Shown: in pieces, positions 1-64,000 of the stretch
Layout: every line of letters begins with the position of its first letter
Numbering within the stretch: position 1 is the first letter of the stretch
Source: an uncultured bacterium
GTDB lineage: Bacteria > Patescibacteriota > Minisyncoccia > Phycocordibacterales > Phycocordibacteraceae
Direction of reading: 5' to 3'
Assembly: GCA_947085505.1 (NCBI GenBank)
Contig: CAMTWI010000003.1
Coordinates: forward strand, 7,319 to 71,318
Length of the DNA stretch: 64,000 nucleotides
The notes under the pieces: model-generated
The model's database searches: none
What the model was told of the DNA's origin: nothing
What the model saw: only the letters and a program-made list of their open reading frames with translations
Program-made: the position numbers and the translations under genes

Positions 1-76
1 GCGGACTAAGTCTCTTCCTAATAGCTTGGCAAACGTATATGTCCAAGAAAGTCCGAGGGGTGAAGCTTTAGAAAGT

Positions 77-1045
77 TTAGTTAAAGAATCTCATTGCCTT
101 CACAAAGACAGAGTCGATAAGCAGACGAAGCTCCATCGTCCAGCTCATGCCAAGCGGAACTGGCAGTGTCTGTGCTTCTAACCGGGAAACACCAGCAAGT
201 TCGATTGGTACAGATGTATCTAGAAAGAATGCGGGTGGTTCAAACGAGGTAGTAGTCGCAACTGTCGACGTAGAGGTCGATGCATTTTGTATCGAGGAAA
301 CTATTGGTGATATCAATCGCGATACTTCCTTCTCAAGCGCGTCTGATGGACGAGTGGAAGTTGCCGCGAGTGTGGTTGTCGCCAGCGAAGTAGACTTCTG
401 TGGAACCGGGGTCGTCGTGACCGGAGTCGACACCACCGGAGCCTTTGCTACCGTTGATACTGGTTTCACTGCAACCTTCGGCACGTCCTTCGTCGGTGTT
501 GCCTGCTGCGGGTAGGGCGCCGCAAAAATCTGTACCGTAAAGGTAGCGTTCTTTCCCTTGTAGGTTCCGTTAGCAACACCAATACCCACTTCGGTGAAAT
601 CAGTGCGAAGAATATTCGCTCGGTGTCCGGGAGATCCCATGAACGCATCAACAACCTGTTCGGCATCCGTACGATTCACGACGAGGTTCTCGCCGATGAT
701 GAGATATTTGTACCCTGCCTTCCCTACCCAGTGCATGGGCGTAATGCCGTCAGGCGACACGTGCGCATAGTAGCCATTTGCGGCCATATCCTGTGCTTTC
801 ATTTGAGCGGCCTCGTCGAGAAGACTGTTGCGCTGAAGCACAGGAATATCCTTCTCACTGCGTTCTTTGTTCGTAAGTATCGCAACGTCTGCTGCACTCA
901 CCGCAGCCGGATTGTGTGGAGACTCAAGAAGCGGCGCCGATATAACAGCAAGTGTAACAACACCTCCAACGAGCACGAAAAGTCCCGCAAACGGAATGAG
1001 ATTCTTCCCTAGATCAGGCTGGTGCATGATAGTTGTATAATACAA
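77..1045 (-). CDS. CAP/SCP (PR-1-like, YkwD-type) domain protein with N-terminal membrane anchor and S/T/P-rich C-terminal tail
   Basis: CAP motifs GHRANIL and HW..Y..GEN are present. An N-terminal hydrophobic segment follows an alternative start MHQPDLGK. A long T/S/P-rich low-complexity tail follows the CAP domain. Confidence 0.6.
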   Translation of the reverse strand: MYYTTIMHQPDLGKNLIPFAGLFVLVGGVVTLAVISAPLLESPHNPAAVSAADVAILTNKERSEKDIPVLQRNSLLDEAAQMKAQDMAANGYYAHVSPDGITPMHWVGKAGYKYLIIGENLVVNRTDAEQVVDAFMGSPGHRANILRTDFTEVGIGVANGTYKGKNATFTVQIFAAPYPQQATPTKDVPKVAVKPVSTVAKAPVVSTPVTTTPVPQKSTSLATTTLAATSTRPSDALEKEVSRLISPIVSSIQNASTSTSTVATTTSFEPPAFFLDTSVPIELAGVSRLEAQTLPVPLGMSWTMELRLLIDSVFVKAMRFFN

Positions 1046-1069
1046 CAGAATATATAAATTGCAACACGT

Positions 1070-2365
1070 TTAGTGCACTACTCCCAGGTGCGGAATATCG
1101 AGCGATTTCTTTCCGTCTTTGCTTGCAGGAACAAATCCACGTACAACCTTCGTTCGATATTTTGCACCAGAACCTGCAAGGGCTTCCATACTCGAACCAA
1201 GATATATGGTATTACGTCCATACCTTTGATTAACCAAGTCCTGTGCACGAAACACTCCCTCCTTCTCCTGACTCTGTGCGTACGCACCAAAGAGATCAGG
1301 AGTAACTGCATCCTCCACTCGAAGACACCGAAGTGTCACCCCGGACGCACGATACAAAATTCCTTCTGCGTACACTTCATCGAAGCGTTTACGAATAGCC
1401 CTTAGCATTTCCGGCGGCGCGTCATACGCTGCAGGTAAATCGAGCTGTACGCCGTGATACGTAAACTCCTGCGTCTTCAGATAAAAACTAAGGGCACTTG
1501 CTTTCATGCCCGCACGCCGTACCTTCGCACATGCGCCTTCAACATTCTTCGAAAGCTGCGAGAAAATAAAATCCTTATCTGTAGAAGGCGGCGTAAAGGT
1601 GCGTGTCACCATAACCGACTGTGGTTTCGCATGCGCACCTGTAGAAAGAGTAATTGCAGGATACCCCTGAAGCTCGAGCCACGTATCGCGTACGGGTTTT
1701 GCAAACCCGTGTTCCTTGAGCCAAGCATCTGACTTCTGTATATAGTCGAGTGCGGTTATAACGCCGAGCCCTCGCAAGCGCGTGGAGAGCGCACCGCCAA
1801 GTCCCCAGATATCGTAAATCTCAGTGTCGGCGAGCACTCGTTCGATGTCTTTTTTCGGAAGCGCCGTAAAGCCGGCGGGCTTGTTCCTTTTCGATGCGAC
1901 CTTAGCAAGCGTCTTTGACGGCGCGAGTCCCACACCAAACGTAATCCCGAGACTTAGCTCGAGCTTCGCTTTTATCGCTTCCGCGATCTCTTCGTAGGAT
2001 TGTCCGCGACTCTCGTTCAATCCTGTGATGTCTGCGAAACATTCGTCGATACTGTACTCCTCAACCTTCGTCGTGAAGGTCTTCGCGATTGCATACATCC
2101 GCTTCGCATAGATTGAGTACGCGGTATAGTCTCCGACGAGCACGATGACACTCGGACACACTCTCCGTATCTCTTGCATGGGCATACCGCGATGCGCACC
2201 GAGCATCTTCGCTTCCTTTGAAAGCGACGTAACCGCCCCACGCTCTCCTCCCGTGACGACCGGCTTCCCACGAAGTCTATAATCCTTCGCCTGCTCAACC
2301 GACGCGAAGAACGAATCACCATCGAAATGCACAATCGCCCGAGGATACGAGCCCGACTGGTCCAT
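1070..2365 (-). CDS. Y-family translesion DNA polymerase (DinB/UmuC/ImuB-like)
   Basis: HFDGDSFFASVE matches the Y-family palm motif. The start is trimmed to ATG 2363-2365 (MDQSG...) because the ORF-track N-extension overlaps lexA. This start abuts the lexA stop at 2367-2369, giving an operon arrangement. Confidence 0.8.
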   Translation of the reverse strand: MDQSGSYPRAIVHFDGDSFFASVEQAKDYRLRGKPVVTGGERGAVTSLSKEAKMLGAHRGMPMQEIRRVCPSVIVLVGDYTAYSIYAKRMYAIAKTFTTKVEEYSIDECFADITGLNESRGQSYEEIAEAIKAKLELSLGITFGVGLAPSKTLAKVASKRNKPAGFTALPKKDIERVLADTEIYDIWGLGGALSTRLRGLGVITALDYIQKSDAWLKEHGFAKPVRDTWLELQGYPAITLSTGAHAKPQSVMVTRTFTPPSTDKDFIFSQLSKNVEGACAKVRRAGMKASALSFYLKTQEFTYHGVQLDLPAAYDAPPEMLRAIRKRFDEVYAEGILYRASGVTLRCLRVEDAVTPDLFGAYAQSQEKEGVFRAQDLVNQRYGRNTIYLGSSMEALAGSGAKYRTKVVRGFVPASKDGKKSLDIPHLGVVH

Positions 2366-2366
2366 A

Positions 2367-2972
2367 TTATTTATAGGTACGGAACGTGGACGAAACCTTC
2401 CCCACAATCTCTCCTTCCTTGGGATAGATATCGGGATACCGATCGTTCGCTGCTTCAAGATAAAACGCTTTCCCTTTCTTCCGAAGATACTTCAACGTGT
2501 AGCCATCCTCCGTGAGCGCAACAACGATGTCGCCTGGCCTGTAGTCCTGGGTGCGCTCGAAGATAACCATGTCTCCACTCTGGATCCCAGCATCCTCCAT
2601 AGAGTCTCCTTCTACCGTTAACAGATAGCTCGCGTTCGGGTTCCCGACCAAATACTCCCCAATCGAAACAGTGTCAGCTAGCTCTTCCTCCGCAGGCGCG
2701 GCGAACCCTGCGCGCACATGCCCGAGCAAAGGAATCGAGAAGAGGCCTGCTGCGGGTATGAGCTTTCCGGTCTTATCCTTTGTTACATATCCCTCTTCAA
2801 TCAACCGACTCGAGACATAGAACGCAGAGCTGCGACTTGAAAGCTTAAAAAGCGTAAGCATCTCGGTAATGCTCGGCATGCGCCGGTTCTTCCTATAAAA
2901 GGAGAGGAGTTTCTCACGTCTCTGAAGGAGTGATTCCCTACCGTTATTCATCCCTGCAGTGTATTCGAACAA
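2367..2972 (-). CDS. lexA: LexA SOS repressor (N-terminal wHTH plus C-terminal S24 peptidase)
   Basis: S24 catalytic signatures GDSM and a downstream K are present. The 201 aa length is typical. The ORF track uses TTG at 2972. An ATG at 2949-2951 is an alternative start. The SOS box overlaps this 5' region. Confidence 0.8.
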   Translation of the reverse strand: MFEYTAGMNNGRESLLQRREKLLSFYRKNRRMPSITEMLTLFKLSSRSSAFYVSSRLIEEGYVTKDKTGKLIPAAGLFSIPLLGHVRAGFAAPAEEELADTVSIGEYLVGNPNASYLLTVEGDSMEDAGIQSGDMVIFERTQDYRPGDIVVALTEDGYTLKYLRKKGKAFYLEAANDRYPDIYPKEGEIVGKVSSTFRTYK

Positions 2973-2983
2973 ACGTTCGAATA
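2962..2983. promoter_or_regulatory. LexA operator, Cheo/Gram-positive-type SOS box TATTCGAAC-AAAC-GTTCGAATA
   Basis: Perfect 9+4+9 inverted repeat with a CGAAC-N4-GTTCG core. It sits at the lexA 5' end, consistent with autoregulation. Confidence 0.7.
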
Positions 2984-2995
2984 CAAGAGAATCCC

Positions 2996-3640
2996 CTATG
3001 TAAATATCTCCCGCATCATCTCCTCGCCCAGTACTTCAAGAAGAGCTATGGCCTCTGGCTGATCGCTCCCGTATCCGTTTGCGACCTTCTCGTGCTGGTG
3101 CTTGAGGAACTCATTTGCACTCGCAACATCGTGCCCTTGCTTCAAGAACGTCGCTCCTTTATTGAGTGCATTCGTTATCTTCGGAAGCGCCTTGTCCACA
3201 ACTTTAACGAATCTAGCTTCGGGCGTATCTCGCCGCTCATACGCGTCGATTGTCTCGCCAAGCCAGGGCAACTCTGCATCGAACTCTGTACGGAGGCGCA
3301 AGAGTGCTTCTGCTTCACGCTCTTCCTTGCTCGTGTGATCTGCGTCAGAAAGAATGCGCGCCGTGGGCGTATCTCCCGCGTACACTTCCACGAAATCATG
3401 GACGAGTGCGAACTCGGCTATCCGTCCACGATCGAGTGTGGGTGCGAAGCGCTCCGCAAACGCACACGCAACGAGCCCAAGCATAACGGTGTGGTCCGTG
3501 TCAGACTCAGGAGTCACTCCATCCGGGTGGCACGTGATCCGGTTCACTCTCCCAAACGCGAGCGAAAGTTCTCCCAAATCAACGATTGCCTGAATGGCTT
3601 CTTTGGTGAGCTCAGGCTTCTGCATAAAACTAAATACCAA
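2996..3640 (-). CDS. HD-domain phosphohydrolase (YfbR-like 5'-deoxynucleotidase family)
   Basis: HD-domain signatures appear as H...HD...D in ESDTDHTVML and LVHDFVEVYAGD. Length is about 210 aa. Confidence 0.6.
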   Translation of the reverse strand: MVFSFMQKPELTKEAIQAIVDLGELSLAFGRVNRITCHPDGVTPESDTDHTVMLGLVACAFAERFAPTLDRGRIAEFALVHDFVEVYAGDTPTARILSDADHTSKEEREAEALLRLRTEFDAELPWLGETIDAYERRDTPEARFVKVVDKALPKITNALNKGATFLKQGHDVASANEFLKHQHEKVANGYGSDQPEAIALLEVLGEEMMREIFT

Positions 3641-4259
3641 CCAAGAATCTAAACACTGAACGGATCAACATACCGAATGGCGCTGCCAGGAAGTACGCGA
3701 AGAACAAGAGAATCAAGACGAGCGAAAGAATACCACCAGCCTGTATACGATCCTCTATCTCACGCATCTTCATCGACGCCTTAAACGGCAGGATGCCGCG
3801 AAGAACCGTAAAGCCATCGAGCGGCGGGATCGGAAGAAGATTGAAAATACCCAGAAAAAGATTCACGAGCGTCACCAATGACGCGAGCGTTCCAAACTCA
3901 ACCATGCCCGCACCAAACGCGAACCGCGCAATAAGTGCAAAGAGCACGGCGATGAAGAGATTCACCGCAACGCCAGCAACCCCCACAATCGCCTCGCCCC
4001 ATCGCTGATTCTTTAGGTTGTATGGGTTATATGGTACCGGCTTCGCCCAACCAAAGAGAAAGCTGGAATTTGTGAGCACAAGGATCGCAGGAACCAGGAC
4101 AGAACCCAACGGATCAATGTGTCGAAGAGGATTCAAGGACAAACGACCCTGCAATTTGGCTGTAGGGTCGCCAAGCGCGTTCGCCGCCCATCCATGAGCC
4201 ACCTCGTGAATAACCACGGAAATAACAAGGACAATAACGGTAAAAATAATGGTTTCCAT
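3630..4259 (-). CDS. site-2 protease family (M50) zinc metallopeptidase
   Basis: HEVAHG HExxH motif inside a TM helix, an LLPIPPLDG motif, and a polytopic membrane protein. Confidence 0.7.
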   Translation of the reverse strand: METIIFTVIVLVISVVIHEVAHGWAANALGDPTAKLQGRLSLNPLRHIDPLGSVLVPAILVLTNSSFLFGWAKPVPYNPYNLKNQRWGEAIVGVAGVAVNLFIAVLFALIARFAFGAGMVEFGTLASLVTLVNLFLGIFNLLPIPPLDGFTVLRGILPFKASMKMREIEDRIQAGGILSLVLILLFFAYFLAAPFGMLIRSVFRFLVGI

Positions 4260-4305
4260 GCAGGCGTTGCCTAACTACGTGCCCGTATGCTAGCATGCGG
4301 GGACT

Positions 4306-4557
4306 ATGGCACGCGAATGCGCAGTAACCGGAAAGACAACCCAGATTGGTGGGCGGTACTCTAACCGTACCCGTGCAACCCAGTTCAACCCAACTGGAAA
4401 GGTACGCCGCCAGGCAAACCTCCATAAGCGCCGCATCTTCGTAGCGGAACTCGGCAAAATGCTCCTCGTCGACATCAGCGTCAAGGGCATGCGCCACATC
4501 AAGAAGAACGGCGCCTTCGCCACTCTGAAGAAAGCAGGCATCATCAAGATTAAGTAG
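4306..4557 (+). CDS. rpmB: 50S ribosomal protein L28
   Basis: MARECAVTGK...NRTRA... matches L28. Size is 83 aa. A hairpin terminator follows. Confidence 0.85.
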   Translation: MARECAVTGKTTQIGGRYSNRTRATQFNPTGKVRRQANLHKRRIFVAELGKMLLVDISVKGMRHIKKNGAFATLKKAGIIKIK

Positions 4558-4561
4558 GAAC

Positions 4562-4588
4562 GAGCCGGAAATACCGGCTTTTTTCTTT
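4562..4588 (+). terminator. rho-independent terminator after rpmB
   Basis: GCCGG-AAATA-CCGGC hairpin followed by a T-run. Confidence 0.6.
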
Positions 4589-4634
4589 TATATAAAGTAG
4601 AACCCGCCCTTTTTAGGGGGCGGGGCTCCTTTGT

Positions 4635-4883
4635 TCAGGCGTTCGCGTTTGGTGGCGGGAAGACCTGACGGTCTTCGCACATAATACGTTCGCCATCTAT
4701 GCTCCGGAACGACTCGAGTGTAATTTGAGCAATTCCGAAATGTTCAGCAAAGCGTGCAAGCGCTTCACTGTCGGTAGACTCGTAGAGGGTGAGTATCGAA
4801 CGGCCAAAGAATTGGTATTGGTTTTTTAGTTCGATAGTAGAACTCAACTCCTCCTTACCTAAGGTACTGCTACACTGGGGCAC
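4635..4883 (-). CDS. hypothetical small protein
   Basis: ORF only. A GC-hairpin lies downstream at 4603-4624. No recognisable motif. Confidence 0.3.
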   Translation of the reverse strand: MPQCSSTLGKEELSSTIELKNQYQFFGRSILTLYESTDSEALARFAEHFGIAQITLESFRSIDGERIMCEDRQVFPPPNANA

Positions 4884-4962
4884 CGCCCACTCCTCTTCTG
4901 GTTACTGGTTGGCACGCCCCACAGCAAGTAAACGCCTCTTCATCTAACTGGTCAACCTATGG

Positions 4963-5826
4963 CTATTTCTGCACGACAGCCTTCCCGTCGCTCACAAACG
5001 TAATTGTCCCGAATTCTATAGTCGAAACTAGCATTGCACCTGACTCACGTATACGCGCAACCACGTCTTCGTGCGGATGCCCATACGAGTTATCTCTTCC
5101 GGCTGACACCACCACAATCGATGGATCGACCGCCGCAAGAAACGTCGGGCTGGTTGAGGTCTTCGAACCGTGATGCCCGGCCTTGAGCACATCACTGGCG
5201 ATCACGCCTCCATACCTAGCAACAATCCGGTCCTCCACCCACGCAGACGCATCTCCGGTGAGCATAAATTCAGTATCTCCATACACCACCCGCATCACAA
5301 TTGATGCGTCATTGGTCTCGCGTAATTGAGCGACGTTATCTTCAGGATGCAGGATATCTGCATACGCACCTCCACCAAGATGTATGCGCATACCGTTACG
5401 CAGCACTCCTTTCTGAATTCCCAGCTCTCTATCAACTGAGACTTCGAGGCTTTCATACAGACTGGTGTCCCCTTCCCTACCAGGCTCAAAGAATCGCGTG
5501 ACTCTGTAGCGATCAAATACTCCCGGCAATCCGCCAATATGATCGGCATCAGGATGCGTTGCCACAACAATGTCGATGCTTCTATCAAGCGGACCCATGA
5601 GGCGCGGAAGCTCCCGCAATACCGAACGATCCTTTCCGCCGTCAATAAGCATCTCGATGCCAGTTGGTCCTTCAATGAGAATCGCATCTCCCTGTCCCAC
5701 ATCGAGGAATGAGACCGTGAGCTCATGCGACACTGGTCTTGTGAGATACCCAAATACAGCAATGTTAGAGAGTACGAGCACAAGAAGCGTGAGGATAAGC
5801 GCGGGATTCGGGATCCTGGTCTTCAT
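4963..5826 (-). CDS. ComEC/Rec2-type metallo-beta-lactamase domain protein (C-terminal module of ComEC encoded separately, own TM anchor)
   Basis: The MBL motif HPDADHIGG (HxHxDH) and later GHHGS are present. An N-terminal TM follows MKTRIPNP. Start trimmed to ATG at 5826. Confidence 0.7.
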   Translation of the reverse strand: MKTRIPNPALILTLLVLVLSNIAVFGYLTRPVSHELTVSFLDVGQGDAILIEGPTGIEMLIDGGKDRSVLRELPRLMGPLDRSIDIVVATHPDADHIGGLPGVFDRYRVTRFFEPGREGDTSLYESLEVSVDRELGIQKGVLRNGMRIHLGGGAYADILHPEDNVAQLRETNDASIVMRVVYGDTEFMLTGDASAWVEDRIVARYGGVIASDVLKAGHHGSKTSTSPTFLAAVDPSIVVVSAGRDNSYGHPHEDVVARIRESGAMLVSTIEFGTITFVSDGKAVVQK

Positions 5827-5881
5827 ATCCTCATAATGGCACGTACGCGATATACTGCTCGCACATCTAACCCGCAATCCT

Positions 5882-6463
5882 ATGTCCTACACCGCCCGCA
5901 CGTTTGCACTTCCTGAACTGAAAGGTCTCTCGCCTGATCAGATAGCCGTACACCTCGCACTCTATGAGGGCTACGTAAAACACACGAATCTTATTCTCGA
6001 CACGATACAAAAACTGCGTACAGAAGATGCGGACGGGAATGCATTCGTTATAAACGAACTGAGGCGTCGCCTTGGCTTTGAGTTCGACGGTATGCGCATG
6101 CATGAGTACTACTTCGAACAGTTCGAAGGCGGGGCGCAACCATCAGGTACAGCGCTACAGAAAATGGCGAGCGAGAAATATAGAAGTTGGGACGGATTCA
6201 TTACACACATAAAAGAAGTAGCTGGTACCCGCGGCATCGGCTGGGTGGTGGTGTATCACGACCCGAAAGCAGCAACACTTCACACCGCATTCGTGAACGA
6301 TCATGAGCTTGGACAGCTCGCGGGACTTCCTATCCTTCTTGCTGTTGATCTCTGGGAGCATGCCTACATGGTTGATTACAAGCCGGCGGAAAAGAAGACC
6401 TATGTCGAGGCGTTCCTTGAGAACGTAAACTGGAGCGTTGTTGAAGGAAGACTCTCTACCTAG
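5882..6463 (+). CDS. sodA: Fe/Mn superoxide dismutase
   Basis: The SOD signature DLWEHAYM is present, the N-terminal alpha-hairpin residues are conserved, and the protein is 193 aa. Confidence 0.85.
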   Translation: MSYTARTFALPELKGLSPDQIAVHLALYEGYVKHTNLILDTIQKLRTEDADGNAFVINELRRRLGFEFDGMRMHEYYFEQFEGGAQPSGTALQKMASEKYRSWDGFITHIKEVAGTRGIGWVVVYHDPKAATLHTAFVNDHELGQLAGLPILLAVDLWEHAYMVDYKPAEKKTYVEAFLENVNWSVVEGRLST

Positions 6464-6466
6464 CAG

Positions 6467-7948
6467 TTAGTGCCGAAATGCCCGTGAAGTCTCTGAGTTT
6501 GCGGGCATTTTTGCTATAACGTACCCCAACCCGACATATGAAAGCACCGTCACAAAGAACGGGAATTGTGGAATCGATACTGAAGCAAGCGAAAGACTGC
6601 TTACAAATTCCGCTAGATAAATAATGAACGAGAGAACGAAGTGAGCAGGGAGCCCCAAAAGCGGCGCAGCCCCCGGGAGAATGACGCCCATAACACCGGC
6701 AAGTGCTGAAAGTAGCATTGCAAGTGGAACGAGCGGGAGCACAAGAAGATTCGCAGGTAATGACACGAACGAAAAAAGACCCGTCTGATACAGAAGGAGC
6801 GGGAGTACCGCAATCTGTGCAGCGAGAGTAGCAGCAATCAGGTCTCGCCAGAACGGGCTTTGAACTATTGTTAAGCGTAACTCTATAATCGGTGCAAGCA
6901 GAATGAGCCCAAGCGTTGCGATAAAGGACAATTGGAATCCGGGGTCGAACGCAAGCAGAAGTGGATTCATAAGAAGCATAATCACCGCCACAACAAAGAG
7001 CGCGCGCACTACCGCATACGTTCTCCCGGTAGCGCGTGCAATGAGTCCAAGTCCTGCCATAAGCCCAGCACGAATACTTGCCGCTCCCGCTCCCGCTGCA
7101 AGCACAAAGAGTGCGATAACCACGCCCGCAAGGATTGCACTCGATCGGCGCGGCAAGAATGCGAACGTGCGCAGGACACCCTCTGCAACAATCATGACGT
7201 TATAGCCTGACAGAACAACAATGTGCACGAGTCCAGCAACAATGAATGCATCGAGAAGCGTTGTTCCGAGCCCCTGTTTCCCGCCCGTTATGAGCCCGCT
7301 TGCAAGTGATGCTCCTGGCTCTGGTATTGCTTGCGCAAGTCCTTCCTGGAATACGTGCTTTCCGTTAAGCAGGACTCTCATCACATAGGTCTCGAGATCT
7401 TCTCCGGGTCCGATTGTCTCAAGCGATGCGGACTTAACGAGCGCGAATATCGTATCCTTTGCCAAGAACTGATCGTACCTGAACGTGCGACCAGTATCCG
7501 TTTCAAATGGTTCAGGATGCTCGAGCTTCCCTCGCACTATCACCTCTGCGCCATAGGAAATCTCTGGATAGAGCGGTGCGACAGCGAGAACCCTGGCAGA
7601 ACTCCCGTCCTTCGTCACCTCAAGTCTTATACGCTGTGTAGTTTCCCGAATGTCCGGTTCCGCAATGACGGTCCCTTGAAGTTCTATCTCGCTTCCGATA
7701 AGCGGTAAGAACTCTGGCGACAAGGACGCCGGAGCAAGCATGACGCGCCCAGCACCAAGTATTGATCCGATAACGAACACAGCGCAGACGATGTAAAGAG
7801 TTCGCTGCTTTAAGAACCACGCGAGACAAAGAATGCTCACAACAACGAACATGAAAAGCAAAAATGATAGCGGCAAAAAGAAAAACGAGCGACACAAAAT
7901 GCCGCTCGCGAATCCCAACAGTCCCGCAACTAAGAGGGAGTCGCGCAT
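6467..7948 (-). CDS. comEC: ComEC/Rec2 competence protein, N-terminal part (OB-fold/DUF4131 plus competence channel domain)
   Basis: Polytopic membrane protein. The OB-like soluble insert follows the first TMs. The competence-domain motif GLVHIVVLSGYNVM is present. No MBL domain is present in this ORF. Confidence 0.7.
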   Translation of the reverse strand: MRDSLLVAGLLGFASGILCRSFFFLPLSFLLFMFVVVSILCLAWFLKQRTLYIVCAVFVIGSILGAGRVMLAPASLSPEFLPLIGSEIELQGTVIAEPDIRETTQRIRLEVTKDGSSARVLAVAPLYPEISYGAEVIVRGKLEHPEPFETDTGRTFRYDQFLAKDTIFALVKSASLETIGPGEDLETYVMRVLLNGKHVFQEGLAQAIPEPGASLASGLITGGKQGLGTTLLDAFIVAGLVHIVVLSGYNVMIVAEGVLRTFAFLPRRSSAILAGVVIALFVLAAGAGAASIRAGLMAGLGLIARATGRTYAVVRALFVVAVIMLLMNPLLLAFDPGFQLSFIATLGLILLAPIIELRLTIVQSPFWRDLIAATLAAQIAVLPLLLYQTGLFSFVSLPANLLVLPLVPLAMLLSALAGVMGVILPGAAPLLGLPAHFVLSFIIYLAEFVSSLSLASVSIPQFPFFVTVLSYVGLGYVIAKMPANSETSRAFRH

Positions 7949-7951
7949 AGG

Positions 7952-8368
7952 CTACATCTCTCTATCCATCGCCTCATTCGCAAGACGGTCCGCATCCTTA
8001 TTGAAATCCCGATATACGTGCTCAAACGAAACAGACTTGAAAAGACGAACGAGTTCGCCAACTCGTTGAGCTAATGGCTTGAGGCCCGGATGCTTCAGCT
8101 TCCACTCTCCAGTCATCTGCTTCACTACAAGCATACTGTCCATACAGACCCGAACTTCCGCCTCAGATGCTTTTGACTCAAGCATCGCTGCGAGCTTCTC
8201 GAGTGCCCGGAGAACGGCGGTATACTCAGCGACGTTATTCGTTGCAACACCCAAAAACTCAGACACGGTGGCTACCGTCTCACCGGCCTCGTTTCTGATG
8301 ATTGCCCCGCTGCCAGCCGGACCGGGATTTCCACGAGACCCGCCGTCGCCATAGATAGTGAAACGCAT
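7952..8368 (-). CDS. rnhA: ribonuclease HI
   Basis: YGDGGSRGNPGPAG N-terminal motif, the acidic catalytic residue pattern, and a length of 138 aa. Confidence 0.8.
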   Translation of the reverse strand: MRFTIYGDGGSRGNPGPAGSGAIIRNEAGETVATVSEFLGVATNNVAEYTAVLRALEKLAAMLESKASEAEVRVCMDSMLVVKQMTGEWKLKHPGLKPLAQRVGELVRLFKSVSFEHVYRDFNKDADRLANEAMDREM

Positions 8369-8445
8369 CGGTTGAGTATACCAATTGCAAAAGCGAAAGC
8401 CGGGGTCCCTGTTCTAGGGATTCCCGGCTCTTCTGGCTGCCCCGC

Positions 8446-8826
8446 TCAGAGCAGTTTTATTGGTCGGCTCCAGAGTCGACCATCGTTGCGCAGATGCGGA
8501 CAGGTAATGCCCTTTCGAATATCTGGATACTGCTTCGAAATACCATCCAGCACGAAAGCCTTGAGCGAAACAACGAAGGCGAGGAGAAGGGCTCGTGAAT
8601 GCCGCTCCTGCTTCGACAGTCCTTTTGCGTGCCCGACATCGTTGAGAAGTCGGGCGAGCACCATGCACTCAAGGAGTAGCCGCGGTGCCTTTTCAAGACT
8701 GAACTCATGAGGACGGGGCTCTGGAAACCCTTCCAGCATCAAATTGATCTGCTCATCCATGTCGCCAACCCACTCAGGGATTAGCTTATCTAGTGAAACC
8801 ATTCTTTCCTCCCACAATAAGAACAA
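8446..8826 (-). CDS. hypothetical protein
   Basis: ORF between recJ and rnhA. No recognisable motif. Confidence 0.3.
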   Translation of the reverse strand: MFLLWEERMVSLDKLIPEWVGDMDEQINLMLEGFPEPRPHEFSLEKAPRLLLECMVLARLLNDVGHAKGLSKQERHSRALLLAFVVSLKAFVLDGISKQYPDIRKGITCPHLRNDGRLWSRPIKLL

Positions 8827-8847
8827 GTAATAACCCTAGCAGAACCC

Positions 8848-10584
8848 CTACCCTATAGCAATGATACGTAATCGTATCGGTTGTCCTCGTGAAAAAGTAT
8901 CTTCCTCCAAATGCGCGAGAAGAGAGATGCATTGTCCCTTCTCAAGTCGCGCACATGCGTCGCCAAGCTGACGCTTTGCGTAGAACGTCATAGCCTCTAT
9001 AGGAGCCTCCGGAAACTCCTCGTGTCCACGCCCTATCGTTAAACGAAGATGTTCCTCTGCTTTTCCAAACCAGGACACCTGCTCAAGACGCACCTCATGA
9101 AACGCAATAGAGGGTTTTGCATTACCCATACCAAACGGCGCGAGTGTCTGCAGTCGCTTCAAGACTTCTTTTGATACTGCTTCGGGTGTCATAACTGCGT
9201 CAGCACGCACCGCTTCGCGCCCGTCTTCTTTCGGGAGTGAGGCGAGTGTCCTTGCAAGTCGCTCCTCAAGATCAAATACTGCATCGGGCGCAACCGAAAA
9301 CCCTCCCGATGCCTTGTGCCCGCCAAATCCAAGAAACGTGTCACCCGCCGCGCGCATAAGCTCTACAACGTTGGTGTTCCCGGGTCCCGAACGGCATGAT
9401 CCTTTCATAGTGTCGTTGCCTTCGCGCCCCCACAAAAACACCGGGCGTCCGTATTCTTCAGCGATACCATTCGCAACAAGGCCCAAGAGTCCTGGTCTCC
9501 AATCCGGGTCCCCCATAGCAATAACAGAAGACAGTTCCTTCCCTTCCATCTTTCGCTCGAGCAGACGCTCATGCACGGCACGCGTAATCGCACCTGCTGA
9601 TGCACGCCTGGAACGATTCAAGGCCTCAAGCTTTTTCGATAACTGATCCGCTTCAGACTCACTTGTTGTTGAAAGAAGCAGGAACGCATCACGAGGATCG
9701 CCCATGCGGGACGCCGCATTGATACGTGGCGCAATCATGAAACCGACGTCTCCTTCTTCAATCTTTCCCTGATTCACCCTCGCAGCTTTGCAGAGCTTTA
9801 TAAATCCGATGCGCGGAGACTTTCGCATAACAAGAAGCCCATACGAAGCGATGACACGGTTCTCACCTGTGAGCGGCACCATATCCGCAATTGTTGAGAG
9901 ACCAGCCATATCAAGAAGCCACTTCTCCCAGCCTTCTGGAATCAAGTCGCGTCCGGGAAACCCTACCGCAAGCGTTGCACACACAAGTTTCCATGCAACG
10001 CCAGCACCACAGAGACTCTTATACGGATAGGTCTCTTCTGATCGTGCATTTGGGTTAAGAATTGCAAACGCAGGCGGCAATTCTTCCGCGGGAAGATGGT
10101 GATCGGTCACAATCACTTCCATACCAAGCTCGTTCGCTCGTGCAACGGCTTCCACGTCCGTAATACCGGAGTCAACCGTCACCACAAGCGTCACACCCTC
10201 CCCAGCAAGCTTCTCGAGTCCCGGAATATTTACCCCGTATCCTTCGTTGTGGCGATGCGGTATATAGTTCACGAAATTCGCACCGGCCTTCTTAAGAAAG
10301 TCGTGGAGCAGAACCCCGCCCGGAATACCGTCGCAATCGTAGTCGCTCCATACGGCAATCTTTTCACTGTCCCCTATCGCCGCCGCCACTCGTGCAGCTG
10401 CCTTTGGCATATCAAGCATGAGCATCGGGTCGTGGATATGTGCGTCATACGAAGGCGAGAGGAATGCTTCTGCGTCTTCCGCAGTTGTAATGCCGCGACG
10501 TGCAAGTAAGGCAGCCGTTATATCGTCATATGCCTTAAGGGCTTCGCGGACTGAATCGTCTATCGGATCATGGAGTAGGAACAT
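8848..10584 (-). CDS. recJ: single-stranded-DNA-specific exonuclease RecJ (DHH/DHHA1)
   Basis: The DHH motif VIVTDHH is present, the domain order is typical of RecJ, and the protein is 578 aa. Confidence 0.85.
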   Translation of the reverse strand: MFLLHDPIDDSVREALKAYDDITAALLARRGITTAEDAEAFLSPSYDAHIHDPMLMLDMPKAAARVAAAIGDSEKIAVWSDYDCDGIPGGVLLHDFLKKAGANFVNYIPHRHNEGYGVNIPGLEKLAGEGVTLVVTVDSGITDVEAVARANELGMEVIVTDHHLPAEELPPAFAILNPNARSEETYPYKSLCGAGVAWKLVCATLAVGFPGRDLIPEGWEKWLLDMAGLSTIADMVPLTGENRVIASYGLLVMRKSPRIGFIKLCKAARVNQGKIEEGDVGFMIAPRINAASRMGDPRDAFLLLSTTSESEADQLSKKLEALNRSRRASAGAITRAVHERLLERKMEGKELSSVIAMGDPDWRPGLLGLVANGIAEEYGRPVFLWGREGNDTMKGSCRSGPGNTNVVELMRAAGDTFLGFGGHKASGGFSVAPDAVFDLEERLARTLASLPKEDGREAVRADAVMTPEAVSKEVLKRLQTLAPFGMGNAKPSIAFHEVRLEQVSWFGKAEEHLRLTIGRGHEEFPEAPIEAMTFYAKRQLGDACARLEKGQCISLLAHLEEDTFSRGQPIRLRIIAIG

Positions 10585-10659
10585 GTCGGGTCATTGTATC
10601 AAAGTCATCGCTCGGGGTATCCTTCTGATATGGAAATTGAAGGCCAAAACGGTGTATTC

Positions 10660-11052
10660 ATGAAAATACTGCGGCGTGAACTTCCTGCACAAATCGTGTA
10701 TGAAGACGAGAAGACCCTCGCCTTTCTTTCAACAGGACCCGTGACTCCAGGACACACGCTCGTTATACCGAAAGCCCCGTATCGAAATATTTTTGATATA
10801 GACCAGGATGCATTTGCTGCTGTAATGGAAACGGTCCGGAAAATGTCTCCCGCAATACGCGATGCTGTTGGAGCAAAAGGAGTGCAGATCAATTCAAACC
10901 ATGAGCATGAGGCTGGGCAGGAAGTGTTCCATCTTCACATGCACATAATTCCTCGACACGATCGGAAGGAATTCGAGTTCTGGCCGCACAAGGAGTACGC
11001 GGAAGGTGAAGCGGCGAGCGTCGCTCAAAAGATTAAGGAACAGATCGGCTAG
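10660..11052 (+). CDS. HIT (histidine triad) family protein
   Basis: Histidine triad HLHMHIIPR is present. Start trimmed to MKIL, which aligns with HIT N-termini. The ORF-track start at 10594 lies 9 bp from the recJ start. Its 3' end overlaps the pgk stop convergently (CTAG). Confidence 0.75.
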   Translation: MKILRRELPAQIVYEDEKTLAFLSTGPVTPGHTLVIPKAPYRNIFDIDQDAFAAVMETVRKMSPAIRDAVGAKGVQINSNHEHEAGQEVFHLHMHIIPRHDRKEFEFWPHKEYAEGEAASVAQKIKEQIG

Positions 11053-12182
11053 CGAAGCGCATCGAGACCTGGAAGCGTTCCCTTCGCAAGAAAGTCGAGC
11101 ATTGCACCGCCGCCGGTTGAAATAAAAGAGAATTGGTCAGAGATACCGAGCTTCTCTATGGCCGCTACCGTGTCTCCTCCACCAACAATAGAGCGTGCAT
11201 TAGACGAAGCGATCACGTGCGCAATGGCTTCTGTTCCTTGCACAAACCCGTTCTCATAATTTCCGAGTGGACCATTCCAAAGAATCGTCTTCGCCTTCTC
11301 AGCGTGTGCCGCAATGAGTGCGATAGTCTTGGGACCGTTATCAAGAATAGATTCAATTTGATCCACGTCTTGTATCTCCACCACCCTTCCACCAGTAACA
11401 GTTGTCCCAGCCTGTGCAACAACATAATCCACGGGCAACAACAACTTTCTGTTACCCATCAAGGTCTTTAGTTCTGTCTTATCAGCACCCGACACCAAAG
11501 ACTTTCCAATCGGCCTTCCGCTTGCCTGCATAAAATCATTCGCAAGCGCACCACCAACAAACACACGTTCATATGAAACGAGAAGCTTTTTAAGTACGGG
11601 CTCCTTTGTACCGAACTTGGCACCACCAATTATCGCAAGTGATGGCTTGCCGGGCTTCAGTGCCTTTGAAAGTTCTCGCACTTCTTCCTCAACAAGAAAG
11701 CCCACATAGGAAGGCAAGAATTCTGGGACCCCAACAACAGAAGCGTGCGGACGATGGCATACATCAAACGAGTCCTCGACATATATATCCGCGAGGTCGG
11801 CGAGCGCTGCGGCGAAATCGCGTCGGTTCTCTTGCTCCCCTTTATCCCGTCTAAGGTTCTCGAGCATGAGCACTCCCCCGGGAGGAAGCTGGCGTACCGC
11901 GTCGCGGGCCTTGGGGCCTGTTGTAACCGGACAAAATCTAAGCTCCGGAATGAATTCCTTCATAGCACGAAACACTGGCTCGAGGGTTTCCGTTCCTTTG
12001 TCACCAATGTGGCCGATGAGCACAACGCGTGCATGGTGCTTTCGTAAGTACTCAATAGTCGGAAGTGCGCGTCGCAGTCTAAAGCTGCCCGCAACTTCTC
12101 CTCCCTGAACCGGCACATTCAGTGCACATCGCACCAGCACCGGGATATTCTCAAGAACCTTAATGCTACGGACGCTTCGCAT
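11049..12182 (-). CDS. pgk: phosphoglycerate kinase
   Basis: PGK motifs are present throughout, for example the GGGAMLDFL-type C-terminus and ALKPGKPSLAIIGGAKFGTK. Start trimmed to ATG at 12182. Confidence 0.9.
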   Translation of the reverse strand: MRSVRSIKVLENIPVLVRCALNVPVQGGEVAGSFRLRRALPTIEYLRKHHARVVLIGHIGDKGTETLEPVFRAMKEFIPELRFCPVTTGPKARDAVRQLPPGGVLMLENLRRDKGEQENRRDFAAALADLADIYVEDSFDVCHRPHASVVGVPEFLPSYVGFLVEEEVRELSKALKPGKPSLAIIGGAKFGTKEPVLKKLLVSYERVFVGGALANDFMQASGRPIGKSLVSGADKTELKTLMGNRKLLLPVDYVVAQAGTTVTGGRVVEIQDVDQIESILDNGPKTIALIAAHAEKAKTILWNGPLGNYENGFVQGTEAIAHVIASSNARSIVGGGDTVAAIEKLGISDQFSFISTGGGAMLDFLAKGTLPGLDALR

Positions 12183-12205
12183 GTCTTTAGTATAGAGGAG
12201 AAGCG

Positions 12206-12907
12206 CTACAGACTCGACTGAATCTCTTCGAACCACAATCGATATCCTTCTGAAGATGGATGGAGGCCGTCTGCTGCAAGATATATCTCCGGCTTCTCAT
12301 TGATCTGCTTGGTTGCAGGGGAATTGCCAAAATTCACGTAGGTTACGCCTTCTTCCTTGGCAACCTTCGCAAAGATTTCGTGATATGTGTTATTCAAACG
12401 TGTATGGAATGGGCGCACTGGCCACGGGAACAACGTAGCGCCCCCGACATCGCCCGCTGAGATAATCACAACCTTCTCAGCGTCCGGAAGATTTCGTATC
12501 GTTCTACGCAGCTCCTCACCTACACCTTCTGCTGGCTTGAAACGGATGATGTCATTGCCCCCTATCTGAATAAGAATTAAGCGGTACTGTTCGAGCTTGG
12601 CGCTCTCTCTCTGTTTGTTTAGGTCACTCGTAACGGCACCTGAGACTGCATAGTTTTCTAGACTATCTGCCTGAAGGAAGCCACTCACCCGCCCTGCAAC
12701 ACTTTCTTCGGGCCGCTCCGCTCCGATACCAACGGCAGTGCTGTCTCCGAGCACGAGAACCGTGTTCTCTCCTTCCCCAGCTTTCTGATACGCAACTGTT
12801 GCGTTAATTATCTTCTTCGAAACTTGCACGGTCATGAAAAACTTTACGCCCCAATACACAACAAGAAGCAGGACAAGCCCGCCGAGTACGAAAAATGTAG
12901 TGCGCAT
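12206..12907 (-). CDS. SGNH/GDSL-type hydrolase, membrane anchored
   Basis: GDS(T) block I (VLGDSTAVG), block III GGND, and block V DGLHP are present, with an N-terminal TM. Confidence 0.6.
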   Translation of the reverse strand: MRTTFFVLGGLVLLLVVYWGVKFFMTVQVSKKIINATVAYQKAGEGENTVLVLGDSTAVGIGAERPEESVAGRVSGFLQADSLENYAVSGAVTSDLNKQRESAKLEQYRLILIQIGGNDIIRFKPAEGVGEELRRTIRNLPDAEKVVIISAGDVGGATLFPWPVRPFHTRLNNTYHEIFAKVAKEEGVTYVNFGNSPATKQINEKPEIYLAADGLHPSSEGYRLWFEEIQSSL

Positions 12908-12944
12908 AAAAACTTAGTGTATCTACTTTCGAGTGAAGGGCAGG

Positions 12945-13718
12945 TTAGGAGACTGCTTTCACGAGTGCTGTGAACCCCGCTACGTCTGTTGAAGCACGTC
13001 CTATAAGAAATCCGTCAATGCCGGTTCCGGAAGCAAGCGAGCGAACGTTACTCACATCAACCGATCCTCCATACAAAATGCGTACCTTCTGGTTTGCGCG
13101 TCCAGGCATGAAGTCGGCAAGCACCTTGCGTATATACAGAATCATTTCAGAAAGGTCGTTTGGGGTGATAGCTTCAAGTTCTGATTTGCCAATAGCCCAA
13201 ACGGGTTCGTACGCGATAACAATAGAGAGACGCTCCTTCGTTGAGAGTGATGCCATAACCGCACTCAGCTGCGCACGCACACGCTTCAAGTAGTGGGCTT
13301 CGGTATCTCGATCAATCTCCCCAATACAAATAATTGGCGTCATGCCGTGCGCAAGTACGTGACGGGCCTTTTCGGTAACTATCTCGTCTGATTCTCCGCG
13401 AGCGCGACGTTCCGAATGCCCCACAATTACATACGAGACCCCAAGGTCCTTTAAAAGTCCTGCGGTCACTTCCCCAGTCTCAGCTCCCCCCACCGTTATA
13501 GACACATCCTGAGCACCAAGCTTAAGGGCTTCTTGAGCATCCGGCTTCGCTGGAGCAATAAAGCCAATATGCGGGGCCGCCGGAGCGATAACAATCTCGT
13601 TATCCCCCTTACTAGCGAGGCGTTTGGCGCTTATACACAATGCCTTTGCCTTTGCCTTTGATTCTACGTAGGCCTTCCAGTTTCCAACGATAAGCATGGC
13701 TAAATCGTAGCATGCCAA
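12945..13718 (-). CDS. tpiA: triosephosphate isomerase
   Basis: TIM motifs GNWK, GHSERR and ICIGE are present. Confidence 0.9.
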   Translation of the reverse strand: MACYDLAMLIVGNWKAYVESKAKAKALCISAKRLASKGDNEIVIAPAAPHIGFIAPAKPDAQEALKLGAQDVSITVGGAETGEVTAGLLKDLGVSYVIVGHSERRARGESDEIVTEKARHVLAHGMTPIICIGEIDRDTEAHYLKRVRAQLSAVMASLSTKERLSIVIAYEPVWAIGKSELEAITPNDLSEMILYIRKVLADFMPGRANQKVRILYGGSVDVSNVRSLASGTGIDGFLIGRASTDVAGFTALVKAVS

Positions 13719-13806
13719 TGATGTCTCGATTTTGGCCCTGCCTCTAGTCGTTTATATACCGCACGGTAGCTGGATTAAGGTTTTAACCTTTGTCCTTGAT
13801 CATTTC

Positions 13807-15228
13807 TTACTCCTCTCGCCAGTCTACAAATTGATAGTCGCTTGAGGTCTGTGGCGTGAATGGCGGAGGGTCAGTTGCGAGATTGCGATCGTACGCGTCG
13901 ATACGAGTTTGATACCCAGCCGAGTTCGTGCAACTTGTATTGAGGCACCATTTTGTGCCAGTACGGAGATTCGATACCGTTGTACCGAGAATGGTAAGCG
14001 TGCCGCGCGCATCATACGATGAGTTTCCATAGTAGTTGCGACCGAACGCACCTCCCTGTGCCACAAAAATACCGTTGAGTGTCATATTGTACGGAGAGTC
14101 GGGAGTGATAAGGATATTATTCTGTGCAATAACTGTGAGACCATCACTTCCGTCTGTCTGTGCATACGTTAGATTTCCTGGAAGCATTACGTTTGGTTTG
14201 ATACCAGTTGTTGTGACGTTCGCCGCCACAACCGTTACTTTTGTATCCACCACTCCCTCAATCCAGACGTTATCCTCAACAAAAATGAGTCCGCAATTTT
14301 CAGGGACGGTAATCGTCGAATAGAAGGTTTCGTTGCCAACAAGCTGGCGATCCGGTAGATCGTCGTCACTCGGATTAATGTGTGTCGAAGGAACTGATGA
14401 GGCAGTGGTAATACGCGTAACCGTCACCGTCCCACCTGCATTAAACCGAAGACGATACCCACGCCAGTAACTCGTAGCATTCGTGACGTTGGTCTCACTA
14501 AAGCGCGGCAAATAGTATCCATCGGCAAGAGCCTTCGTTTTAAGGCTCGCGAAATCAGCGGATATCGCACCGAAGTCTACCTGCGGCACTGGGTAATCCC
14601 AGAGATTTGTATTTGTTCCTGCACCCCACACCCCTGCCTTCGTCTGGTTTGGCGAGCACCCAAACGCTGAGGTACATAGCCAGGTCGAAAGCGAACTTGT
14701 TACCGGAGAGTTAATTGTGCCGTCCATGCGGATTCCCCCATTCGAATGGTAGGGGCCAAGGATCACACGATCTGAACCTGCCCACACACTGTCGTTGAGC
14801 ACATACGAGAATCGCGCGACCGTTGGACGCGCATATCGCGTCGTTATAGTGCGTGAGATTGTTGAATGTTCTACGGGCGTACCTGTAGAACTAATATCAA
14901 TAGAGGTGAGCGTGTCACATGAAGTGTTCCCCGTTATTGAAAGCTCGATGGTTCCAATCTCCCCACCCTCCGGGTCCATGTACGGAATAATATACGGACC
15001 CGGTTGTCCCGTACCGTTCGTGAGATCGTTCGGATAGTGTGCAAGAAACCACCGATAGTACTCGATACCCGCCTCAGCGATCGCAATCGCGCGAGCTGAA
15101 GCTGTCGCGTTTGTTTGAAACCGATTCTCTGAAAGCACGAAACCTGAAAGAGCGCCGAGCACAGTAACAAACACCGCACCAAAGACAATCGCCAGGAGCA
15201 TGAGGTATCCACGAGGGGGAGAGTGTTT
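13807..15228 (-). CDS. PilX-like type IV pilus minor pilin/assembly protein
   Basis: An N-terminal TM is followed by an A..AEAG PilX_N-like motif (SARAIAIAEAGIEYY). The rest is a large serine/threonine-rich ectodomain. It is the last gene of the minor-pilin operon. Confidence 0.5.
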   Translation of the reverse strand, partial: KHSPPRGYLMLLAIVFGAVFVTVLGALSGFVLSENRFQTNATASARAIAIAEAGIEYYRWFLAHYPNDLTNGTGQPGPYIIPYMDPEGGEIGTIELSITGNTSCDTLTSIDISSTGTPVEHSTISRTITTRYARPTVARFSYVLNDSVWAGSDRVILGPYHSNGGIRMDGTINSPVTSSLSTWLCTSAFGCSPNQTKAGVWGAGTNTNLWDYPVPQVDFGAISADFASLKTKALADGYYLPRFSETNVTNATSYWRGYRLRFNAGGTVTVTRITTASSVPSTHINPSDDDLPDRQLVGNETFYSTITVPENCGLIFVEDNVWIEGVVDTKVTVVAANVTTTGIKPNVMLPGNLTYAQTDGSDGLTVIAQNNILITPDSPYNMTLNGIFVAQGGAFGRNYYGNSSYDARGTLTILGTTVSNLRTGTKWCLNTSCTNSAGYQTRIDAYDRNLATDPPPFTPQTSSDYQFVDWREE

Positions 15229-15235
15229 CATAAAA

Positions 15236-15847
15236 TTATTCGCTACGAAGATTACGCAGCGTTGCACCACCTTCTATAGTGAGAATGTTTGGGGCGCGCT
15301 GCGGATTGATATCGACATCGAGTCGTGCACGAATAGTACGCACAGCGGCAATGTTAATGCTACCAGTAAGTTCAACGCCGTCGCTATCGAAATAGCGGAA
15401 CGCGGGTGTTGCCGCATCGTTCTTCACCCACGTCGCAATAATAGACGTCGATTCAGTCTGTCCCGTATAGGATGGCGGGTTTCCCCCAGCATTCGTTACT
15501 CCCTGGTACAGGACGCCACCTGAGAGGTATAACCGGATACGCTCTATCGAATGGTCTGCATCTCCATTTGCGTAGAACGTCACCGACGAAGTCGCTGCTG
15601 CCATAAGCGGGTACGACCCGTCTTCTCCATATGAGGCAGCTCGCAAAAGCGCTAGTGATTCATTGACTCCACGACTCGCACTATCCACCGCACTCGTAGC
15701 CTCAAGTAGGTACGCATTTGAGCGGTAGAAATACGAAATCATTGAGAGGAGACCGACACCGACCAGGCCCGTAAGTCCAATAACCACAACCATCTCCATA
15801 AGGGTAAATCCTCTAGAAGTGAGTGCGACGGAAGATGTGCGGTGCAT
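15236..15847 (-). CDS. type IV pilin-like protein with canonical prepilin leader
   Basis: Leader MHRTSSVALTSRG|FTLMEMVVVIGL follows the class III signal G-F-T-L-x-E plus a hydrophobic helix. Confidence 0.7.
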   Translation of the reverse strand: MHRTSSVALTSRGFTLMEMVVVIGLTGLVGVGLLSMISYFYRSNAYLLEATSAVDSASRGVNESLALLRAASYGEDGSYPLMAAATSSVTFYANGDADHSIERIRLYLSGGVLYQGVTNAGGNPPSYTGQTESTSIIATWVKNDAATPAFRYFDSDGVELTGSINIAAVRTIRARLDVDINPQRAPNILTIEGGATLRNLRSE

Positions 15848-15850
15848 AGA

Positions 15851-17329
15851 TTATTGAATGATATAAATGGCCTCGGTCGTCATCCCCGGCTCAAGAGTAT
15901 GTGGTGGTGTCGACGTTGGACTTACGAGGCTGTATCCCGGAATGGTAAGCGTATACACATCCCACTCAAGCGTGAGTGCTCGGTTCCCCGTCACGTCCGT
16001 AGTGCTTTCTATAATTGTCTTATAGAGAGGATCACCCGCTCCCGTCGTCCCCTTTCTCTTAGCACCAGTGAAAGTAAAAGGAACGTTTGGTAACGGTAAC
16101 GGCCCCTCTTCAAACGTAATCTGCCAACTCTCAACCGAAGGGGTGCTGAGTCCGTCCGCACTCGCAAGAGATGCGCGCAACGCAAGTCCCGGATAGGTTG
16201 AGGTAGAAACACCTGTCAGGTCTATGGGAAACGTAGTGAACCCGATACTGTTTCCAGGAATCACCGCGTCCGGAATGAGTCCGCCCGCGCTATCAGTAAC
16301 AGAGACCGTATAGCTGGTAGCAGCAGGAGTAGTTACTGAAGCCTGAATTGAAGTCCACTCGGCCAAGTACACAGGTGCAGTGGTTATCGACCGAGCGCTT
16401 CCAGAGAATGCGTAACTACCCGGAGCACCTGCGAGCATAAGCGCGCCAGCACTCACCTGCACTGACAGCATCTCCTCAAGATTAGAAGCGTCAGTAAACG
16501 TGTCGCTTGACACTGCCTGCCGGATTGGTTCAAACGTGCGGAGCGTAAACGAGGAGAGTACATCAATAGCGAACGTGCTCGTGGTCGTTTGGCCCAAGGA
16601 AACCGTGAGGTATCCTGGTGTCGGATTCTGATTCGTTACATCGCGTGCATACGTCTGCGCAGTCGAGTACCCATCTTTGGTAACAGTAATACGGTAGTCG
16701 GTTGATGTTGGTGCACCCGGGAGCGATACGCTGCCAGCGCTATCAGAAAACGTGATGAGGTCGATTGCAGGAGAGACGCTTGAATTTTCGATATGTACCG
16801 AAGCACCAGCAACCGCACCCCCGACCGCATTCACGACATTCACACGCAGGGTGCCTCCCCCTGCCGTTGTTTCAATCGAGGGTGGTACGACATTCGAGAC
16901 AATAACAATCTCTCGCTCCTCTCCACGGAACTGATACGTCGCTGCAATACGAACACGCTTGTAGTCTGTCGTAATACCGTTAGAATCTGCCGCTCCAAAC
17001 CCGTCCTTGGGATCATCCACATACTGAATGAGTGTGCGGACACCGTACGGAATACCGTTCATAGTTGTGGTCGCATACTGCTCGATAGGTCCCGCAGGAA
17101 TACCCCCAAGCGTACCAACATTGTCATAGGACAGGGAGCGAATATATTCCATCTGCGTTGTTGCCACCGCAGTGCCCCCGGCCTTTGCCTTCGAGGAAGA
17201 AGAGATGAGGAGTGATGCACGCAAGAGTCCGAGGAGTGCAAGAAACACAATAAGAATGAGTGCGATGCCAACAATGACATCTACCAAGGACATGCCGCGC
17301 GGTGCATTCATACACGTATGATAACGCAC
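15851..17329 (-). CDS. large type IV pilin-like minor pilin (PilV/FimU-like)
   Basis: APRG|MSLVDVIVGIALILIVF is prepilin-like, but carries D rather than E at +5. Large T/S-rich ectodomain. Confidence 0.5.
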   Translation of the reverse strand: MRYHTCMNAPRGMSLVDVIVGIALILIVFLALLGLLRASLLISSSSKAKAGGTAVATTQMEYIRSLSYDNVGTLGGIPAGPIEQYATTTMNGIPYGVRTLIQYVDDPKDGFGAADSNGITTDYKRVRIAATYQFRGEEREIVIVSNVVPPSIETTAGGGTLRVNVVNAVGGAVAGASVHIENSSVSPAIDLITFSDSAGSVSLPGAPTSTDYRITVTKDGYSTAQTYARDVTNQNPTPGYLTVSLGQTTTSTFAIDVLSSFTLRTFEPIRQAVSSDTFTDASNLEEMLSVQVSAGALMLAGAPGSYAFSGSARSITTAPVYLAEWTSIQASVTTPAATSYTVSVTDSAGGLIPDAVIPGNSIGFTTFPIDLTGVSTSTYPGLALRASLASADGLSTPSVESWQITFEEGPLPLPNVPFTFTGAKRKGTTGAGDPLYKTIIESTTDVTGNRALTLEWDVYTLTIPGYSLVSPTSTPPHTLEPGMTTEAIYIIQ

Positions 17330-17342
17330 CGATACATGCTCT

Positions 17343-17588
17343 CTAGCGGTTCTGGCGACCCGGCTTCAATAGTTTCGATAAGAGCGCAAAGAGTTCAATC
17401 CCCTCCTGCCTCGTAATCTGCATTTCAGAGTCCTCGTCCGGACCAGTCACAAACAACACGACACCGGGAATCCCTTGTACGGGCTCCTCGCTTACGCGTA
17501 CATATACATCGTTCCCTTTCTCGTTCCGGAAACGAGTTGATACCACCTTACCTATAGCCATATGCAGGCAGTGTAGCTCAGTTAACAA
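17343..17588 (-). CDS. hypothetical small cytoplasmic protein, first gene of the minor pilin operon
   Basis: ORF only. It ends 14 nt upstream of the pilV-like gene. A terminator lies upstream of it. Confidence 0.3.
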   Translation of the reverse strand: MLTELHCLHMAIGKVVSTRFRNEKGNDVYVRVSEEPVQGIPGVVLFVTGPDEDSEMQITRQEGIELFALLSKLLKPGRQNR

Positions 17589-17632
17589 TCTGGGACGATG
17601 TTAGAACTTTTTACATAAATATATAGACCACA

Positions 17633-17668
17633 AGAAAAGACCGGCTTGGTATAAGCCGGTCTTTTCTT
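17633..17668. terminator. bidirectional hairpin terminator
   Basis: AAAAGACCGGCTTGGTATAAGCCGGTCTTTTCTT. Confidence 0.6.
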
Positions 17669-17682
17669 ACGTAGGGTATGTA

Positions 17683-18321
17683 TTACGCCTCAGTCTTCAC
17701 AAATAGCTTTGTGAACCATCCAAACAAGCTGAAACTTTGCTCGTTTTCGGTAACAAAGCCATCAAGCTTAACTAGCTCATCCTTGAGTAAACTAATCTGA
17801 GCTTCAAGATCAGCGCGTACAGACGCATCGGTTGTCTTGCTGAGAGTGTTCTCAAGTCGCTGGATATCAGCGTTACTCTTTGCAATATTGCTTCGTACGG
17901 CTCCTGCGTTCTTCCAATCTGTGCCGAAGAGGAAATCTAGAATATTGCTTCGCTTTTCAACCTTTGTCATAGCCTCAACCGTTGTTGACGCTGAATCATT
18001 CTGTGAGTTCGCAACTGCACGTACCTCTGTGCCTATGGCACGATCACGGTCTGCAACAGAGAGTAGCGACTGAACGAAGGTAGCAACCATACTGCGATGT
18101 GACTCTGCAGTTATTTGTCCACGTGTAGTCGTCGAAGCGTTACCTCCCTTGTTGCCAGCATTCACCTGAGCCTCGCTGTTACCGCGAGTGGATGTCTCCT
18201 GAGAATTTGCTTGTGCGTTTACACTTACATCAACGTCAGCCTGAATGCCAGGTACCTGCGCATGTGCAGCTGTTGCTGAGAATAGAACGGCTAGTGTAAG
18301 AATGGGTATTAGTTTAATCAT
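17683..18321 (-). CDS. secreted alpha-helical protein (signal peptide, AHA|Q cleavage-like site)
   Basis: N-terminal signal peptide MIKLIPILTLAVLFSATAAHAQ, followed by a Ser/Thr/Asn-rich region and a C-terminal coiled-coil-like segment. Confidence 0.45.
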   Translation of the reverse strand: MIKLIPILTLAVLFSATAAHAQVPGIQADVDVSVNAQANSQETSTRGNSEAQVNAGNKGGNASTTTRGQITAESHRSMVATFVQSLLSVADRDRAIGTEVRAVANSQNDSASTTVEAMTKVEKRSNILDFLFGTDWKNAGAVRSNIAKSNADIQRLENTLSKTTDASVRADLEAQISLLKDELVKLDGFVTENEQSFSLFGWFTKLFVKTEA

Positions 18322-18428
18322 AGGTTAGATAATGAAGGTAATGCGTAATCATAGTGTACTACCTTACTCTCCATAGATGACGGCTGGACACCTAGAGTCT
18401 TACTCTAGGTGGGAGACTAGAGATAGAA

Positions 18429-19640
18429 CTAAATCTTATCCGAAAGCGAGTAGATAGGCGTAATCATCGCCATCGCGAACACACCCACTGCGCTTCCGAT
18501 GAAAAGCATAAGTACTGGCTCGATAATAGTGGAGAGGTCCTTGGTACGTTCTTCAACATCGTTCTCATAGTACTGCGCAACTTGCCCGAGCATGTCTGCC
18601 ACCTTTCCTGTCTCTTCGCCAACCGCAATCATGTCGCCGACGAATACTGGATAGAGTTTTGCGTGGTCCGTGAACGAGACTGAAAGTGTTTCACCTTTAC
18701 GAACACGCTCTTCTGCTTCCTTAATCACTTTTCCAAACGGGTTATCGCCAACCACCTCCGCAGCAATACTGAGTGTCGAGAGCATCTCAACGCCTGACGA
18801 CAAAAGCGAGGACATTGCCCGAGCGGCCCTAGCACTCATAGTCTCGCGAACGAGCTCGCCGATAACCGGAACACGGAGCGCAAGGAACAGCGTTATGCGG
18901 CCTCCAATCTTAGATTTTAAGAAGAATATAAAACCTGTAATGAAAACAACGAGCATGACGAACACGAGAATCGCATTCGACGCCATAAAGTCTGATGCGC
19001 CGATAATTATTTTCGTTGCGGTTGGCAGCTCAACGTTAAGCTCCTTAAACGTGTTAGAAAGCGTCGGTACGACGAAAATCATCATGAGGATACCGATAAT
19101 GATGATCGCGACGAGGATAATCGCAGGATAGATCATCGCGCCCTTCACCTTCTTTTGAAGGTTATTCGCCTTCTCCATCTGTCGTGCAACAACCGCAAGT
19201 GCATCAGCTAAGGTTCCTGACTCCTCACCTGCCTTACTCATCGCAATAAAGAGATCGGAGAATACCTTCCGATGCCTGGCGAGGGCCTCATGAAAAGACG
19301 AACCTTTCTTTACCTCCTCCTCGAGATCCATCACGATCTTCTTGAGTGCCTTGTTCTTTGTCTGTCGCTCAATAACGGAGAGTGCGCGGGTAAGTGTGAG
19401 ACCTGCAGCAATCATAGCCGCGAGATTCTTGGTGAATGTAATCTTCTCGTCAGTCTTCACACCGGTCCCAATCGTCATCTGCATCCACGCCGGCATAAGC
19501 GTACCGCTTCCCTCTTGTACAGACACAACGACACCCCCTTCTTTTTCTACTTGCTCATACACCGCGAATCTTGATGCGGCTTCGAGCACACGCTTCGTCT
19601 CTTCTCCTTCAGGACTCTTTGAGGTTACGCGAAATTTCAT
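18429..19640 (-). CDS. pilC: type IV pilus assembly platform protein PilC/GspF
   Basis: Two GspF repeats and three TM segments are present, with conserved motifs AMIYPAIILV and EPVLMLFIGSAVGV. Confidence 0.85.
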   Translation of the reverse strand: MKFRVTSKSPEGEETKRVLEAASRFAVYEQVEKEGGVVVSVQEGSGTLMPAWMQMTIGTGVKTDEKITFTKNLAAMIAAGLTLTRALSVIERQTKNKALKKIVMDLEEEVKKGSSFHEALARHRKVFSDLFIAMSKAGEESGTLADALAVVARQMEKANNLQKKVKGAMIYPAIILVAIIIIGILMMIFVVPTLSNTFKELNVELPTATKIIIGASDFMASNAILVFVMLVVFITGFIFFLKSKIGGRITLFLALRVPVIGELVRETMSARAARAMSSLLSSGVEMLSTLSIAAEVVGDNPFGKVIKEAEERVRKGETLSVSFTDHAKLYPVFVGDMIAVGEETGKVADMLGQVAQYYENDVEERTKDLSTIIEPVLMLFIGSAVGVFAMAMITPIYSLSDKI

Positions 19641-19740
19641 AAAAGAATCGTAGCATGCAAAATGAAACGGGCCGGACTCTCTAAAGGAGAATCCAGCCCG
19701 TGAACTATCGGTTCATGAACGCGAGCCGAGACGTGATGAC

Positions 19741-20088
19741 CTAGTGGCCGCGTCCCTTGGACGCGTGGACATCCGCCAGCGGGTCGGAATGCCGATGGCC
19801 AACGAACGTAATGGCGAGCATGCCGGCCAGGATTCCGAAACCGATGGCGAACGAAAATGCACTGCCAGACCAGCCGGTCGCCATAATACCGACAGCGACG
19901 GCGCCGATACCGATGACCCAGGCGAACCAGTCCGGCTTCCTGGCGATCAGGGCGGTAAAGAAGGCCAGAACTCCAGCCAACAGGTAGAAATGCAGGCTGC
20001 TGGGCATCAGGTTCAGGACCACGGCCCCACCGAAGACTGCGGCCAACGCAAGGCCAATGGCGACAAGAAATTTGGACATGCTATTCAC
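19741..20088 (-). CDS. small polytopic membrane protein of atypical (GC-rich) composition
   Basis: 115 aa with about 4 hydrophobic helices. Local GC is roughly 60% or more by hand count, against a background of about 50-55%. GCC/GCG-biased codons. It is inserted between pilC and pilB. Confidence 0.45.
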   Translation of the reverse strand: MNSMSKFLVAIGLALAAVFGGAVVLNLMPSSLHFYLLAGVLAFFTALIARKPDWFAWVIGIGAVAVGIMATGWSGSAFSFAIGFGILAGMLAITFVGHRHSDPLADVHASKGRGH

Positions 20089-20170
20089 TCCCAGGACGCG
20101 CGTACCTAGTTAATCCAGATACTCTTTCGCGTCTCCTCCCTGGTTATACGCCCGCTGTACTAAAATGCAA

Positions 20171-21925
20171 CTATTCTGAAACCGCTCTCAACACCTCCTC
20201 AACCGAGGTAATTCCACGCGTGGACTTGTAGAGGCCGTCTTCGAGCATTGTTAGCATGCCTTCTTTGCGCGCCTGAGCCTCAATAGCGTCTGGTGCTGCG
20301 TTGTGGAGAATGAGCTCACGAAGTGCAGATGAAAGCATCAAGACCTCATGAATACCGATACGACCTGAGTATCCATCCTCGCACTGTGGAGACGGGACCG
20401 GCCTATAGAATGGAACAGCATCCATTGTTGTTCCCTCCTTCACGAGCTTCTCTTCAATAAGCGCCTTGAGTACATTGTCGAACTTGTCCGCACTCGCGAC
20501 CTTCTCACGTTCGACCGCATCAAGCGCATACTGTTCTTTTCCGTCGCAGAGTCTACGCACAAGACGCTGACCCATAACCATGCGCAGCGTTGAAACCAAG
20601 AGGAATGGTTCCACGCCCATATCCATGAGACGCGGGATGGCACCGGCCGCAGAGTTCGTGTGAATGGTTGAGAGTACGAGGTGTCCGGTGAGTGCGGCGT
20701 TAATCGCTAGGGACGCCGTCTCAGCGTCACGAATCTCTCCCACCATGATGATGTTCGGGTCCTGACGAAGGAGTGCACGGAGTCCATTGGCGAACGTAAA
20801 GCCTATGGCTGGGTTCACCTGTGTCTGATTCACACGCTTCATCTGGTACTCGATCGGATCCTCAACAGTTGAGATATTAACGTCCGGCGTATTCAAAATA
20901 TCGAGGATGGTATAGAGCGTTGTGGTCTTTCCAGAGCCAGTTGGTCCGGAAATCAAAATGATGCCCGTTGTCTGTTTCATAGACTGGTGCACCCGCTCAA
21001 GCCCTGAGCCATGGAACCCGAGCACATCAAGCGTAAATCCTTCGCCGGTCTCCCTAAGGAGACGCATAACAATCTTTTCGCCAAAGTACGTCGGCAGAAG
21101 AGACACACGGAACGACACCTTGTCTGCTTCAGTCTCCATCTTGAAGCGGCCGTCCTGCGGCAAGCGCTTCTCGTCGAGCTTCAGGTTTGCAAGCACTTTA
21201 ATGCGGGCGGTAATGCCGGACGCTGCGGTGCGTGGAAGCGTCATCGCGTCATGCAACACGCCGTCAATGCGGTAGCGGACGAGCACTTCCTGTTCCATTG
21301 GCTCAATATGGATATCTGATGCCTTCTGGATAATTGCGTGGCGTAAGAGCGTATCAACGATGCGTACAATTGGTAGGTCCTCGGCCATCTTCTTCAGATC
21401 CTCGCCAGACGCATCATCTCCTAGCTGCCCGTCCTTTATAAGGTTGATGCGGCCGGCTTCGGTTGTGATGAGGTCGCCGAACTCTTCCTTAAGAGACTTC
21501 TGGTACTGCAGGAGCACGTTCTTGAGTGACTCGTCGTCGGTGAGGCGTGGAAGAATCTTGAGACCTGTTGTCTTACGCACCGAGTCGATAGCCGGAAGGT
21601 CCTCAGTATCAAGCATCGCTACTTCGAGCGAGCTCCCATCCTTCTTGAACGCAACGATGGAGTGCGTGCGTGCGATTGGTTCTGGGATTAACGAGAGGAC
21701 GTTCAAGTCGATCTTCTTGTCCTTCAGATTAACGAAGGGAATTCCAAGGACGTATGCTTTTATGCGGCGAAGACTGTCGGTTGAGAGAAGTCCCTGTGCA
21801 ATCAAGATGTCGCCGATAGACTGCTTCTTTCGCTTCGCTTCCTCATCTGCAGCCTCAACATCCTTCCGGGACACGAGTCCGGAGTCGAGAATGAATTCCT
21901 TAAGTTCGCTTTCAGAGACCTGCAT
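20171..21925 (-). CDS. pilB: type IV pilus assembly ATPase PilB/GspE
   Basis: Walker A GPTGSGKTTT, Asp box, His box, Walker B GEIRD, and N-terminal GSPII domain. Length 584 aa. Confidence 0.9.
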   Translation of the reverse strand: MQVSESELKEFILDSGLVSRKDVEAADEEAKRKKQSIGDILIAQGLLSTDSLRRIKAYVLGIPFVNLKDKKIDLNVLSLIPEPIARTHSIVAFKKDGSSLEVAMLDTEDLPAIDSVRKTTGLKILPRLTDDESLKNVLLQYQKSLKEEFGDLITTEAGRINLIKDGQLGDDASGEDLKKMAEDLPIVRIVDTLLRHAIIQKASDIHIEPMEQEVLVRYRIDGVLHDAMTLPRTAASGITARIKVLANLKLDEKRLPQDGRFKMETEADKVSFRVSLLPTYFGEKIVMRLLRETGEGFTLDVLGFHGSGLERVHQSMKQTTGIILISGPTGSGKTTTLYTILDILNTPDVNISTVEDPIEYQMKRVNQTQVNPAIGFTFANGLRALLRQDPNIIMVGEIRDAETASLAINAALTGHLVLSTIHTNSAAGAIPRLMDMGVEPFLLVSTLRMVMGQRLVRRLCDGKEQYALDAVEREKVASADKFDNVLKALIEEKLVKEGTTMDAVPFYRPVPSPQCEDGYSGRIGIHEVLMLSSALRELILHNAAPDAIEAQARKEGMLTMLEDGLYKSTRGITSVEEVLRAVSE

Positions 21926-21996
21926 GCCGTTTGTATATAAAGTATAGCGCGCTCTCGTGTGTTTCTCGCGTACCTATATATGGAGAGAGCGTGGAA

Positions 21997-22035
21997 AAGA
22001 AAAAAGCCGCGCAACGGGTGTCGCGCGGCTTTTTG
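21997..22035. terminator. hairpin terminator between tetR-like gene and pilB
   Basis: AAAAAAGCCGCGC...GCGCGGCTTTTTG. Confidence 0.6.
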
Positions 22036-22047
22036 AAACTGTTCTGC

Positions 22048-22689
22048 TCAGGCCGCGATGGCCGTTGCGGACGCCAAGAGCAGATGGCTGAGCAGCTCCT
22101 TCAGCGAGTGTCGATACGATTCAGTCTTTCGGTTCATAATCGCGTGGTACCGACAGCGATCGAAGTGAATGCTCATGATGCATTCTCCAATTACCTTGGC
22201 TTCAAGCGCGTTCCCGCAGCGGGACTCCTTGAACATCGTCTCGATGGCTCTCCAGAGACGCTCTCGCCGATGGCCCGTGAGCTCGCGGGCTCTGCGATTC
22301 TTCATGTTTGACGCATCTGTCTCGAGGACGGCGAGCGCCTCGAGCAGGTGTAGCCGCTCGTTGAAGAATATGAAGTCGGCCGTACAGATTCTGACGATGC
22401 GATCCAGGACTGCACCTTCTTCTTCCGCATCCTGTTTGAGAAGCAGGCCATGTTCCTCGAACTCCTCTTGCACGATAACAAGCAAGAGATCTTTCTTGTC
22501 CTCGAAATTCGCAAACACGGCGCCGGTCGACATACCAGCCTTCTTCGCGATATCACGAATGGTGGCTTTCTCGTAGCCACCCTTCATGAAGAGCGTCCGG
22601 CCGGCGTCGAGCACCTTTTGGCGAGTCTGCAGCTTGGACTGCTGGCGCCTGTTGAGAGGCTTCGAGCCGGACTGATTTTGGTCACGCAT
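22048..22689 (-). CDS. TetR/AcrR family transcriptional regulator
   Basis: N-terminal HTH TIRDIAKKAGMSTGAVFANFEDKKDLL. The fold is all-alpha. Length 213 aa. Confidence 0.75.
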   Translation of the reverse strand: MRDQNQSGSKPLNRRQQSKLQTRQKVLDAGRTLFMKGGYEKATIRDIAKKAGMSTGAVFANFEDKKDLLLVIVQEEFEEHGLLLKQDAEEEGAVLDRIVRICTADFIFFNERLHLLEALAVLETDASNMKNRRARELTGHRRERLWRAIETMFKESRCGNALEAKVIGECIMSIHFDRCRYHAIMNRKTESYRHSLKELLSHLLLASATAIAA

Positions 22690-22760
22690 TACTTACTCTC
22701 CCTGCTAAGGCGCCTTAGCGCCGTTCATTCCGGTGTTAATAAACCACGAATACACTACCG

Positions 22761-22783
22761 AGTCAACGAATCCAGCGTTGACT
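22761..22783. promoter_or_regulatory. candidate TetR-type palindromic operator AGTCAACG-N7-CGTTGACT in the tetR/nusA divergent region
   Basis: 8-bp perfect inverted-repeat arms. TTGACT -35-like hexamers are present on both strands. Confidence 0.4.
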
Positions 22784-22908
22784 GTATACCTATATATGGT
22801 ATCTTCTCCCTATCTGGAATGTCCGCACTGCGGGCATTTATTTTTAGGAATCCAGAGATACGTGCGAAAATAGAATAATAGAAGTGCGAACAACTAAATA
22901 CAGGACCT

Positions 22909-24303
22909 ATGTTGGATCTCAAGACAATCAATTCAGTGCTCGGAGAGTTCGAGGAGCGCGGTATCACTAAGGAAACCATGGTGGACGCTATCGAACAGGC
23001 CATGGCAACTGCCTATAAAAAGGAATACGGGAAGCGCGGCCAGGTGGTACGCGGCATGCTTGATATGGATTCAGGCACCGTTACCTTCGAGCAGGTAAAG
23101 ACTATCGTGGACGACACGATGGTGCGTTTCCCTGAGGAAGGTGAGGAGGAACACGATCTTCCTGCACATCACCCGCACTTCGACCGCGAGGAGGAGGTTG
23201 CTGAAGGCGAACTCCCCCGCTACGATGCGGAGAAGCACATCCTTCTTGAGGATGCGAAGCGTATTAAGCGCACCGCGGAACTCGGCGAGGAGATCATCTT
23301 CCCGCTCGAACCACAGGACGACTTCGGTCGCATCGCAGCACAGACTGCGAAGCAAGTTGTTATTCAGAAGATCCGCGAGGCCGAGAAGCTTTCTATCCTC
23401 GACGAGTTCGGCCACAAGAAGGGCGAGATTGTCACGGGTGTTGTACAGCGCGCAGAACGCGGTGCAATCTTCGTCGACCTTGGACGCGCAACCGGTATCA
23501 TCCCGTACGAGGAGCAGATCCCAGGAGAGCGCTACCGCCCAGGAGAGCGCATTAGCGCCTACCTCTACGCTGTAGACGAGGGATTCCGTGGCGTATATCT
23601 CCGCCTCTCTCGCAGCCACCCGCGCTTCCTCACCCGTCTCTTTGAGATGGAGGTGCCAGAGCTCGCAGCAGGCGCTATTGAGATTAAGGGTCTCGCTCGC
23701 GAGCCAGGTAGCCGCACGAAGATTGCGATTGCATCGAACGATCCGCACGTTGACCCTGTTGGTTCACTCGTTGGCCAGCGTGGCGTACGCGTCTCAACCG
23801 TTATGGCAGCCCTTGGCGGCGAGCGCATCGATATCATTGAGTGGTCTGAGGACCAGGCAGCCTACATCAAGGAGTCCCTCTCCCCTGCAACCATCCTTGA
23901 GGTTGAACTCGATGAGGAAGGACATCGTGCAAGCGTCACGGTTACCGAGGACCAGCAGTCTTTGGCTATTGGCCGCGGCGGCCAAAACGTTCGTCTTGCT
24001 GCAAAGCTCACCGGCTGGAACATCGACATCATGGCAGTTGGCGGCGCAAGCGTTGCTGAAGGCGAAGCAGCAGTTGAAGCTTCTGAAGGTGCATCCGACG
24101 AATCGGTTGCCGCACTCGAGAACCAAGAGGATATGAACCCTGCAGTTGCCGCAGGTATCGACCCGACCGTAACTGAGTCCGTTATCACGGAAGAGGTTCC
24201 AGCAGACAACACACTCACCGTTGGCGAAGAGACCGCACTCTCAGACGACGGCACTCCAGCAAATCCTGACGATCGCGACAGCCAGGACAAGGACCAGGCC
24301 TAA
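22909..24303 (+). CDS. nusA: transcription termination/antitermination factor NusA
   Basis: N-terminal domain, S1, and two KH domains (GRGGQNVRLAAKLTGW). There is an acidic C-terminal tail. Confidence 0.9.
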   Translation: MLDLKTINSVLGEFEERGITKETMVDAIEQAMATAYKKEYGKRGQVVRGMLDMDSGTVTFEQVKTIVDDTMVRFPEEGEEEHDLPAHHPHFDREEEVAEGELPRYDAEKHILLEDAKRIKRTAELGEEIIFPLEPQDDFGRIAAQTAKQVVIQKIREAEKLSILDEFGHKKGEIVTGVVQRAERGAIFVDLGRATGIIPYEEQIPGERYRPGERISAYLYAVDEGFRGVYLRLSRSHPRFLTRLFEMEVPELAAGAIEIKGLAREPGSRTKIAIASNDPHVDPVGSLVGQRGVRVSTVMAALGGERIDIIEWSEDQAAYIKESLSPATILEVELDEEGHRASVTVTEDQQSLAIGRGGQNVRLAAKLTGWNIDIMAVGGASVAEGEAAVEASEGASDESVAALENQEDMNPAVAAGIDPTVTESVITEEVPADNTLTVGEETALSDDGTPANPDDRDSQDKDQA

Positions 24304-24315
24304 TCTTCTATCTCT

Positions 24316-24834
24316 ATGAACCTTCTTCACGACATCAACCCGGGCTCCCGTGACGAGATGAGTGTGATTATCGAGATTCCTCGTGGATCACAAAACAAGT
24401 ACGAGATCGACAAGAAGACCGGCATGATTGCACTTGATCGTGTGCTTCACACCGCACAGGCGTACCCATTCGACTACGGCTTCGTACCGCAGACCCTCTG
24501 GGACGATGGCGACGCACTCGATGTGGTGCTGCTTACGACCTATCCACTTCTTCCCGGCATTCTCGTACGCGCGCGTCCGGTCGCTATCCTTCCGATGGTT
24601 GATGGCGGCGAGGCTGACGAGAAAGTCATCGCGGTACCTGCAGACGATCCTCGTTTCGCAGATATTCAGGACCTAAGTGATCTCAACAAGCACACGCTTA
24701 AGGAGATTGCCCACTTCTTTGAAACCTACAAGAAACTCCAGAACAAAGAAGTCTCACTTGGGGCGTTCAAGGACAAGGCTGCCGCACAGGATGCATTCGA
24801 TCGTGCGGTAGCGATGTACCTGGAAAAGAAATAG
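24316..24834 (+). CDS. ppa: inorganic pyrophosphatase (family I)
   Basis: DGDALDVVLL and the ...EIPRGS..KYE... signature motifs are present. Length 172 aa. Confidence 0.9.
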   Translation: MNLLHDINPGSRDEMSVIIEIPRGSQNKYEIDKKTGMIALDRVLHTAQAYPFDYGFVPQTLWDDGDALDVVLLTTYPLLPGILVRARPVAILPMVDGGEADEKVIAVPADDPRFADIQDLSDLNKHTLKEIAHFFETYKKLQNKEVSLGAFKDKAAAQDAFDRAVAMYLEKK

Positions 24835-24955
24835 ACACAGTACGTGCCTAAGAAAACCCGGATCTCTACTGAGATTCGGGTTTTCTCGTATCCCCACCAC
24901 ATAGGCCCCCGGCCCAAATGTCCTCTATACTTAGGAAATAGCTAATCAATCATTT

Positions 24956-25249
24956 ATGGAACAAGTACCAGATCAGAACATGAACCAGGATAACGTTACC
25001 CCTCCACCAGCGGCAGCGCCCATGGCAGACGAGCCGTCAAAGCCTGCTGCATACGGCTCAATCCTCGGCATTGTTCTCATTATGGCGATTCTCGTCGTTG
25101 GTGCGTTCTACGTATGGAACGAGCGTCTTGAGACAAACGAGATGCCAGAGAATGGCGTTCGCGGAGAAGTCCTTCCAGACGGCTCTATGCCAACCGTTGA
25201 GGGTGCCGCAGACGTTGAGGAAGGAGAGAACGGTCCGGTTCCTCAGTAG
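24956..25249 (+). CDS. small bitopic membrane protein (MEQ.P.. N-tail, single TM, acidic C-tail)
   Basis: One 22-aa hydrophobic helix. A terminator hairpin follows at about 25268-25298. Confidence 0.4.
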   Translation: MEQVPDQNMNQDNVTPPPAAAPMADEPSKPAAYGSILGIVLIMAILVVGAFYVWNERLETNEMPENGVRGEVLPDGSMPTVEGAADVEEGENGPVPQ

Positions 25250-25391
25250 TTGAATAAGCAAAGGTAACGAAAAGTCCCACACGTGGTGGGGCTTTTCGTT
25301 ATGCAGTAGAACATCTGCTCCTGTATGTGTTAACGGTATACTAGACCCAGCATCACGATGCCCGTGACTGCATTAAGCATTTAAACTACCT

Positions 25392-26207
25392 ATGAGAATA
25401 TCTATTGTAGCTCTGCTCTTCCTTGGCCTTATTGTTACGGCCGGAAGCGCACACGCGCAGGATGCAGTTCGAGAAATAAACACTGAACCATCCGTAGACA
25501 CAGCGACGAGGGTGCAGCAAGAAAATCCAGTCCCCAGAGAACGATTCAGGGGTGCACAGGATCAGTTTCTCCAGCATCAAAATCAAGTAAAGGATCGCGT
25601 GTCGGAGTTTAAAGGCACTGTCCCAACACGGGTAGAGGATATGAGAGCCGGGCTTATGGAGCGCCGCGAGGCTATGAAGGATATGGCTTCCGAACGTCGT
25701 GCGCTACAGAGCATGGGGCCTGAGGAGCGAAAGGAAGCGGTACAGACACACATCGAGGACCGCAAAGCACTCCTTATGGAGAAGCGGGCAGCATTTGCCT
25801 CAAGTACCGAAGAGCGCCGCGAGAAATTCTCTGCGAAGCATGGAGAGCGAGCAATTGCCAGCTTCAATCACGCAGTAAAGCTCTTGAACGCCATGACCCT
25901 ACGGCTTTCAGGCATCGCAGACAGAATTGACGCACGTATAGATGTACTTGCCGCGAGCGGTGTCGATGTCGCCGGCGCAGAAGAGGCGCTTGTGTCAGCA
26001 CGCACAGAGATTGACGAGGCGGAGGCTGCTATTACTACGCTTTCTGAAGCAATAGCTGACGCGCTTGCGAGCGAGGCGCCACGTGAGTCTTTCCAGGCAA
26101 CACGTGCTCTTGCCCAGAGTGCAAAAGCTGCAATTCGTTCTGCACATGAAGCATTGAGGGGCGCTGCCCAAGCACTACCAAGACCGAGTGCAGAAGCAGG
26201 AATCTAA
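25392..26207 (+). CDS. secreted alpha-helical/coiled-coil protein (signal peptide ...SAHA|Q)
   Basis: Signal peptide MRISIVALLFLGLIVTAGSAHAQ. The remainder is charged, helical and repeat-like. Confidence 0.45.
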   Translation: MRISIVALLFLGLIVTAGSAHAQDAVREINTEPSVDTATRVQQENPVPRERFRGAQDQFLQHQNQVKDRVSEFKGTVPTRVEDMRAGLMERREAMKDMASERRALQSMGPEERKEAVQTHIEDRKALLMEKRAAFASSTEERREKFSAKHGERAIASFNHAVKLLNAMTLRLSGIADRIDARIDVLAASGVDVAGAEEALVSARTEIDEAEAAITTLSEAIADALASEAPRESFQATRALAQSAKAAIRSAHEALRGAAQALPRPSAEAGI

Positions 26208-26219
26208 CCGAACACACGT

Positions 26220-26516
26220 ATGGAACAATCACCAGAATCCCCTGTTGTTAAGGTATTAGAGCCACAGAAGACCTCGTGGGTCGCGCTTGGCGGTCTTATT
26301 GTTGTGCTTCTTGTAGTTGCTGGAGGTGCGTACTACCTCTCTAGCACCATGCCTTCAACCGAAAGTATTGAAGCTCAGGTAGAGGCACTTGAGACACAGA
26401 GCGACTCAACAGAACCCGAGGCAATCGAAGCAGACCTCGCAGCACAAAGCCCAGAAAAATTTGAAGAGGACTTTGATGCCGCGTTTGCGGAGCTCGATGC
26501 CTCGCTTGCAGAGTAA
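26220..26516 (+). CDS. small bitopic membrane protein, paralog of 24956-25249
   Basis: Same architecture as 24956-25249. It starts MEQSPESP, has a single TM followed by YY, and an acidic tail. A terminator follows. Confidence 0.4.
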   Translation: MEQSPESPVVKVLEPQKTSWVALGGLIVVLLVVAGGAYYLSSTMPSTESIEAQVEALETQSDSTEPEAIEADLAAQSPEKFEEDFDAAFAELDASLAE

Positions 26517-26595
26517 GGATCAAAAACAGTAGAAAGCGCCCCGCAATATGGGGCGCTTTCTCTTATGTCCTGAGCTTTGGTACTATGACTCTACT

Positions 26596-27204
26596 ATGGA
26601 ACACCGAACTACAAATCCCCGTGCAATGCTTGTGCCAATGGTCGTGGAGAAGACGCAATTCGGTGAGCGTGGCTATGATATCTATTCCCGTCTCCTTAAG
26701 GACCGCATCGTGTTTTTGGGTGGCGGCATTGACGACGACATGGCGAACCTTATCATCGCCCAGCTACTCTTCCTCGAGTCTGAGGACCCGAAGAAGGATA
26801 TCTCGCTCTACGTGAACTCTCCGGGTGGCTCGGTTACTGCAGGTCTCGCTATCCTCGACACCATGAACCACGTGAAGCCAGACGTCTCCACCGTCTGCGT
26901 GGGTATGGCCGCTTCGGCTGCTGCCGTTATTCTCGCTGCGGGCGCCAAGGGCAAGCGCTATGCCCTCCCGAACGCTGAGGTTATGATCCACCAGCCATGG
27001 GGCGGCGCACAAGGACAGGCAACAGATATTGAAATTACCGCGAAGCACATCCTCCTTACGCGCGATCGATTGAACAAGATCCTTGCAAAATCAACCGGGC
27101 AGCCGCTCACGAAGATTGAGAAGGACGTTGATCGCGATTACTTCATGATGGCAGAGGAAGCGAAAAAGTACGGGCTCGTAGACCACGTCTACAAGAGCAA
27201 GTAG
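26596..27204 (+). CDS. clpP: ATP-dependent Clp protease proteolytic subunit
   Basis: [11 protein letters not shown] with the catalytic Ser, plus the His in MIHQP. Start trimmed to [14 protein letters not shown]. Confidence 0.9.
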
Positions 27205-27391
27205 TCTTCGGAATCTTTGCGGGACGGCCGCCCTCGAGGGCGGCCGTTTCATTTGCGAAACTCGTAAAAAGTGTTATTTTATAAGGGTTCTAGGGAATTC
27301 TTATACGCAGAAACGGCTGAAATGCTGCATTCCCGAACCTAATTTGCTTGCAAACCTCTTCGTGTACGCACGAAGAGTCCCATCAACCGGT

Positions 27392-28921
27392 ATGTCCATA
27401 AAGATAGTCTTGAGTCTTCTTGCCCTTTCAGGTCTCGCCGGTATTGTGCTCGGATATGTATTGCGTCTTTTAATTGCACTTGGCCAGCGTGGCTCGTTGG
27501 AGCTCGAAGTAAAGCAGAAGATGCTTGAAGCCAAGGAGCGCGCGAACCGCGTGCTTGAAGACGCTGAAGATAGAGCTAAGAGGCTCGAGGATGAGCGTAT
27601 GCATCCACTCAAGGAACGTGAGGAGAAACTCGCGAAAGCCGCGGACCGTATTAGTAAGCGTGAAGAGTTCCTCGACGAGCGTGAACGGGTGCTTGCAGCG
27701 GAAGCGGAAGATGTAAAGAATCGTGAGAACGAGGCGGCAAATCTAAAGCGCGAAGGAGAGCGTTTGCGTGATGAGCGTCGACAGGAACTTGCACGTGTCT
27801 CACATCTCTCAGAGAAGGATGCGAAGGCGATGCTTCTTAAAGATCTTGAGGACAGCCACGAGGAGAGTGTACTTGCACGTCTTCAGAAGCTCGAGGCACA
27901 CGGCCGCGAGCAACTTGAAAACAAGGCCCGTTCCATACTTCTCTCTGTTATTCACCGCATGGGTGCGGCTGTGAACAGTGAGGTTATGACCTTGTCCGTG
28001 CAAATCCCTTCTGAGGAAGTTAAGGGTAAGATTATCGGCAAGGAAGGTCGCAACATTAAGGCGTTCGAACGTGCGACCGGTGTCGACGTTATCATCGACG
28101 ACGCTCCGGACAAGATTACGCTCTCCTCATTCGACCCACTGCGTCGTCACACTGCCAAGCTCGCGCTCGAGAACCTCATTGCAGACGGCCGTATCCAACC
28201 CGCCAAGATCGAAGAGGCTGTTGAGAAAGCCAAGGCCGAGATTGCGGAAATGGTGAAGCAGAAAGGAGAAGAAGCAGCGTATGAAGTCGGTGTTATCGGC
28301 CTCGATCCGCGTCTGGTAGCACTCCTCGGCCGCCTCAACTTCCGTACCAGTTATGGACAGAATGTGCTCCAGCACTCAATTGAGATGTCGCACATCGCTG
28401 GCATGCTCGCAGCTGAGCTTGGCGCTGACGTAGACGTCGCAAAGACGGGTGCCCTACTCCATGACATCGGGAAAGCTGTGGATCACGAGCTTGAAGGTAC
28501 GCATGTCGAGATCGGACGTCGTATTCTCGAGAAGTTTGGCGTTGATAAGGCGGTTATTCAGGCGATGCAGTCGCATCACGAGGAGTATCCGTACGAAACA
28601 ACGGAGTCTATGATTGTGCAGGTTGCAGACGCAATCTCTGCAGGCAGGCCTGGAGCACGTCGCGACACCGTGGAGCGATATCTTGAGCGTTTAGGCGACC
28701 TAGAGCGCATTGCACGAGGGTACGAGGGCGTTGAAAAGGTATATGCTATCTCCGCCGGACGTGAGATTCGTATCTTCGTGAACCCTGGAAAAGTTTCGGA
28801 CCTCGCCATGCATCGCATGGCACGCGATATTGCAGAGCGCGTGCAGCAGGAGCTGAAATACCCGGGAGAAATTAAGGTGAATGTGATTCGAGAGAATCGC
28901 GTCGTTGAATTTGCACGCTAA
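27392..28921 (+). CDS. rny: ribonuclease Y
   Basis: Domain order is N-terminal TM, coiled coil, KH (IIGKEGRNIKAFE), then HD (LLHDIGKAVDHE). Start trimmed to MSIKIVLS. Confidence 0.85.
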   Translation: MSIKIVLSLLALSGLAGIVLGYVLRLLIALGQRGSLELEVKQKMLEAKERANRVLEDAEDRAKRLEDERMHPLKEREEKLAKAADRISKREEFLDERERVLAAEAEDVKNRENEAANLKREGERLRDERRQELARVSHLSEKDAKAMLLKDLEDSHEESVLARLQKLEAHGREQLENKARSILLSVIHRMGAAVNSEVMTLSVQIPSEEVKGKIIGKEGRNIKAFERATGVDVIIDDAPDKITLSSFDPLRRHTAKLALENLIADGRIQPAKIEEAVEKAKAEIAEMVKQKGEEAAYEVGVIGLDPRLVALLGRLNFRTSYGQNVLQHSIEMSHIAGMLAAELGADVDVAKTGALLHDIGKAVDHELEGTHVEIGRRILEKFGVDKAVIQAMQSHHEEYPYETTESMIVQVADAISAGRPGARRDTVERYLERLGDLERIARGYEGVEKVYAISAGREIRIFVNPGKVSDLAMHRMARDIAERVQQELKYPGEIKVNVIRENRVVEFAR

Positions 28922-29088
28922 CTCTCATCTGAAAATCCCATTATCTCACTCGAGATAATGGGATTTCACCTTATCCCCTTATAAAATCAAGCCCTATTGC
29001 GTTAAGTGGCTCATTTCCTATACTTCTCAGGTAGCCCTCCCGTAGGGCTTTACCAAAGCCCTACCAGGGAATAACCCTAATTACGATC

Positions 29089-29361
29089 ATGAACAAAGCA
29101 GACATCGCAGCAAAGGTGCAGGAGGTACTCGGCGGCACGAAGGCTGATGCAGAGCGCGCAGTTGAATGTGTTATCTCGAGCATCACTGACGGCCTCAAGG
29201 GAGGCGACGAGGTTTCTATCGCTGGCCTCGGTATCTTCAGCGCGAAGGCTCGCCCAGCACGCACCGGCCGCAATCCACGCACTGGCGAGACCATCAAGAT
29301 CGCAGCTACTCGCACTCCTAAGTTCCGCGCTGCTAAGGCGCTCAAGGACGCGGTTAAGTAG
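29089..29361 (+). CDS. hup: DNA-binding protein HU
   Basis: The HU fold signature GFGxF-like arm RNPRTGETI is present. Length 90 aa. Confidence 0.85.
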   Translation: MNKADIAAKVQEVLGGTKADAERAVECVISSITDGLKGGDEVSIAGLGIFSAKARPARTGRNPRTGETIKIAATRTPKFRAAKALKDAVK

Positions 29362-29377
29362 TTAGATTGTTTGTTAC

Positions 29378-29410
29378 GAAAAGCCCCGCAAAAGCGGGGC
29401 TTTTCTTTAA
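29378..29410 (+). terminator. rho-independent terminator after hup
   Basis: AAAAGCCCCGCAAAAGCGGGGCTTTTCTTT. Confidence 0.7.
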
Positions 29411-29549
29411 TCCTATACTCAGGGCTCTTGCGAGTGTGACTCTGTAGGGAAAGACTCTTCACCACCATATATAAATATCCACTGAGCGCTCTTTAAAGGG
29501 CCTCTAGCGGGTCATACAGACTCATCAATAGATGTGGCAAGGAGGAAGC

Positions 29550-29578
29550 AAGAAAGAGCGCCTTGAGCGCTCTTTCTT
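29550..29578 (-). terminator. hairpin terminator at 3' end of minus-strand tRNA array
   Basis: AGAAAGAGCGC-CTTGA-GCGCTCTTTCT. Confidence 0.5.
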
Positions 29579-29580
29579 CT

Positions 29581-29654
29581 TGGTGCGGGATAGGAGAATC
29601 GGACTCCTGCTCTCAGTTTGGAAAACTGATGTTCTACCATTAAACTAATCCCGC
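29581..29654 (-). tRNA. tRNA-Gly (anticodon UCC), CCA encoded
   Basis: Hand-folded cloverleaf. Acceptor GCGGGAT/ATCCCGC. Anticodon stem TCAGT/ACTGA with loop TTTCCAA. The T-loop TCCGATT is slightly atypical. Confidence 0.6.
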
Positions 29655-29701
29655 TTCGGCTCGAGAATACCATATTCTCTTGCCCTCTGTCTTCATCCTA
29701 G

Positions 29702-29772
29702 TCGGGGTGCGGAGAATCGAACTCCGTCAACTACTTCCCAAAAGTAGCGTACTACCGGTATACGACACCCCG
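29702..29772 (-). tRNA. tRNA-Pro (anticodon UGG), no encoded CCA
   Basis: Acceptor CGGGGTG/CACCCCG. Anticodon stem CTACT/AGTAG with loop TTTGGGA. T-arm CGGAG-TTCGATT-CTCCG. Confidence 0.7.
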
Positions 29773-30087
29773 AGCGACTAACGGGATGCGCGTTGGCACA
29801 TCCCTACAGGAATACCTTCTCACGAATCTCCTGTCTTCGCTATCCTAACAGATTAATATGATTTACGGCAGAGAGCCTTATGCGCTCTCGGAGGGTTCAT
29901 GGCGTCTCTTATTTCTGTGGATATGTGTCGAATATCTTCATGTCTCTCAGCACAGAGGTCCTTAAGAGAGACTTATACAAAACCTAATAAGAATAAGGGT
30001 ATTTTTAGGACCGTGAAGATTTCTTCACATTTGTCCTATGTCCTTTATCCCCAGTGTTAACACCTTTATCCCCTGTTGTCCCAAACA

Positions 30088-30116
30088 CAAAAGACAGCCG
30101 ATTGAGCTGTCTTTTG
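30088..30116 (-). terminator. hairpin terminator downstream of tRNA-Gly(GCC)
   Basis: AAAAGACAGC-CGATTGA-GCTGTCTTTT. Confidence 0.5.
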
Positions 30117-30127
30117 CTTTCTCATGC

Positions 30128-30201
30128 TTGGTGCGGATAGGGAGAATCGAACTCCCGACTCGTCCTTGGCAAGGACGCGTTTTACCACTAAACCATATCC
30201 G
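30128..30201 (-). tRNA. tRNA-Gly (anticodon GCC), CCA encoded
   Basis: Acceptor GCGGATA/TATCCGC. Anticodon stem CGTCC/GGACG with loop TTGCCAA. T-arm GGGAG-TTCGATT-CTCCC. Confidence 0.75.
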
Positions 30202-30247
30202 CTACGAGGGGCATCATAGCACACGGAGTGCCGCACGTTCCAGTATT

Positions 30248-31429
30248 TTAGCAGGCGTACTCGGACGGAACGAACGAGATGTCCTTCAATCTTCCGGCAC
30301 TCGAGACCAGAATCTCGCGTGGCAGTGCGTGCATGTTGAAGTTGCTTGCCATAGAGAATCCATATGCTCCAGCGTTCCGTATGGCGAGTACGTCACCTAG
30401 TTCAGGACGTACCATCAGGCGATCGACAGCGAAGATGTCTCCTGACTCGCACACGTTCCCTGCGACTGTTATAGAAGCTTTGTGTCCTCGAGTCCGAGAA
30501 AGGTTCTCTATAGGATGATATGAACCGTACATGGCATGTCGTATCAACTGGTTGAACCCGGAGTTAGCACCAACGAACTGATGCTCGCTTGTATTCTTTT
30601 GATCAACTACAGACACGAGCAAGGAGCCGCTCTCTGCCACAATGAATCGGCCGGGTTCCATCGCAAACGAGACATCGTGTCCGATAGATTTCCTGAAAGC
30701 GCTGGTAAGAATTTTGAACTCCTTCCCTACCCTCTTTAAATCAAGCTGGGTTTCTCCTGGCGCGTACGGTATACCGAGTCCTCCGCCAAAATCGATGTGT
30801 ATAAGATTCGGAAACTTCTTTGCTGTTTGCAGGAGCACTCGCACCGACCTAAGGAAGACACCAGCATCAAGGATGTTTGATCCTATGTGCTGCTGTATAC
30901 CGGTTACCTTAAGGCCGTATGAGTCTGCAATCCGCAGCGCTTCTGGAATGTCTTCAAGTGTTATGCCGAATTTGCTGTGCGGTCCTCCAGTTATCACGTG
31001 CGCGTGGTGCCCTGCCCCAATGCCCTGATTAAGACGTAGAGACACTTCCCTGCCTAAGGCTCGCCTTCCCCACACTTCGAGCTGCGTAAGAGAATCGAGA
31101 TGTGTGCGGGCGCCAGCTGCTGCTGCTGTCGCTAACTCTGCTTCCGTAAGACTCGCACACGTGAAGCTAGTTTCCTTTGCCTTGAATCCAACGTGCTTCG
31201 CAAGTGCGAGTTCCCCAAGACTAACTGCCTCTACCCCTATTCCCTGCTTGCGAATAATCCCAAGAATCGCAGGATTACTATTCGCCTTCATTGCGTAGTG
31301 CAGTGCGACATTCGGGAAGTGTCGCTTAAGTTTTTGGCACTGCGCTTCTATCACCTGCTGCTCGTAGACGTAAACCGGCGTCCCGTATGTCAGTGCTGCC
31401 TTATTCAGTATCTCTCTTCCCTCTTTCAT
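30248..31429 (-). CDS. lysA: PLP-dependent fold-type III decarboxylase, diaminopimelate decarboxylase-like
   Basis: HYAMKAN PLP-lysine motif, CESGD, and C-terminal NAGAYG..M.S.FN are all present. Substrate specificity (DAP, ornithine/arginine or carboxynorspermidine) cannot be decided by eye. Confidence 0.65.
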   Translation of the reverse strand: MKEGREILNKAALTYGTPVYVYEQQVIEAQCQKLKRHFPNVALHYAMKANSNPAILGIIRKQGIGVEAVSLGELALAKHVGFKAKETSFTCASLTEAELATAAAAGARTHLDSLTQLEVWGRRALGREVSLRLNQGIGAGHHAHVITGGPHSKFGITLEDIPEALRIADSYGLKVTGIQQHIGSNILDAGVFLRSVRVLLQTAKKFPNLIHIDFGGGLGIPYAPGETQLDLKRVGKEFKILTSAFRKSIGHDVSFAMEPGRFIVAESGSLLVSVVDQKNTSEHQFVGANSGFNQLIRHAMYGSYHPIENLSRTRGHKASITVAGNVCESGDIFAVDRLMVRPELGDVLAIRNAGAYGFSMASNFNMHALPREILVSSAGRLKDISFVPSEYAC

Positions 31430-31433
31430 AATG

Positions 31434-31505
31434 TGCTCCCGCCAGGACTCGAACCTGGAACGACTGATCCGAAGTCAGTAATGATATCCATTTCACCACA
31501 GGAGC
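31434..31505 (-). tRNA. tRNA-Arg (anticodon UCG), no encoded CCA
   Basis: Acceptor GCTCCTG/CGGGAGC with one G-U pair. Anticodon stem ACTGA/TCAGT with loop CTTCGGA. T-arm CCAGG-TTCGAGT-CCTGG. Confidence 0.7.
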
Positions 31506-31565
31506 GTCCTAGTGATACTACCTGGAAGCTAGGAGAATGGCCATCAGCGTACTAGTATTTTCCTA

Positions 31566-33029
31566 ATGAAGTTCCCTGTTCCACTTGAGGTGTCCGGCGT
31601 CACTAAAGCCCTTCAGGACGCTGGATACGAAGCATATCTCGTGGGTGGATGCGTCCGTGATCTCCTTCTTAACCGGACCCCTAAGGACTGGGACGTAACC
31701 ACCAACGCAAAGCCTGAGCAGATCCAGGCAGTGTTCCCTGATTCGTTTTACGAGAATGATTTTGGAACCGTAGGCGTGAAGACCGGAAGCGAAGACAGTA
31801 CCCTCGCAATCATTGAGGTTACTCCCTATCGCACCGAAACTGGATACTCTGATAAGCGGCGTCCGGACGCCGTATCGTTTGGGGATAACTTAGAAGAAGA
31901 TCTCGCACGCCGAGACTTCACTATTAACGCTATTGCCCTTGATCCATCTAAAGGACAATTAATAGACCCCTATCAAGGACAAAAGGACATTGAGTCTCAG
32001 GTCTTAAGGACAGTTGGCGTACCTACTGACCGATTTGAGGAGGATGCCCTACGTCTTATGCGCGCAGTTCGACTAGTAGCGGAGCTCGAGTTCGCGCTCG
32101 ATACCGACACCGCTGCTGCTATCAAGGAGAAGGGTCCGAATTTGGCACACATTTCACGTGAAAGAATCCGGGACGAGTTTTTACGTATCCTAAACTCCAG
32201 CCAGCCTATGATGGCGCTTGTACTGGCTCAGCAGCTTGAAATACTTAGCTATATCGCCCCTGATCTGACCCGAGGAGTAGGTGTAGATCAGAACCAGGCA
32301 CATAGCTACGACGTGTTTGGGCACCTTATGCGAGCACTCCAGCACGCAGCTGATAAGGGCTGGAGCCAGGACATACGCCTTGCAGCGGTATTCCATGACG
32401 TATCTAAGCCAGAAACTCGACGCTGGTCCGATGAGAAAAAGGATTGGACCTTTCATGGGCACGAGGTAGTTGGTTCACGTGTAACCCGAAAGGCTCTAGA
32501 GGACCTCAAGTTTTCACGTGAAACTATTGAAAGAGTCACTAAATTGGTGCGCTGGCACATGTTCTTCTCCGATCCAGACCAGATTACCCTTTCGGCTGTT
32601 CGCCGAATGATTAGGAATGTTGGGGAGGAAAATATCTACGATCTTCTTGATCTCCGCATCTGTGATCGCATTGGGACAGGCAGACCTAAAGAGCAGCCGT
32701 TCCGTTTCCGCAGGTATAAAGCCATGGTTGAGGAAGCGCTTCGAGATCCGATATCTGTAGGAATGCTTAAAACAGACGGTTCACGGCTAATGGAGAAGTT
32801 CCACGTGCAACCAGGTCCAAAAATTGGTTTTGTCCTCCATGCGCTCCTTGAGGAGGTCCTCGAAGATCCAAAGAGGAATACTGAGGAGTACTTGGACACC
32901 CGGACTCTCGAGCTCCTGGCGCTACCTGAGGCGGACCTTAAGACGCTAGGCGATTCAGGCAAAAAGAGGAGGGAAGACGAGGAGGAACGAGAAATCAAGG
33001 AAATCCTTGAAAAACACCACGTAGGGTAG
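31566..33029 (+). CDS. cca: CCA-adding tRNA nucleotidyltransferase with C-terminal HD domain
   Basis: N-terminal GGCVRD(LLL) Pol-beta nucleotidyltransferase motif, plus the C-terminal HD domain motif VFHDVSKP. Length 487 aa. Confidence 0.85.
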   Translation: MKFPVPLEVSGVTKALQDAGYEAYLVGGCVRDLLLNRTPKDWDVTTNAKPEQIQAVFPDSFYENDFGTVGVKTGSEDSTLAIIEVTPYRTETGYSDKRRPDAVSFGDNLEEDLARRDFTINAIALDPSKGQLIDPYQGQKDIESQVLRTVGVPTDRFEEDALRLMRAVRLVAELEFALDTDTAAAIKEKGPNLAHISRERIRDEFLRILNSSQPMMALVLAQQLEILSYIAPDLTRGVGVDQNQAHSYDVFGHLMRALQHAADKGWSQDIRLAAVFHDVSKPETRRWSDEKKDWTFHGHEVVGSRVTRKALEDLKFSRETIERVTKLVRWHMFFSDPDQITLSAVRRMIRNVGEENIYDLLDLRICDRIGTGRPKEQPFRFRRYKAMVEEALRDPISVGMLKTDGSRLMEKFHVQPGPKIGFVLHALLEEVLEDPKRNTEEYLDTRTLELLALPEADLKTLGDSGKKRREDEEEREIKEILEKHHVG

Positions 33030-33031
33030 GT

Positions 33032-33047
33032 TTTCACGTGGAACTAG
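33032..33047. repeat. 16-nt motif TTTCACGTGGAACTAG, copy 1
   Basis: An exact duplicate lies at 33248-33263. The related 12-mer palindrome TTTCACGTGAAA occurs at 32152-32163 and 32512-32523 inside cca. TTTCATGTGAAA occurs at 33091-33102. Confidence 0.6.
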
Positions 33048-33060
33048 CTGTTTTAGGCAC

Positions 33061-33085
33061 AAAAGCCCGTACATACGGGCTTTTG
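33061..33085 (+). terminator. rho-independent terminator after cca
   Basis: AAAAGCCCGTACATACGGGCTTTTG. Confidence 0.7.
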
Positions 33086-33247
33086 TGGTGTTTCATGTGA
33101 AATATGGCCATATAGCAGAAGACCGCCGGGAAGGCGGTCTCTTCTGTAATGCGTCCAAGGCGGCGGGGAAGGTTGGGGAAGGGGCTGTTTTTGAGACCCC
33201 GCCAAGAGAGTATGGACATAACAGGACAAACGAACTGATGATGTGCC

Positions 33248-33263
33248 TTTCACGTGGAACTAG
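33248..33263. repeat. 16-nt motif TTTCACGTGGAACTAG, copy 2
   Basis: Exact repeat of 33032-33047, 216 bp downstream. Confidence 0.6.
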
Positions 33264-33509
33264 TTTATGCCGGACCCAGTCGGTATAGAGAGGATACGCC
33301 TCGTCGTTGGACAGCTAACATGCCACACGTTACTTGCACCTGATAGGGCACAAAGAGCTCGCAAAGAACATCGCCACCCTTAGGAGGTGGCGTGTCTCTC
33401 TCGAGCTCTGCCCAACCCCCTCAGGTCTGTATAGATAATACTCTTCTAAAGGACAGAGTAAAGGACAACTATGTGGATAGAGTGGATAACATGTCTTTTA
33501 TGATGTCCT

Positions 33510-34304
33510 TTAGAGCGTAATGGACACAGGGCAGTGGTCGGATCCGTAGATGTCCGCATGAATCTCTGCGTCTTTAACTTTAGAAGAAAGCTTCTTCGAA
33601 GTGAAAATGTAGTCAATACGCCAGCCCACATTGCGGTCGCGCGCCATCCGAAACGGACTCCACCAGGAGTAGTGGCCGTTGCCCTCTGTGAACATTCGGA
33701 ACGTATCAACGAATCCGGCTTCCTGGATTTGATCGATGCCCGCTCGCTCTTCCTTGGTATACCCGTGCCCGCCCTCGTTTGCTTTAGGGTTTGCGAGATC
33801 GTCTGGGGTATGTGCGACGTTCAAATCACCGCAGAAAATAACGGGTTTCTCCTCTTCAAGACGCTTCATATAGGTAAGGAAAGCAGGGTCCCATTTATCG
33901 TGGCGAAGACCAAGTCTGGAGAGGTCTTCCTTGGAGTTTGGGGTATAGACTGAGACAACCCAGAACTGACCCATGTCTGCAGCAATGATCCGACCCTCCT
34001 CGTTAGGGTCTCCGTAATCGTCGCCGGAAAGGCCGTATTCCTTGGCTATATCCTCAGGCATACCAAAGAGCACGTCCTCGGGAACCTGCTTAGTGAATAT
34101 GGCGGTGCCACTGTAGCCCTTTCGATTCTTCGCGGAATGCCAGTATTCCTCGTACTCCATGAGATCAACAGGGGATTGATGCTGCTCTGCTTTTGTCTCT
34201 TGAAGACAAATGATGTCTGGCTTCAATTGTTTTACAAAAGGCTCAAATAGGCCCTTTTTGTGTACGGCACGGATACCGTTTACGTTCCAGGAGACGATTT
34301 TCAT
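33510..34304 (-). CDS. xth: exodeoxyribonuclease III (AP endonuclease)
   Basis: N-terminus MKIVSWNVNGIRA, then ICLQETK. Conserved C-terminal SDHCPV. Confidence 0.9.
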   Translation of the reverse strand: MKIVSWNVNGIRAVHKKGLFEPFVKQLKPDIICLQETKAEQHQSPVDLMEYEEYWHSAKNRKGYSGTAIFTKQVPEDVLFGMPEDIAKEYGLSGDDYGDPNEEGRIIAADMGQFWVVSVYTPNSKEDLSRLGLRHDKWDPAFLTYMKRLEEEKPVIFCGDLNVAHTPDDLANPKANEGGHGYTKEERAGIDQIQEAGFVDTFRMFTEGNGHYSWWSPFRMARDRNVGWRIDYIFTSKKLSSKVKDAEIHADIYGSDHCPVSITL

Positions 34305-34349
34305 GCGGGTATTGTATACCGACCAAAGCTTCGATCCCTAGTCTGCCAA

Positions 34350-35258
34350 CTATGCACGCTTGGAATGAAACTTCTTATGCACCTCTCTCAAATGAGAGTC
34401 CGTTACGTGCGTATAGATCTGGGTCGTATTGATAGACGCATGACCAAGCAAGGCCTGCACAGAACGTATATCTGCGCCGTTTGAGAGGAGATCAGTTGCA
34501 AAAGAGTGCCGCATAACGTGGGGCGTTACTTTCTTCGTAATACCAGCCTTCGTGGCATAGGTCTTTATAAGGAGCTCGATGGAGCGGGGAGTAAGGCGGG
34601 TAGGGATTCTCTTCTTGGTCTCGGACTTTCGCGCGGCACTCACGAACAATGCCGGCTCCATATCTGTACGAGCCTTTAGATAGGCCCTGGTAGCGGCTTT
34701 GGCAGCGTCTGAAAGGAACACCACACGCACCTTGTCGCCCTTTCCGCGAATAGGGAAGTCATCTCTGGAGAGATCGAGATCGGAATCGAGGCTGCAAAGC
34801 TCTGAAACACGCAGTCCCGTAGAGAAGAGCATCTCGAGAATTGCCTTGTCGCGAAGCGCTTTCTCGCTCTCGCCATCCGTTGCCTTAAGTAACCGGTCGA
34901 GCTCAAGAGGGGAGATAAGGTCCAAATGGCGCTCGGGCACCTTCGCAAGCTCTATCTTCTCCGGAGAAAGTGAGGGAATGTCACGCTTCCGGAGGAACTT
35001 GAGGTACGCACGGAGCGCTATGAGGTAGTAATTCTGTGTCCGGCGCTTCATTGAGTCCTTATTCGTGCCTGGCTGGCGGTTAAGCCAGAGCCTGAATTCA
35101 CGCACTTTCTCCTCCGTTATGGCGCCAGTATCCTTAATTTGCGCGTATTCAAAGAATCGAGAGAGATAATGATCATAGTTTTCTATGGTTTTAACCGCTC
35201 TACCGCGCTCAATCTCGAGATATTCAAGGAATTGACGCTTCATCTGTACCGCATCCAT
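34350..35258 (-). CDS. tyrosine site-specific recombinase XerC/XerD family
   Basis: Catalytic tetrad R..HxxR..Y is seen in HVMRHSFAT and LGHASINTTQIYTHV. The N-terminal SAM-like domain is present. Start trimmed to MDAVQM. Confidence 0.8.
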   Translation of the reverse strand: MDAVQMKRQFLEYLEIERGRAVKTIENYDHYLSRFFEYAQIKDTGAITEEKVREFRLWLNRQPGTNKDSMKRRTQNYYLIALRAYLKFLRKRDIPSLSPEKIELAKVPERHLDLISPLELDRLLKATDGESEKALRDKAILEMLFSTGLRVSELCSLDSDLDLSRDDFPIRGKGDKVRVVFLSDAAKAATRAYLKARTDMEPALFVSAARKSETKKRIPTRLTPRSIELLIKTYATKAGITKKVTPHVMRHSFATDLLSNGADIRSVQALLGHASINTTQIYTHVTDSHLREVHKKFHSKRA

Positions 35259-35361
35259 ATAAAAAGAGTAGCATGGAGGTTCGCACAATATTCATGAGCG
35301 TCTAGGCCGCCCCACTAGGAAACACTTGCGTTTTTAATCAAGGTGTGGTAAGGTACAAGTA

Positions 35362-35628
35362 ATGCTAACGAAACGAGTAAAGACCGCGGTTATTAAGGAT
35401 ATTGCACGCCACCCTGAGGATACCGGCTCCGCCGACGTCCAGGTTGCGATCCTAAGCCGCAAAATTGACGAGCTTACGACTCATCTTAAGAAGAACAAGA
35501 AGGATTTCCACTCCCGCCGTGGTCTTCTTCAGATGGTTGCTGACCGTCGTACCCACCTTCGCTATCTTGAGAAAAACGACAAGCGTCGCTATAGCGCAGT
35601 CGTGAAGAAACTCGGTTTGAAGAAGTAG
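35362..35628 (+). CDS. rpsO: 30S ribosomal protein S15
   Basis: S15 signature DTGS.EVQ.A.L and C-terminal RRGLL.MV..RR. Length 88 aa. Confidence 0.9.
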   Translation: MLTKRVKTAVIKDIARHPEDTGSADVQVAILSRKIDELTTHLKKNKKDFHSRRGLLQMVADRRTHLRYLEKNDKRRYSAVVKKLGLKK

Positions 35629-35728
35629 GAAACAGCGGGCACCGACCCGCGTTTCTCGTTCTAAGCAGGTGCTAGAATACACTCAGGCTCCTCTGAGCCT
35701 TATTACACCGTTTTAATACTGAACCGTT

Positions 35729-36241
35729 ATGCCTGTTATCAAGCATCCGGCGCAACGAGTAGGAGTTTTCATCGACACGCAGAACCTCTACCACAGCGCT
35801 AAACATCTTTATAAGTCCCGCGTTAACTTCGCCAAGGTCCTCGAAGAGGCCGTGGGGGACCGCATTCTTGTTCGCGCCATCGCCTACGTTATTTCTACCG
35901 AAGGTGGCGACGAGAGTGCCTTCTTCGATGCCCTCACCAAGATCGGCATTGAGACGAAGGTGAAAGGTCTCCAGATCTTCTCAGACGGCGCAAAGAAAGC
36001 CGACTGGGATGTGGGCCTCGCCATAGACGCCGTTAAACTAGCTCCCAAGCTCGACACTGTTATTATCGCGAGCGGGGACGGGGATTTCGTGCCTCTTATT
36101 GAGTACTTGGATATGAACCAAGGCTGCCAAGTGGAAGTTATCTCCTTCGGGAAGTCTTCCTCGCAGAAACTCAAGGAAGCTGCACACGCGTTTACTGACA
36201 TGTGTGAGGACCCCAAGAAGTTCATCATCGGGCACCGATAG
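35729..36241 (+). CDS. NYN/LabA-like (PIN-fold) domain protein
   Basis: N-terminal RVGVFIDTQNL, then later IIASGDGDFVPL, matching the acidic-residue pattern of NYN domains. Confidence 0.6.
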   Translation: MPVIKHPAQRVGVFIDTQNLYHSAKHLYKSRVNFAKVLEEAVGDRILVRAIAYVISTEGGDESAFFDALTKIGIETKVKGLQIFSDGAKKADWDVGLAIDAVKLAPKLDTVIIASGDGDFVPLIEYLDMNQGCQVEVISFGKSSSQKLKEAAHAFTDMCEDPKKFIIGHR

Positions 36242-36273
36242 AGATGTGATTCAGATGAAAAGACCGCGACATA

Positions 36274-37953
36274 GTGTCGCGGTCTTTTCTATACACGCAC
36301 ACACCTCTTCATGCTGCGCGGCCCGGGTATAATCAAAAGAACACCATGCCACCACTCAACGATCCAAAGAAGGAGCCCGCGGCAACTCCCACTCCTGCTG
36401 AAACTGCAGCTAACATCACCGTTGCGCTCGAGGACCGTTCAAAATATATACGCACCATGGCCAAAGACATGGCAACGATTTCTGGAAATCCGTCCGTGCA
36501 GGCTCCAGCAAAGAAAACATCCATAAAAGAAGAGACCGTTGCTGGCGTCACCCTCGCAACTGAAGAGCGTCCATTCTTTGAGAAGCCGCAATCAAGAGAA
36601 GAGCGTGTGGCAGGTGAACCAATTGCACTCCCGACCATGCAGGAGGCGGACACCGTTGTAGAGGCCGCGCCGAATCCAGTTGAAGTGCGTGCTGCAGAGC
36701 GTGCGGCTGTCCTCGAGCGCCTTCGCCAGAAGGTGGGGGAGAGTGCACAGATGTCTATCCAAGATTCTCCTGCACCCGAAGTGCCAGGTCCTGTTGAGGC
36801 ACCAAGAGAGAAGTCGTGGCCAGATATTCCCGCACCTGATTTTTCAGTACCCCCGCCAGCGCCACTTCCTATTCCCGAGACTCCGAAGTCTGAGTGGTCT
36901 AACATCCCGGCACCTGCGCCACAGTTTGCACCGCTTACAGAACCCGTGCCTTCAAGACTTCCTCCGGTAGGGAAGGAGTCGTATCGTGAACCTATTGAAG
37001 AAGCGGTGCCAGCGCGTCCACTTGCACCTAGTGGCCCTGACGTTATGCATACGTACTCGAGCGATTTCTCAGATCGTATCGACACGAAGGACGCTTCCAC
37101 GTTCTCGGTACTTGCCGCAGAGCAGGACTCAGAGACTAAAACCGCCGCGGTGCTCTCTTCACCAAAGAAGAGTCCCGCTAAAGCAATTGTTGCGGTAGCG
37201 ACTGGGATCCTGCTTCTCGCACTCGCGGGCGGCGGCGTCTTCGCTACCTATCAGTTTGTTATGACCATGCGCGACACGCCGATCGCATCGCTTACCGTTC
37301 CATCGATTGTCTTTGCAGACGAATACCGTGAACTCTCTGGCACCGGGAACGCGCTTATGAGTGCGTTTGCGTCTACGGCAAACGGCACGCTTGTTCCCGG
37401 CAACGTTCTTGTCACATATATCCTTACGGACGCAAGCGGGGAAGACGGAACAATTCTTAGAAGTCCGGCTGGTGGCGCTGCGTTTATTCGAGCACTCCAG
37501 GTTCCTGCGCCTGACATACTTCTTCGAAACATCGCAGGAATGAGCACGACCGGGGTAATAAATGCAGGAGGGAATACGACGCCATTCTTCGCGCTCCGAG
37601 TCGATTCGTATGAGCGAACCTACGCTGGCATCCTCACGTGGGAGCCACTCATGCATCGGGACCTCGGACTTTTGTACCCACTCTATAGGATAGAGAGTGC
37701 TCCGACCGAAGAGACTGTGGCGACAAGTACCACAGGCGCAACAACAACGACAGCGATTCCTGTACTTGCAGCCGAAGCAGCCGCCCGTACTCGATTTGAA
37801 GACGCAATTGTTGCCAACCATGATGTGCGCATCCTGAGAGATACCGAAGGGCGTTCCCTAATCCTCTACGGCTACGCAAACAAGCGAACACTCTTAGTTG
37901 TCCGAGACGAAGCTGCTTTTGAAGCACTCCTTGCTCGCCTGAAGACTGAATAG
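36274..37953 (+). CDS. proline-rich membrane protein (N-terminal P/A/E-rich region, single TM near residue 300, C-terminal ectodomain)
   Basis: Low-complexity PAP/PEP repeats. TM helix AIVAVATGILLLALAGGGVFA. No known motif. The start is uncertain. Confidence 0.35.
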   Translation: MSRSFLYTHTPLHAARPGYNQKNTMPPLNDPKKEPAATPTPAETAANITVALEDRSKYIRTMAKDMATISGNPSVQAPAKKTSIKEETVAGVTLATEERPFFEKPQSREERVAGEPIALPTMQEADTVVEAAPNPVEVRAAERAAVLERLRQKVGESAQMSIQDSPAPEVPGPVEAPREKSWPDIPAPDFSVPPPAPLPIPETPKSEWSNIPAPAPQFAPLTEPVPSRLPPVGKESYREPIEEAVPARPLAPSGPDVMHTYSSDFSDRIDTKDASTFSVLAAEQDSETKTAAVLSSPKKSPAKAIVAVATGILLLALAGGGVFATYQFVMTMRDTPIASLTVPSIVFADEYRELSGTGNALMSAFASTANGTLVPGNVLVTYILTDASGEDGTILRSPAGGAAFIRALQVPAPDILLRNIAGMSTTGVINAGGNTTPFFALRVDSYERTYAGILTWEPLMHRDLGLLYPLYRIESAPTEETVATSTTGATTTTAIPVLAAEAAARTRFEDAIVANHDVRILRDTEGRSLILYGYANKRTLLVVRDEAAFEALLARLKTE

Positions 37954-37983
37954 AGTGGAGATTTTCATGGTACAGTAGCGGCC

Positions 37984-38337
37984 ATGAACATCGAACAATT
38001 CCGCGCACGTTTAACCGAAGAGAAAGCAGCACTTGAAGCAGAACTTGCCACCGTTGGCCGAAAGAACCCGAGCAACCCAAACGACTGGGAGGCCACACCT
38101 GAAGAGACCGGTCTTGAAGCAGATCCAAACGATCGTGCAGACCAAATGGAGGAGTTCGGCAACAATGCCGCCATCCTTACAGACCTCGAGCATCGTTATA
38201 ACGACGTAGTCGCAGCGCTCGCTCGCATCGAGGACGGTACATACGGTATTTGCACCGTGTCTGGAGAGCCGATAGAAGAGGACCGTCTTGAGGCAGACCC
38301 GGCCGCTCCCACAAACAAAGCACACATGAACGGCTAA
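37984..38337 (+). CDS. DksA/TraR-family-like protein (general stress protein 16O-like) with degenerate zinc finger
   Basis: Coiled-coil N-terminus (FRARLTEEKAALEAEL). C-terminal YGICTVSGEPIEEDRLEA resembles the TraR/DksA finger but contains only one Cys. Confidence 0.45.
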   Translation: MNIEQFRARLTEEKAALEAELATVGRKNPSNPNDWEATPEETGLEADPNDRADQMEEFGNNAAILTDLEHRYNDVVAALARIEDGTYGICTVSGEPIEEDRLEADPAAPTNKAHMNG

Positions 38338-38339
38338 CT

Positions 38340-39014
38340 ATGAATACTTTTTCTGTTAAGGAGGCGCTTACCCACGGGTGGAATACCTTTAAGTCCCGAC
38401 CATGGATATTCGTACAGGCAGGAATTCTTTTATTCCTTATCAACGTCGCCGTAAATCTCGTGCAAACCCTAGTTGAGGAGGCCGCCAAGTTGAATGGAGA
38501 CATGGCAGCACTCATGCTTGGGCTTGTGTCTATGGCACTTGGTATTGGTGTGTCCTTTCTCATTAGCATGGGAGAGACCGCCTTCTTCCTACGCGCGCAT
38601 GACAAGCCGGAAGACGTATCCCTTAGGGACCTCTGGCATCCACATCCATTCTGGAAGTTCCTCGGCACAAGTCTGCTTGCAGGCCTCATGATCCTTGGAG
38701 GCCTTATCCTGCTTATTGTTCCCGGCATCATCGTTGGCCTCATGCTTGCGTTCGTCGGCTACATTGTCATTGAGGAAAACCTCGGCCCAATTGATGCAAT
38801 CAAGCGCAGTGTGGCGCTCACCAAGGGAAACCGCTGGAAGCTCTTTCAGCTTTCACTCTCGCTCGTTGTTCTAAACATTCTCGGGTTGCTTGCGCTTCTC
38901 GTTGGTCTCTTCGTTACCATTCCTATCTCCTTCATCGCTATGGTATATGCATACCAAGCCCTGAAAGGGCGGGTGATTGAAGACGTAGTTACGGTCGAGT
39001 CAGTAGTAGCGTAA
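38340..39014 (+). CDS. polytopic membrane protein of unknown function (co-operonic with DksA-like gene)
   Basis: 4-6 predicted TM helices. Its start overlaps the upstream stop. A bidirectional terminator follows. Confidence 0.45.
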   Translation: MNTFSVKEALTHGWNTFKSRPWIFVQAGILLFLINVAVNLVQTLVEEAAKLNGDMAALMLGLVSMALGIGVSFLISMGETAFFLRAHDKPEDVSLRDLWHPHPFWKFLGTSLLAGLMILGGLILLIVPGIIVGLMLAFVGYIVIEENLGPIDAIKRSVALTKGNRWKLFQLSLSLVVLNILGLLALLVGLFVTIPISFIAMVYAYQALKGRVIEDVVTVESVVA

Positions 39015-39022
39015 GGAACACA

Positions 39023-39059
39023 AAAAGAAAACCCCGGACAAGTTCCGGGGTTTTCTTTT
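39023..39059. terminator. bidirectional hairpin terminator
   Basis: AAAAGAAAACCCCGGACAAGTTCCGGGGTTTTCTTTT. Confidence 0.7.
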
Positions 39060-39068
39060 ATCTGTAGT

Positions 39069-40094
39069 CTAGGAACCGAATGGATTCTTCGCGCCACGAA
39101 CCTCGAAGTGGAGGTGGTAGCCAGTAGACTGTCCGGTGTTTCCAACCGTACCAATGTTTTGGCCACGGGAGACTGTCTCACCAACCGATACAGCATTTGT
39201 GCTCATGTGCGAGTAAAGGGTCTGTACGCCGTTTCCGTGATCAATAACCACGTAGTTGCCGTATCCGCCGTTCCATCCACCAACACGCGAGACAATGACA
39301 GTACCGCCAGCAGCAGCATTAACCGCGGAGCCCTGCGGCGCTGCAAGGTCAACACCGTTCCAGCCGTGGATACCCTGGGACACGCGACCGGACGGGGCAG
39401 GGTTTGCAAAGCCGCCCGATATCGCGCCTGAGTTGTTTCCGGTACCGAGCACGGAACCAAGACTGCCTCCGGTCTTAATGTTTGACGTGGCCTTTGCAAC
39501 TGACTTCTTTGCAGGAGCCTTAACTTCAGCAATCTCGCCACCAGGGATGATAACGGTGTCGCCGGCAGTAAGGGAGCCCGCACGAGAAAGGCCATTATAG
39601 GAAGCAATCTCGTCAGCGTCAGAGTTGTAGCGCTTTGCGAGGGTCGCGAGAGTGTCGCCCGACACTACTTGGTGACGGATACCGGACACCGGAAGGATAA
39701 CAAGGGTCATGCCTGGGCGTACGGCACCCTTATTGGAGAGGTTATTTGCCCAAAGGATCGTATTCATCGATACGTCGAACATGTCTGCGATCTCCGAGAG
39801 GGAGTCTCCCTCACGAACGGTATACGTAGAGATGCGACCAGAGGAGGTGGTGCGGTCAATGTCTGCAATAGTACCGTCTGGGCCCGTGTAGGCGATAAGC
39901 GCCGACCCGCCAGTTGTTGCGATGCCACCACGGCCCTTGGCAGGATTTGGGTCAGGGTTAACGGCTGCCTGAAGCAGATCAAGGCTGCTGTCATGGACCA
40001 TGGGTACGGTCGAAGTACCGTCCGATGCTCTCGTAACAGAAAAAGGCCAAAACGCGCCGGCGGCACGTGGCGTGAACATGATTCCTATCCCCAA
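39069..40094 (-). CDS. peptidoglycan DD-metalloendopeptidase: 2x LysM plus M23 peptidase domain
   Basis: Two LysM repeats, YTVREGDSLSEIA and HQVVSGDTLATLAKRY. M23 motifs HGWNGVDLAA, GNYVVIDHGNG and GYHLHFEVR are all present. Confidence 0.8.
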   Translation of the reverse strand: MGIGIMFTPRAAGAFWPFSVTRASDGTSTVPMVHDSSLDLLQAAVNPDPNPAKGRGGIATTGGSALIAYTGPDGTIADIDRTTSSGRISTYTVREGDSLSEIADMFDVSMNTILWANNLSNKGAVRPGMTLVILPVSGIRHQVVSGDTLATLAKRYNSDADEIASYNGLSRAGSLTAGDTVIIPGGEIAEVKAPAKKSVAKATSNIKTGGSLGSVLGTGNNSGAISGGFANPAPSGRVSQGIHGWNGVDLAAPQGSAVNAAAGGTVIVSRVGGWNGGYGNYVVIDHGNGVQTLYSHMSTNAVSVGETVSRGQNIGTVGNTGQSTGYHLHFEVRGAKNPFGS

Positions 40095-40363
40095 AAGGAG
40101 GCTTACGGCGATTAGAGCGCCAGGAATCCAGTATGTGTTAAGGTCTGCAGCCTGTGCTGTGGGACCGAAAGGTTTGTTGGGTTCAATTATAGGGGAAACA
40201 GGGGATTTTCAGCGTTTCTTCAGAATACAAAAATGGCTTAGGTAGGCCATCTCTTGCGTATCAGACAATCGTTCGATGAAGGTAGTATAAACGCTCCTGA
40301 GGTGGGGTCAACCCACTAAAAAAGAGGGTGTTGAAAGCCGATTTCGGGTATAGTTGAGGGAGC

Positions 40364-42271
40364 ATGCAGCACCTCGAAGGCTTAAACGACGCGCAACGGG
40401 AAGCCGTCCTAGCCACCGAGGGTCCGGTCTCGGTCTTGGCCGGTGCCGGATCAGGCAAAACCCGGGTTCTGACCACCCGTATCTATCATCTTATAAAGGA
40501 AGGGGTCCCTGCCGAACGCATCCTCGCTGTTACCTTCACCAACAAGGCCGCCCGCGAGATGCGCGAACGCCTCGCACACCGCCTCGGAGACAGCCCGCTC
40601 CCGTTTGTGGCTACGTTCCATGGTCTTGGGCGAGACATTCTCCAGCGATACGGCAATCGCATCGGCATCTCGCGCTATTTCACGATATTTGACCGGGATG
40701 ACTCGAAGTCCGCCATACGAAAGGTCCTGAAGGACATGGATATCGATCCGAAGGAGATGAATCCAAACTTCGTCCTGTCTCGTATCTCAAAAGAGAAGGG
40801 GGAGGGCTCAACGCCTGAAGCATTCCGAGAGAAATACGCACAGAAGAGCTTCCAATCTCGTGTTATCGCTGAAGTGTGGCCCAAGTACGAGTCGATACTC
40901 AAGAAAGAGAAGGCGCTCGACTTCGATGATCTTATTTGTTTACCCGTGCGTCTTCTTCGCGAGCATGAAGACATCCGCAAAGAAGCGGAGCAACTCTATA
41001 GCCATGTGCATGTGGACGAGTTTCAGGACACGAACGAACTGCAAGGGAAGCTCGCAGGATATCTTTCGGCCGTCCACAACAACTTATTTGTTGTGGGGGA
41101 TATCGATCAGACCATTTACACGTGGCGTGGCGCTACTATCGAAAACCTCCTCAAGTTCGAAGAGCAGTATGCAAACGCAAAGACCATCGTGCTTGCGCAT
41201 AACTATCGCTCAACAAAAACAATCGTTGCTGCAGGAAACCAAATAATTGAGAAGAATCAGAACCGTAAGGACAAGCATGCCGTAACGGATAACCCGGACG
41301 GGGAACCGATACGCCTGCATATCGCACGTAACGCGGAGAGTGAGGCTCGGTGGGTAGCGCGCGAGGCGAAGAAAACAATACGTGAAGGTGTTCCTCCTGA
41401 AGAAATCGCTGTCCTGTTTCGTACAAACTTCCAATCCCGTGCTCTTGAAGAAGCATTTCTGTCGGAAGGTCTCCCATACAAGGTCTTGGGTACACGCTTC
41501 CTCGATCGCAAGGAAGTCAAAGACGTGCTCGCATGGGTCAGGCTCGCGCTTGATCCTGAACGAGAAGTTGATCGCGTTCGTGCCGTGCAGGCACCTACCC
41601 GCGGCATAGGGAAGGTAACCCTCGGCAAGCTTATCGACGGGAAGCGTGACACCTTGAAGCCCGCAGAAGTTAAGAAAGTAGCCGCGTTCGAGAGTATTGT
41701 TATGGAATTGAACGAGCTTTCAAAGATTGCGGTGCCGAGCGAGTTCGTAAAGCTCGTGATTGAACGCTCCGGACTTGCGGAGACACTCCGGAAGGGCGGG
41801 GAAGAGGATGCAGAACGTCTTGAGAACGCGAAAGAACTCGCTACCTTAGCCAGCAGGTTTGACGGCATCCCAGGAGAAGAGGGGATTGCATCGTTTCTGG
41901 CTGAGTCTGCGTTAGCGGGAGATCAGGACGAGCTCGACGCGCCGGGGACAACCGGCATCACCCTCATGACGGTTCATGCCGCGAAGGGTCTTGAGTTCGA
42001 TACGGTTTTTGTAACCGGCATGGAACAAGGGCTCTTCCCGCATGAGGCCCGCGAAGGAGAGCAGCGAGATGAGGAAGAGGAGCGCCGGCTATTCTATGTA
42101 GCGGTTACGCGCGCAAAGCGAAAGCTTAACTTAACGCTCGCGACTGTTCGCCGTATCTACGGCACCGATTTCGCGTCGGAACCTTCGATGTTTATCCGCG
42201 ACATCGACGAAGGACTTATCACCTTCTCAGAAGGGGACGAACTCTACGGAGAGCGTACGATATACATCTAG
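40364..42271 (+). CDS. ATP-dependent DNA helicase, UvrD/PcrA family (SF1)
   Basis: Walker A AGAGSGKTRVLT, motif II DEFQDTN, motif VI VAVTRAK, and C-terminal TVHAAKGLEFD. Confidence 0.85.
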   Translation: MQHLEGLNDAQREAVLATEGPVSVLAGAGSGKTRVLTTRIYHLIKEGVPAERILAVTFTNKAAREMRERLAHRLGDSPLPFVATFHGLGRDILQRYGNRIGISRYFTIFDRDDSKSAIRKVLKDMDIDPKEMNPNFVLSRISKEKGEGSTPEAFREKYAQKSFQSRVIAEVWPKYESILKKEKALDFDDLICLPVRLLREHEDIRKEAEQLYSHVHVDEFQDTNELQGKLAGYLSAVHNNLFVVGDIDQTIYTWRGATIENLLKFEEQYANAKTIVLAHNYRSTKTIVAAGNQIIEKNQNRKDKHAVTDNPDGEPIRLHIARNAESEARWVAREAKKTIREGVPPEEIAVLFRTNFQSRALEEAFLSEGLPYKVLGTRFLDRKEVKDVLAWVRLALDPEREVDRVRAVQAPTRGIGKVTLGKLIDGKRDTLKPAEVKKVAAFESIVMELNELSKIAVPSEFVKLVIERSGLAETLRKGGEEDAERLENAKELATLASRFDGIPGEEGIASFLAESALAGDQDELDAPGTTGITLMTVHAAKGLEFDTVFVTGMEQGLFPHEAREGEQRDEEEERRLFYVAVTRAKRKLNLTLATVRRIYGTDFASEPSMFIRDIDEGLITFSEGDELYGERTIYI

Positions 42272-42272
42272 T

Positions 42273-43055
42273 ATGCTCGCCAAGAAATCCCTCGGACAGA
42301 ACTTCCTCATGCATCGGCAGACAGCCGAACGTATCGTTGGTGCCGCACTCCTTCCGGAGGCAGCAAAGGTACTAGAAATTGGTCCCGGGACTGGGATGCT
42401 GACACGCGAGCTACTCAATGCCGGCATGCGTGTTATTGCCATTGAGGCCGACTATTCACTCATCCCAGAGCTCGAATCGACATTCGCGAACGAAGTAGAG
42501 GAGGGAACACTCACGCTTGAGAGCGCGGACATACGAAATTTTGATACCACCACCATCAAAGGTGCATACCATTTGGTTGCGAACATTCCGTACTACATAA
42601 CCGGCGAGATCATCCGGCAGTTCCTCACCGCTCCGAATCAGCCCGCATCTATGACGCTTCTCGTTCAAAAAGAGGTGGCGGTCCGTATCGCCCGCGAGAA
42701 GAAAGAAAGCCTTTTATCGCTGTCCGTAAAGGTATATGGACAGCCAAACTATTGCTTTACTGTGCCTCGTGGCGCCTTCAAGCCAGCGCCGAACGTTGAT
42801 TCGGCCGTCCTGCGCATTGGAAATATTAGTCGCACTGGATTTGCTGATGCTGCCGGGGAAGAGCGGTTCTTCGAGGTTATCCGCGCCGGATTCGCACACA
42901 AGCGAAAGCGTCTTGCGAAGAATCTCGAAGAGAAGTTCTCAAAGGAGATGGTTACGCACGCATTTAGTGTCGCCGCACTCGACGCAAATGTGCGCGCAGA
43001 AGACATCTCGCTTGAGACCTGGAAAGTGCTTACGAGAGAGCTGAAGTCTTCATAA
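42273..43055 (+). CDS. rsmA: 16S rRNA (adenine1518/1519-N6)-dimethyltransferase
   Basis: N-terminus SLGQNFLMH, SAM motif LEIGPGTGMLT, and conserved NIPY. Length 260 aa. Confidence 0.85.
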   Translation: MLAKKSLGQNFLMHRQTAERIVGAALLPEAAKVLEIGPGTGMLTRELLNAGMRVIAIEADYSLIPELESTFANEVEEGTLTLESADIRNFDTTTIKGAYHLVANIPYYITGEIIRQFLTAPNQPASMTLLVQKEVAVRIAREKKESLLSLSVKVYGQPNYCFTVPRGAFKPAPNVDSAVLRIGNISRTGFADAAGEERFFEVIRAGFAHKRKRLAKNLEEKFSKEMVTHAFSVAALDANVRAEDISLETWKVLTRELKSS

Positions 43056-43138
43056 AACCTCGTGTACTAATGCACACATACCTCTATAGGTAGATGAAGG
43101 GGAGATGAGCCTGCGTGCTATTATTTTGGTACTGAATT

Positions 43139-44143
43139 ATGGCTCATTCTACCCGTACACTCCGCATCGCTGCCGCTTCGTTACTAGCCGTTCTCATGGT
43201 GGGAGGTACCTATCTCTCGACCGGACCAAACCCCTTCTTCGGCCTAACACGCATCGTTGGTGCGCAGTCTTCTGAAGAACTCCTGCGCGAATATGCTGCA
43301 AAGGATAGCGACAGTGACGGGCTACCTGATTGGCAGGAAGCGCTGTACGGGACTGATCCCTTTAACCCCGAGTCGTTTAGGGTAGGTATTCTTGATGGGG
43401 AAGCGGTTGCACAGGGACTTATTGAGCCGAGAGTTACCGTGCGCGCCGAAAAAGAACCCACCGACCCAAACTCTATCCCCGGCACTGCAGGTGCTCCATC
43501 CTCTCTCACCGACCGTTTCGCTCAAACACTCCTCAAACAGTATCTTTTGAATCGTACCGGCACCCCTCCGAGCCAGGAGGAGATTGTTGCATTTGTGCAG
43601 AAAGGGGTTGCGGAGCTTTCTGCAAGTGCTGTCGAGAGAGACCGTTACACGCTTAGTGATGTTCGTGTTTCGGGAGACTCGGGAAGCGCAGCTCTTATTG
43701 CATACGCAGCGGAGGCGGAGGCGGCTATTGCAGCAAACACCGTTTCGAGCTCCATAAGTGCGCGCAACGAGCTTTCCTACTTCCAGGATGCAATACGAGG
43801 AGACGATGCTGCGCTAGCGAAGGTTTCTGCCTACAGCAAGGCCTACGCGGCAATGGGTGACGCCCTTATTCGCCTCCCGGTGCCACAAGAAGTACGTCAG
43901 TCGCATCTCACCATCGTTAACGCAACCATGCACCTAAGTAGCATGACCGCTGATATGGCAACACTTAAAGAAGATCCACTTCGAGCACTCATGGGCATCG
44001 GTCTGTATGGGAAACATGCAACGAGTATGAAGTCTGGATTTGCGAACCTAAACGGCGTGTTTAGGGCGAGACAGGTTTCCTTAACTAAAGGACAGCCTGG
44101 ATACGAGATCTTTAACACAAGCGAGTTAGCTGCTGCCCAGTAA
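43139..44143 (+). CDS. membrane-anchored protein of unknown function, first gene of T4SS-like operon
   Basis: N-terminal TM. DSDSDGLPDW is a Ca-binding-like DxDxDG motif. The rest is mostly alpha-helical. Confidence 0.4.
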   Translation: MAHSTRTLRIAAASLLAVLMVGGTYLSTGPNPFFGLTRIVGAQSSEELLREYAAKDSDSDGLPDWQEALYGTDPFNPESFRVGILDGEAVAQGLIEPRVTVRAEKEPTDPNSIPGTAGAPSSLTDRFAQTLLKQYLLNRTGTPPSQEEIVAFVQKGVAELSASAVERDRYTLSDVRVSGDSGSAALIAYAAEAEAAIAANTVSSSISARNELSYFQDAIRGDDAALAKVSAYSKAYAAMGDALIRLPVPQEVRQSHLTIVNATMHLSSMTADMATLKEDPLRALMGIGLYGKHATSMKSGFANLNGVFRARQVSLTKGQPGYEIFNTSELAAAQ

Positions 44144-44144
44144 C

Positions 44145-45599
44145 ATGACAACCTTCCGAAATAAAGCTCCCCTGGCAACCCTGCTTCTCGGAAGCCTGCT
44201 TCTGGTTTCGTGTGTCGTCGCAGCTCCGCAGACGGCACGCGCCGCTGACTACGATAGTCCTCTCCAGGTATTTAACTCGCTCGTAACGTCGCTTAGTACC
44301 GCAGCAGATAGAACGCTCAACTACATACTAAACGGACTTGCATGGGATTTGGCAAACCTTGCCATTGAATCCATGACCAAGAGTACGGTTAACTGGATTA
44401 ATTCTGGATTCCAGGGGTCTCCAGCATTCGTTACGGATCTCAGACAGAATATGCGTGGTGTTGCTGACACGATTGCGGGCCGCTTCTTTGACGAACTTAG
44501 TGAGACAAATTTTGGAAGGTCTCCATTCCAGGATCGCGTACTTGACGCAGTCCGTCTTGGGTATTATCTGCGCACAAGTCCAGAATCGTTTTATGTCCGC
44601 TATCCATATACGTTAAACCAGGTTAGTGCAGACGACCGTGCCTTCCTTCGTGGGGATTTCAGCCAGGGAGGTTTCAATGCATGGTTTGCAACCGTGATGT
44701 ACCCAGAGAACAATCCGTACGGAATGAACATCCTTCTGAACGAACAGCTTGAAAACAGGATTGGAAGCGGTCTTTCCATCCGTAGCCAGGAACTCGACTG
44801 GAGCAGGGGCTTTCTGTCGTGGAGGGGGGACTGCATTGCCACCGCACCGAATTCTGGAGCAAACAACACCCCAGTTAATCTCACGAATGAAGAACCGTGT
44901 ATAGATTACGAAGTCCTCACGCCAGGATCTGTCATACAAGAGGGACTTAACAAAGCACTCGGCGCTGGCCAAGATCGTCTTGTTGTTGCAGATGACTTCA
45001 ATGAGATCATCAGCGCGCTTTTGAATCAGCTTGTGGGCCAGGTGCTCGGAGGGAACAGTTCGGGCGGACTTCGAGGAGTATCTCGTCCAGCAACCGGAGG
45101 AGGATCCTCGTTCCTTGATCGATCCACTGATCCAACACTCAACCCTGGAAACAGCGCGAACACTGGTACCGCGTTCGCTGCAACCATTGCAGAACAGCGT
45201 TCGATTCTTGAGAGACACCAGGCTAGCTGGGAGAGGATTAGGGGTGCAGCACAAGCGGCACTCTCACGCTGCGGACCTGGTGGAGAACCGAACCCGGAGG
45301 TCGTTGTCACCCGTGCACAAGACGCACTTGTTAAGGCAGCGAACGGCATCGCAGCGTACCGCGATCTTGAGGAGCGCATCGCTGCCACTATAGCTGCTGG
45401 TGGGAACCAGACCGCTGCCATAACGCAGATTGTGAACGACTTCACAGCGCTTGGTCGCTCTGCAATGGTTCCAACAAGCGAAGAGATAGCGGAGGCGCAG
45501 ATTCAGGCGCAGGATACAGGGGACATTCGACCGGGATCGCTCTATAGCCAGATGAGTCGCCAGGCTGCAGGCAGTTGCCTTGCCGGCTCGTCTGAATAA
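44145..45599 (+). CDS. secreted protein of unknown function (signal peptide) in T4SS-like operon
   Basis: Signal peptide ...SCVVAAPQTARA. 484 aa. No recognisable catalytic motif. Confidence 0.4.
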   Translation: MTTFRNKAPLATLLLGSLLLVSCVVAAPQTARAADYDSPLQVFNSLVTSLSTAADRTLNYILNGLAWDLANLAIESMTKSTVNWINSGFQGSPAFVTDLRQNMRGVADTIAGRFFDELSETNFGRSPFQDRVLDAVRLGYYLRTSPESFYVRYPYTLNQVSADDRAFLRGDFSQGGFNAWFATVMYPENNPYGMNILLNEQLENRIGSGLSIRSQELDWSRGFLSWRGDCIATAPNSGANNTPVNLTNEEPCIDYEVLTPGSVIQEGLNKALGAGQDRLVVADDFNEIISALLNQLVGQVLGGNSSGGLRGVSRPATGGGSSFLDRSTDPTLNPGNSANTGTAFAATIAEQRSILERHQASWERIRGAAQAALSRCGPGGEPNPEVVVTRAQDALVKAANGIAAYRDLEERIAATIAAGGNQTAAITQIVNDFTALGRSAMVPTSEEIAEAQIQAQDTGDIRPGSLYSQMSRQAAGSCLAGSSE

Positions 45600-45603
45600 T
45601 TAT

Positions 45604-48093
45604 ATGCGAAAGCTCTTCAGAGCATCGCTGTTGATCACCGTACTTTCGGTGTTGCTCTTTATTACTAGCTATTCACCTACCCAGGCCCAAACAACTCTTG
45701 AACAATGTGGCTCCGCAAGCCCACCGGCGGATTGTATTTCGTATGATCCAACAATTAATCCTGTCTTGGTTAGAGAGGGGGCGAGGTATTACCAAGACTG
45801 GGGAACAAGGAGCCCTTACCAAAGCGAAAACGATGGTCTCTGCAAAGTATATGTTTCGGGTCCTGTCTTTTTTGCAGGCTGTGTAAAAGATGGACGTTTT
45901 TCCATTCAAGCTGACTATGTTATAGGGGCCCCCACTGGGGGAGAGCCCGTAACGGGTGTGCAAGTTGATCAGTCTGGGGAAGTTACCTCGCAACCAATCG
46001 AAACCTGTGGGCCAATGAACATCGGTTGTTGGCTAATTAAACTACCCGGCATGCTCTTCACGGGCATTGCATTTGTTTTCTTGCTTCTCTCAGGAATGAT
46101 CCTCGGACTCGCGGGCACAGTGTTCAACTGGGTGGTCATACGTACGGTCTTCCAGTTCGGCACGTATTTCGGCACGAACGAAGGCATGCTTATTGCGTGG
46201 GGCGTGATGCGTGACATTGCAAACATAGGCCTCCTGTTTGGTTTCATATTTATGGGAGTGCTTCTTATACTCAACGTCGATAGTGGGGGACACGGGCACG
46301 GCGGGGGTGTGAGTGCGAAGAAAGCTATACCACGCCTCATCATCTTTGCGGTGCTTTTAAACTTTAGTCTCTTTGCTTCACAGGCGGTTATCGACGTCGC
46401 AAACGCATTTAGCTCAAGCTTTGCAACGCTTGCTGGAGAAAATTGTACTGGCAACACCTCGACAGGGAGCAGTGCCACTGACAGAGCCGCCGGCATGGAC
46501 AATGAGCAATGCTCTAATGTGGGCATATCTGGGCAGATACTAAAAGTGGCTGGTCTCACGTCAATTTGGGATTCAGAAAACAGAGATGTTCAAACTGCAA
46601 TGAAGAATCTTGTCGATCGGCCCTATAGCTATGCGGTGTCCTTGATGCTGCTTTCCATTTTTGTACTCATCACAGCCATGGTGTTACTTGCGGGTTCCAT
46701 CATGCTCATTATCCGTGTGGTTATTTTGTCGCTTCTTATGGTTACGTCGCCCATAGGCTTTGCCGGCATGGCCATACCGAAGCTGCAGGGCATTGCCAGT
46801 ATGTGGTGGAGCAAGCTGATGTCGCAGGCGTTCTTCGCTCCCGTATATCTTCTTCTTATATTTATCAGTATCAAATTAACTGAGGGCCTCATGGAGGGAG
46901 AGGCGACCCTCGCCAATGCACTCATTGCGAATCAAGGAAACTCGGTGGCAGGGAACATGCAGGTGGTTATGGTGTTCATGGTTGTTATCGGATTCATGAT
47001 TGGTTCCTTGCTCGTGGCATCAAAGATGGGGGCGATGGGGGCGAAGTTTGCGACATCGGCAGTCGCAGGAACAACCATTGGTTTTGCTGGTTTTGCCGGT
47101 CGAAGGACGCTCGGAGCAGCATCAGGGAATGTTGCTAAAAGAATTGCATCGTCGAACTACGCTCGTAGCAATGGGTTTGGAAGTAGGTTCGCCTATAACA
47201 TAGCCAACAAGGGTGCTACGGCGAGCTACAGCGCTCGTACTGGTATAAATAACATCACTAAGGGCGCTGGTCTCGACATTGGCAACGCAGGGAAGAATGT
47301 AAGCCATGGAATTCATGGTATTGAGGAGGCAGAGGTGAAAAAACGTAAGGACTTTGCTGAAAAAACCCTTGCGCAGACGCCTGCAGAACAGGCTGCGGAG
47401 AAGAGACTTAAGGATGAGAAGGATCGAATAAAGCTCTATAAAGAGGCGGCCAAGGAAGAGCTCGATCGTGGAAATGAGCCTGAAGAAAGTGCACTCAAGG
47501 CACAGAAGGAGAAGCACACTGAAGCGGCAGCAGCACGTCTAAAAGACCTTAACACCAAAAAGCAGGCTGTAGCAAAGCTTGAGGCTGACGGAGTTTGGGG
47601 TAATGAGCTCGATGAGCAAAAGAAGGCACTTGCTGCCCTAGAGGAGGAGCATGAACAAGCATCTGAGATTGAGGCAGCCGATATTGCGTCTCGTCAAAAG
47701 CGAATATCTGATCGTGGCGCTCGCTTCGATAAGATTCTAAAGGATTACGACAACCGATCGAAAGAAATCGACAGAACTATCAGTGGCTACGAGTCTATCG
47801 ATAGCAGTGGGGGCATTATGTGGAACAAGGGCCTTTCTAAAGAGTCAGCACAACGTGAGTATGGGGAAGCGCTTGGCAAAGACCATGGCATGCCTCTTAC
47901 ACTGGGACACCATATAAACCAAGAGGCTTCCGCAGACATCCTTAAGAAGCTTAAGCGCAGCAAGCGCGACAAGTTGGTTGATGCAATTAAGGAGAATGCC
48001 AAGGAGGACAAAGAGGAGGACGGCGGCGGCAAGAAGGAAGAGAAGTCCAGTGGAGGCGAAAAGAAAAGTGGAGGAGATGGGGGCCATCACTAG
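45604..48093 (+). CDS. VirB6/TrbL-like polytopic T4SS channel protein with Cys-rich N-terminal ectodomain and long K/E-rich C-terminal coiled-coil tail
   Basis: A signal peptide is followed by a Cys-containing domain of about 130 aa. Then 6 or more TM helices. Then about 330 aa of charged coiled coil, ending in a Gly/Lys-rich tail. Start trimmed to MRKLFRAS. Confidence 0.55.
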   Translation: MRKLFRASLLITVLSVLLFITSYSPTQAQTTLEQCGSASPPADCISYDPTINPVLVREGARYYQDWGTRSPYQSENDGLCKVYVSGPVFFAGCVKDGRFSIQADYVIGAPTGGEPVTGVQVDQSGEVTSQPIETCGPMNIGCWLIKLPGMLFTGIAFVFLLLSGMILGLAGTVFNWVVIRTVFQFGTYFGTNEGMLIAWGVMRDIANIGLLFGFIFMGVLLILNVDSGGHGHGGGVSAKKAIPRLIIFAVLLNFSLFASQAVIDVANAFSSSFATLAGENCTGNTSTGSSATDRAAGMDNEQCSNVGISGQILKVAGLTSIWDSENRDVQTAMKNLVDRPYSYAVSLMLLSIFVLITAMVLLAGSIMLIIRVVILSLLMVTSPIGFAGMAIPKLQGIASMWWSKLMSQAFFAPVYLLLIFISIKLTEGLMEGEATLANALIANQGNSVAGNMQVVMVFMVVIGFMIGSLLVASKMGAMGAKFATSAVAGTTIGFAGFAGRRTLGAASGNVAKRIASSNYARSNGFGSRFAYNIANKGATASYSARTGINNITKGAGLDIGNAGKNVSHGIHGIEEAEVKKRKDFAEKTLAQTPAEQAAEKRLKDEKDRIKLYKEAAKEELDRGNEPEESALKAQKEKHTEAAAARLKDLNTKKQAVAKLEADGVWGNELDEQKKALAALEEEHEQASEIEAADIASRQKRISDRGARFDKILKDYDNRSKEIDRTISGYESIDSSGGIMWNKGLSKESAQREYGEALGKDHGMPLTLGHHINQEASADILKKLKRSKRDKLVDAIKENAKEDKEEDGGGKKEEKSSGGEKKSGGDGGHH

Positions 48094-48105
48094 TACAATA
48101 CTGAA

Positions 48106-48909
48106 ATGAATCCCGAAGAAGATCTTGATGACGTTGAAATAAACCAGGCAGTGGGTGCTGCTATGCGTGACTTACCAAGGCCCGTACAGGACTTCCTAAA
48201 GAGCGATGAGCGCGATGCTGTTGCTCGTGAATTGTCTGCAAAATATCAACTCCATGTTGACCAAGCAGGGGAGTTCGAACGATCCTTCATTCTAATGCTC
48301 TTGGGCGTGATGCGTCCCGAGGAATTCGTTACAACCCTGACTCAAGCTGGGCTCTCGCAAGACATTGTTAACGGGCTGGCCGCGGATTTGAACACCCGCG
48401 TATTCATGAAGCTACGTGATGCTGAACGCGAGCAGGTGGCTGCCGTACCCCCAGCACCACAAAAGCCAGCTCCGATTCCGCCACCCGCCCTTGATTACCA
48501 ACCCGCAGCCACACCAACACTCCCTGGTTCCCCTGTACCCGCGCCGATGCCGCCTCCCATAGCTACCCAGGCGCCAGTAGTACTCGAGCCAACGCCTGCA
48601 CCAAGCCCCGTTCCGCAGCAGCACTTTGTACACGCAATGCCTGATGCGCACGCTCAAGCCGGGTGGCACCCAGCTGCGGCAGTACATATATTTGTACCGA
48701 CTCAACCAAACCACCATCCGCAGCCTGCACCTATGCAGACCGTCCCTAGCATCGAGCCCGCTCCTGAAGTAGAGCCCGTAGCTGCGCGAATCGAGACCCC
48801 GCCAGCTACAGTGCGTGAGCCGGAGATACTACCTTCACAGCCGACCCTACCATCTACACCACTTAAAAAGGAATTCAGTTCTGATCCGTATCGCGAACCT
48901 ATCCAGTAG
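48106..48909 (+). CDS. proline-rich protein of unknown function in T4SS-like operon
   Basis: An N-terminal globular domain of about 110 aa is followed by a PAP/PxP-rich tail. Confidence 0.35.
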   Translation: MNPEEDLDDVEINQAVGAAMRDLPRPVQDFLKSDERDAVARELSAKYQLHVDQAGEFERSFILMLLGVMRPEEFVTTLTQAGLSQDIVNGLAADLNTRVFMKLRDAEREQVAAVPPAPQKPAPIPPPALDYQPAATPTLPGSPVPAPMPPPIATQAPVVLEPTPAPSPVPQQHFVHAMPDAHAQAGWHPAAAVHIFVPTQPNHHPQPAPMQTVPSIEPAPEVEPVAARIETPPATVREPEILPSQPTLPSTPLKKEFSSDPYREPIQ

Positions 48910-48954
48910 AAAATAGTGCGAGTGCTCATTCAGTATCGGGTATACTGGATAGCA

Positions 48955-49362
48955 ATGGAGTATCAGGTACCACAGTTCATTGAGGTTGAGGACAAGATAT
49001 TCGGTCCGTTCACACTCAAGCAGTTTATTTATGTTGCAGGGGGCGTGGGTCTCTGCGCAATCGTACTCCTCTATCTTCCGCTCTGGCTCGGTATTATCAT
49101 CGCTCTTCCCGTTGGCGCACTCACCGCAGCGCTCGCATTCTATAAGATAAACAACAAGCCGTTTGTTGAAATCATGGAGGCAGCCTTCAACTATTACATC
49201 GGAGATCGTCTCTATCTTTGGAAGAAGGACAGGAACGCGGTAGTAGATGCACCAGTGGCAGTAAAGCCTGCAGACCCCGCAAAGCTTGGTCTAACACAGA
49301 GCAGACTCAAAGATCTTGCATGGTCGCTTGATATCAAGGACAACCAGAATAACGGCGCATAG
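48955..49362 (+). CDS. PrgI/VirB3-like small membrane protein
   Basis: About 135 aa. Two adjacent TM helices near the N-terminus (FIYVAGGVGLCAIVLLYLPLWLGIIIALPVGALTAALAF). It lies immediately upstream of VirB4, as PrgI does. Confidence 0.5.
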   Translation: MEYQVPQFIEVEDKIFGPFTLKQFIYVAGGVGLCAIVLLYLPLWLGIIIALPVGALTAALAFYKINNKPFVEIMEAAFNYYIGDRLYLWKKDRNAVVDAPVAVKPADPAKLGLTQSRLKDLAWSLDIKDNQNNGA

Positions 49363-49364
49363 AT

Positions 49365-49994
49365 ATGGCATCGACAAAGACAACACAATCGTTTGTGCCC
49401 GTGAAGGAAGTCCGTAACGGCGTGGTCGTACTTAAAAATGATGGGTACCGCGGCATTCTCATGTGCTCATCCATTAACTTCGCTCTTAAAGGGGAAGATG
49501 AGCAGCGTGCGATTATAGGCGGGTTCCAGAGCCTTTTGAATACTCTCGATTTTACGATTCAAATTGTTGTACATTCTCGGAAAACCGACATTCGGCCGTA
49601 CCTTGCCTTGCTTGAGACTCGTATGAAGGATCAAACAAGTGAACTCATGCGGCTACAGTTGCGCGAGTATATTGCGTTCATCAGGAACTTCATCGACTCG
49701 AGCGACATTATGACGAAGATGTTCTATGTGGTGGTGCCGTATTCGGCAGGTGGTGGTGGAGTTGGGAAAAGCACCCCCGCATTTCTTGGTGGAAGACCGG
49801 TACCCAAAGACAATGGCGGAGACGGGTTCGAAGAACACCGTGTGCAGCTCGAGCAGCGCATGTCACTTGTTGTGCAGGGACTCGCCTCAAGTGGTGTACG
49901 TGCGGTTCCGCTCGGGACTGAAGAGATAATTGAACTTCTGTACCGTTCGTTCAACCTTTCTGAGCTTGAGAATCCTATTCATCTTTCTGCATAA
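49365..49994 (+). CDS. VirB4/TrbE/PrgJ-type ATPase, N-terminal segment, terminated by in-frame TAA
   Basis: The sequence (FVPVKEVRNGVVVLKNDGYRGILMCSSINFALKGEDEQ...FTIQIVVHSRK) follows the VirB4 N-terminal pattern. It is in the same frame as the downstream ORF and is separated from it by TAA+TCT only. Confidence 0.6.
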   Translation: MASTKTTQSFVPVKEVRNGVVVLKNDGYRGILMCSSINFALKGEDEQRAIIGGFQSLLNTLDFTIQIVVHSRKTDIRPYLALLETRMKDQTSELMRLQLREYIAFIRNFIDSSDIMTKMFYVVVPYSAGGGGVGKSTPAFLGGRPVPKDNGGDGFEEHRVQLEQRMSLVVQGLASSGVRAVPLGTEEIIELLYRSFNLSELENPIHLSA

Positions 49995-49997
49995 TCT

Positions 49998-51821
49998 ATG
50001 GCACTCCTCGACTTCCTTGGAAAGAATAAGAAAGAAGACGCGCCCGCGATAACGCCGGTGCTGCCAAAGGACATTTATGCAGAAGGGGAGCTAAAGCTTG
50101 CGGATGCTATTGCGCCTGCGGCTCTTAAAGTGGGGGCCCGAGAGCTTGAACTCGGCGAGAAGGTGTCTCGCTCGTTCTATACCATTTCGTATCCACGATT
50201 CTTGGTTGATAGCTGGTTCACGCCAATTATCAATCTCGATAAGGTATTCGATGTATCGATCTTCATTCATCCGGTAGAGACGGGGTCTGCACTCCGCGGA
50301 TTCCAGAAAAAAGTGGCCGAAATTGAGAGTCAGATTTCTGATAGGGAAGAGAAGGGGTTGGTGCGTGACCCAATGCTCGATACCGCGTACCGCGACCTCG
50401 AGCAGCTCCGCGACCAGTTGCAGCAGGCTGAGGAACACATCTTTGAGGTAGGTCTTTACATCACCCTCTACGGAAACTCGAAAGAGGACCTCGACAAGAT
50501 TGAGGGTGATGTGCGCGGCATCCTCGACGCAAAGCTTGTCTACACAAAGCCTGCCTTGTTCCAGCAGGAACAAGGATTCCGTTCTACGTTGCCACTTGCT
50601 ACCGACGAACTCATGGTTACGAGCAAGCTCAACTCGTCACCGCTTTCTTCAATATTCCCATTCGTCTCCTTCGACCTTACGAGCGATCGCGGCATTCTCT
50701 ACGGCATCAATCGCCATAACGCGTCCTTGATCCTCTTTGATCGCTTCTCGCTTGAGAACTACAACTCGGTGGTGTTTGCAAAGTCTGGTTCCGGAAAGTC
50801 CTACGCAGTGAAGCTCGAAATTCTTCGCTCTCTCATGTTTGGGTCGGATGTTATTGTCATCGACCCTGAGCGCGAATACGAGAACCTCGCGTCTGCAACT
50901 GGGGGACGCACCTTTAACATCTCGCTCTCCTCTGAACATCACATCAATCCGTTTGATCTTCCGCCCGTTAAAGAGGACGAGGAGCCGTCCGACATTCTTC
51001 GTTCAAACATCATTAACCTTGTTGGTCTCTTCCGCATCATGCTTGGGGGACTAACCCCTGAGGAGGATGCGATTGTTGATCGCGCTATTACAGAGACCTA
51101 TGCCCTTAAAGACATTACGGGTGATGCGGACTTCACGGGTGTAGAGCCACCACTTCTTTCAGACTTTGAGAACGTCCTTTCAGGGATGGAGGGCTCGGAA
51201 TCCCTTGTTATACGCCTTTCCAAGTACACGCACGGCACCTGGGCGGGATTCATAAATCAACCAACCAACATCGATATCAACAAGCAGTTCATTGTGTTCT
51301 CGGTGCGCGATATGGAGGACGAGTTGAAGCCGGTAGCGATGTACATCATTACGCACTTCATCTGGAACGCGGTGCGACACGAGCTCAAGAAGCGCCTTCT
51401 CGTCATCGACGAGGCCTGGTGGATGATGAAGTCGGAAGATACAGCGTCTTTCCTCTACAGCGTCGCGAAGCGCGGACGTAAGTACTATCTCGGTGTCGCG
51501 ACCATAACCCAGGATGTGGAGGACTTCTTGAAGAGCCCGTATGGTCGACCAATCCTCACAAACTCCTCAATGCAACTTTTGTTGAAGCAGTCTCCAACAA
51601 CAATCAATGTGCTTAAAGAGACTTTCAACCTAACCGATGAGGAGAAGTTCTTGCTCCTTGAGTCAGGTGTGGGGGAGGGACTCTTCTTTGCAGGACTTAA
51701 GCACGTCGCGATTAAGATCGTTGCTTCCTATACTGAAGACCAAATCATAACCTCAGACCCGTCGCAGCTTCTCCAGATCAGGCAGGAAAAGGCAAGGAAC
51801 GACGCAGGGCTCGTAGCCTAG
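49998..51821 (+). CDS. VirB4/TrbE/PrgJ-type T4SS ATPase, ATPase segment
   Basis: Walker A FAKSGSGKSY and Walker B LVIDEAWWMM. Conserved ATITQ near the C-terminus. Confidence 0.85.
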   Translation: MALLDFLGKNKKEDAPAITPVLPKDIYAEGELKLADAIAPAALKVGARELELGEKVSRSFYTISYPRFLVDSWFTPIINLDKVFDVSIFIHPVETGSALRGFQKKVAEIESQISDREEKGLVRDPMLDTAYRDLEQLRDQLQQAEEHIFEVGLYITLYGNSKEDLDKIEGDVRGILDAKLVYTKPALFQQEQGFRSTLPLATDELMVTSKLNSSPLSSIFPFVSFDLTSDRGILYGINRHNASLILFDRFSLENYNSVVFAKSGSGKSYAVKLEILRSLMFGSDVIVIDPEREYENLASATGGRTFNISLSSEHHINPFDLPPVKEDEEPSDILRSNIINLVGLFRIMLGGLTPEEDAIVDRAITETYALKDITGDADFTGVEPPLLSDFENVLSGMEGSESLVIRLSKYTHGTWAGFINQPTNIDINKQFIVFSVRDMEDELKPVAMYIITHFIWNAVRHELKKRLLVIDEAWWMMKSEDTASFLYSVAKRGRKYYLGVATITQDVEDFLKSPYGRPILTNSSMQLLLKQSPTTINVLKETFNLTDEEKFLLLESGVGEGLFFAGLKHVAIKIVASYTEDQIITSDPSQLLQIRQEKARNDAGLVA

Positions 51822-51824
51822 CGT

Positions 51825-52328
51825 ATGGAAAAGAAGCATAAGATAGGAAATGTAACGGCCGGCATGATGATCGTGACGGCACTTATTGTTGATGCGGTCC
51901 AGGCATTGCTTACGTTCTCTGTTTTCCTTCTTCCTCTCTCTGTTCTTATAACGTTTATGGCAGCGACGATGTTCTTTCTCTGGTTTGCACTGTCCGGTGT
52001 GAAGTATGTGGGGAGTGGTGGAGGAAAGAAGCTTCTTATCGCACTTGCCTCAACAGTTGCTGAGCTCGTGCCGGTAGTTAATGTCATCCCCGCAACGACA
52101 GCAGGTGTTATTGGTATCATCGTTCAGACTCGTATTGAGGATGCTCGGGCACAAGCAGGAGGGAAAGTCACACCGCGCACAGCTATGGCTTCGGCGAGAC
52201 TACAAAAAATGAATCAGGCACGGGCTGCACGGGAAGACAGCGCCCGTGAAGGAAGAGAAGGAGCCCAACAGGCACGACACACCCCCGCAAATGACACTTC
52301 TGCCCACAATACTAGCGAAGCCGCATAA
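51825..52328 (+). CDS. small polytopic membrane protein (possible VirB2/TrbC-like or accessory)
   Basis: Three hydrophobic helices, then a charged tail. Confidence 0.35.
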   Translation: MEKKHKIGNVTAGMMIVTALIVDAVQALLTFSVFLLPLSVLITFMAATMFFLWFALSGVKYVGSGGGKKLLIALASTVAELVPVVNVIPATTAGVIGIIVQTRIEDARAQAGGKVTPRTAMASARLQKMNQARAAREDSAREGREGAQQARHTPANDTSAHNTSEAA

Positions 52329-52375
52329 GATACCCCCGCGTAGGCACGCGCTCCCACACCGCTTCGGTATATACT

Positions 52376-53368
52376 ATGTATATGATACGCGTTGTGCTTC
52401 TCGCTTTTGTCTTCGCCGGCTCCTTTCTTGGCGTCTCGCATGCTCAAGGTATTCCAAACAGCACCGAGCCGCTTACGCTATCGGTATCTCCTGAATATCC
52501 TCGTCCTTACCAAACCGTTACTGTCTCCCCCCGAAGTAGTCTTCTTGACCTCTCGGCGAGTACGGTACGGATATCGGTTAATGGAACTACTGTCTATGAA
52601 GGAAGTGGCACCCAGGCTACAAGTGTGCGAGCAGGGGGCCTTGGAGAGCGCACAACCATAACGGTGTCGGTTACGGATCCTTCTGGCCGTGTCTATACCA
52701 AACAGCAAGTCTTGCGACCGGCAGAGGTGTCCTTGGTGCTTGAACCGGCATCAACCATGCACCCGTTCTACCAGGGAGGGGGACTCGTTGCATCAGAGGG
52801 GCGTGTGCGTCTTGTGGCGCTTGCTGATCTGCGCAGTGCACCAGGAACTCGTCTCCCAAGCTCAAGCCTCGTCTATACCTGGCGACTTGGAAGCCGTGTA
52901 CTAACGGACATGTCGGGTATAGGAAAGTCCACGCTCCTCGCAACCGCACCGGTTCGATACCGCAATGCCGATATCTCTGTTACGGTTACGAGCCCGGACA
53001 ACACACTCGTTGGCGAGGCACGCACACTTGTATCAGCGGTCGATCCTGTGGCGCGTATATATAGGAACGACCCGCTCCTTGGCCCTAACTTTGATGTCGC
53101 TCTCACCGATCGCTTCTCGATGCCTGACACTGAGACAACCTTCCGCGCTGTTGGATACTTCTTTGCCGTGCCACCAACATTTTCGTGGACGGTTAACAAA
53201 GCAACCAATGGAACTGACAAAGACATAACTGTGCGCGCAACTGGAAACGGGCAGGGTACCGCACGGATCGGCCTTACAGCGACCGAAGTCGCTGCCAGAC
53301 GCAGTGCGGATACTGCGGTTACTGTAGACTTCGGACGATCTACTGGCTTTGGCTTCTTTGGCCTATAA
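52376..53368 (+). CDS. secreted beta-rich protein of unknown function (signal peptide ...SHA|Q)
   Basis: Signal peptide MYMIRVVLLAFVFAGSFLGVSHAQ. Ser/Thr/Val-rich. Confidence 0.4.
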   Translation: MYMIRVVLLAFVFAGSFLGVSHAQGIPNSTEPLTLSVSPEYPRPYQTVTVSPRSSLLDLSASTVRISVNGTTVYEGSGTQATSVRAGGLGERTTITVSVTDPSGRVYTKQQVLRPAEVSLVLEPASTMHPFYQGGGLVASEGRVRLVALADLRSAPGTRLPSSSLVYTWRLGSRVLTDMSGIGKSTLLATAPVRYRNADISVTVTSPDNTLVGEARTLVSAVDPVARIYRNDPLLGPNFDVALTDRFSMPDTETTFRAVGYFFAVPPTFSWTVNKATNGTDKDITVRATGNGQGTARIGLTATEVAARRSADTAVTVDFGRSTGFGFFGL

Positions 53369-53372
53369 CCCT

Positions 53373-54383
53373 ATGAAATATCTCACTTTTCTCATACTTT
53401 TCCTCGGCCTTCCACTGCTCGCGTTTGCGCAGACGACAACCGGAGCCGTAAACACGGACACCAGTTTTGTTCCACTCACGAACATTCCGTTCCTTACCGA
53501 AACAGGAAACTCCTTCAGTCTTGATTCGTTTTTAAACGGGCTTTATCGCATAAGTATCGGTATCGCTGCTGTTGTTGCGGTCCTTCAGATCATGCGCGCG
53601 GGCATTATGTATATGGGCAGCGATAGTGGATTCGCTGAGAAAAAAGAGGCGAAGAATCTTATAGCACTCTCGATAGGCGGCCTTATTCTTGTGCTTTCAC
53701 CGGTGGTTGTGTTCTCCGTTATTAATCCTGAGATTCTTAATCTTAAGATAGGGAATATCGAGAAACTTAAACCCATTGAGTCTGCTGAACCTCGTAGAGT
53801 AATTGAGGTTGCGTCGGCAAGTGACTGTAGAGAGCAAGGAGGCGTAGTTGAGTCACAGGGACCACCAGTAACCTGTTCTGTACCAGCGGATTCTGATGCG
53901 GGCCGAGAAGCGACTTCCTGTGCCACCTTTAACAATCCTCCTGAGTCTCCAATTATTGTGGGCGGGAATTGTGCACTCGAGCTTAGTGAAAGTTACGTAA
54001 GAATTGATAATGCCTGTTGCGCCGGTATTCAGCAGGGAAATATTTGCTGTGGAAAAAGCGAAAGCTCAGGTGAGCAAGCGCCACGCGTCTTCCTTGATCA
54101 GCCGCTCATCTACTACAGCTATCAAGAGTACGACCGTGTAGAAAATAAAGGTAGGTTTGTTGGTGTGGTTCCGAACCATGCCGCGAGGGTTACTAGTTTT
54201 AGAAATGCTTGCACTGCAGCGGGCAGAGAAGTAGAGACAGATCGTGACGATAACTGGGCTGAGCGTTTTATCCTGGCTCGATGGGGAAGCTGTCCAGGGG
54301 ACACAGGTGTTCCTGCTAGTACAGGAAACACGAACACAGAGTATCAGTGTGAAGATAGAAGAGCTGTCTGTAAGACGAATTAA
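53373..54383 (+). CDS. VirB2/TrbC pilin-like N-terminal module fused to Cys-rich C-terminal domain
   Basis: A signal peptide is followed by two closely spaced hydrophobic helices (LYRISIGIAAVVAVLQIMRAGIMYM / LIALSIGGLILVLSPVVVF), as in T4SS pilins. The last ~200 aa contain about 17 Cys, including CC pairs. Confidence 0.4.
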   Translation: MKYLTFLILFLGLPLLAFAQTTTGAVNTDTSFVPLTNIPFLTETGNSFSLDSFLNGLYRISIGIAAVVAVLQIMRAGIMYMGSDSGFAEKKEAKNLIALSIGGLILVLSPVVVFSVINPEILNLKIGNIEKLKPIESAEPRRVIEVASASDCREQGGVVESQGPPVTCSVPADSDAGREATSCATFNNPPESPIIVGGNCALELSESYVRIDNACCAGIQQGNICCGKSESSGEQAPRVFLDQPLIYYSYQEYDRVENKGRFVGVVPNHAARVTSFRNACTAAGREVETDRDDNWAERFILARWGSCPGDTGVPASTGNTNTEYQCEDRRAVCKTN

Positions 54384-55603
54384 TGCAGCCTATGAACCGC
54401 CGCATCCTCATCATTGTCGCCAGCATCGTAGTTGTACTCGGCCTGCTTGTTGGTGCGTACTTCCTCTTCTTTAACAACCCGACTCTCTCGGTTGGAGTAC
54501 CAAGTAACCCCTTCGGTTCGAGTGGGAATCGCACAGAAACCGAACTTCTCAGTCCAGACGGGCAACCCACTCGAGGGGCTGGGACAGTTGTGGCACCCCG
54601 TCTTATACGTATTAGCGACGCACCTGTCGCCAAGGGCGCTGTAGCACTTTATATCCCGCCAGTACCTGCAGCGACTTCTACAGAGCCTGGTATACCTGCT
54701 GATACTGAGATTCGCTTCATAGAGCGCCAGAGCGGGAACATCTACGCATTCAGGGTCCATGATCGTGTGCTTACCCGTATTTCAAACCGCACACTTCCGG
54801 GTATACAGGAAGCAGCTTGGACCACAGACGGCGGTCGTGCATTCGTTCGCTACCTAACACGATCAACTGATGGTACAGAGCGTGTTGATACCTACATGCT
54901 CCCAGCTGATGGTGGAGAAGGGTACTTCCTTGAGCAGGATCTCGAGCAGGTTGCTGTACGAGCCACAAGCACGGTGTTCTCACTCCTTCCGAGCACGTCT
55001 GGATCCATTGGGTCTTTGTCTTCTCCAGACGGAACAAACGTACGAACACTCTTTACGTCAGCGCTTTCACGACTACGTGCAGGATTCTCTGGTGCAAACA
55101 TTGTTGCAACCACCAAAGCCTCGAGCGGGCTTGATGGATATTCGTTCCTTGTGGACGGCGGGTCATTCACGCGCATCCTGGGGCCCCTCAGGGGACTTGC
55201 AACCCTTCCAAACCAAGAAGGGACATCAGTCCTCTACAGCCATGTAGATGCCAATCGCACCTACCTGCAAGTACTTGACCTCGCAACAAGAAACGCAACG
55301 GCACTTCCGCTCGTTACGCTCGTAGAGAAATGCGTGTGGGAACCAGGAGGCAGGGCAGTGTATTGCGGTGTACCAACCGCACTCGCAGGCAACGTTCCAG
55401 ACGAATGGTATCAAGGCGCTAAAACATTCTCTGACCGCATCTGGCGCATCGATTTAGATACCCGTCTCGCAACACTTGTCGTTGACCCAGGACAAGTGGC
55501 AAATGTGGCCATTGACGCGATTGCGCTCACAATTGATTCGAAGGGTGATGTCCTTGTCTTTACAAACAAGAAAGACGGCACGCTCTGGGTATACGACCTT
55601 TAA
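54383..55603 (+). CDS. N-terminally anchored extracytoplasmic protein of unknown function, last gene of T4SS-like operon
   Basis: Single N-terminal TM. The ectodomain is beta-rich. Its start overlaps the upstream stop (TAATG). Confidence 0.4.
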   Translation: MQPMNRRILIIVASIVVVLGLLVGAYFLFFNNPTLSVGVPSNPFGSSGNRTETELLSPDGQPTRGAGTVVAPRLIRISDAPVAKGAVALYIPPVPAATSTEPGIPADTEIRFIERQSGNIYAFRVHDRVLTRISNRTLPGIQEAAWTTDGGRAFVRYLTRSTDGTERVDTYMLPADGGEGYFLEQDLEQVAVRATSTVFSLLPSTSGSIGSLSSPDGTNVRTLFTSALSRLRAGFSGANIVATTKASSGLDGYSFLVDGGSFTRILGPLRGLATLPNQEGTSVLYSHVDANRTYLQVLDLATRNATALPLVTLVEKCVWEPGGRAVYCGVPTALAGNVPDEWYQGAKTFSDRIWRIDLDTRLATLVVDPGQVANVAIDAIALTIDSKGDVLVFTNKKDGTLWVYDL

Positions 55604-55610
55604 GAAATAG

Positions 55611-55641
55611 CAAAAGGGCCCGTATATACGGGCCCTTTTGC
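55611..55641. terminator. bidirectional hairpin terminator between T4SS-like operon and yidC
   Basis: AAAAGGGCCCGTATATACGGGCCCTTTTG. Confidence 0.7.
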
Positions 55642-56378
55642 TATTTAACTGCGACGAGCTCTATCTTCTTTCGGCGGATAATAAATTCCTGAAGAACACC
55701 TACCAGGTTGCTCGTTATAAAGTAGAGAGCGATGGCAACCGAGGTGTAGTACGCAGCAACACCTATGAACACCGGGAGCATAAATCGCATCTGGAGCGCG
55801 AGCGAGCGTCCAAAGTCTGCCTGCATGTCCGTTCCTGGTTTCTTTGTACTCTTCTCAGGAACAGGTATTGCATACCAACCGTATGCGAACTGAGTGACTG
55901 CAGCGATAAGTGCAAGAATAATGCTCGCTCCCGTAACCGCAAAAACCCCCAAGAAGAGTGGCGCGATAGCGAGTGGAGCCGGAACGAATGAATAAAGAAT
56001 AGAAGCATCAACCGTAAGGAGGGTCTTGTTGTTGAACACCCAGTAGAGCGCAATAACAATCGGGAGCTGGATGATGAGTGTGAGAAGCCCTGCGAATGGA
56101 TTCACCCCATACTTCTTGTAAAGTGCGAACATTTCTTTCGCCTGGTTCTCTTTATCATCCTTGAGCTTCTCACGAATCTCTTTCATCTCTGGCTCAATGG
56201 CCTTGATTGCTCGCTGGGTGCGGAGTGCCGCGAACGAGAGCGGCATAAGGATGACTTTAACGATCAAGGTTGCCACAACCACCGCCAAACCAATATCCTG
56301 CCCAGGCAGGATATCTGTAAGGAACATGAGGAGGTTATAAATCGGCGCGTAGAGAACAGTATGGAAGAAGGACATCAT
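55641..56378 (-). CDS. yidC: membrane protein insertase YidC (short, Gram-positive/CPR-type)
   Basis: Five TM helices, with conserved YidC/Oxa1 core motifs. It sits in rpmH-rnpA-yidC synteny. Confidence 0.85.
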   Translation of the reverse strand: MMSFFHTVLYAPIYNLLMFLTDILPGQDIGLAVVVATLIVKVILMPLSFAALRTQRAIKAIEPEMKEIREKLKDDKENQAKEMFALYKKYGVNPFAGLLTLIIQLPIVIALYWVFNNKTLLTVDASILYSFVPAPLAIAPLFLGVFAVTGASIILALIAAVTQFAYGWYAIPVPEKSTKKPGTDMQADFGRSLALQMRFMLPVFIGVAAYYTSVAIALYFITSNLVGVLQEFIIRRKKIELVAVK

Positions 56379-56389
56379 GGAAGTTCAGT

Positions 56390-56716
56390 CTACCGCACTT
56401 CAGGGAAGGCGCGAGCGAGTAGATCTTCCAGCTCTTCCTTGAGAACAGGGAAGGGAAGGGTCTGGCTTCCTGGGCGAGCATAGATAATGAGCGCGCGAGT
56501 GGGAAGACACCAGGGTTTGAGCACCGAAAGGACCCGACGCTTCAGGAGATGCCGTCCAACGGACAATTTTGAGACCTTTTTAGAGACAACAACTGCACAA
56601 CCGCCTTCGATCTGATTTTCCCGTATGGATAGGGAAAAATGGCTTGAAACAAGCCTTTTTTCAGGTCCAGTAGGCGCAAAGTGCGCCCGAGTGAGGCGCA
56701 ATTTACGTGGAATCAT
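56390..56716 (-). CDS. rnpA: ribonuclease P protein component
   Basis: Small basic protein directly downstream of rpmH. Its ATG overlaps the rpmH stop by 1 nt. Confidence 0.75.
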   Translation of the reverse strand: MIPRKLRLTRAHFAPTGPEKRLVSSHFSLSIRENQIEGGCAVVVSKKVSKLSVGRHLLKRRVLSVLKPWCLPTRALIIYARPGSQTLPFPVLKEELEDLLARAFPEVR

Positions 56717-56853
56717 TAGACAGTGAGCTTCGAGCGACCCTTGCGACGACGGCGAAGGAGAACGGCACGTCCTGTAGGGGTGCTCGTACGAGCACGGAAG
56801 CCGTGCGTACGCGCGCGCTTACGCTTTTTCGGCTGATAGGTGCGCTTTGGCAT
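56716..56853 (-). CDS. rpmH: 50S ribosomal protein L34
   Basis: Hand translation gives [45 protein letters not shown]. At 45 aa it is below the ORF-track length cutoff. Confidence 0.85.
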
Positions 56854-56942
56854 ATGCACAGGATACTAACAGGTTGACGAGAGAGTAGCAAGTAAATGCC
56901 TTATAGGTGCCCTAGTCGCACATTTTTGAAACGTCCGTATAC

Positions 56943-56951
56943 TTATCCACA
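56943..56951 (+). promoter_or_regulatory. consensus DnaA box TTATCCACA, 2 nt upstream of dnaA ATG
   Basis: Exact 9-mer match. Confidence 0.6.
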
Positions 56952-56953
56952 CG

Positions 56954-58303
56954 ATGAATAGACTTGATGCGCGGGAACTCTGGGAATACACCCTCACGCA
57001 GGTGGAGCTCTCCATTTCTCCCGCTAACTTCAACACCTGGTTCCGCGACAGCTCGATAGTAAAGATTGAAGAGGGGATTGTATACATTGGCGTTCCGAGC
57101 CAGTTCTTCCGTGATTGGTACTTAAAGAAGTTCAATATGCTTCTTCTGAAAATCATTCGCGGGGTCTCTCACGAGTACCGAAATATCGAGTACATGATCG
57201 TAAAAGACGATCGCCGACGTCCCAAGGAACCTCGCCATAAGCCACAGCAAACGGTTGAGATGCCGCTCGACGAGTTCTATATAAACAAGAGCGACGGCCT
57301 AAATCCTCGGTATACCTTCGATACGTTCGTCGTTGGTTCCTTCAACGAACTCGCGCACACTGCCGCTCAGGCCGCTCTGAAGCGCCCAGGAATCATGTAT
57401 AACCCTCTGTTTATCTACGGAGACACCGGAAGAGGGAAGACACACTTGATCCAGGCTATCGGGAACCAGTTCAAGAAGCTCTATCCAGGGCGAAAAGTGT
57501 ACTACTTAACAGCAGAAACCTTCGGCCAGGACTATACAAACTCTATCCAAGCTGGAAATACCAACCGTTTCAAAGAAAAGTACCGCCAGTACGATCTGTT
57601 GATCATGGACGACATCCAGTTCTTCTCGAAGAAGGATAAAACACAGGAAGAACTGTTCCATCTCTTCAACGCCCTCTACGACAACAACAAACAGATCCTA
57701 TTCTCCTCTGATAGGGCACCAGCAGCGATCCCTGATATCGCAGACAGGCTCCGCGGCCGCTTTGCTGCCGGTATGTCAATTGATATTGGAGAACCAGACA
57801 CTGAAAGCCGCATGGCTATCGTCCGAAAAAAAGCGGCATCACACGGCGTCTATCTCTCGGACGAGGTTATCGAGCACATTGCGACCTCTATCTCAGGTTC
57901 AATTCGCGAGCTAGAAGGGGTCATCAACAGCGTGGTCTGTCATACCCAAGTGAAAGGTGTTCCACCAGACCTCGCAGAAGTTCGTCATTCGCTCCGCTCC
58001 TTTGCACGTCCGCAGAAAACAGTCTCTGTGAAGCATGTGGTGTCTAAGGTTGCTGAGTTCTACGGCATTGATGAGGAGAGTATCTATGAGAAGACTCGTA
58101 GAAGGGAAGTAGTGCGTCCTCGACAAGTAATCATGTATCTACTCAGAGAGGACTTCAACGCCTCGTACCCAACCATAGGGTCAAAGCTTGGTGGCAGGGA
58201 CCACACAACCGTCATTCATTCATGCGAGAAGGTAAAGCGAGAAATAATAGTTGACCCAGACCTTGCAAAAGAGATCCAAGATATTAGAAGTCTGTTGGTA
58301 TAG
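56954..58303 (+). CDS. dnaA: chromosomal replication initiator DnaA
   Basis: Walker A GDTGRGKTHL, the AAA+ sensor motifs, and the C-terminal DNA-binding domain. Length 449 aa. Confidence 0.95.
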   Translation: MNRLDARELWEYTLTQVELSISPANFNTWFRDSSIVKIEEGIVYIGVPSQFFRDWYLKKFNMLLLKIIRGVSHEYRNIEYMIVKDDRRRPKEPRHKPQQTVEMPLDEFYINKSDGLNPRYTFDTFVVGSFNELAHTAAQAALKRPGIMYNPLFIYGDTGRGKTHLIQAIGNQFKKLYPGRKVYYLTAETFGQDYTNSIQAGNTNRFKEKYRQYDLLIMDDIQFFSKKDKTQEELFHLFNALYDNNKQILFSSDRAPAAIPDIADRLRGRFAAGMSIDIGEPDTESRMAIVRKKAASHGVYLSDEVIEHIATSISGSIRELEGVINSVVCHTQVKGVPPDLAEVRHSLRSFARPQKTVSVKHVVSKVAEFYGIDEESIYEKTRRREVVRPRQVIMYLLREDFNASYPTIGSKLGGRDHTTVIHSCEKVKREIIVDPDLAKEIQDIRSLLV

Positions 58304-58515
58304 TTGGGGAAAACCTATGGATAACCTTCGAAGAAACACGGGGACATGTAGGGGAAAGAAGGGTTTCCGAGAGGACAACAATTTGTTATCCCCAGAACAT
58401 CTCGTCCAGACGAGGCCGCCCTCAACAGGTTGTTTCCGAGTGAAGCGTCTTAATAGAGCCAGTCTATTGAACGGAAGGGGTTGTCCCCCGTGTCCACACC
58501 CCTAATAATAGGACT
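58304..58515. other. candidate oriC / DnaA-box cluster in dnaA-dnaN spacer
   Basis: One-mismatch DnaA boxes: TTATCCATA on the minus strand at about 58313-58321 and TTATCCCCA at about 58385-58393. A 2-mismatch box lies at about 58489-58497. An AT-rich stretch runs into the dnaN start. Confidence 0.45.
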
Positions 58516-59616
58516 ATGATTATTACTTTAGATAAAAAAGAATTCTCAGAGGGAGTGCAGAGCGTTGCACGCTTCGCTGAGAGGAGAAGCGGTACCCTTC
58601 CAGTACTTGCCGGCATTGCAATCATTGCAGGGGACGACGGTATTAAGCTTCGTGCCACTAATCTCGAGACCGGAGTTGATTTGAAAGTCGAAGGCACGAT
58701 CAAGAGTGATGGAGTTGTGGCGCTTCCTGCGTCCACACTTCGTGATATTGCGTCTTCGCTTTCTGGAAGTGGCACTCTAACGCTTGAGCACTCAGGCGAC
58801 ACGGTCCTTGTATCAACCGGAAACGGCCGCTCAACGCTTAAGACCCTTCCGTTCGAGGATTTCCCTACACTTCCGCTCCCTGAGTCTCCACGGGCGAAAT
58901 TCGAGCTTCCTGGAAGTCTTCTTAAGGCGCTTGTTATGTCCGTTGTGTCGTATGCGTCGACTTCAACCGTTCGTCCTGAACTCGCCTCTGTTCTTATTGC
59001 GGGCGAAGGAGCTGCACTTAAGGCGGTTGCGACTGATTCTTTCCGCTTGGCAGAGAAGAAAGTATCCCTCTCAAGCTCTATTGCGGCGTTCTCAATGCTC
59101 ATTCCTGCAAAGAATGCGATTGATATCATGCAGACGTTGCCTGACGAGACGATTGAAATCGCTGTAGATGAGCACCAGTGTGCGTTCTATTGGAAGAAAG
59201 GCGTTCTTACGACTCGTCTCGTTACCGCAAACTACCCTGATTACACGCAGATTATCCCGAAATCCTTTATTTCTGAGGCGACAGTCCTTAAGAAAGATTT
59301 CGAGGCAGCACTTCGCCGTACCGCCATCTTCTCCGACACTTTCCAGAAGGTACGTCTTGGGTTTGATGCAGGATCGAAAGCTGTTGCGCTCTCCGCACAG
59401 AATGCTGATGTGGGGGATTCAGCCGAATCCATCCCTGCAGCTATTTCAGGGGACGCAGTTGAGCTCTCCTTTAACCATCGGTATCTCTCAGCGCCTATCT
59501 CAACGATTGCTGCTGAGAGTATTTCCTTGTCCGCGAGCGGTATTGGAAGGGCAATGGTTATGCGGGGATCAGGAGATACGTCATTTCTGTATCTTGTGAT
59601 GCCAATGAATCAGTAG
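58516..59616 (+). CDS. dnaN: DNA polymerase III beta sliding clamp
   Basis: Three-domain clamp, 366 aa, in the conserved position after dnaA. Confidence 0.9.
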   Translation: MIITLDKKEFSEGVQSVARFAERRSGTLPVLAGIAIIAGDDGIKLRATNLETGVDLKVEGTIKSDGVVALPASTLRDIASSLSGSGTLTLEHSGDTVLVSTGNGRSTLKTLPFEDFPTLPLPESPRAKFELPGSLLKALVMSVVSYASTSTVRPELASVLIAGEGAALKAVATDSFRLAEKKVSLSSSIAAFSMLIPAKNAIDIMQTLPDETIEIAVDEHQCAFYWKKGVLTTRLVTANYPDYTQIIPKSFISEATVLKKDFEAALRRTAIFSDTFQKVRLGFDAGSKAVALSAQNADVGDSAESIPAAISGDAVELSFNHRYLSAPISTIAAESISLSASGIGRAMVMRGSGDTSFLYLVMPMNQ

Positions 59617-59637
59617 GTTTGATTTCTGGTCTCCCAG

Positions 59638-60270
59638 TTAATTAACTTTCCGTGCTTTCAGTCCTATGAAGTCATACGACTCTTCTCCTACAAGAACAGG
59701 ATAGAATCCGTCTTCGCATTCAACAAAGTTTTCATACACTCCAGGTTCAGTTATAAGGCCATACACTTCGTATAGCGTAAGAGGGGACGATTCCCCGGAC
59801 TCGAGAGCATCGAGTACTGAAAGAGAAGTATCGAAACTCTCCTGGGTGTCATACCCAGAAATCTCAACAGCAATACCATCGCGTACGTTTATAAGTGCGC
59901 GGCCTTTCTTTATGTTGTGCGTCATCAAGACCGCATGAGTGAGTCCGGTCCGCTCAGCCAGAGGAAGCATGGCTTTATCCATGAGGATTGCAAAAGGTGG
60001 TCCCTTAGCGGAAGTGGTATGGAAATCTATAACGACGTCTTGAAGCGGGATGAGATCGAGTATCTCTTGAGAACGCTTTGACTCAAGGGTGTCAGTGTAT
60101 ACGCCGTAAGAAGCATTGAGGTCCTGATCTATAAAACGCACATTCTTGTTTCCAGCTTCTGGATTACCAAGAACAAACTCGTATCCACGAGAGATGAGGG
60201 CTCGAACAGGACCTTTTTCGTTTCCGTGCTGGCCAGCAACTATTTGTACTGTTCTCCCATTAAATTCCAT
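59638..60270 (-). CDS. succinylglutamate desuccinylase/aspartoacylase (AstE/AspA) family zinc hydrolase
   Basis: GQHGNE N-terminal metal-binding motif. Length about 210 aa. Confidence 0.6.
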   Translation of the reverse strand: MEFNGRTVQIVAGQHGNEKGPVRALISRGYEFVLGNPEAGNKNVRFIDQDLNASYGVYTDTLESKRSQEILDLIPLQDVVIDFHTTSAKGPPFAILMDKAMLPLAERTGLTHAVLMTHNIKKGRALINVRDGIAVEISGYDTQESFDTSLSVLDALESGESSPLTLYEVYGLITEPGVYENFVECEDGFYPVLVGEESYDFIGLKARKVN

Positions 60271-60364
60271 ACCCCCAGTCTACCTGAGGGTAGTTCTTTC
60301 GAATATCGTCCCAGACGGCCAGCAAAGCAAAACCGTACCAAGTACGGTTTTGCTTTTCTCAAGA

Positions 60365-62572
60365 CTAATTATTCTCCTCCCGTTGCCTTCTGCGCTCCTC
60401 TCGATCTAGATCCCGCTGCTCTCTATCAGTTAGTTCTGGCTCAATATCTGGTGTTGTTGTTGCGGCGTCTTGCTGCATTTGTTGCATTGCGCCCGTCCAT
60501 AGCTGAATTGGTGTTTCCCAGTACGCCAGTTGCGGATCAGCGTACGGATTAACTGGTGGGGGACCTTGAGGATTCTCTTTATTCGTTAAGAGAAGAAGGG
60601 AGTGGTAGATCACGACACCGCGAAGTACCGCCGGAGCGCTCTCAGGGATACCTGGTGGGTCGTTAAAGTATTCCTTCGGCACTTTTGTGAGAGCAACATC
60701 CATAAACGCACGCCACATTGGTGCCACAATGTACCCTGCAATCTCCTTAAACATTGGCGTGTTGTCGTTGTTTCCGGCCCATATCGCAACCGCGAGCGTT
60801 GGAGAGTATCCAACGGTCCACGCATCACGCGACTCGTTCGTGGTACCGGTTTTCGCGGCAACATCGTAGTCAGGAATGGAGAGCGGATTAATAGGGTTAT
60901 AGGAAGGAATACGAGCCTGATTGTCTGACATCATATCCGCAATCTGGCGCGCTACGCTTGGGTCGATAGCTTGCTCTGGTGCTGGAGTGAACTTCTCGAT
61001 AACACGTCCCTTCATGTCGCGGATCTCGAGGATACCGGTTGGGGGATTCCTAACTCCATCGTTTGCGAACACACCCATAGCGCTCGCCATCTGGAGTGGG
61101 GAGACCTCAGCAGCACCAAGCGCAAAGGAAAGACCATAATCCTTGGCGGCACCAAGATTGGTGATACCCATGCGTGTTGAGAGATTGATGACGTTATTGA
61201 TGCCTGCGAGATAGAGCACCTTCACTGCCGGAATGTTGATTGACTGTGCAAGAGCGGAACGAAACGTCATAGGACCTCTGAACTTGAGATCGTAGTTCTG
61301 GGGTGCATAACACGGAGGCGCGCTATTGCTAGTGTCTGAAGGTGAACATGCGGTGGAGAACTGCGTTGGTACATCAAAGATAATGGTCTCTGGTGTGTAC
61401 CCCTTCTCAAGCGCTGCCGCATACACAAATGGCTTGAATGCGGATCCTGGCTGGCGAGGAGCAACGGCGACGTTGTAATTTCCTGGAATGATCTCATCAA
61501 AGTAATCACGTGACCCAACCATGGAGAGAATCTGTCCAGTCTTCGGGTCTATGGCAACCAAGGCGGCGTTCGAAGCATTGAATCTTGCCGCGTTCGCGAG
61601 CGCGTACTCCTTTACGATTGATTGCGCTGCGTTCTGCATTTCTGCATCGAGTGTCGTTATAACGGAGAGGCCTTGGGTAACGACGTCTGGGCCGTATTTT
61701 TTCTCAAGGAGCCCTTCAATATAGAAGACAAAGTGTGGCGCGAGGATTGAGTTGTTCTGTTGACGACTGAACACAACAACCTCACGCTTTGCAGCGGCTG
61801 CCTCTTCTGCACTGAGGTACCCGAGGTACTCCATGCGATCGATTACATAATTCTTACGTATATCAAGTTCGTCTCGGTTGTTGCCGTATGGGGAGTAGTA
61901 GGTTGGAAGTTGTGGAATTGCAGCGAGGTATGCAGCCTCAGCAACAGAGAGATCAATCGCACTTTTTCCATAGAAAGACCGCGCTGCAACCTCAGCGCCA
62001 TACATCGTCCCGCCGTACGGCGTTACGTTGAAATAGAATTCAAGAATCTGGTCCTTCGTGTACTTCTGCTCAAGTTTCCAGGCAAGAACCCACTCCTGGA
62101 ACTTACGAATTGGCGTCTTATTACCCGAGAGAATCGTATTCTTCACCACCTGCTGTGTGATGGTTGATCCGCCCTGCGCAAAGGACAGGGTCTGGATATC
62201 TACCCAAATAGCTCTCGCAATAGCTCTCAAGGACACACCACTGTGGTTGTAGAAATCCGAGTCTTCAATTGCGATGGCTGCTCTCTGGAGGTTTGGTGAG
62301 ATTTCAGAAAGAGGAACAACATTCCGACGCACATCGTGATTGAGATCGTACAAAACGGTCTTTCCGCTGCGGTCGTAAATCTTAGTGGACTGCGCGACTT
62401 TCCGAGAATCAAAGGAGTTTAGGTCCGGGATAGGAGTAAGAGCGGCCCAAAGGATGCCAGCACCTGCAAGGAGCATAAGGCCGCCGATAATAATGAAGAG
62501 CGCACGCAGTATTGGGTGCGGATTCTCAAGATGTCCCCGGACATTTAGCTTTTTACGAGGGCGCTTCGGCAT
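60365..62572 (-). CDS. class A penicillin-binding protein (GT51 transglycosylase plus transpeptidase)
   Basis: N-terminal TM, GT51 motifs EDSDFYNHSG and GGSTITQQVVKN, transpeptidase SAFKP (SxxK), and a low-complexity charged C-tail. Confidence 0.85.
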   Translation of the reverse strand: MPKRPRKKLNVRGHLENPHPILRALFIIIGGLMLLAGAGILWAALTPIPDLNSFDSRKVAQSTKIYDRSGKTVLYDLNHDVRRNVVPLSEISPNLQRAAIAIEDSDFYNHSGVSLRAIARAIWVDIQTLSFAQGGSTITQQVVKNTILSGNKTPIRKFQEWVLAWKLEQKYTKDQILEFYFNVTPYGGTMYGAEVAARSFYGKSAIDLSVAEAAYLAAIPQLPTYYSPYGNNRDELDIRKNYVIDRMEYLGYLSAEEAAAAKREVVVFSRQQNNSILAPHFVFYIEGLLEKKYGPDVVTQGLSVITTLDAEMQNAAQSIVKEYALANAARFNASNAALVAIDPKTGQILSMVGSRDYFDEIIPGNYNVAVAPRQPGSAFKPFVYAAALEKGYTPETIIFDVPTQFSTACSPSDTSNSAPPCYAPQNYDLKFRGPMTFRSALAQSINIPAVKVLYLAGINNVINLSTRMGITNLGAAKDYGLSFALGAAEVSPLQMASAMGVFANDGVRNPPTGILEIRDMKGRVIEKFTPAPEQAIDPSVARQIADMMSDNQARIPSYNPINPLSIPDYDVAAKTGTTNESRDAWTVGYSPTLAVAIWAGNNDNTPMFKEIAGYIVAPMWRAFMDVALTKVPKEYFNDPPGIPESAPAVLRGVVIYHSLLLLTNKENPQGPPPVNPYADPQLAYWETPIQLWTGAMQQMQQDAATTTPDIEPELTDREQRDLDREERRRQREENN

Positions 62573-62618
62573 GATTTGACCATGTTATCACGAAGAACGG
62601 CCCCGTGGGGCCGTTTTC

Positions 62619-62741
62619 TTAGAGGAGATTCTCGTCCTCAACCTCTTCTTCATCCTCTGTAACCTCCTCCTCGTCTACGAGAGGAAAGCCATTCTCGTCG
62701 AGTTCTTCCTCAGGGTCCAAGATCTCATCGTCAAACATCAT
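62619..62741 (-). CDS. candidate 40-aa highly acidic micro-protein
   Basis: Hand translation gives MMFDDEILDPEEELDENGFPLVDEEEVTEDEEEVEDENLL. It lies between ruvC and the PBP gene. A hairpin lies just downstream at about 62590-62616. It is below the ORF-track cutoff. Confidence 0.25.
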   Translation of the reverse strand: MMFDDEILDPEEELDENGFPLVDEEEVTEDEEEVEDENLL

Positions 62742-62827
62742 GGGTACGTAAATTACATTTAGTATGCTCGCGTAATGCAGAGCTCCTCTATTTGAGCAGA
62801 CCGTTCGGAGTTTGCAAACAGGAATTA

Positions 62828-63298
62828 CTAGACGCGTGTGGACAGCGCGCAGATGGCCAGCGCTATCGCATCAAGCTCGTCGTCGAGCCGCTTTTTCTGA
62901 GGTAGCTGTATGAGGCGGGGAAGCATACCTGCTACCGCTTTTTTGTCTGCGTTGCCGTACCCGGTAACAGCAAGCTTCACTTGTTGAGGGGAGTGTTCAG
63001 AAACAGAAAGCCCGGCTTCCGCAGCTGCAGAAAGGGCAGCGCCACGCGCTTCTGCAACACCCAAGGCACTTCGTTTGTTGTTCGTGCTCCAGAAAAGGCT
63101 CTCGATTGCGACACGATCGGGTGCGTGTTCTCTGACCGCAAGTGCTACAGCTTCATGTACAAACGCAAGACGCTCCCCAGTCGCGCCTTTGGGCGGAACG
63201 ATACAGTCGCTCCATATGTGTATTGGGCGTGACGGGTCACCCTCAAGGACAGCCAGGCCCATGCGATCGTATCCAGGGTCGATGGCCAGGATACGCAT
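62828..63298 (-). CDS. ruvC: crossover junction endodeoxyribonuclease RuvC
   Basis: N-terminus ILAIDPGYDRMG plus the catalytic acidic residues. Length 156 aa. Confidence 0.9.
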   Translation of the reverse strand: MRILAIDPGYDRMGLAVLEGDPSRPIHIWSDCIVPPKGATGERLAFVHEAVALAVREHAPDRVAIESLFWSTNNKRSALGVAEARGAALSAAAEAGLSVSEHSPQQVKLAVTGYGNADKKAVAGMLPRLIQLPQKKRLDDELDAIALAICALSTRV

Positions 63299-63300
63299 CG

Positions 63301-63861
63301 TTAGTCGCTCTCGTTACTCTCGTATCCGCGCGCGTTCGTGAACACACGCTGCACATCATCGTTCTCATCGATCAGATCGAAGATCTTTCCGAGCGATTCC
63401 TCGTCGCCCTCAGACAAATCCATCAAAGGATCGTTCGGGGCAAATCTGCCGTCCGAAGACTTTTGGAATGCCCATGCTGCACTTCCCGGTGCACCGAGAT
63501 CGAATCCACTTTTTGAAATAAGATGCTTTATTTCCTGTGTCGTTCGGTTGGTGTTGTCCGTTAGTGCGTCGATGATTATTGCCGTGCCACCCGGTCCGTA
63601 CCACTCGTAGACAACCTGTGTAAGGTCACCAGCCTCTTTTGATCCGCCCTTTGCGATAGCGCGTTCAATATTCTCCTTCGGCATGTTTGCTGCCTTCGCG
63701 CGCTCGATTGCTGACGCAAGACTAGGGGAGGAGAGATTCCCGCCTGCTTTCTTCGCTTCGATAGCAATAAGCTTTGCGAACCTGGCAAATGTCTTTGACC
63801 GTGCAGTATCTGTAACGGCCTTCGCTCGCTTTATCTGAGCCCATTTGCTGTGTCCTGCCAT
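63301..63861 (-). CDS. YebC/PmpR family transcriptional regulator (short form)
   Basis: Hallmark N-terminus MAGHSKWAQIKR. Confidence 0.85.
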   Translation of the reverse strand: MAGHSKWAQIKRAKAVTDTARSKTFARFAKLIAIEAKKAGGNLSSPSLASAIERAKAANMPKENIERAIAKGGSKEAGDLTQVVYEWYGPGGTAIIIDALTDNTNRTTQEIKHLISKSGFDLGAPGSAAWAFQKSSDGRFAPNDPLMDLSEGDEESLGKIFDLIDENDDVQRVFTNARGYESNESD

Positions 63862-63879
63862 AGCTTTACTGTAACAAAA

Positions 63880-64000: not shown

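Follow-up and report, generated by a model that had tools for sequence, protein, structure and literature searches.

[quoted passage not shown] The published accounts of this system (Wang 2023, Cell, PMC10633639; Quinonero-Coronel 2025, Microb Genom, PMC12102498; review PMC12857230) agree with the present cluster on every structural point and describe it, between 2023 and 2025, as chromosomal, non-conjugative and probably used for living on a host cell. The initial annotation had taken the cluster for a minimal, monoderm-type chromosomal T4SS, not an obvious conjugation system, and for the best candidate in the window for an undescribed system. The biology of that reading stands, with a T4SS core found and neither relaxase nor coupling protein in the window; the undescribed status does not, because the system had been published. 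What the present analysis adds is a set of fold-level indications for the unannotated conserved genes (a secreted three-Ig protein, g9; an anchored TolB-like propeller, g11; a Ca-binding anchored protein, g1; and a large unnamed helical family, g2), together with evidence that the cluster is built of two separable gene modules.

Table 1. Features of the T4SS cluster, in positions of the window.
Feature	Position	Strand	Basis or description
g1, membrane-anchored Ca-binding-motif protein	43139..44143	+	TSP3_bac matches, TM-like segment
g2, secreted, mostly alpha-helical protein	44145..45599	+	very large unnamed family
g3, extended VirB6/TrbL-like polytopic membrane protein	45604..48093	+	matches of orthologues to TrbL/VirB6
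g4	48106..48909	+	no TM segment; ~110-aa N-terminal domain, proline-rich tail
g5, PrgI/VirB3-like small membrane protein	48955..49362	+	Pfam PrgI PF12666
g6, TrsD/TraC-like protein	49365..49994	+	NCBIfam VirB4_plasma, conju_CD1110, TrsD; PF26593
g7, VirB4 ATPase core (CD1110 / MPF-FATA type)	49998..51821	+	NCBIfam conju_CD1110, Pfam P-loop_TraG
g8, small protein, 3-4 TM segments, charged tail	51825..52328	+	TM-like segments
g9, secreted protein, three tandem Ig-like beta-sandwich domains	52376..53368	+	AlphaFold, Foldseek
g10, VirB2/TrbC-like pilin domain + Cys-rich domain	53373..54383	+	orthologue matches to T4SS_pilin, TrbC/VirB2
g11, membrane-anchored protein	54392..55603	+	TM-like segment residues 8-26; TolB profile matches
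Hairpin	55606..55645		perfect 18-bp, between convergent g11 and yidC

The packing of the genes is as first described (eleven or twelve plus-strand genes, gaps of 0-50 nt): the intergenic gaps between the eleven ORFs are 1-47 nt, lengths that rest on gene starts called on the identical public contig. The ORFs of g3 and g5 are open from a TTG at 45580 and a GTG at 48916, respectively, while the public gene calls start at 45604 and 48955. Placement between ksgA and a strong bidirectional terminator was likewise borne out. The ksgA gene ends at 43055, 83 nt 5' of g1, and on the other side g11 and the convergent yidC, separated by a 37-nt spacer, have a common hairpin, beyond which rnpA, dnaA and dnaN adjoin. 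The yidC gene ends at 55641, and the right arm of the hairpin (55628-55645) takes in its final codons; the hairpin has a fold energy of -31.4 kcal/mol (z = -8.6), a value that none of 200 shuffles matched. It is probably a bidirectional terminator, and it is absent from the list produced by a generic terminator scan. The suggestion that the cluster lies about 1 kb from the replication origin rests on dnaA and on one perfect and two imperfect DnaA boxes, but GC skew within the window does not pinpoint the origin. The window also carries genes for ComEC, for RecJ and for a type IV pilus set that includes PilB and PilC, and, 3 kb upstream of the cluster on the opposite strand, an M23/LysM peptidase that is not syntenic (partial matches only, in 3 of 83 loci).

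Three consecutive genes, g5 to g7, form the recognizable core. The earlier call of a VirB4 ATPase with Walker A and B motifs was confirmed for g7, which scored 368.8 bits (5.5e-110) against NCBIfam conju_CD1110 with a cutoff of 325, matched Pfam P-loop_TraG at 1.5e-24, and on reading of the sequence carries KSGSGKS at residues 262-268 and LLVIDE at 467-472. The PrgI/VirB3-like call for g5 also holds (PF12666, 7.5e-10, 39.7 bits, cutoff 27), and g5 was present at 77 of the 83 loci in a tblastn survey of loci. The list of recognizable parts had left out g6, a 209-aa ORF at 49365 that matched NCBIfam VirB4_plasma (1.9e-8, model positions 101-233), conju_CD1110 (4.7e-5, positions 2-104) and TrsD (0.0023), and whose Pfam family in the precomputed database is PF26593, TraC-like. 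On the CD1110 model g6 and g7 cover complementary parts; g6 corresponds to the TrsD-like N-terminal domain of VirB4, which here has a gene of its own, so that VirB4 is split into g6 and the g7 core. It was found in 82/83 loci, directly upstream of virB4.

The two remaining T4SS components are identified through their families. Scored against T4SS families, as the initial annotation had proposed, the PrgI-like protein exceeds its cutoff, while the VirB6 and pilin calls fail on the window proteins and hold only through orthologues. The g3 protein combines a signal peptide with an outer domain that contains Cys, six or more TM segments and a Lys/Glu-rich tail of ~320 aa; it gave no direct family match, and its best hhalign match among the pCF10 proteins, PrgH, is weak (probability 11%). 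Eight of 44 family members match Pfam TrbL/VirB6 PF04610 (best 1.9e-7) and one of the 44 matches TrbL_4, and we therefore regard g3 as VirB6/TrbL-like. For g10 the window protein is below cutoff (T4SS_pilin 0.009, Mbov_0395 pilin-like 0.0025), but 48/54 family members match T4SS_pilin PF18895 (best 3e-11) and 21/54 match TrbC/VirB2 PF04956, so that it is assigned as a VirB2-like pilin. Its pilin domain comprises about residues 1-130, numbered on the longer ORF opening at 53349, and is fused to a C-terminal domain of 214 aa with 12 cysteines rather than the roughly 17 first reported. In orthologues this extension ranges from 6 to 266 aa, and in 45 of 47 its number of cysteines is even. No second pilin gene was found in the window, and a pilin carrying the 214-aa extra domain may polymerize unlike VirB2.

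Of the other cluster proteins, the conserved g1, g2, g9 and g11 gave no match to the Pfam or NCBIfam profiles used, apart from TSP3_bac on g1 (3.7e-4). This agrees with the Ca-binding-like DxDxDG motif noticed earlier, which is a bacterial TSP3-type calcium-binding repeat: g1 consists of an N-terminal anchor with one TM-like segment (residues 8-26), the motif DSDSDGLPDWQE at residues 56-67 and a helical C-terminal part, and has no Cys. TSP3_bac was matched by 18 members (best 2.8e-10) of a mixed alignment that includes all 24 g1-family sequences, D56, D58, D60, D64, W65 and E67 show no or almost no variation, and Bap is matched by the family profile in its Ca-binding region (2.5e-4). In most related loci g1 lies upstream of VirB6. 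The C-terminal part of g2 is a confident three-helix bundle; its fold assignment is otherwise weak. The g9 gene, present in 82/83 loci, gave an AlphaFold model (pLDDT 86.7) with a signal helix and three beta domains, for which Foldseek against the PDB found NCAM Ig1-3, SGBP-B, phage Hoc and GhpA at 1e-7 to 1e-8, and a PDB sequence profile matched Hoc at 2.7e-4; the model and the Foldseek matches give an Ig-like fold, not the NTF2-like VirB8 fold. The C-terminal tail of g9 is conserved (FG...FGL). Weak fold matches suggest that g11 is probably a TolB/PD40-like beta-propeller, the family profile reaching 12 TolB structures at E 5e-4 to 8e-3 and orthologues matching PD40 (3/60) or DPPIV_N (1/60), all weakly; C317 and C328 are invariant. 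Signal or anchor segments, even cysteine counts and Ig-like folds speak for an extracellular location of g1, g2, g9, g10 and g11. Searches of Pfam and NCBIfam found no family for g4 and its orthologues, detected by tblastn in 28/83 loci, or for g8, which is kept by position and not by sequence: in 43 of 76 loci its slot is filled by an ORF that has two or more TM segments, and in about 28 the gap is too short (<100 nt) to accommodate it, the two genes overlapping by 4 nt in 11 of these.

The source organism is, on the evidence of its VirB4, an ultra-small bacterium of the Patescibacteria/Paceibacteria (Candidate Phyla Radiation), because g7 is 87-100% identical to proteins of Patescibacteria, Paceibacterota or Parcubacteria MAGs where the source names them. 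Homologues from Patescibacteria MAGs are 74-100% identical to g7, whereas the best VirB4 among 72,556 plasmids compared reaches only 36%, and by similarity g7 groups with Patescibacteria VirB4 and not with plasmid or ICE VirB4. A synteny comparison, suggested at the outset as a way of telling a conserved neighborhood beside ksgA/yidC from an island, found that in 80 related species the cluster occupies one and the same place in the chromosome, next to yidC-rnpA-dnaA, which is not island-like; the order g5-g6-g7-(g8)-g9-g10-g11-yidC-rnpA-dnaA-dnaN is kept in nearly all of the 80 species-level loci. VirB4 identity tracks DnaA identity (Spearman 0.79; 0.72 against DnaN), which indicates vertical inheritance of the cluster. 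Median identities in the same loci are 76% for VirB4, 55% for DnaA and 38% for DnaN, although the loci were picked by VirB4 similarity, which may inflate the apparent conservation of VirB4.

Profile searches also agreed with the reported lack of a relaxase, VirD4, VirB11 and recognizable VirB8/9/10. Comparison of 42 ORFs, which cover most of those in the window that reach about 190 aa, with Pfam or NCBIfam gave neither a relaxase nor a coupling protein, and neither VirB11 nor a recognizable VirB8/9/10 turned up in the 64 kb. Within g1-g11 there is no VirB1-like wall hydrolase domain (PrgK/TrsG/CD419) in Pfam or NCBIfam searches, and no cluster protein has profile similarity to PrgL or PrgD. 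The gene for a coupling protein, or one for a relaxase, may lie in another part of the genome; VirD4 homologues are far from virB4 in most genomes (PMC12102498). A conjugative MPF-FATA T4SS was rejected on the lack of a relaxase or VirD4/TcpA-type coupling protein in the window and of a VirB1-like hydrolase in the cluster.

As a working model, VirB3 and VirB6 would keep VirB4 at the membrane, VirB4 would pull the pilin out of it, and the extracted pilin would form a surface filament or short conduit. The variable, disulfide-rich outer domain of the pilin and the conserved extracellular proteins (the Ca-binding anchor g1, helical g2, three-Ig g9 and anchored propeller g11) would span the wall and contact the host cell, so that the machine, working without a coupling protein, might serve to attach to the host and to exchange or take up its material. 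The homologous cluster of Southlakia epibionticum (SEML1_0006-0019) is essential for epibiotic growth (PMC10633639). A host/epibiont-contact apparatus, one of the two functions first proposed, is a plausible reading, and we judge a host-contact role to be probable, if not strongly so; that the T4SS works in uptake rather than export is a tentative and somewhat doubtful proposal.

Export of effectors appears unlikely; on this reading proteins injected or released by the T4SS into the host bacterium would manipulate or damage it, as happens with the T4SSs of pathogens. Bordetella Ptl and Brucella VirB export proteins with no coupling protein nearby (cited in PMC12102498), Wang et al. wrote of the Saccharibacteria system that it "may instead export proteins" (PMC10633639), and the cluster itself encodes several secreted proteins; these, however, carry a Sec-type signal or an anchor and keep their places in the locus as structural parts do, where effectors would vary, and the window holds neither a coupling protein nor a recognizable effector with a T4SS signal. 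Import of DNA, the other function first proposed, would have the machine take host DNA for nucleotides or genes in the manner of Helicobacter ComB or archaeal Ced. Uptake of DNA or other macromolecules has been proposed (PMC12102498), ComB and Ced likewise have no relaxase or coupling protein, and g7 gave weak partial NCBIfam matches to CedB (1.1e-8) and CedD (5.9e-4), although these are far below cutoffs and confined to the P-loop region. The proposal is weakened by the standard uptake route in the same window (ComEC, RecJ and a type IV pilus with PilB and PilC) and by the one tested relative, Southlakia epibionticum, which needs ComEC for transformation but not for growth, and in which the T4SS is essential (PMC10633639; PMC12857230), and we consider it improbable.

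A third alternative is a degenerate or cryptic integrated conjugative element with its relaxase and coupling protein outside the window. CD1110, the family to which the cluster's VirB4 belongs, is one of Gram-positive conjugative elements, and a tyrosine recombinase gene (34350-35288) lies 8 kb upstream of the cluster, yet the recombinase has a XerC/D-type architecture and housekeeping genes stand between the two. The ksgA-yidC position is shared by dozens of species, VirB4 co-diverges with DnaA and is the more strongly constrained of the two, and the distance from plasmid VirB4 given above also speaks against such an element. With this fixed site and co-divergence, uniform G+C over cluster and flanks and no tRNA at the cluster borders, we ruled against an integrative conjugative element or genomic island, and the cryptic form is highly improbable.

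Compared with other known systems, the Patescibacteria T4SS described here resembles the MPF-FATA conjugative T4SSs of monoderms (pCF10 Prg/Pcf, pGO1/pSK41 Trs, the Clostridioides CTn2 CD1110 family) in its VirB4 above the NCBIfam CD1110 cutoff, its PrgI family protein and the PrgI-then-VirB4 order, and pGO1 in the TrsD-like protein, g6. It differs in that its VirB4 is only 25% identical to PrgJ of pCF10 (residues 228-772), in having no PcfC-like coupling protein, relaxase, PrgK-like hydrolase or LPXTG adhesin, in that PrgL/PrgD-like VirB8 folds are not detectable by profile, and in having a VirB2-like pilin, which MPF-FATA systems are without (PMC12857230). The Mollicutes ICE T4SS (Mbov_0395 pilin-like, Mbov_0397 VirB4) is alike as a wall-less or monoderm T4SS with a pilin-like protein, and its NCBIfam models rank second for VirB4 (8.1e-74) and first for g6 (1.9e-8) and match the pilin weakly (0.0025), with every score under the curated cutoff; it is carried, however, on mobile ICEs with DNA-processing genes, while the present cluster is fixed in the chromosome. 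Helicobacter ComB and archaeal Ced share the minimal composition without relaxase or coupling protein, but similarity to CedB and CedD is at P-loop level only and the window holds a separate ComEC and type IV pilus route. Among the Patescibacteria, S. epibionticum is reported to have an array of six small pilins and has a peptidase or lysozyme just 3' of virB4, whereas the present cluster has a single pilin gene fused to a variable Cys-rich domain and neither enzyme at that place. The survey of PMC12102498 draws genes without Pfam or NCBIfam matches, comparable to g1, g2, g9 and g11, as unannotated neighbors. The cluster agrees with the Patescibacteria-clade T4SS in being chromosomal, without a relaxase or coupling protein nearby, in combining VirB4, TrsD, PrgI/VirB3, VirB6 and a VirB2-like pilin, and, as in Paceibacteria, in occupying a site that adjoins KsgA, RnpA, RpmH, DnaA and DnaN.

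The eleven plus-strand open reading frames (ORFs) of the cluster, g1 to g11, occupy positions 43139-55603 between ksgA and the convergent yidC. Gene starts were taken from the gene calls on an identical public contig, which place g3 (45604), g5 (48955), g10 (53373) and g11 (54392) slightly downstream of the starts of the longest ORFs and give intergenic gaps of 1-47 nt within the cluster. The 37-nt spacer between g11 and yidC holds a perfect 18-bp hairpin (-31.4 kcal/mol, z -8.6), in agreement with the strong bidirectional terminator that the initial annotation had placed at the end of the cluster; a promoter and terminator scan gave nothing above shuffled expectation and missed this main hairpin. 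The genes rnpA, dnaA and dnaN come after yidC, and the only perfect DnaA box in the window (1-64000) lies immediately upstream of dnaA (56943-56951); two further boxes, each with one mismatch, lie between dnaA and dnaN (58316-58394). Because the cumulative GC skew has its minimum at about 23-40 kb of the window, not at dnaA, and thus fails to locate the origin, the position of the cluster next to the origin is deduced from dnaA. An Rfam search of the window returned four tRNAs only.

The product of g7 is a VirB4 ATPase, scoring 368.8 bits against the NCBIfam CD1110 family (curated cutoff 325) and also matching Pfam P-loop_TraG. The g6 product matches TrsD and the N-terminal region of the VirB4 models, the rest of which is matched by g7; VirB4 is therefore split over two genes, of which the initial annotation had recognized the ATPase and left out the TrsD-like part. 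The g5 product scores above the Pfam cutoff as the PrgI/VirB3 protein that had been proposed. Taken singly, the g3 and g10 proteins of the window gave no significant family score, and g3 had no match among PDB sequences. When orthologues were gathered from 80 related loci and each was scanned singly, TrbL/VirB6 was matched by 8 of 44 g3 orthologues (best 1.9e-7), and T4SS_pilin and TrbC/VirB2 by 48 and 21, respectively, of 54 g10 orthologues; the VirB6-like and pilin-like assignments are thus borne out through the orthologues and not by the window proteins alone. We regard g3 as an "extended VirB6" in the sense of PMC12857230 because, besides a signal peptide and a Cys-containing outer domain, it has six or more TM segments and its tail is long and charged. 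No paralogues of the cluster genes were found elsewhere in the window.

The search for VirB4 homologues identified more than 8000, the best 120 of which are 86-100% identical and, where named by source, come from MAGs of Patescibacteria, Paceibacterota or Parcubacteria. A scan at one genome per species yielded 554 relatives, and in nearly all of the best 80 loci, which were kept, the order is PrgI-TrsD-VirB4-(g8)-g9-pilin-g11-yidC-rnpA-dnaA-dnaN; upstream, ksgA-g1-g2-g3(-g4) is present in most of the 80. Among the 54 of these loci (L004-L083) with complete dnaA and dnaN, VirB4 and DnaA identities are correlated (rho 0.79). Median identities there are 76% (VirB4), 55% (DnaA) and 38% (DnaN), and VirB4 exceeds DnaA in 53 of the 54, a conservation perhaps exaggerated by picking loci by VirB4 similarity, the gap nonetheless being large. 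A secretion ATPase is not usually more conserved than DnaA and DnaN. The G+C content is flat over the whole cluster, in a set of 72,556 plasmids the best VirB4 match reaches 36% identity, and PrgJ of pCF10 is 25% identical to g7. Synteny, co-divergence with DnaA, flat G+C and low identity to plasmid proteins and PrgJ together show that the core system is inherited vertically and is not an island, and on synteny, co-divergence and base composition we reject the reading as an ICE.

Many of the related MAG records (L005, L007, L012, L013 and others) are titled "uncultured Candidatus Saccharibacteria". Since the loci are laid out as in Paceibacteria and their VirB4 is 74-89% identical, we treated these titles as unreliable; they look like default labels unfit for taxonomy. 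One sub-clade (L046, L048, L050, L054, L055, L057-L059, L064, L065, L072, L073) has the order g9-g11-pilin in place of g9-pilin-g11, and VirB4 there abuts g9 with no g8 between them. In the four loci checked from one clade of Paceibacteria (L014, L020, L024 and L035), the 9 kb that precede PrgI (positions 1-9000) are colinear with the window from 14271 to 3636, reversed. This colinearity fits an inversion of about 45 kb whose putative breakpoints would fall at about 3.6 kb and within the gap between g4 and g5 (48910-48954). A breakpoint in that gap would make g1-g4 and g5-g11 separable modules, which are probably separate transcription units.

Searches of Pfam, NCBIfam and PHROG with g1, g2, g3, g4, g8, g9 and g11 returned nothing or sub-threshold matches only. 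In a profile comparison of eight cluster families with PrgC/D/E/F/G/H/I/K/L/M/PcfA of pCF10, only g3 and PrgH were paired, weakly (probability 11%), and the g1, g4, g8, g9, g10 and g11 families showed no resemblance to PrgC-M. The model of g9, which is found in 82 of 83 loci, has a signal helix followed by three Ig-like beta-sandwiches (pLDDT 86.7) and matches adhesion molecules, a surface glycan-binding protein, phage Hoc and a grappling-hook protein (1e-7 to 1e-8). Its C-terminus (53303-53368) carries an FG-x(5-7)-[IFL]FGL tail, conserved among closer relatives and of low confidence in the model, that may serve in docking or sorting. The g11 protein has an N-terminal anchor and, judged from its family profile, which matches twelve TolB structures (5e-4 to 8e-3), is likely a beta-propeller; a few orthologues match PD40 or DPPIV_N weakly. 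The g1 protein is anchored, with a conserved TSP3 calcium-binding motif. The helical g2 family comprises over 5000 clusters, and its profile found only tropomyosin-like coiled coils among PDB sequences (E > 0.2). The g8 slot holds a small polytopic protein in 43 of 76 loci; for g4, profile searches with the protein and its orthologues found no family. After the pilin domain, g10 orthologues have an extension of 6-266 aa between species (53763-54383 in the window) with 0-16 cysteines, even in number in 45 of 47. Length range and even counts fit a variable, disulfide-bonded outer domain on the pilin, a candidate host-specificity module.

Elsewhere the window holds housekeeping genes, ComEC-RecJ, a type IV pilus set, a LexA-like/Y-family polymerase pair and a XerC/D-like recombinase that we judged to be housekeeping. 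The LexA-like peptidase and the polymerase (1070-2972) form an SOS-type pair; the genome is very small. No Pfam family was found for a 559-aa ORF (36274-37953, plus) or a 188-aa ORF (38177-38743, minus). An upstream M23/LysM peptidase, considered as the VirB1 of the cluster, was rejected as not syntenic.

Positions of flanking, compared and other features in the window
Feature	Position	Strand	Remark
Y-family polymerase	1070-2458	minus	adjoins LexA-like S24 peptidase
LexA-like S24 peptidase	2367-2972	minus	adjoins Y-family polymerase
Competence and pilus region	6467-21925	minus	
ComEC	6467-7948	minus	
RecJ	8848-10584	minus	
Two large ORFs	13807-15270, 15851-17329	minus	one without family; other CarboxypepD_reg, sub-cutoff only
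Prepilin-like ORF	15236-15847	minus	weak N-methylation motif
PilC-like T2SSF	18429-19640	minus	
PilB-like T2SSE	20171-21925	minus	
Tyrosine recombinase	34350-35288	minus	XerC/D-type domain order; 8 kb upstream of cluster
ksgA	42273-43055		upstream flank of cluster
VirB4 (g7)	49998-51821	plus	compared across loci
yidC	55641-56378		convergent with cluster, downstream flank
DnaA	56954-58303		compared across loci
DnaN	58516-59616		compared across loci

Patescibacteria account for a large part of bacterial diversity, and life on other cells appears to be the rule among them; to our knowledge, their T4SS is the sole T4SS reported essential for its carrier bacterium. The components are present and conserved in the related loci and DNA-processing genes are missing: as the initial annotation had stated, no relaxase, VirD4/TcpA, VirB11 or VirB8/9/10 was found among the 42 ORFs submitted to Pfam or NCBIfam, which comprise most window ORFs from about 190 aa upwards. 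That the cluster serves conjugation is very unlikely. We propose that VirB4, with TrsD, VirB3 and VirB6, would build a pilin-based surface structure, that the extracellular proteins would cross the wall and make contact with the host, and that the machine would support host-dependent growth without a coupling protein, whether by uptake or by export. The presence of ComEC and type IV pili in the same window, and the dispensability of ComEC in the tested relative (PMC10633639), make import of DNA by this machine less likely. It would go further to propose that g1, g2, g9, g11 and the variable disulfide-rich domain of the pilin form a previously undescribed outer host-contacting assembly that in Paceibacteria replaces VirB5, VirB8 and adhesins and lets a coupling-protein-independent T4SS take up host-cell material, which we consider unlikely. 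What can be said of the Paceibacteria machine is that it is accompanied by a fixed set of extracellular proteins with recognizable fold types, that conservation is higher in its ATPase than in DnaA, and that its pilin bears a fast-changing outer domain. The fixed proteins and this domain offer concrete candidates for the components that meet the host and determine host range.

Wang et al. [quoted passage not shown] In a survey of 3035 genomes, Quinonero-Coronel et al. 2025 delimited, within MPF-FATA, a monophyletic clade of Patescibacteria VirB4 proteins with TrsD, PrgI/VirB3, VirB6 and VirB2-like proteins as common parts, relaxases near-absent and KsgA, RnpA, RpmH, DnaA and DnaN as typical Paceibacteria neighbours, and import from the host was proposed (PMC12102498); a 2025 review repeats this account (PMC12857230). 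The feature reported by the initial annotation is real and its biological reading accurate, its parts, absences and context matching the published system. The suggestion of an undescribed system does not hold, since the cluster fits the Patescibacteria T4SS of PMC10633639 and PMC12102498 point by point and is therefore already known as a kind. The locus adds no new system to those published, and its incremental value lies in fold-level notes on conserved unknowns, the strong constraint on VirB4, the variability of the pilin extension and the layout in modules.

Follow-up and report, generated by a model that had tools for sequence, protein, structure and literature searches.

The T4SSs described in Patescibacteria in publications of 2023-2025 have in common with the locus analysed here a VirB4 of the MPF-FATA lineage, TrsD, PrgI/VirB3, VirB6 and, putatively, VirB2-like pilins (PMC12102498, PMC10633639), and they are likewise chromosomal, near dnaA and ksgA, and without a relaxase or coupling protein nearby (PMC12102498); the present system is one of them, and its basic identification is not new. 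According to the survey of the phylum, most Patescibacteria VirB6 proteins are retrieved by the MPF-T VirB6 profile, not by the PrgH profile (PMC12102498). Very large size is shared by SEML1_0011 and SEML1_0013 of S. epibionticum (998 and 1,088 aa), both of them essential proteins with C-terminal helical domains; for one, the best structural match is TrbL/VirB6 (PMC10633639). The tails of these Saccharibacteria proteins are annotated as ARM-repeat-like, not as the K/E-rich long helices predicted here. In the one species tested, epibiotic growth requires the Patescibacteria T4SS, and reviews call the role of these systems 'completely unknown' (PMC11665869, PMC12857230). As far as read here, PMC12102498 and PMC10633639 describe neither the architecture of Paceibacteria VirB6 nor an exported Cys ectodomain, cassette replacement, two tail classes or co-variation of the tail with the adjacent gene g267; what is new here, at the level of sequence comparison, is the replacement of the ectodomain, the existence of two tail classes and the co-variation of tail and g267.

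TrwI/VirB6 of R388 (PDB 7O3V, 8RT9, 8RTD) is the best PDB structural match of both our models, albeit a non-significant one. TrwI likewise has about seven long, mostly hydrophobic core helices and is likewise encoded with VirB3 and VirB4 (PMC9259494), but it comprises 342 aa, without a signal peptide, ectodomain or long tail, and the conjugation system that it serves is a diderm one of MPF-T type, equipped with VirB5, an outer-membrane complex, a relaxase and a coupling protein. Extended VirB6 proteins, which the original prediction invoked for other systems, are a recognised class, defined by at least five hydrophobic helices and at least one large hydrophilic domain, central or C-proximal; ConG of ICEBs1, TcpH of pCW3 and Orf15 of Tn916 are likewise of this build, and the contribution of the extra domains is stated to be unknown (PMC12857230). 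TcpH (832 aa) and the Orf15-type protein (725 aa) are similar in size to the protein described here, and in each of them 295-400 aa at the C-terminus form a hydrophilic region enriched in K/R and D/E, but neither starts with a cleavable signal peptide and a Cys-rich N-domain (5 Cys in TcpH, 0 in Orf15), and ConG, TcpH and Orf15 all serve DNA conjugation together with a relaxase and a coupling protein. ConG has seven predicted transmembrane segments, and its variable TM3-TM4 loop, which sets exclusion specificity (10.1101/2021.01.25.428195), is analogous to the variable external parts of Paceibacteria VirB6. PrgH of pCF10, the MPF-FATA VirB6 analogue, is also polytopic and occupies the same position, directly upstream of PrgI and a CD1110-type VirB4, but is only 266 aa long and has no extensions. 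Comparison of our protein with PrgH, TcpH and Orf15 as single sequences using hhalign yielded no significant similarity.

Gene architecture and membrane topology

The gene (45604..48093; this and all other features given below are on the + strand) is an 829-aa ORF with an ATG start and with the stop codon inside these coordinates, annotated as an extended VirB6/TrbL-family gene from the ORF itself, its homologues, PF04610 matches in relatives and the TrwI/VirB6 chains at the top of the Foldseek lists. The ATG lies 4 nt past the TAA of the upstream gene; an alternative start, the TTG at 45580, would result in an overlap with that gene. With at least 412 homologues in the database, the ORF is not a chance one, and a profile of its core retrieved 17,125 clusters (clustered at 50% identity). 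The product is indeed far larger than canonical VirB6, as originally noted, but this size is not exceptional: 829 aa is ordinary for its own family, in which the median length is approximately 810 aa (at least 17,000 clusters). By the published definition (PMC12857230), it is an extended VirB6: its hydrophilic C-terminal region measures about 350 aa, the central loop 75 aa and the N-domain 111 aa. Hydropathy and composition confirm the build that had been described, namely, a signal peptide, a Cys-bearing ectodomain, about seven hydrophobic helices and a charged tail.

The predicted signal peptide (residues 1-28, MRKLFRAS...TQA/Q; 45604..45687) is indicated by hydropathy and by A28, which is nearly invariant across family alignments, in an AxA-Q context; a signal-like hydrophobic start is present in 156 of the 172 members with long N-extensions. 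It is followed by a putative extracytoplasmic, T/S/G-rich, hypervariable N-domain (residues 29-139; 45688..46020), delimited by Cys positions, pLDDT and regional identities. Six cysteines fall within residues 29-142 (35, 44, 80, 93, 135 and 142); N-extensions in the family typically have 5-6. The spaced cysteines of the original prediction are present, but the C35/C44 pair that it quoted is not conserved, whereas 26-34 of 40 relatives retain C80, C93 and C135. In the AlphaFold2 models, the N-domain, which the original prediction took to be globular, has a pLDDT below 50-65, with short beta strands at 80-131.

The conserved polytopic core (residues 140-479; 46021..47040), defined by AlphaFold2 helices, invariant residues (including R203, D204, D264, R371, P383, W401 and P413) and the mapping of the TrbL model, appears in the models as six to seven long helices of largely hydrophobic character (140-190, 193-222, 238-276, 340-390, 392-430 and 448-474, with pLDDT mostly about 80-90), and the hydrophobic segments obtained from hydropathy (approximately 146-183, 201-229, 240-266, 340-392, 403-430 and 446-479) cover the same region. 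The possession of at least five long hydrophobic helices is a TrbL/VirB6 trait, and the original prediction took four transmembrane segments as the minimum; about seven hydrophobic helices were found. Pass counts derived from hydropathy are unreliable for the VirB6 family, and only two hydrophobic helices of R388 VirB6 truly cross the membrane (PMC9259494). A coherent 7-pass model of the present protein needs the 51-residue helix 140-190 to form a hairpin and 340-390 to be a single pass; AlphaFold2 renders both as single helices.

Across 230 family sequences, the loops at 223-244, 391-404 and 474-505 are K/R-rich, whereas those at 188-202, 267-341 and 424-447 are acidic or neutral. The largest of these, a putatively external acidic loop (residues 267-341; 46402..46626), was characterised by its mean charges (K+R 2.5, D+E 5.9) and its mean of 2.00 Cys per sequence in the 230 members, and 40 close relatives all retain its cysteines, C281 and C303. 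The big loop contains exactly two cysteines, and the tails contain none in 224 of 224 members. Judging from the loop charges and the distribution of Cys, we infer that the ectodomain and the two-Cys loop are outside, whereas the basic juxtamembrane segment and the entire tail are in the cytoplasm.

Ectodomain replacement among close relatives

Comparison of region-wise identities shows that the ectodomain is only about 15% identical to those of proteins that are 87-92% identical in the core, and the ectodomains of 172 members fall into 45 sequence clusters. At the DNA level, the swapped segment (45573..46044) takes in the final 27 nt of the preceding gene together with the codons for the signal peptide and ectodomain, and stops where the first core helix begins. 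Its global identity to the corresponding segment is 60.4%, compared to 61.4 +/- 1.9% in a shuffled control, while 4-fold degenerate (neutral) sites in the flanks are 74-80% identical. Because the segment is at the level of shuffled sequence and the neutral sites in its flanks are not, the divergence of the ectodomain goes beyond that of neutral sites. Across 630 pairs, similarity of the ectodomain is uncorrelated with similarity of the core (rho = -0.14), and the query's type of ectodomain reappears, at 34-40% identity, on cores that rank 86th-229th. Judged by these comparisons, the histories of core and ectodomain are incongruent.

It might be argued that this pattern reflects mere relaxed constraint, misassembly or misalignment, with neither exchange nor selection involved: the ectodomain is of low complexity (T/S/G/N 30-41%) and poorly modelled, MAG assemblies can be chimeric, and one of the relatives compared, L008, has an N-run in the same gene. 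We consider this explanation unlikely. The boundaries of the segment are sharp, and the blastn breakpoints coincide in three independent assemblies (L008, L009 and L003); the identity at shuffled level between conserved flanks, the recurrence of the same ectodomain type on distant cores and the lack of correlation with the core all argue against it, as does the observation that, despite their divergence, the ectodomains keep a signal peptide, their size and their Cys content. Exchange or selection being preferred, the ectodomain may be a surface-exposed cassette subject to exchange by recombination or to strong diversifying selection, a pattern that would be expected of a part that touches a host cell, a cell wall or pilus, or an enemy.

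The C-terminal tail and its neighbour g267

The tail is 270-370 aa long in 86% of 230 members and comes in two unrelated classes, H and W. It begins with a conserved basic juxtamembrane segment (residues 480-584; 47041..47355), delimited by conservation and charge and presumably cytoplasmic, which carries the motif HG(Y/I)HGIEE at 568-575; the motif segment is present in 90 of 121 H-class tails and in none of 72 W-class tails. The first 95-105 residues past the last hydrophobic helix (approximately 480-584) are G/A/S/N-rich, with 11 K+R vs. 1 D+E. The K/E-rich part had been put at about 330 aa and is in fact shorter, some 195-260 aa, as the tail opens with this basic stretch; residues 570-829 contain 15% K and 14% E. 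The following K/E-rich, poorly conserved helical region (residues 585-764; 47356..47895), defined by AlphaFold2 and low conservation, is predicted to contain two long helices (593-661 and 667-727, pLDDT about 90), for which Foldseek matched antiparallel helical hairpins without significance. Of the coiled coil originally proposed, the two long helices are thus predicted, whereas the periodicity is weak relative to shuffled sequences: a single window (about 699-727) exceeds shuffles in the heptad test (p = 0.03), and the amphipathic moment does not differ from shuffles for either helix (p = 0.66 for 593-661, and p = 0.11 for 667-727).

A conserved C-terminal motif (..GHHINQEASADILKKLKRSKRDKLVDAIKE; residues 765-800; 47896..48003) follows, recognised by conservation, with A775 at 89% and I779 at 90%, and with the column of residue 773 occupied by His in 76% of H-class tails. 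The Gly/Lys tail that had been predicted is borne out by composition: the protein closes with a low-complexity G/K/E end (48004..48093, GGHH and the stop codon), the last 40 residues are 22.5% K, 22.5% G and 17.5% E, and 102 of 230 family members end in His. The tail would be organised as two conserved His-containing motifs (approximately 556-590 and 753-800) that flank a pair of long helices of fixed length and variable sequence, probably forming an antiparallel hairpin that projects along the ATPase; the amphipathicity tests lend no support to hairpin packing.

The gene downstream, g267 (48106..48909), encodes a putative cytoplasmic protein whose N-terminal region (about 110 aa) is conserved and whose C-terminal half is Pro-rich; neither a signal peptide nor a transmembrane segment was found in it, and there was no Pfam or PDB match. 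Identity of g267 follows the class of the VirB6 tail, and with the core controlled for, g267 and the tail co-vary (partial Mantel r = 0.50, p = 0.001). The co-variation could reflect physical linkage of adjacent DNA and not interaction. A cytoplasmic partner probably docks to the tail, with the product of g267 as the best candidate.

The original prediction left the tail as either cytoplasmic or a surface fibre. An extracellular tail, that is, a surface fibre or host-contact stalk, would find a precedent in the large extracellular C-terminal domain predicted for ConG (10.1101/2021.01.25.428195), and long charged helical hairpins of the periplasmic adaptors EmrA and LipC are among the weak Foldseek matches; the unreliability of hydropathy pass counts in this family (PMC9259494) also leaves room for it. 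We nevertheless regard this placement as quite improbable, given that the segment past the last hydrophobic helix is strongly basic (residues 474-505, mean K+R 3.6 vs. D+E 0.2 in 230 members), that the tails are free of Cys whereas all parts taken to be external have conserved cysteines, and that the tail co-varies with a neighbour without export or membrane signals. The basic segment and the Cys-free tails favour a cytoplasmic tail, the first of the two options. With ectodomain, core and tail considered together, the sequence comparisons show the gene as a three-part mosaic of independently evolving modules, which is a new observation.

Operon, family assignment and proposed role

The gene is co-transcribed with those for PrgI/VirB3, TrsD and VirB4, all three located no more than 2 kb downstream, in a cluster of 11 genes conserved among relatives, with gaps between operon genes of -20 to 47 nt. 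Upstream are g334, with an N-terminal anchor, and g484, with a signal peptide and 5 Cys (43139..45599; gaps of 1 and 4 nt, synteny in L003-L005); neither matched any family. Downstream of g267, we identified a PrgI/VirB3-like membrane protein (48955..49362; PF12666, 39.9 bits, cutoff 27), a TrsD/TraC-like N-terminal-domain protein (49365..49994; NCBIfam VirB4 N-terminal and TrsD matches) and a VirB4-like ATPase of CD1110 (MPF-FATA) type (49998..51821; NF045971, 368.8 bits, cutoff 325; P-loop_TraG). The TrsD gene is separate and ends in TAA, as read directly from the sequence, and its orthologues match PF26593. Four more genes (51825..55603), identified by their features and synteny, encode g167 (small, polytopic), g330 (signal peptide), g344 and g406 (N-terminal anchor); g344 has a signal peptide, a two-TM VirB2-pilin-like N-terminus and a 12-Cys C-terminal extension, with all its matches below cutoffs (T4SS_pilin, E = 0.009; TrbC, E = 0.1; Mbov_0395 pilin-like, E = 0.0025). 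The cluster is preceded by ksgA and followed by yidC, dnaA and dnaN, and its gene order is kept in L003, L004 and L005 (36-82% VirB6 identity), where it adjoins yidC, rnpA and dnaA. Patescibacteria, Paceibacterota or Parcubacteria MAGs account for every named homologue and for 59 of 60 genome loci, which identifies the host as a Patescibacterium; L008, the best locus, is labelled Candidatus Paceibacterota and shares 97% identity in the core.

The 829-aa protein itself matched no Pfam family at E <= 1 and no relevant NCBIfam family, and a search of PDB sequences with the core profile found none. Its relatives do match: PF04610 was hit by 5 of 40 relatives and by 19 of 58 relatives in a diverse set (E <= 0.01) and is the sole recurrent family among those scanned, with two proteins above the Pfam gathering score. 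These two, P0099 and P0116 (32.4 and 31.4 bits, cutoff 25.9, model positions 11-213 of 215), are homologues of the query (E = 1e-123 and 1e-116, 41-43% identity), which thereby belongs to PF04610 transitively, and in both the TrbL model maps onto the core region. Foldseek searches of PDB with two independent AlphaFold2 models ranked R388 TrwI/VirB6 chains first in both cases (6 of the top 7 for one model, the top 3 for the other), with probabilities up to 0.97; the E-values of 0.1-0.2 are non-significant, the TM-scores on the target are 0.36-0.46, and the modelled similarity of fold is an argument from ranking, not a significant match. Alignment of the core with a profile of 121 sequences (R388 TrwI and 120 homologues) by hhalign was likewise not significant (probability 2.3%, P = 0.02, 84 columns); both the single-sequence and the profile run paired a conserved Pro...Trp segment, query 357-441 with TrwI 156-244. 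The direct alignment of the core to VirB6 and PrgH that had been suggested thus gave no significant result, whereas the matches of relatives to PF04610 relate the family to TrbL; together with the Foldseek ranking and the operon context, they uphold the VirB6/TrbL assignment indirectly. On this evidence, the gene product is a divergent TrbL/VirB6 protein, and the gene very probably encodes the VirB6 subunit of a chromosomal, origin-proximal Paceibacterota T4SS.

It appears distinctly improbable that this VirB6 instead serves an ICE, a mobile conjugative element moving DNA, and not a domesticated chromosomal secretion or uptake machine. The CD1110 conjugation type of VirB4, the conjugation-system proteins PrgI and TrsD, the same order of genes in pCF10 (PrgH-PrgI-PrgJ) and the presence of the large VirB6 analogues TcpH and Orf15 in conjugative elements would fit such an element, but the ORFs scanned across the 64-kb window, the whole stretch of DNA analysed, yielded neither a relaxase nor a coupling protein nor an element integrase (the scan for the first two covered ORFs of 250 aa or more in 1-30300 and the main ORFs further on). 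Furthermore, the cluster lies between ksgA and yidC/dnaA in relatives down to 36-41% VirB6 identity, and the same chromosomal position in such distant relatives implies vertical inheritance of the cluster; the published survey of the phylum concludes likewise (PMC12102498). Very improbable, too, is an unrelated polytopic transporter or permease that merely sits beside T4SS genes, as might be suggested by the missing TrbL match of the query itself, by the labels 'ABC-2 permease' (KEGG K01992) and 'ABC transporter permease' given to Saccharibacteria counterparts (Wang 2023 Tables S1/S2) and by ABC exporters lower in the Foldseek list, since TrbL/VirB6 is the only Pfam family that recurs in relatives, both Foldseek searches place VirB6 chains above every transporter (transporters: probability <= 0.1, rmsd about 30 Angstrom), the gene is tightly coupled within the operon, and its place upstream of PrgI-VirB4 mirrors that of PrgH.

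By analogy with the R388 structure (PMC9259494), the core helices of this VirB6 would oligomerise centrally within the membrane complex and above the VirB4 ATPase, and form the channel base and a platform for assembly of the putative VirB2-like pilin encoded downstream; the distribution of charge and Cys suggests that the signal peptide exports the Cys-stabilised N-terminal ectodomain. We tentatively suggest, as a possibility that is still doubtful, that Paceibacteria VirB6 is a three-module adaptor, in which a constant core is combined with an exchanged specificity ectodomain and an interchangeable docking module of tail and g267. The ectodomain would then be a horizontally exchanged hypervariable cassette that sets or evades partner specificity, with host-cell recognition, docking to the pilus or cell wall, and escape from recognition by host or phage as candidate roles, and the H-type or W-type tail together with g267 would take over substrate recruitment from the missing coupling protein.

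VirB6 is the central membrane piece of T4SS machines, and in Paceibacteria it appears to carry an ectodomain that is rapidly replaced and one of two alternative, putatively cytoplasmic tails, the type of which tracks the neighbouring gene. Ectodomain, tail and g267 thus offer candidate specificity determinants and a candidate cytoplasmic partner as experimental handles. If the three-module adaptor is real, host range would be predicted by the type of ectodomain, and cargo by the type of tail and g267.

Gene layout, family assignment and chromosomal setting

The ORF at 45604-48093 (+) is genuine and encodes 829 aa, with its ATG 4 nt downstream of the preceding gene's stop codon. Hydropathy and composition analyses bore out most of the layout in the original prediction: a signal-like N-terminus (residues 1-28), an N-terminal domain with six Cys (residues 35 to 142) and two further Cys at 281 and 303, a polytopic core with hydrophobic segments across residues ~146-479, and a G/K/E C-terminal end with last residues GGHH. 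The K/E-rich stretch is present at 570-829 but not at 480-584, which is instead conserved, basic and rich in G/A/S/N.

The query protein gave nothing usable against Pfam (E ≤ 1) and NCBIfam. Against PDB sequences, a profile of the full-length family retrieved coiled-coil noise only (apolipoprotein, lamin, SMC), and a profile of the core alone gave zero matches. At least 412 homologues were found in the word-indexed database, all named ones being Patescibacteria, Paceibacterota or Parcubacteria MAGs, and an exhaustive search with the core profile identified 17,125 clusters (50% identity) at E ≤ 0.001 and 2,935 at E ≤ 1e-30. Two homologues with 41-43% identity to the query (P0099 and P0116) scored above the Pfam gathering threshold of PF04610 (TrbL/VirB6) in alignments spanning almost the entire model, and PF04610, the sole recurrent family, was matched by 5 of the 40 closer and 19 of the 58 diverse relatives. 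The AlphaFold2 model of the core contains six to seven long, mostly hydrophobic helices (pLDDT ~80-90). Foldseek searches of the PDB with two independent models both placed R388 TrwI/VirB6 chains at the first rank (6 of the 7 best hits with one model and the 3 best with the other; probability up to 0.97), with E-values of only 0.11-0.18 and TM-scores on the target of 0.36-0.46. With hhalign, the family core matched none of the single sequences PrgH, TrwI, TcpH and Tn916 Orf15 significantly; its alignment to a profile of 121 TrwI-type sequences was likewise non-significant (p = 0.02) and covered the same Pro...Trp segment as the TrwI single-sequence run. The proposed VirB6/TrbL assignment stands on the relatives that pass PF04610 and on the T4SS gene context: the core is a divergent TrbL/VirB6, whose membership comes through transitivity and context and not through a direct significant match of the query, and the best-supported identity of the gene is the VirB6 subunit of a Patescibacteria T4SS. 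On the R388 model, the conserved core would oligomerise to make up the base of the channel and would provide the platform for pilin assembly. For many third-party-annotated MAGs with a Paceibacteria-type VirB6 (among them loci L011 and L016-L019) the title reads "uncultured Candidatus Saccharibacteria", and for one (L046) "Bacillota bacterium"; these titles are probably loose or wrong.

The operon is tightly packed (intergenic gaps of -20 to 47 nt) and runs in the order g334, g484, VirB6, g267, PrgI/VirB3 (PF12666, 39.9 bits), a TrsD-like protein (49365-49994), VirB4 (49998-51821; NF045971, 368.8 bits), g167, g330, g344 (pilin-like) and g406, where g-numbers denote neighbours that lack a firm family name; beyond it lie yidC on the opposite strand, then dnaA and dnaN. 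Three other genomes, with VirB6 36-82% identical, share this order, with uvrD and ksgA upstream and yidC, rnpA and dnaA downstream. Wang et al. 2023 (PMC10633639) described the chromosomal T4SS of Patescibacteria, and a survey by Quinonero-Coronel et al. 2025 (PMC12102498) places VirB4, TrsD, PrgI/VirB3, VirB6 and VirB2-like pilins in the neighbourhood of dnaA and ksgA, with the relaxase usually absent. The operon is that published system, and identification of the gene as its VirB6 is already known, not new. No relaxase or coupling protein was found among the ORFs scanned in the rest of the window, which are ordinary chromosomal genes (dinB, comEC, recJ, pgk, pilB/pilC, nusA and rny).

The TrsD-like and VirB4 genes share a reading frame, with a single TAA and one further codon between them. 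This pair resembles a split VirB4, yet fits the known arrangement with a separate TrsD; a VirB4 split in frame, as a pseudogene or by recoding, was rejected, since an ordinary TAA forms the junction and TrsD is known as a separate protein. Against PDB sequences, g267 and g406 had no match, and a weak match of g484 to an O-GlcNAcase stalk (E = 0.003) was not trusted. A role for g406 as a DsbA-like partner of the Cys-rich parts was rejected, as it shows only a DsbA_N hint (E = 0.049) and no CxxC. Promoter and terminator scans gave counts at chance level. A LysM and M23 peptidase gene at 39069-40094 (-) is conserved upstream of uvrD, ksgA and the T4SS cluster in 4 of 4 genomes and could be a candidate cell-wall hydrolase (VirB1 analogue), a component otherwise missing from the cluster. 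The window also carries two type IV pilus genes, pilC (T2SSF) and pilB (T2SSE with MshEN), together with comEC for the competence channel (18429-21925 (-) and 6467-7948 (-)); the Patescibacteria literature treats all three functions beside the T4SS.

Topology and divergence of the ectodomain

Topology was derived by the positive-inside rule from mean loop charges in 230 aligned sequences. Loops 223-244 (K+R 2.6, D+E 1.0), 391-404 (2.0 and 0.9) and 474-505 (3.6 and 0.2) are predicted to be cytoplasmic, and loops 188-202 (0.03 and 0.5), 267-341 (2.5 and 5.9; exactly two Cys) and 424-447 (1.4 and 2.1) external. Cys is absent from the tails of 224 of 224 members, and N-terminal extensions usually have 5-6. 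Because of these loop charges and this Cys distribution, we infer that the N-domain and the large 267-341 loop lie outside and that the tail is cytoplasmic. The layout matches the orientation reported for A. tumefaciens VirB6, with its N-terminus out, a large external loop and its C-terminus in. Counts of membrane passes from hydropathy are nominal, since only two of the five hydrophobic helices of R388 VirB6 cross the membrane (PMC9259494); seven TM segments are predicted for ConG (10.1101/2021.01.25.428195). In the family C281 and C303 show little or no variation, and C80, C93 and C135 are kept in 26-34 of 40 relatives; the C35/C44 pair, part of the predicted cysteine pattern, is not conserved among relatives.

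In relatives whose core is 87-92% identical to the query, the ectodomain (residues 29-139) is only ~15% identical and the signal peptide 21-39%. By blastn, DNA similarity to the closest relative locus (L008), 92-93% in the flanks, ends at 45572 and restarts at 46045, and two further loci (L009 and L003) have breakpoints at the same places. Drift alone is ruled out as the cause of this divergence: in global alignment the replaced segment is 60.4% identical, the level of shuffled sequence (61.4 ± 1.9%), vs. 80% (flanking gene) and 74% (core) at 4-fold degenerate sites. Similarity to the query-type ectodomain was undetectable in the 14 nearest-core relatives, and its relatives (34-40% identity, E down to 2e-19) are borne by cores ranked 86th-229th. 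The 172 ectodomains fall into 45 BLAST clusters, some of which are remote homologues of one another, the query's cluster having no significant link to any; ectodomains are related in only 24 of the 96 pairs with core identity of at least 85%. Ectodomain and core similarity are uncorrelated across 36 loci (rho = -0.14), and the ectodomain does not co-vary with the immediate neighbour g484 (r = -0.01). Occurrence of the ectodomain in other protein contexts was rejected, since the window holds no other copy and a search of the ectodomain alone against 5.8 billion protein clusters returned, as its sole find, a 91-aa contig-end fragment of the same gene (P0243). Taken together with the predicted topology, the ectodomain would lie exposed and be subject to exchange or to diversifying selection.

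The 91-aa fragment shares the locus-tag prefix Q8S35 with a 100%-identical fragment of 497 aa (P0005), and the two appear to come from one MAG. In this public MAG, the identical gene copy is split over two contigs, the 91-aa fragment ending within the ectodomain; that the assembly breaks in the hypervariable segment suggests heterogeneity among strains at this position. Elsewhere in the operon, g344 (53349-54383) has a signal peptide, a VirB2-like N-terminus with two TMs and a C-terminal extension containing 12 Cys. It encodes 344 aa vs. 251 aa for the L003 orthologue, and blastn similarity between the two vanishes exactly over the C-terminal part (especially 53768-54390), which looks like a second variable surface module of the operon.

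Tail structure, tail classes and the neighbouring gene g267

The extensions behind the description of the protein as giant are real but not exceptional, being of the size usual in the family: the medians for 230 members are 142 aa before the core and 326 aa after it, vs. 139 and 324 in the query. Monoderm conjugation systems, too, include large VirB6 analogues (TcpH 832 aa, Tn916 Orf15-type 725 aa), in each of which the C-terminal region is hydrophilic over 295-400 aa. The S. epibionticum counterparts are large membrane proteins of 998 and 1,088 aa, both essential and both with C-terminal helical-repeat domains, and the best structural match of one of them is TrbL/VirB6. A 2025 review defines "extended VirB6" proteins and calls the role of their extra domains unknown (PMC12857230).

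In the full-length AlphaFold2 model, pLDDT is 84-96 over residues ~566-804, with a predicted helix at 566-588, very long helices at 593-661 and 667-727, a small beta hairpin, and helices at 746-759, 767-784 and 787-804. Foldseek paired the tail with antiparallel helical hairpins (PI3K p85 iSH2, Smc5/6 arms, YscO and EmrA), none significantly, and heptad and amphipathic tests were weak, so that of the predicted coiled-coil tail the helicity is credible and the coiled-coil packing is not demonstrated. Conservation sits in two His-containing motifs, HG(Y/I)HGIEE at 568-575 and h-A-n-H-e-A-A..I.K...KS..eK at ~768-792, which flank the poorly conserved long helices; tail length is 270-370 aa in 86% of the 230 members. 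We infer a conserved membrane-proximal base and a cytoplasmic helical projection that is variable in sequence and fixed in length. His is the final residue of 102 of 230 members, many of which carry H or HH behind a terminal Gly/Ala/Pro-rich stretch (48004-48093 in the query), and the cytoplasmic loop 223-244 of the query holds GGHGHGGG (residues 227-234; 46282-46305), with at least two His there in 72 of 230 members. The terminal, loop and tail-motif His residues together are sequence hints of possible metal binding.

Two tail classes were distinguished: the H-class, with His among the three C-terminal residues (122 of 230 members, query included), and the W-class, with Trp among the eight C-terminal residues (73 of 230). 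Neither conserved H-class segment is present in W-class tails (0 of 72), remote homology of the two classes is unsupported (profile-profile p = 0.23), and W-class proteins have no Pfam domains. Once the core is controlled for, tail similarity still co-varies with g267 (partial Mantel r = 0.50, p = 0.001): at loci whose cores are ~55% or more identical, g267 is 44-72% identical to the query copy behind His-type tails and 24-36.5% behind Trp-type tails, regardless of core similarity. At one locus (L010), g267 and the VirB6 tail diverge as a single block, with no blastn similarity between 47056 and 48953. The tail "gap" relative to L008 is partly technical, because a run of N (read as X) within its VirB6 gene (L008 5584-8005) yields two apparent ORFs of 526 and 234 aa. 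The product of g267 (48106-48909) is conserved and cytoplasmic; it consists of a ~110-aa N-terminal region and a Pro-rich C-terminal half and has no Pfam match. The tail may act as a cytoplasmic docking module with g267 as candidate partner; in these data, physical linkage and interaction are inseparable as sources of the co-variation. As far as shown in the Patescibacteria T4SS papers cited, the modular mosaic of VirB6 is apparently undescribed, and it gives testable handles on the Patescibacteria T4SS, whose function the literature leaves unknown.

Follow-up and report, generated by a model that had tools for sequence, protein, structure and literature searches.

Two adjacent genes very probably encode a split VirB4 in a chromosomal T4SS of a Patescibacterium

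The window considered here, i.e., the whole stretch of 64,000 nucleotides that was analysed, carries two open reading frames (ORFs) of a T4SS locus which are parted by a stop codon and a very short spacer. The first gene (49365..49994, forward strand) starts with ATG, ends with TAA and encodes a soluble protein of 209 aa that is TrsD-like, or 'TraC-like' by the Pfam name attached to its homologues (PF26593). The second gene (49998..51821, forward strand) runs from ATG to TAG and encodes the 607-aa core of a VirB4-family T4SS ATPase. On the same strand, the TAA stop codon occupies 49992..49994 and is followed by an intergenic spacer of 3 nt, TCT (49995..49997). Positions 49980-50003 read CAT CTT TCT GCA TAA TCT ATG GCA and encode H L S A, stop, S M A, and both ORFs lie in one common frame of 209 + 1 + 607 = 817 codons. 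The initial annotation had described exactly this succession of TAA, TCT and ATG between two same-frame ORFs, and the sequence bears it out.

Directly upstream of the TrsD-like gene, at a gap of 2 nt, lies the gene of a PrgI/VirB3-like small membrane protein of 148 aa (48916..49362, forward strand), which matches the Pfam family PF12666 (PrgI; E=7.5e-10; 39.7 bits, cut-off 27). Its residues 33-78 form a single long hydrophobic stretch. PrgI also takes this place in a fused locus of Colwellbacteria (L082), as does trsC in pSK41, and the protein is expected to be the membrane anchor partner of VirB4. In addition, the neighbourhood comprises a polytopic VirB6-like membrane protein (45580-48093) and a weak T4SS_pilin match (53349-54383); pilin-like genes as well as ksgA and dnaA are located near the cluster, and neither a relaxase nor a coupling protein was noticed adjoining it. 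This context fits a chromosomal, origin-proximal T4SS of Patescibacteria.

The 607-aa protein is a VirB4/TraC-family T4SS ATPase. It harbors the Walker A (AKSGSGKS, residues 261-268, nt 50778-50801) and Walker B motifs (LLVIDE, residues 467-472, nt 51396-51413) that had already been assigned to the second ORF, reaches 368.8 bits against NCBIfam NF045971 (VirB4-like conjugal transfer ATPase, CD1110 family; cut-off 325) and matches the Pfam families P-loop_TraG (E=1.5e-24), AAA_10 (E=1.4e-11) and DUF87. Moreover, its residues 231-586 match the C-terminal domain of VirB4 from T. pseudethanolicus (PDB 4AG5, E=4.8e-46), and TrwK is recovered with E=2.7e-7. The chain comprises the remainder of the N-terminal domain at approximately residues 30-230, followed by the RecA-like ATPase domain at approximately residues 231-586. 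A complete canonical VirB4 N-terminal domain is not present on this chain, the match to the CD1110 profile extending over positions 183-733 of 752.

The beginning of the same profile is found on the other chain: positions 2-104 of 752 are matched by the 209-aa protein, in agreement with the VirB4 N-terminal pattern that had been proposed for the first ORF. Likewise, the proposal that the ORFs jointly make up a VirB4 of 817 codons is supported by the two profile segments and by the collinearity of both window proteins with single-chain relatives of 797 aa. One could object that the 209-aa protein is an unrelated accessory and that the 607-aa protein is a complete short VirB4, like the VirB4 of about 600 aa from Thermoanaerobacter, so that nothing is split. 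The 607-aa protein indeed carries about 230 residues N-terminal to its ATPase domain and, taken alone, scores above the VirB4 family cut-off. Furthermore, a Pfam scan of the 209-aa protein gave no family at E<=0.01 with the copy used, from which the PF26593 model was apparently absent, and a PDB sequence search with the family profile of this protein (hereafter the N-part) gave no match even at E<=10. Nevertheless, this objection is very unlikely to hold, since 40/40 members of the N-part family match three VirB4-family profiles at their N-terminal positions, since the N-part is fused to the ATPase in the same order in more than 100 proteins of Ca. Colwellbacteria (single-chain VirB4 of 775-807 aa), and since the second chain spans just the later portion of the CD1110 profile. 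The fold comparison points in the same direction: with AF2 models of a mean pLDDT of 68-69, i.e., of moderate confidence only, the best structural match of the N-part model was R388 TrwK/VirB4, and the model of a fused relative superposes on TrwK over 656 residues. The 209-aa protein is therefore a remote homologue of the VirB4 N-terminal portion and constitutes a stand-alone form of the N-terminal subdomain of approximately 200 residues.

Concerning the name of this protein, a precomputed match to PF26593 exists for all 120 listed homologues, which share at most 96% identity with it. With the Pfam copy used, the window protein gave a single match at E<=10, to AEP1, which was rejected as spurious. 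Against NCBIfam NF041427 (TrsD/TraD) the window protein scored 17.8 bits (E=0.0023), short of the cut-off of 200 bits, and the same model matched 19 of 40 relatives at E<=0.01, with 2.7e-4 as the best value. An hhalign comparison of the N-part family profile with the single TrsD sequence of pSK41 was not significant (E=0.095); the link to TrsD hence rests on the NCBIfam profile matches, on synteny and on the common break point described below. The 209-aa protein is a remote TrsD homologue and, by the NCBI threshold, not a member of NF041427.

For the in-frame TAA the initial annotation had offered four explanations, of which a two-polypeptide VirB4 restarting at the adjacent ATG stood, and a pseudogene, an error and stop-codon readthrough did not. 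The comparison of orthologous loci that had been suggested as a check was carried out on the window together with 80 species-representative genomes of Patescibacteria. The split occurs at the same site in 80/80 related genomes, with N-part identities from 100% down to approximately 61%: throughout the set, the first ORF of about 205-220 aa ends in a stop, and the ATPase gene opens with the conserved start ATG-GCN-CTN-CTN-GAT-TTC (MALLDF) of an ORF of about 603-615 aa. A consistent split of this kind had been named beforehand as the sign of a genuine two-gene arrangement. Six loci whose spacers are long or which contain internal stops (L014, L018, L031, L045, L070 and L076) turned out to be ordinary two-gene loci upon motif-anchored and manual examination. 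Hence, the TAA is a genuine, conserved gene end, and the split is ancient and conserved.

These observations bear directly on the notion of a recent nonsense mutation, according to which virB4 would be a pseudogene and the T4SS non-functional. Single-chain relatives of approximately 790 aa exist in Colwellbacteria, which makes a contiguous gene a possible ancestral state, and the window ORFs have a common frame. On the contrary, the presence of the stop in every related species, the conserved ATG and N-terminus behind it and the different frames of the two ORFs in 38/80 scored loci speak against it, as does the selection acting on both genes. Synonymous sites are near saturation (pS 0.58-0.86), and pN amounts to 0.02-0.21 for the N-part and to 0.006-0.11 for the ATPase, or C-part. 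Where estimable, dN/dS for the C-part is 0.006-0.04; for the N-part it is approximately 0.02-0.04 in closer pairs and 0.11 in one pair that is distant and close to saturation (L015). Purifying selection on both ORFs is strong, and a recent pseudogene is next to inconceivable.

An equally negligible probability attaches to a sequencing or assembly error as the source of a spurious TAA. The window apparently stems from a metagenome-assembled genome (MAG), a 100% identical locus (L001) being on a MAG contig, and single-base errors do occur in MAGs, but the same stop and a protein of 208-214 aa recur in independent assemblies from many studies and sequencing sources (NCBI, JGI, ENA and Logan). For instance, a locus from a separate study (L002), at 96% protein identity, shows TAA, the spacer CCT and then ATG. 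The homologue survey also speaks for two genes. There are 3287 stand-alone homologues of the N-part, the best 120 of which measure 208-214 aa, and among the best 150 representatives of 50%-identity clusters only one is a long fused protein; the best 120 homologues of the C-part are all stand-alone, at 590-613 aa and 86-100% identity. In some lineages the stand-alone TrsD-like proteins bear low-complexity, proline/glutamine-rich C-terminal tails of 100-230 residues (e.g., P0290, P0321, P0343 and P0350).

Programmed readthrough or a reassignment of TAA would yield a full-length VirB4 of approximately 817 aa, either besides or in place of the two proteins. This possibility has to be weighed against the junctions themselves, which were scored in 80 rows (the window and 79 loci, L045 being examined separately). 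The frame offset is 0, +1 and +2 in 42, 18 and 20 loci, respectively; TAA follows the first ORF in 64 rows, TAG in 14 and TGA in 2; and the spacer ranges from 1 to 102 nt, with 3 nt in 34 loci and 1 nt and 2 nt in 13 loci each, and reaches 142 nt in L045. In-frame junctions are somewhat more frequent than the expected third (42/80 versus 27, a count that is not corrected for phylogeny), which could be taken as a hint of readthrough. However, this excess is probably due to the 3-nt spacer common to close relatives: without the 13 closest loci that have it, 29/67 junctions are in frame versus 22 expected, which is not convincing given the relatedness of the loci. Since all three offsets occur, the in-frame state in the window is incidental. 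Moreover, frames that differ in almost half of the loci, the use of all three stop codons and the variable spacers are at odds with readthrough.

The window itself offers further arguments of this kind. An identical in-frame 3-nt junction separates three other, unrelated pairs of genes on the same strand, at 7948/7952, 15847/15851 and 51821/51825; at the third of these, the ATPase gene adjoins the next gene downstream. Neighbouring genes in the operons of the window typically lie 1-3 nt apart, and an in-frame state is therefore a chance outcome at about one third of such junctions. In E. coli, TAA followed by T is the most efficient termination signal, which was likewise counted against readthrough. 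A reassignment of TAA was rejected, because this codon terminates 27 of the 60 long ORFs in the window. Altogether, a readthrough product is very improbable. A Shine-Dalgarno motif was sought upstream of the ATG at 49998 and not found; this is uninformative, since such a motif is present at few genes of the window.

The arrangement is thus very probably that of two real, separately translated genes of a chromosomal T4SS, which together specify a split VirB4 predicted to be functional. The host would be a Paceibacteria-type Patescibacterium, with both genes forming part of its chromosomal T4SS. The product of the first gene would correspond to the first 200 or so residues of canonical VirB4, and that of the second gene to the rest, i.e., the later part of the N-terminal domain and the Walker A/B ATPase domain. 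Both polypeptides probably associate non-covalently and thereby rebuild the VirB4 N-terminal domain. In addition, the succession of PrgI(VirB3), TrsD-like protein and VirB4 at gaps of 2-3 nt probably permits translationally coupled synthesis and co-assembly.

Beyond this, the split is perhaps not neutral: the detached VirB4 N-terminal subdomain might serve the Patescibacteria T4SS as an adaptor or assembly factor whose dose is set independently, a tentative idea that is rather doubtful at present. It is allowed by the break point shared with TrsD/TrsE of the pSK41/pGO1 type, by the joined form in Colwellbacteria and by the tailed stand-alone TrsD-like proteins. If it were true, the pairs of fission and fusion forms would constitute a natural experiment defining the role of TrsD.

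As regards annotation, two real and conserved genes mean that the T4SS locus is intact and not degraded. It should be scored as such, the virB4 region should not be called a pseudogene, and the ORFs should neither be merged nor flagged as a disrupted gene. For the upstream ORF, TrsD-like/TraC-like (VirB4 N-terminal-like) protein is a more suitable name than "hypothetical".

Among known systems, the staphylococcal conjugative plasmid pSK41 provides a two-gene counterpart outside the phylum. Its order trsC, trsD (227 aa) and trsE (672 aa) parallels PrgI, 209-aa ORF and ATPase in the window, and in pSK41/pGO1 as well as here the gene of a soluble protein of about 200-230 aa lies between those of a small membrane protein and of a VirB4-like ATPase of about 610-670 aa. 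Residue 2 of pSK41 TrsE aligns with residue 3 of the window ATPase (E=9e-39), and since both proteins align from their N-termini, they share a common break point, the TrsD/TrsE boundary. In contrast, the spacer measures 14 nt in pSK41 and 3 nt in the window, and pSK41 is a plasmid that also encodes a relaxase and a coupling protein, whereas the window locus is chromosomal. TraD-TraE of pIP501-type plasmids is presumably of the same kind as TrsD-TrsE, going by the NCBIfam family name.

The single-chain VirB4 proteins, namely those of the CD1110 family from ICEs of monoderms, of Mycoplasma ICEs, of R388 (TrwK, PDB 7O41/7O42) and of Colwellbacteria, have the domain content and order of the concatenated window proteins. 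They differ in that the N-terminal subdomain is covalently attached, whereas it is a separate polypeptide in the window; moreover, the MALLDFLGKNKK… segment at the start of the window's ATPase is missing from the fused forms. In R388, it is through the N-terminal domain of VirB4 that the ATPase docks to VirB3 and VirB8 at the membrane.

The nearest likeness is found within the phylum. According to Quiñonero-Coronel et al. (2025, Microb Genom, PMC12102498), no other T4SS component found in Patescibacteria is as abundant as the TrsD homologues, which number 2272 and mostly adjoin virB4. The same study describes a remote homology between TrsD and the N-terminus of VirB4 and lists the TrsD homologue of Ca. 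Southlakia epibionticum among the essential genes. The whole T4SS of this organism, at locus SEML1_0006-0019, was found to be essential (Wang et al. 2023, PMC10633639). The published pairs share with the window the order VirB3/PrgI-like, TrsD-like, virB4, and the published loci and the present one are alike chromosomal and near dnaA and ksgA, with neither a relaxase nor a coupling protein noticed beside the cluster and nothing substantive different. The accessible part of PMC12102498 contains no discussion of frame relation and spacer, and no mention of the single-chain TrsD-VirB4 of Colwellbacteria was found there, 'fused' denoting VirB3-VirB4 only. A TrsD homologue beside virB4 across Patescibacteria is already published, the present locus is one more member, and the apparent stop inside VirB4 is hence ordinary. 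The T4SS to which the window locus belongs occurs widely in Patescibacteria and is required for epibiotic growth in the only organism in which this was tested; its TrsD-like component is conserved and reportedly essential. What is added here, namely the break point common with TrsE of pSK41, the variation of spacer and frame, and the Colwellbacteria fusions, refines the published picture without changing it.

Positions 49980-50015 of the window read CAT CTT TCT GCA TAA TCT ATG GCA CTC CTC GAC TTC (H L S A stop S M A L L D F), where a TrsD-like ORF of 209 aa (49365-49994) is followed in the same frame, after TAA and one further codon, by an ATPase ORF of 607 aa (49998-51821), which contains the Walker A (AKSGSGKS, 50778-50801) and Walker B (LLVIDE, 51396-51413) motifs. 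The initial annotation had thus described the ORFs, their common frame, the intervening codons and both motifs accurately. In a greedy map of non-overlapping ORFs, gaps of 1-3 nt are typical for consecutive same-strand genes in the operons of the window, and the arrangement of stop, 3 nt and in-frame ATG recurs at three further same-strand pairs (7948/7952, 15847/15851 and 51821/51825), the last being formed by the ATPase gene and its downstream neighbor. Hence, the 49994/49998 junction is statistically unremarkable in the window. A Shine-Dalgarno motif was not found before the ATG at 49998, and few genes of the window possess one.

Readthrough of the stop, one of the explanations raised initially, is already disfavored by the TAA-T context, which constitutes a strong bacterial terminator. 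As for stop codon usage in general, 31 of the 60 non-overlapping ORFs that reach 90 aa in the window (~51% GC) end in TAG, 27 in TAA and two in TGA; TGA is strongly avoided, the two exceptions (8446-8826 and 22048-22689) both residing on the minus strand. Signs of TGA acting as a sense codon were not apparent in the window, where coding density looks normal under code 11.

A search with the 209-aa protein yielded 3287 homologues, the best 120 of which all comprise 208-214 aa at 96% down to 69% identity and derive from numerous, mutually independent Paceibacterota/Patescibacteria assemblies (NCBI, JGI, ENA and Logan). By means of a profile of 40 homologues, 80 loci were retrieved from species-representative genomes, including L001, a Ca. 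Paceibacterota MAG contig from which the window probably stems and whose TrsD-like protein is 100% identical to that of the window; the window and 79 of these loci make up the 80 scored rows, while one locus, L045, was handled separately. In every locus a stop terminates the N-terminal ORF (TAA 64, TAG 14 and TGA 2 in the scored rows), and a conserved ATG, encoding M-A-L-L-D-F, opens the ATPase ORF. Spacers of 1 nt and of 2 nt occur 13 times each and the 3-nt spacer 34 times, while 17 spacers measure 4-19 nt and four 55-142 nt (scored rows plus L045). Compared with the TrsD-like ORF, the ATPase ORF lies in frame 0 in 42, +1 in 18 and +2 in 20 of the scored rows. The unusually long spacers belong to loci L014, L031, L045 and L070, those of L031 and L045 holding an ORF of 37-44 codons that starts with MSM. 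The two TGA-terminated TrsD-like genes are found in L057 and L070. At L069 (4630-6012) the ATPase ORF encodes only 460 aa, which may reflect a truncation or frameshift in that MAG.

This pattern of stop, spacer and frame is incompatible with a recent nonsense mutation, since the stop is present in every related locus with varied spacer and frame, and equally with a sequencing or assembly error, which would not account for a stop in every related locus. Conserved readthrough is likewise rejected, because the frames vary, TAA, TAG and TGA are all used and spacers span 1-142 nt. The comparison of orthologous loci that had been proposed initially revealed the split throughout 80 related loci.

In a Nei-Gojobori comparison of the window with 14 relatives, synonymous differences were near saturation (pS 0.58-0.86) and non-synonymous ones few. 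Where estimable, dN/dS lay at 0.006-0.04 for the ATPase ORF; for the 209-aa ORF it was ~0.02-0.04 among the closer pairs and reached 0.11 with the distant relative L015. Low dN/dS at near-saturated synonymous sites indicates that both ORFs are maintained as coding genes. Together with the stop and conserved ATG restart in every related locus, this establishes the genuine two-gene arrangement, the third of the explanations considered initially, as the correct one.

The 607-aa protein matches the Pfam families P-loop_TraG, AAA_10 and DUF87 and scores 368.8 bits against NCBIfam NF045971 (CD1110-family VirB4-like ATPase; curated cut-off 325), covering only profile positions 183-733 of 752. Its residues 231-586 align with 4AG5 (E=4.8e-46), a crystal structure of the C-terminal domain of VirB4 from T. 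pseudethanolicus. A scan with the local copy of Pfam assigned the 209-aa protein to no family; precomputed matches to PF26593, named "TraC-like", are listed for its homologues, and the protein itself aligns with N-terminal positions 101-233/894 of the full-length VirB4 model NF045975 (E=1.9e-8) and 2-104/752 of NF045971 (E=4.7e-5). All 40 profile members match both VirB4 models, and 19 of the 40 match the NCBIfam TrsD/TraD model, to which the window protein aligns with E=0.0023. Membrane segments were predicted in neither protein. The small protein is homologous to the VirB4 N-terminal subdomain, while the large one comprises the rest of the N-terminal domain and the ATPase.

An exhaustive profile search with the TrsD-like family over 1.84 billion cluster representatives gave 2959 matches. 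Nearly all of the best 150 comprise 115-443 aa, the inspected ones of 300-443 aa having long low-complexity C-terminal tails; the one long protein, P0332, has 797 aa. The 209-aa protein (residues 7-202) aligns with P0332 8-213 (41% identity, E=6e-48) and the 607-aa protein (30-598) with P0332 226-795 (58% identity). Among the matches listed, more than 110 single-chain proteins of 775-807 aa share 59-100% identity with P0332 and carry PF26593, PF11130 (TraC_F_IV) and ATPase domains; where a source is named, the annotation is mostly Candidatus Colwellbacteria. Owing to this collinearity, the two ORFs together represent one VirB4 in an evolutionary and structural sense, as initially proposed, which is encoded as two polypeptides in the window but as one chain in Ca. 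Colwellbacteria. In one Colwellbacteria locus (L082, 3453-5852), the fused gene directly follows PrgI, with dnaA nearby. In other Patescibacteria lineages, stand-alone TrsD-like proteins (P0290, P0321, P0343, P0350 and P0255) bear low-complexity C-terminal tails of 100-230 residues, enriched in Pro, Gln, Ala and Thr, which suggests that the detached domain gained lineage-specific extensions.

The two conserved genes, first TrsD-like and then VirB4, follow a VirB3-like gene in close succession. Their products would associate into a VirB4-like protomer, the N-terminal domain of which, by analogy with the R388 structure, could contact VirB3 and the tails of VirB8 at the cytoplasmic membrane. Spacers of 1-6 nt, which separate the genes in 69 of 80 scored loci, would favor translational coupling and near-equimolar synthesis.

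The T4SS cluster (~43139-55603) is flanked by housekeeping genes, with UvrD helicase (40364-42271) and KsgA/RsmA methyltransferase (42273-43055) upstream; on the downstream side, DnaA (56954-58303) lies at a distance of ~1.3 kb and precedes a class A PBP (60365-62572). It includes a polytopic VirB6-like candidate of 837 aa (45580-48093) with at least seven hydrophobic segments and a signal-like N-terminus, as well as PrgI (48916-49362). Downstream of virB4 (51825-55603) reside small hydrophobic or pilin-like proteins: one of 167 aa has three hydrophobic segments, and of several secreted or membrane proteins one gives a weak T4SS_pilin match (53349-54383, E=0.009); Pfam and NCBIfam provided no confident family assignment for the 45580-48093 and 51825-55603 proteins. 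The flanking genes match the origin-proximal location, often near dnaA, dnaN, ksgA, rnpA and rpmH, that is described for Patescibacteria T4SS by Quiñonero-Coronel et al. 2025 (PMC12102498). According to the same study, TrsD outnumbers all other T4SS components recovered in Patescibacteria (2272 homologues, 1664 of them virB4-associated), and the Ca. Southlakia epibionticum homologue is listed as essential. The T4SS of this organism is essential for epibiotic growth and resembles Gram-positive conjugative systems, but pilins are present while relaxase and coupling protein are lacking (Wang et al. 2023, PMC10633639). The window fits this published picture.

A precedent is provided by the S. aureus plasmid pSK41 (NC_005024), in which trsC and trsD (227 aa, annotated "TrsD/TraD family conjugative transfer protein") precede a 672-aa DUF87 ATPase, TrsE. 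The window ATPase aligns with TrsE (E=9e-39) from residue 3 versus residue 2 (LLDFLGKNKKE vs IMAFLKKKKQE), and since both align from their N-termini, the two systems are cut at the same place. The 209-aa family matches pSK41 TrsD weakly by hhalign (E=0.095); the window protein is accordingly termed TrsD-like, not a TrsD member by the NCBI threshold. Features that may be absent from the literature are that spacer and frame vary at the junction, that TrsE has an identical break point, that Colwellbacteria possess a covalently fused form and that TrsD-like proteins of other lineages bear long disordered tails; the two-gene arrangement itself is already described for Patescibacteria and pGO1/pSK41-type plasmids.
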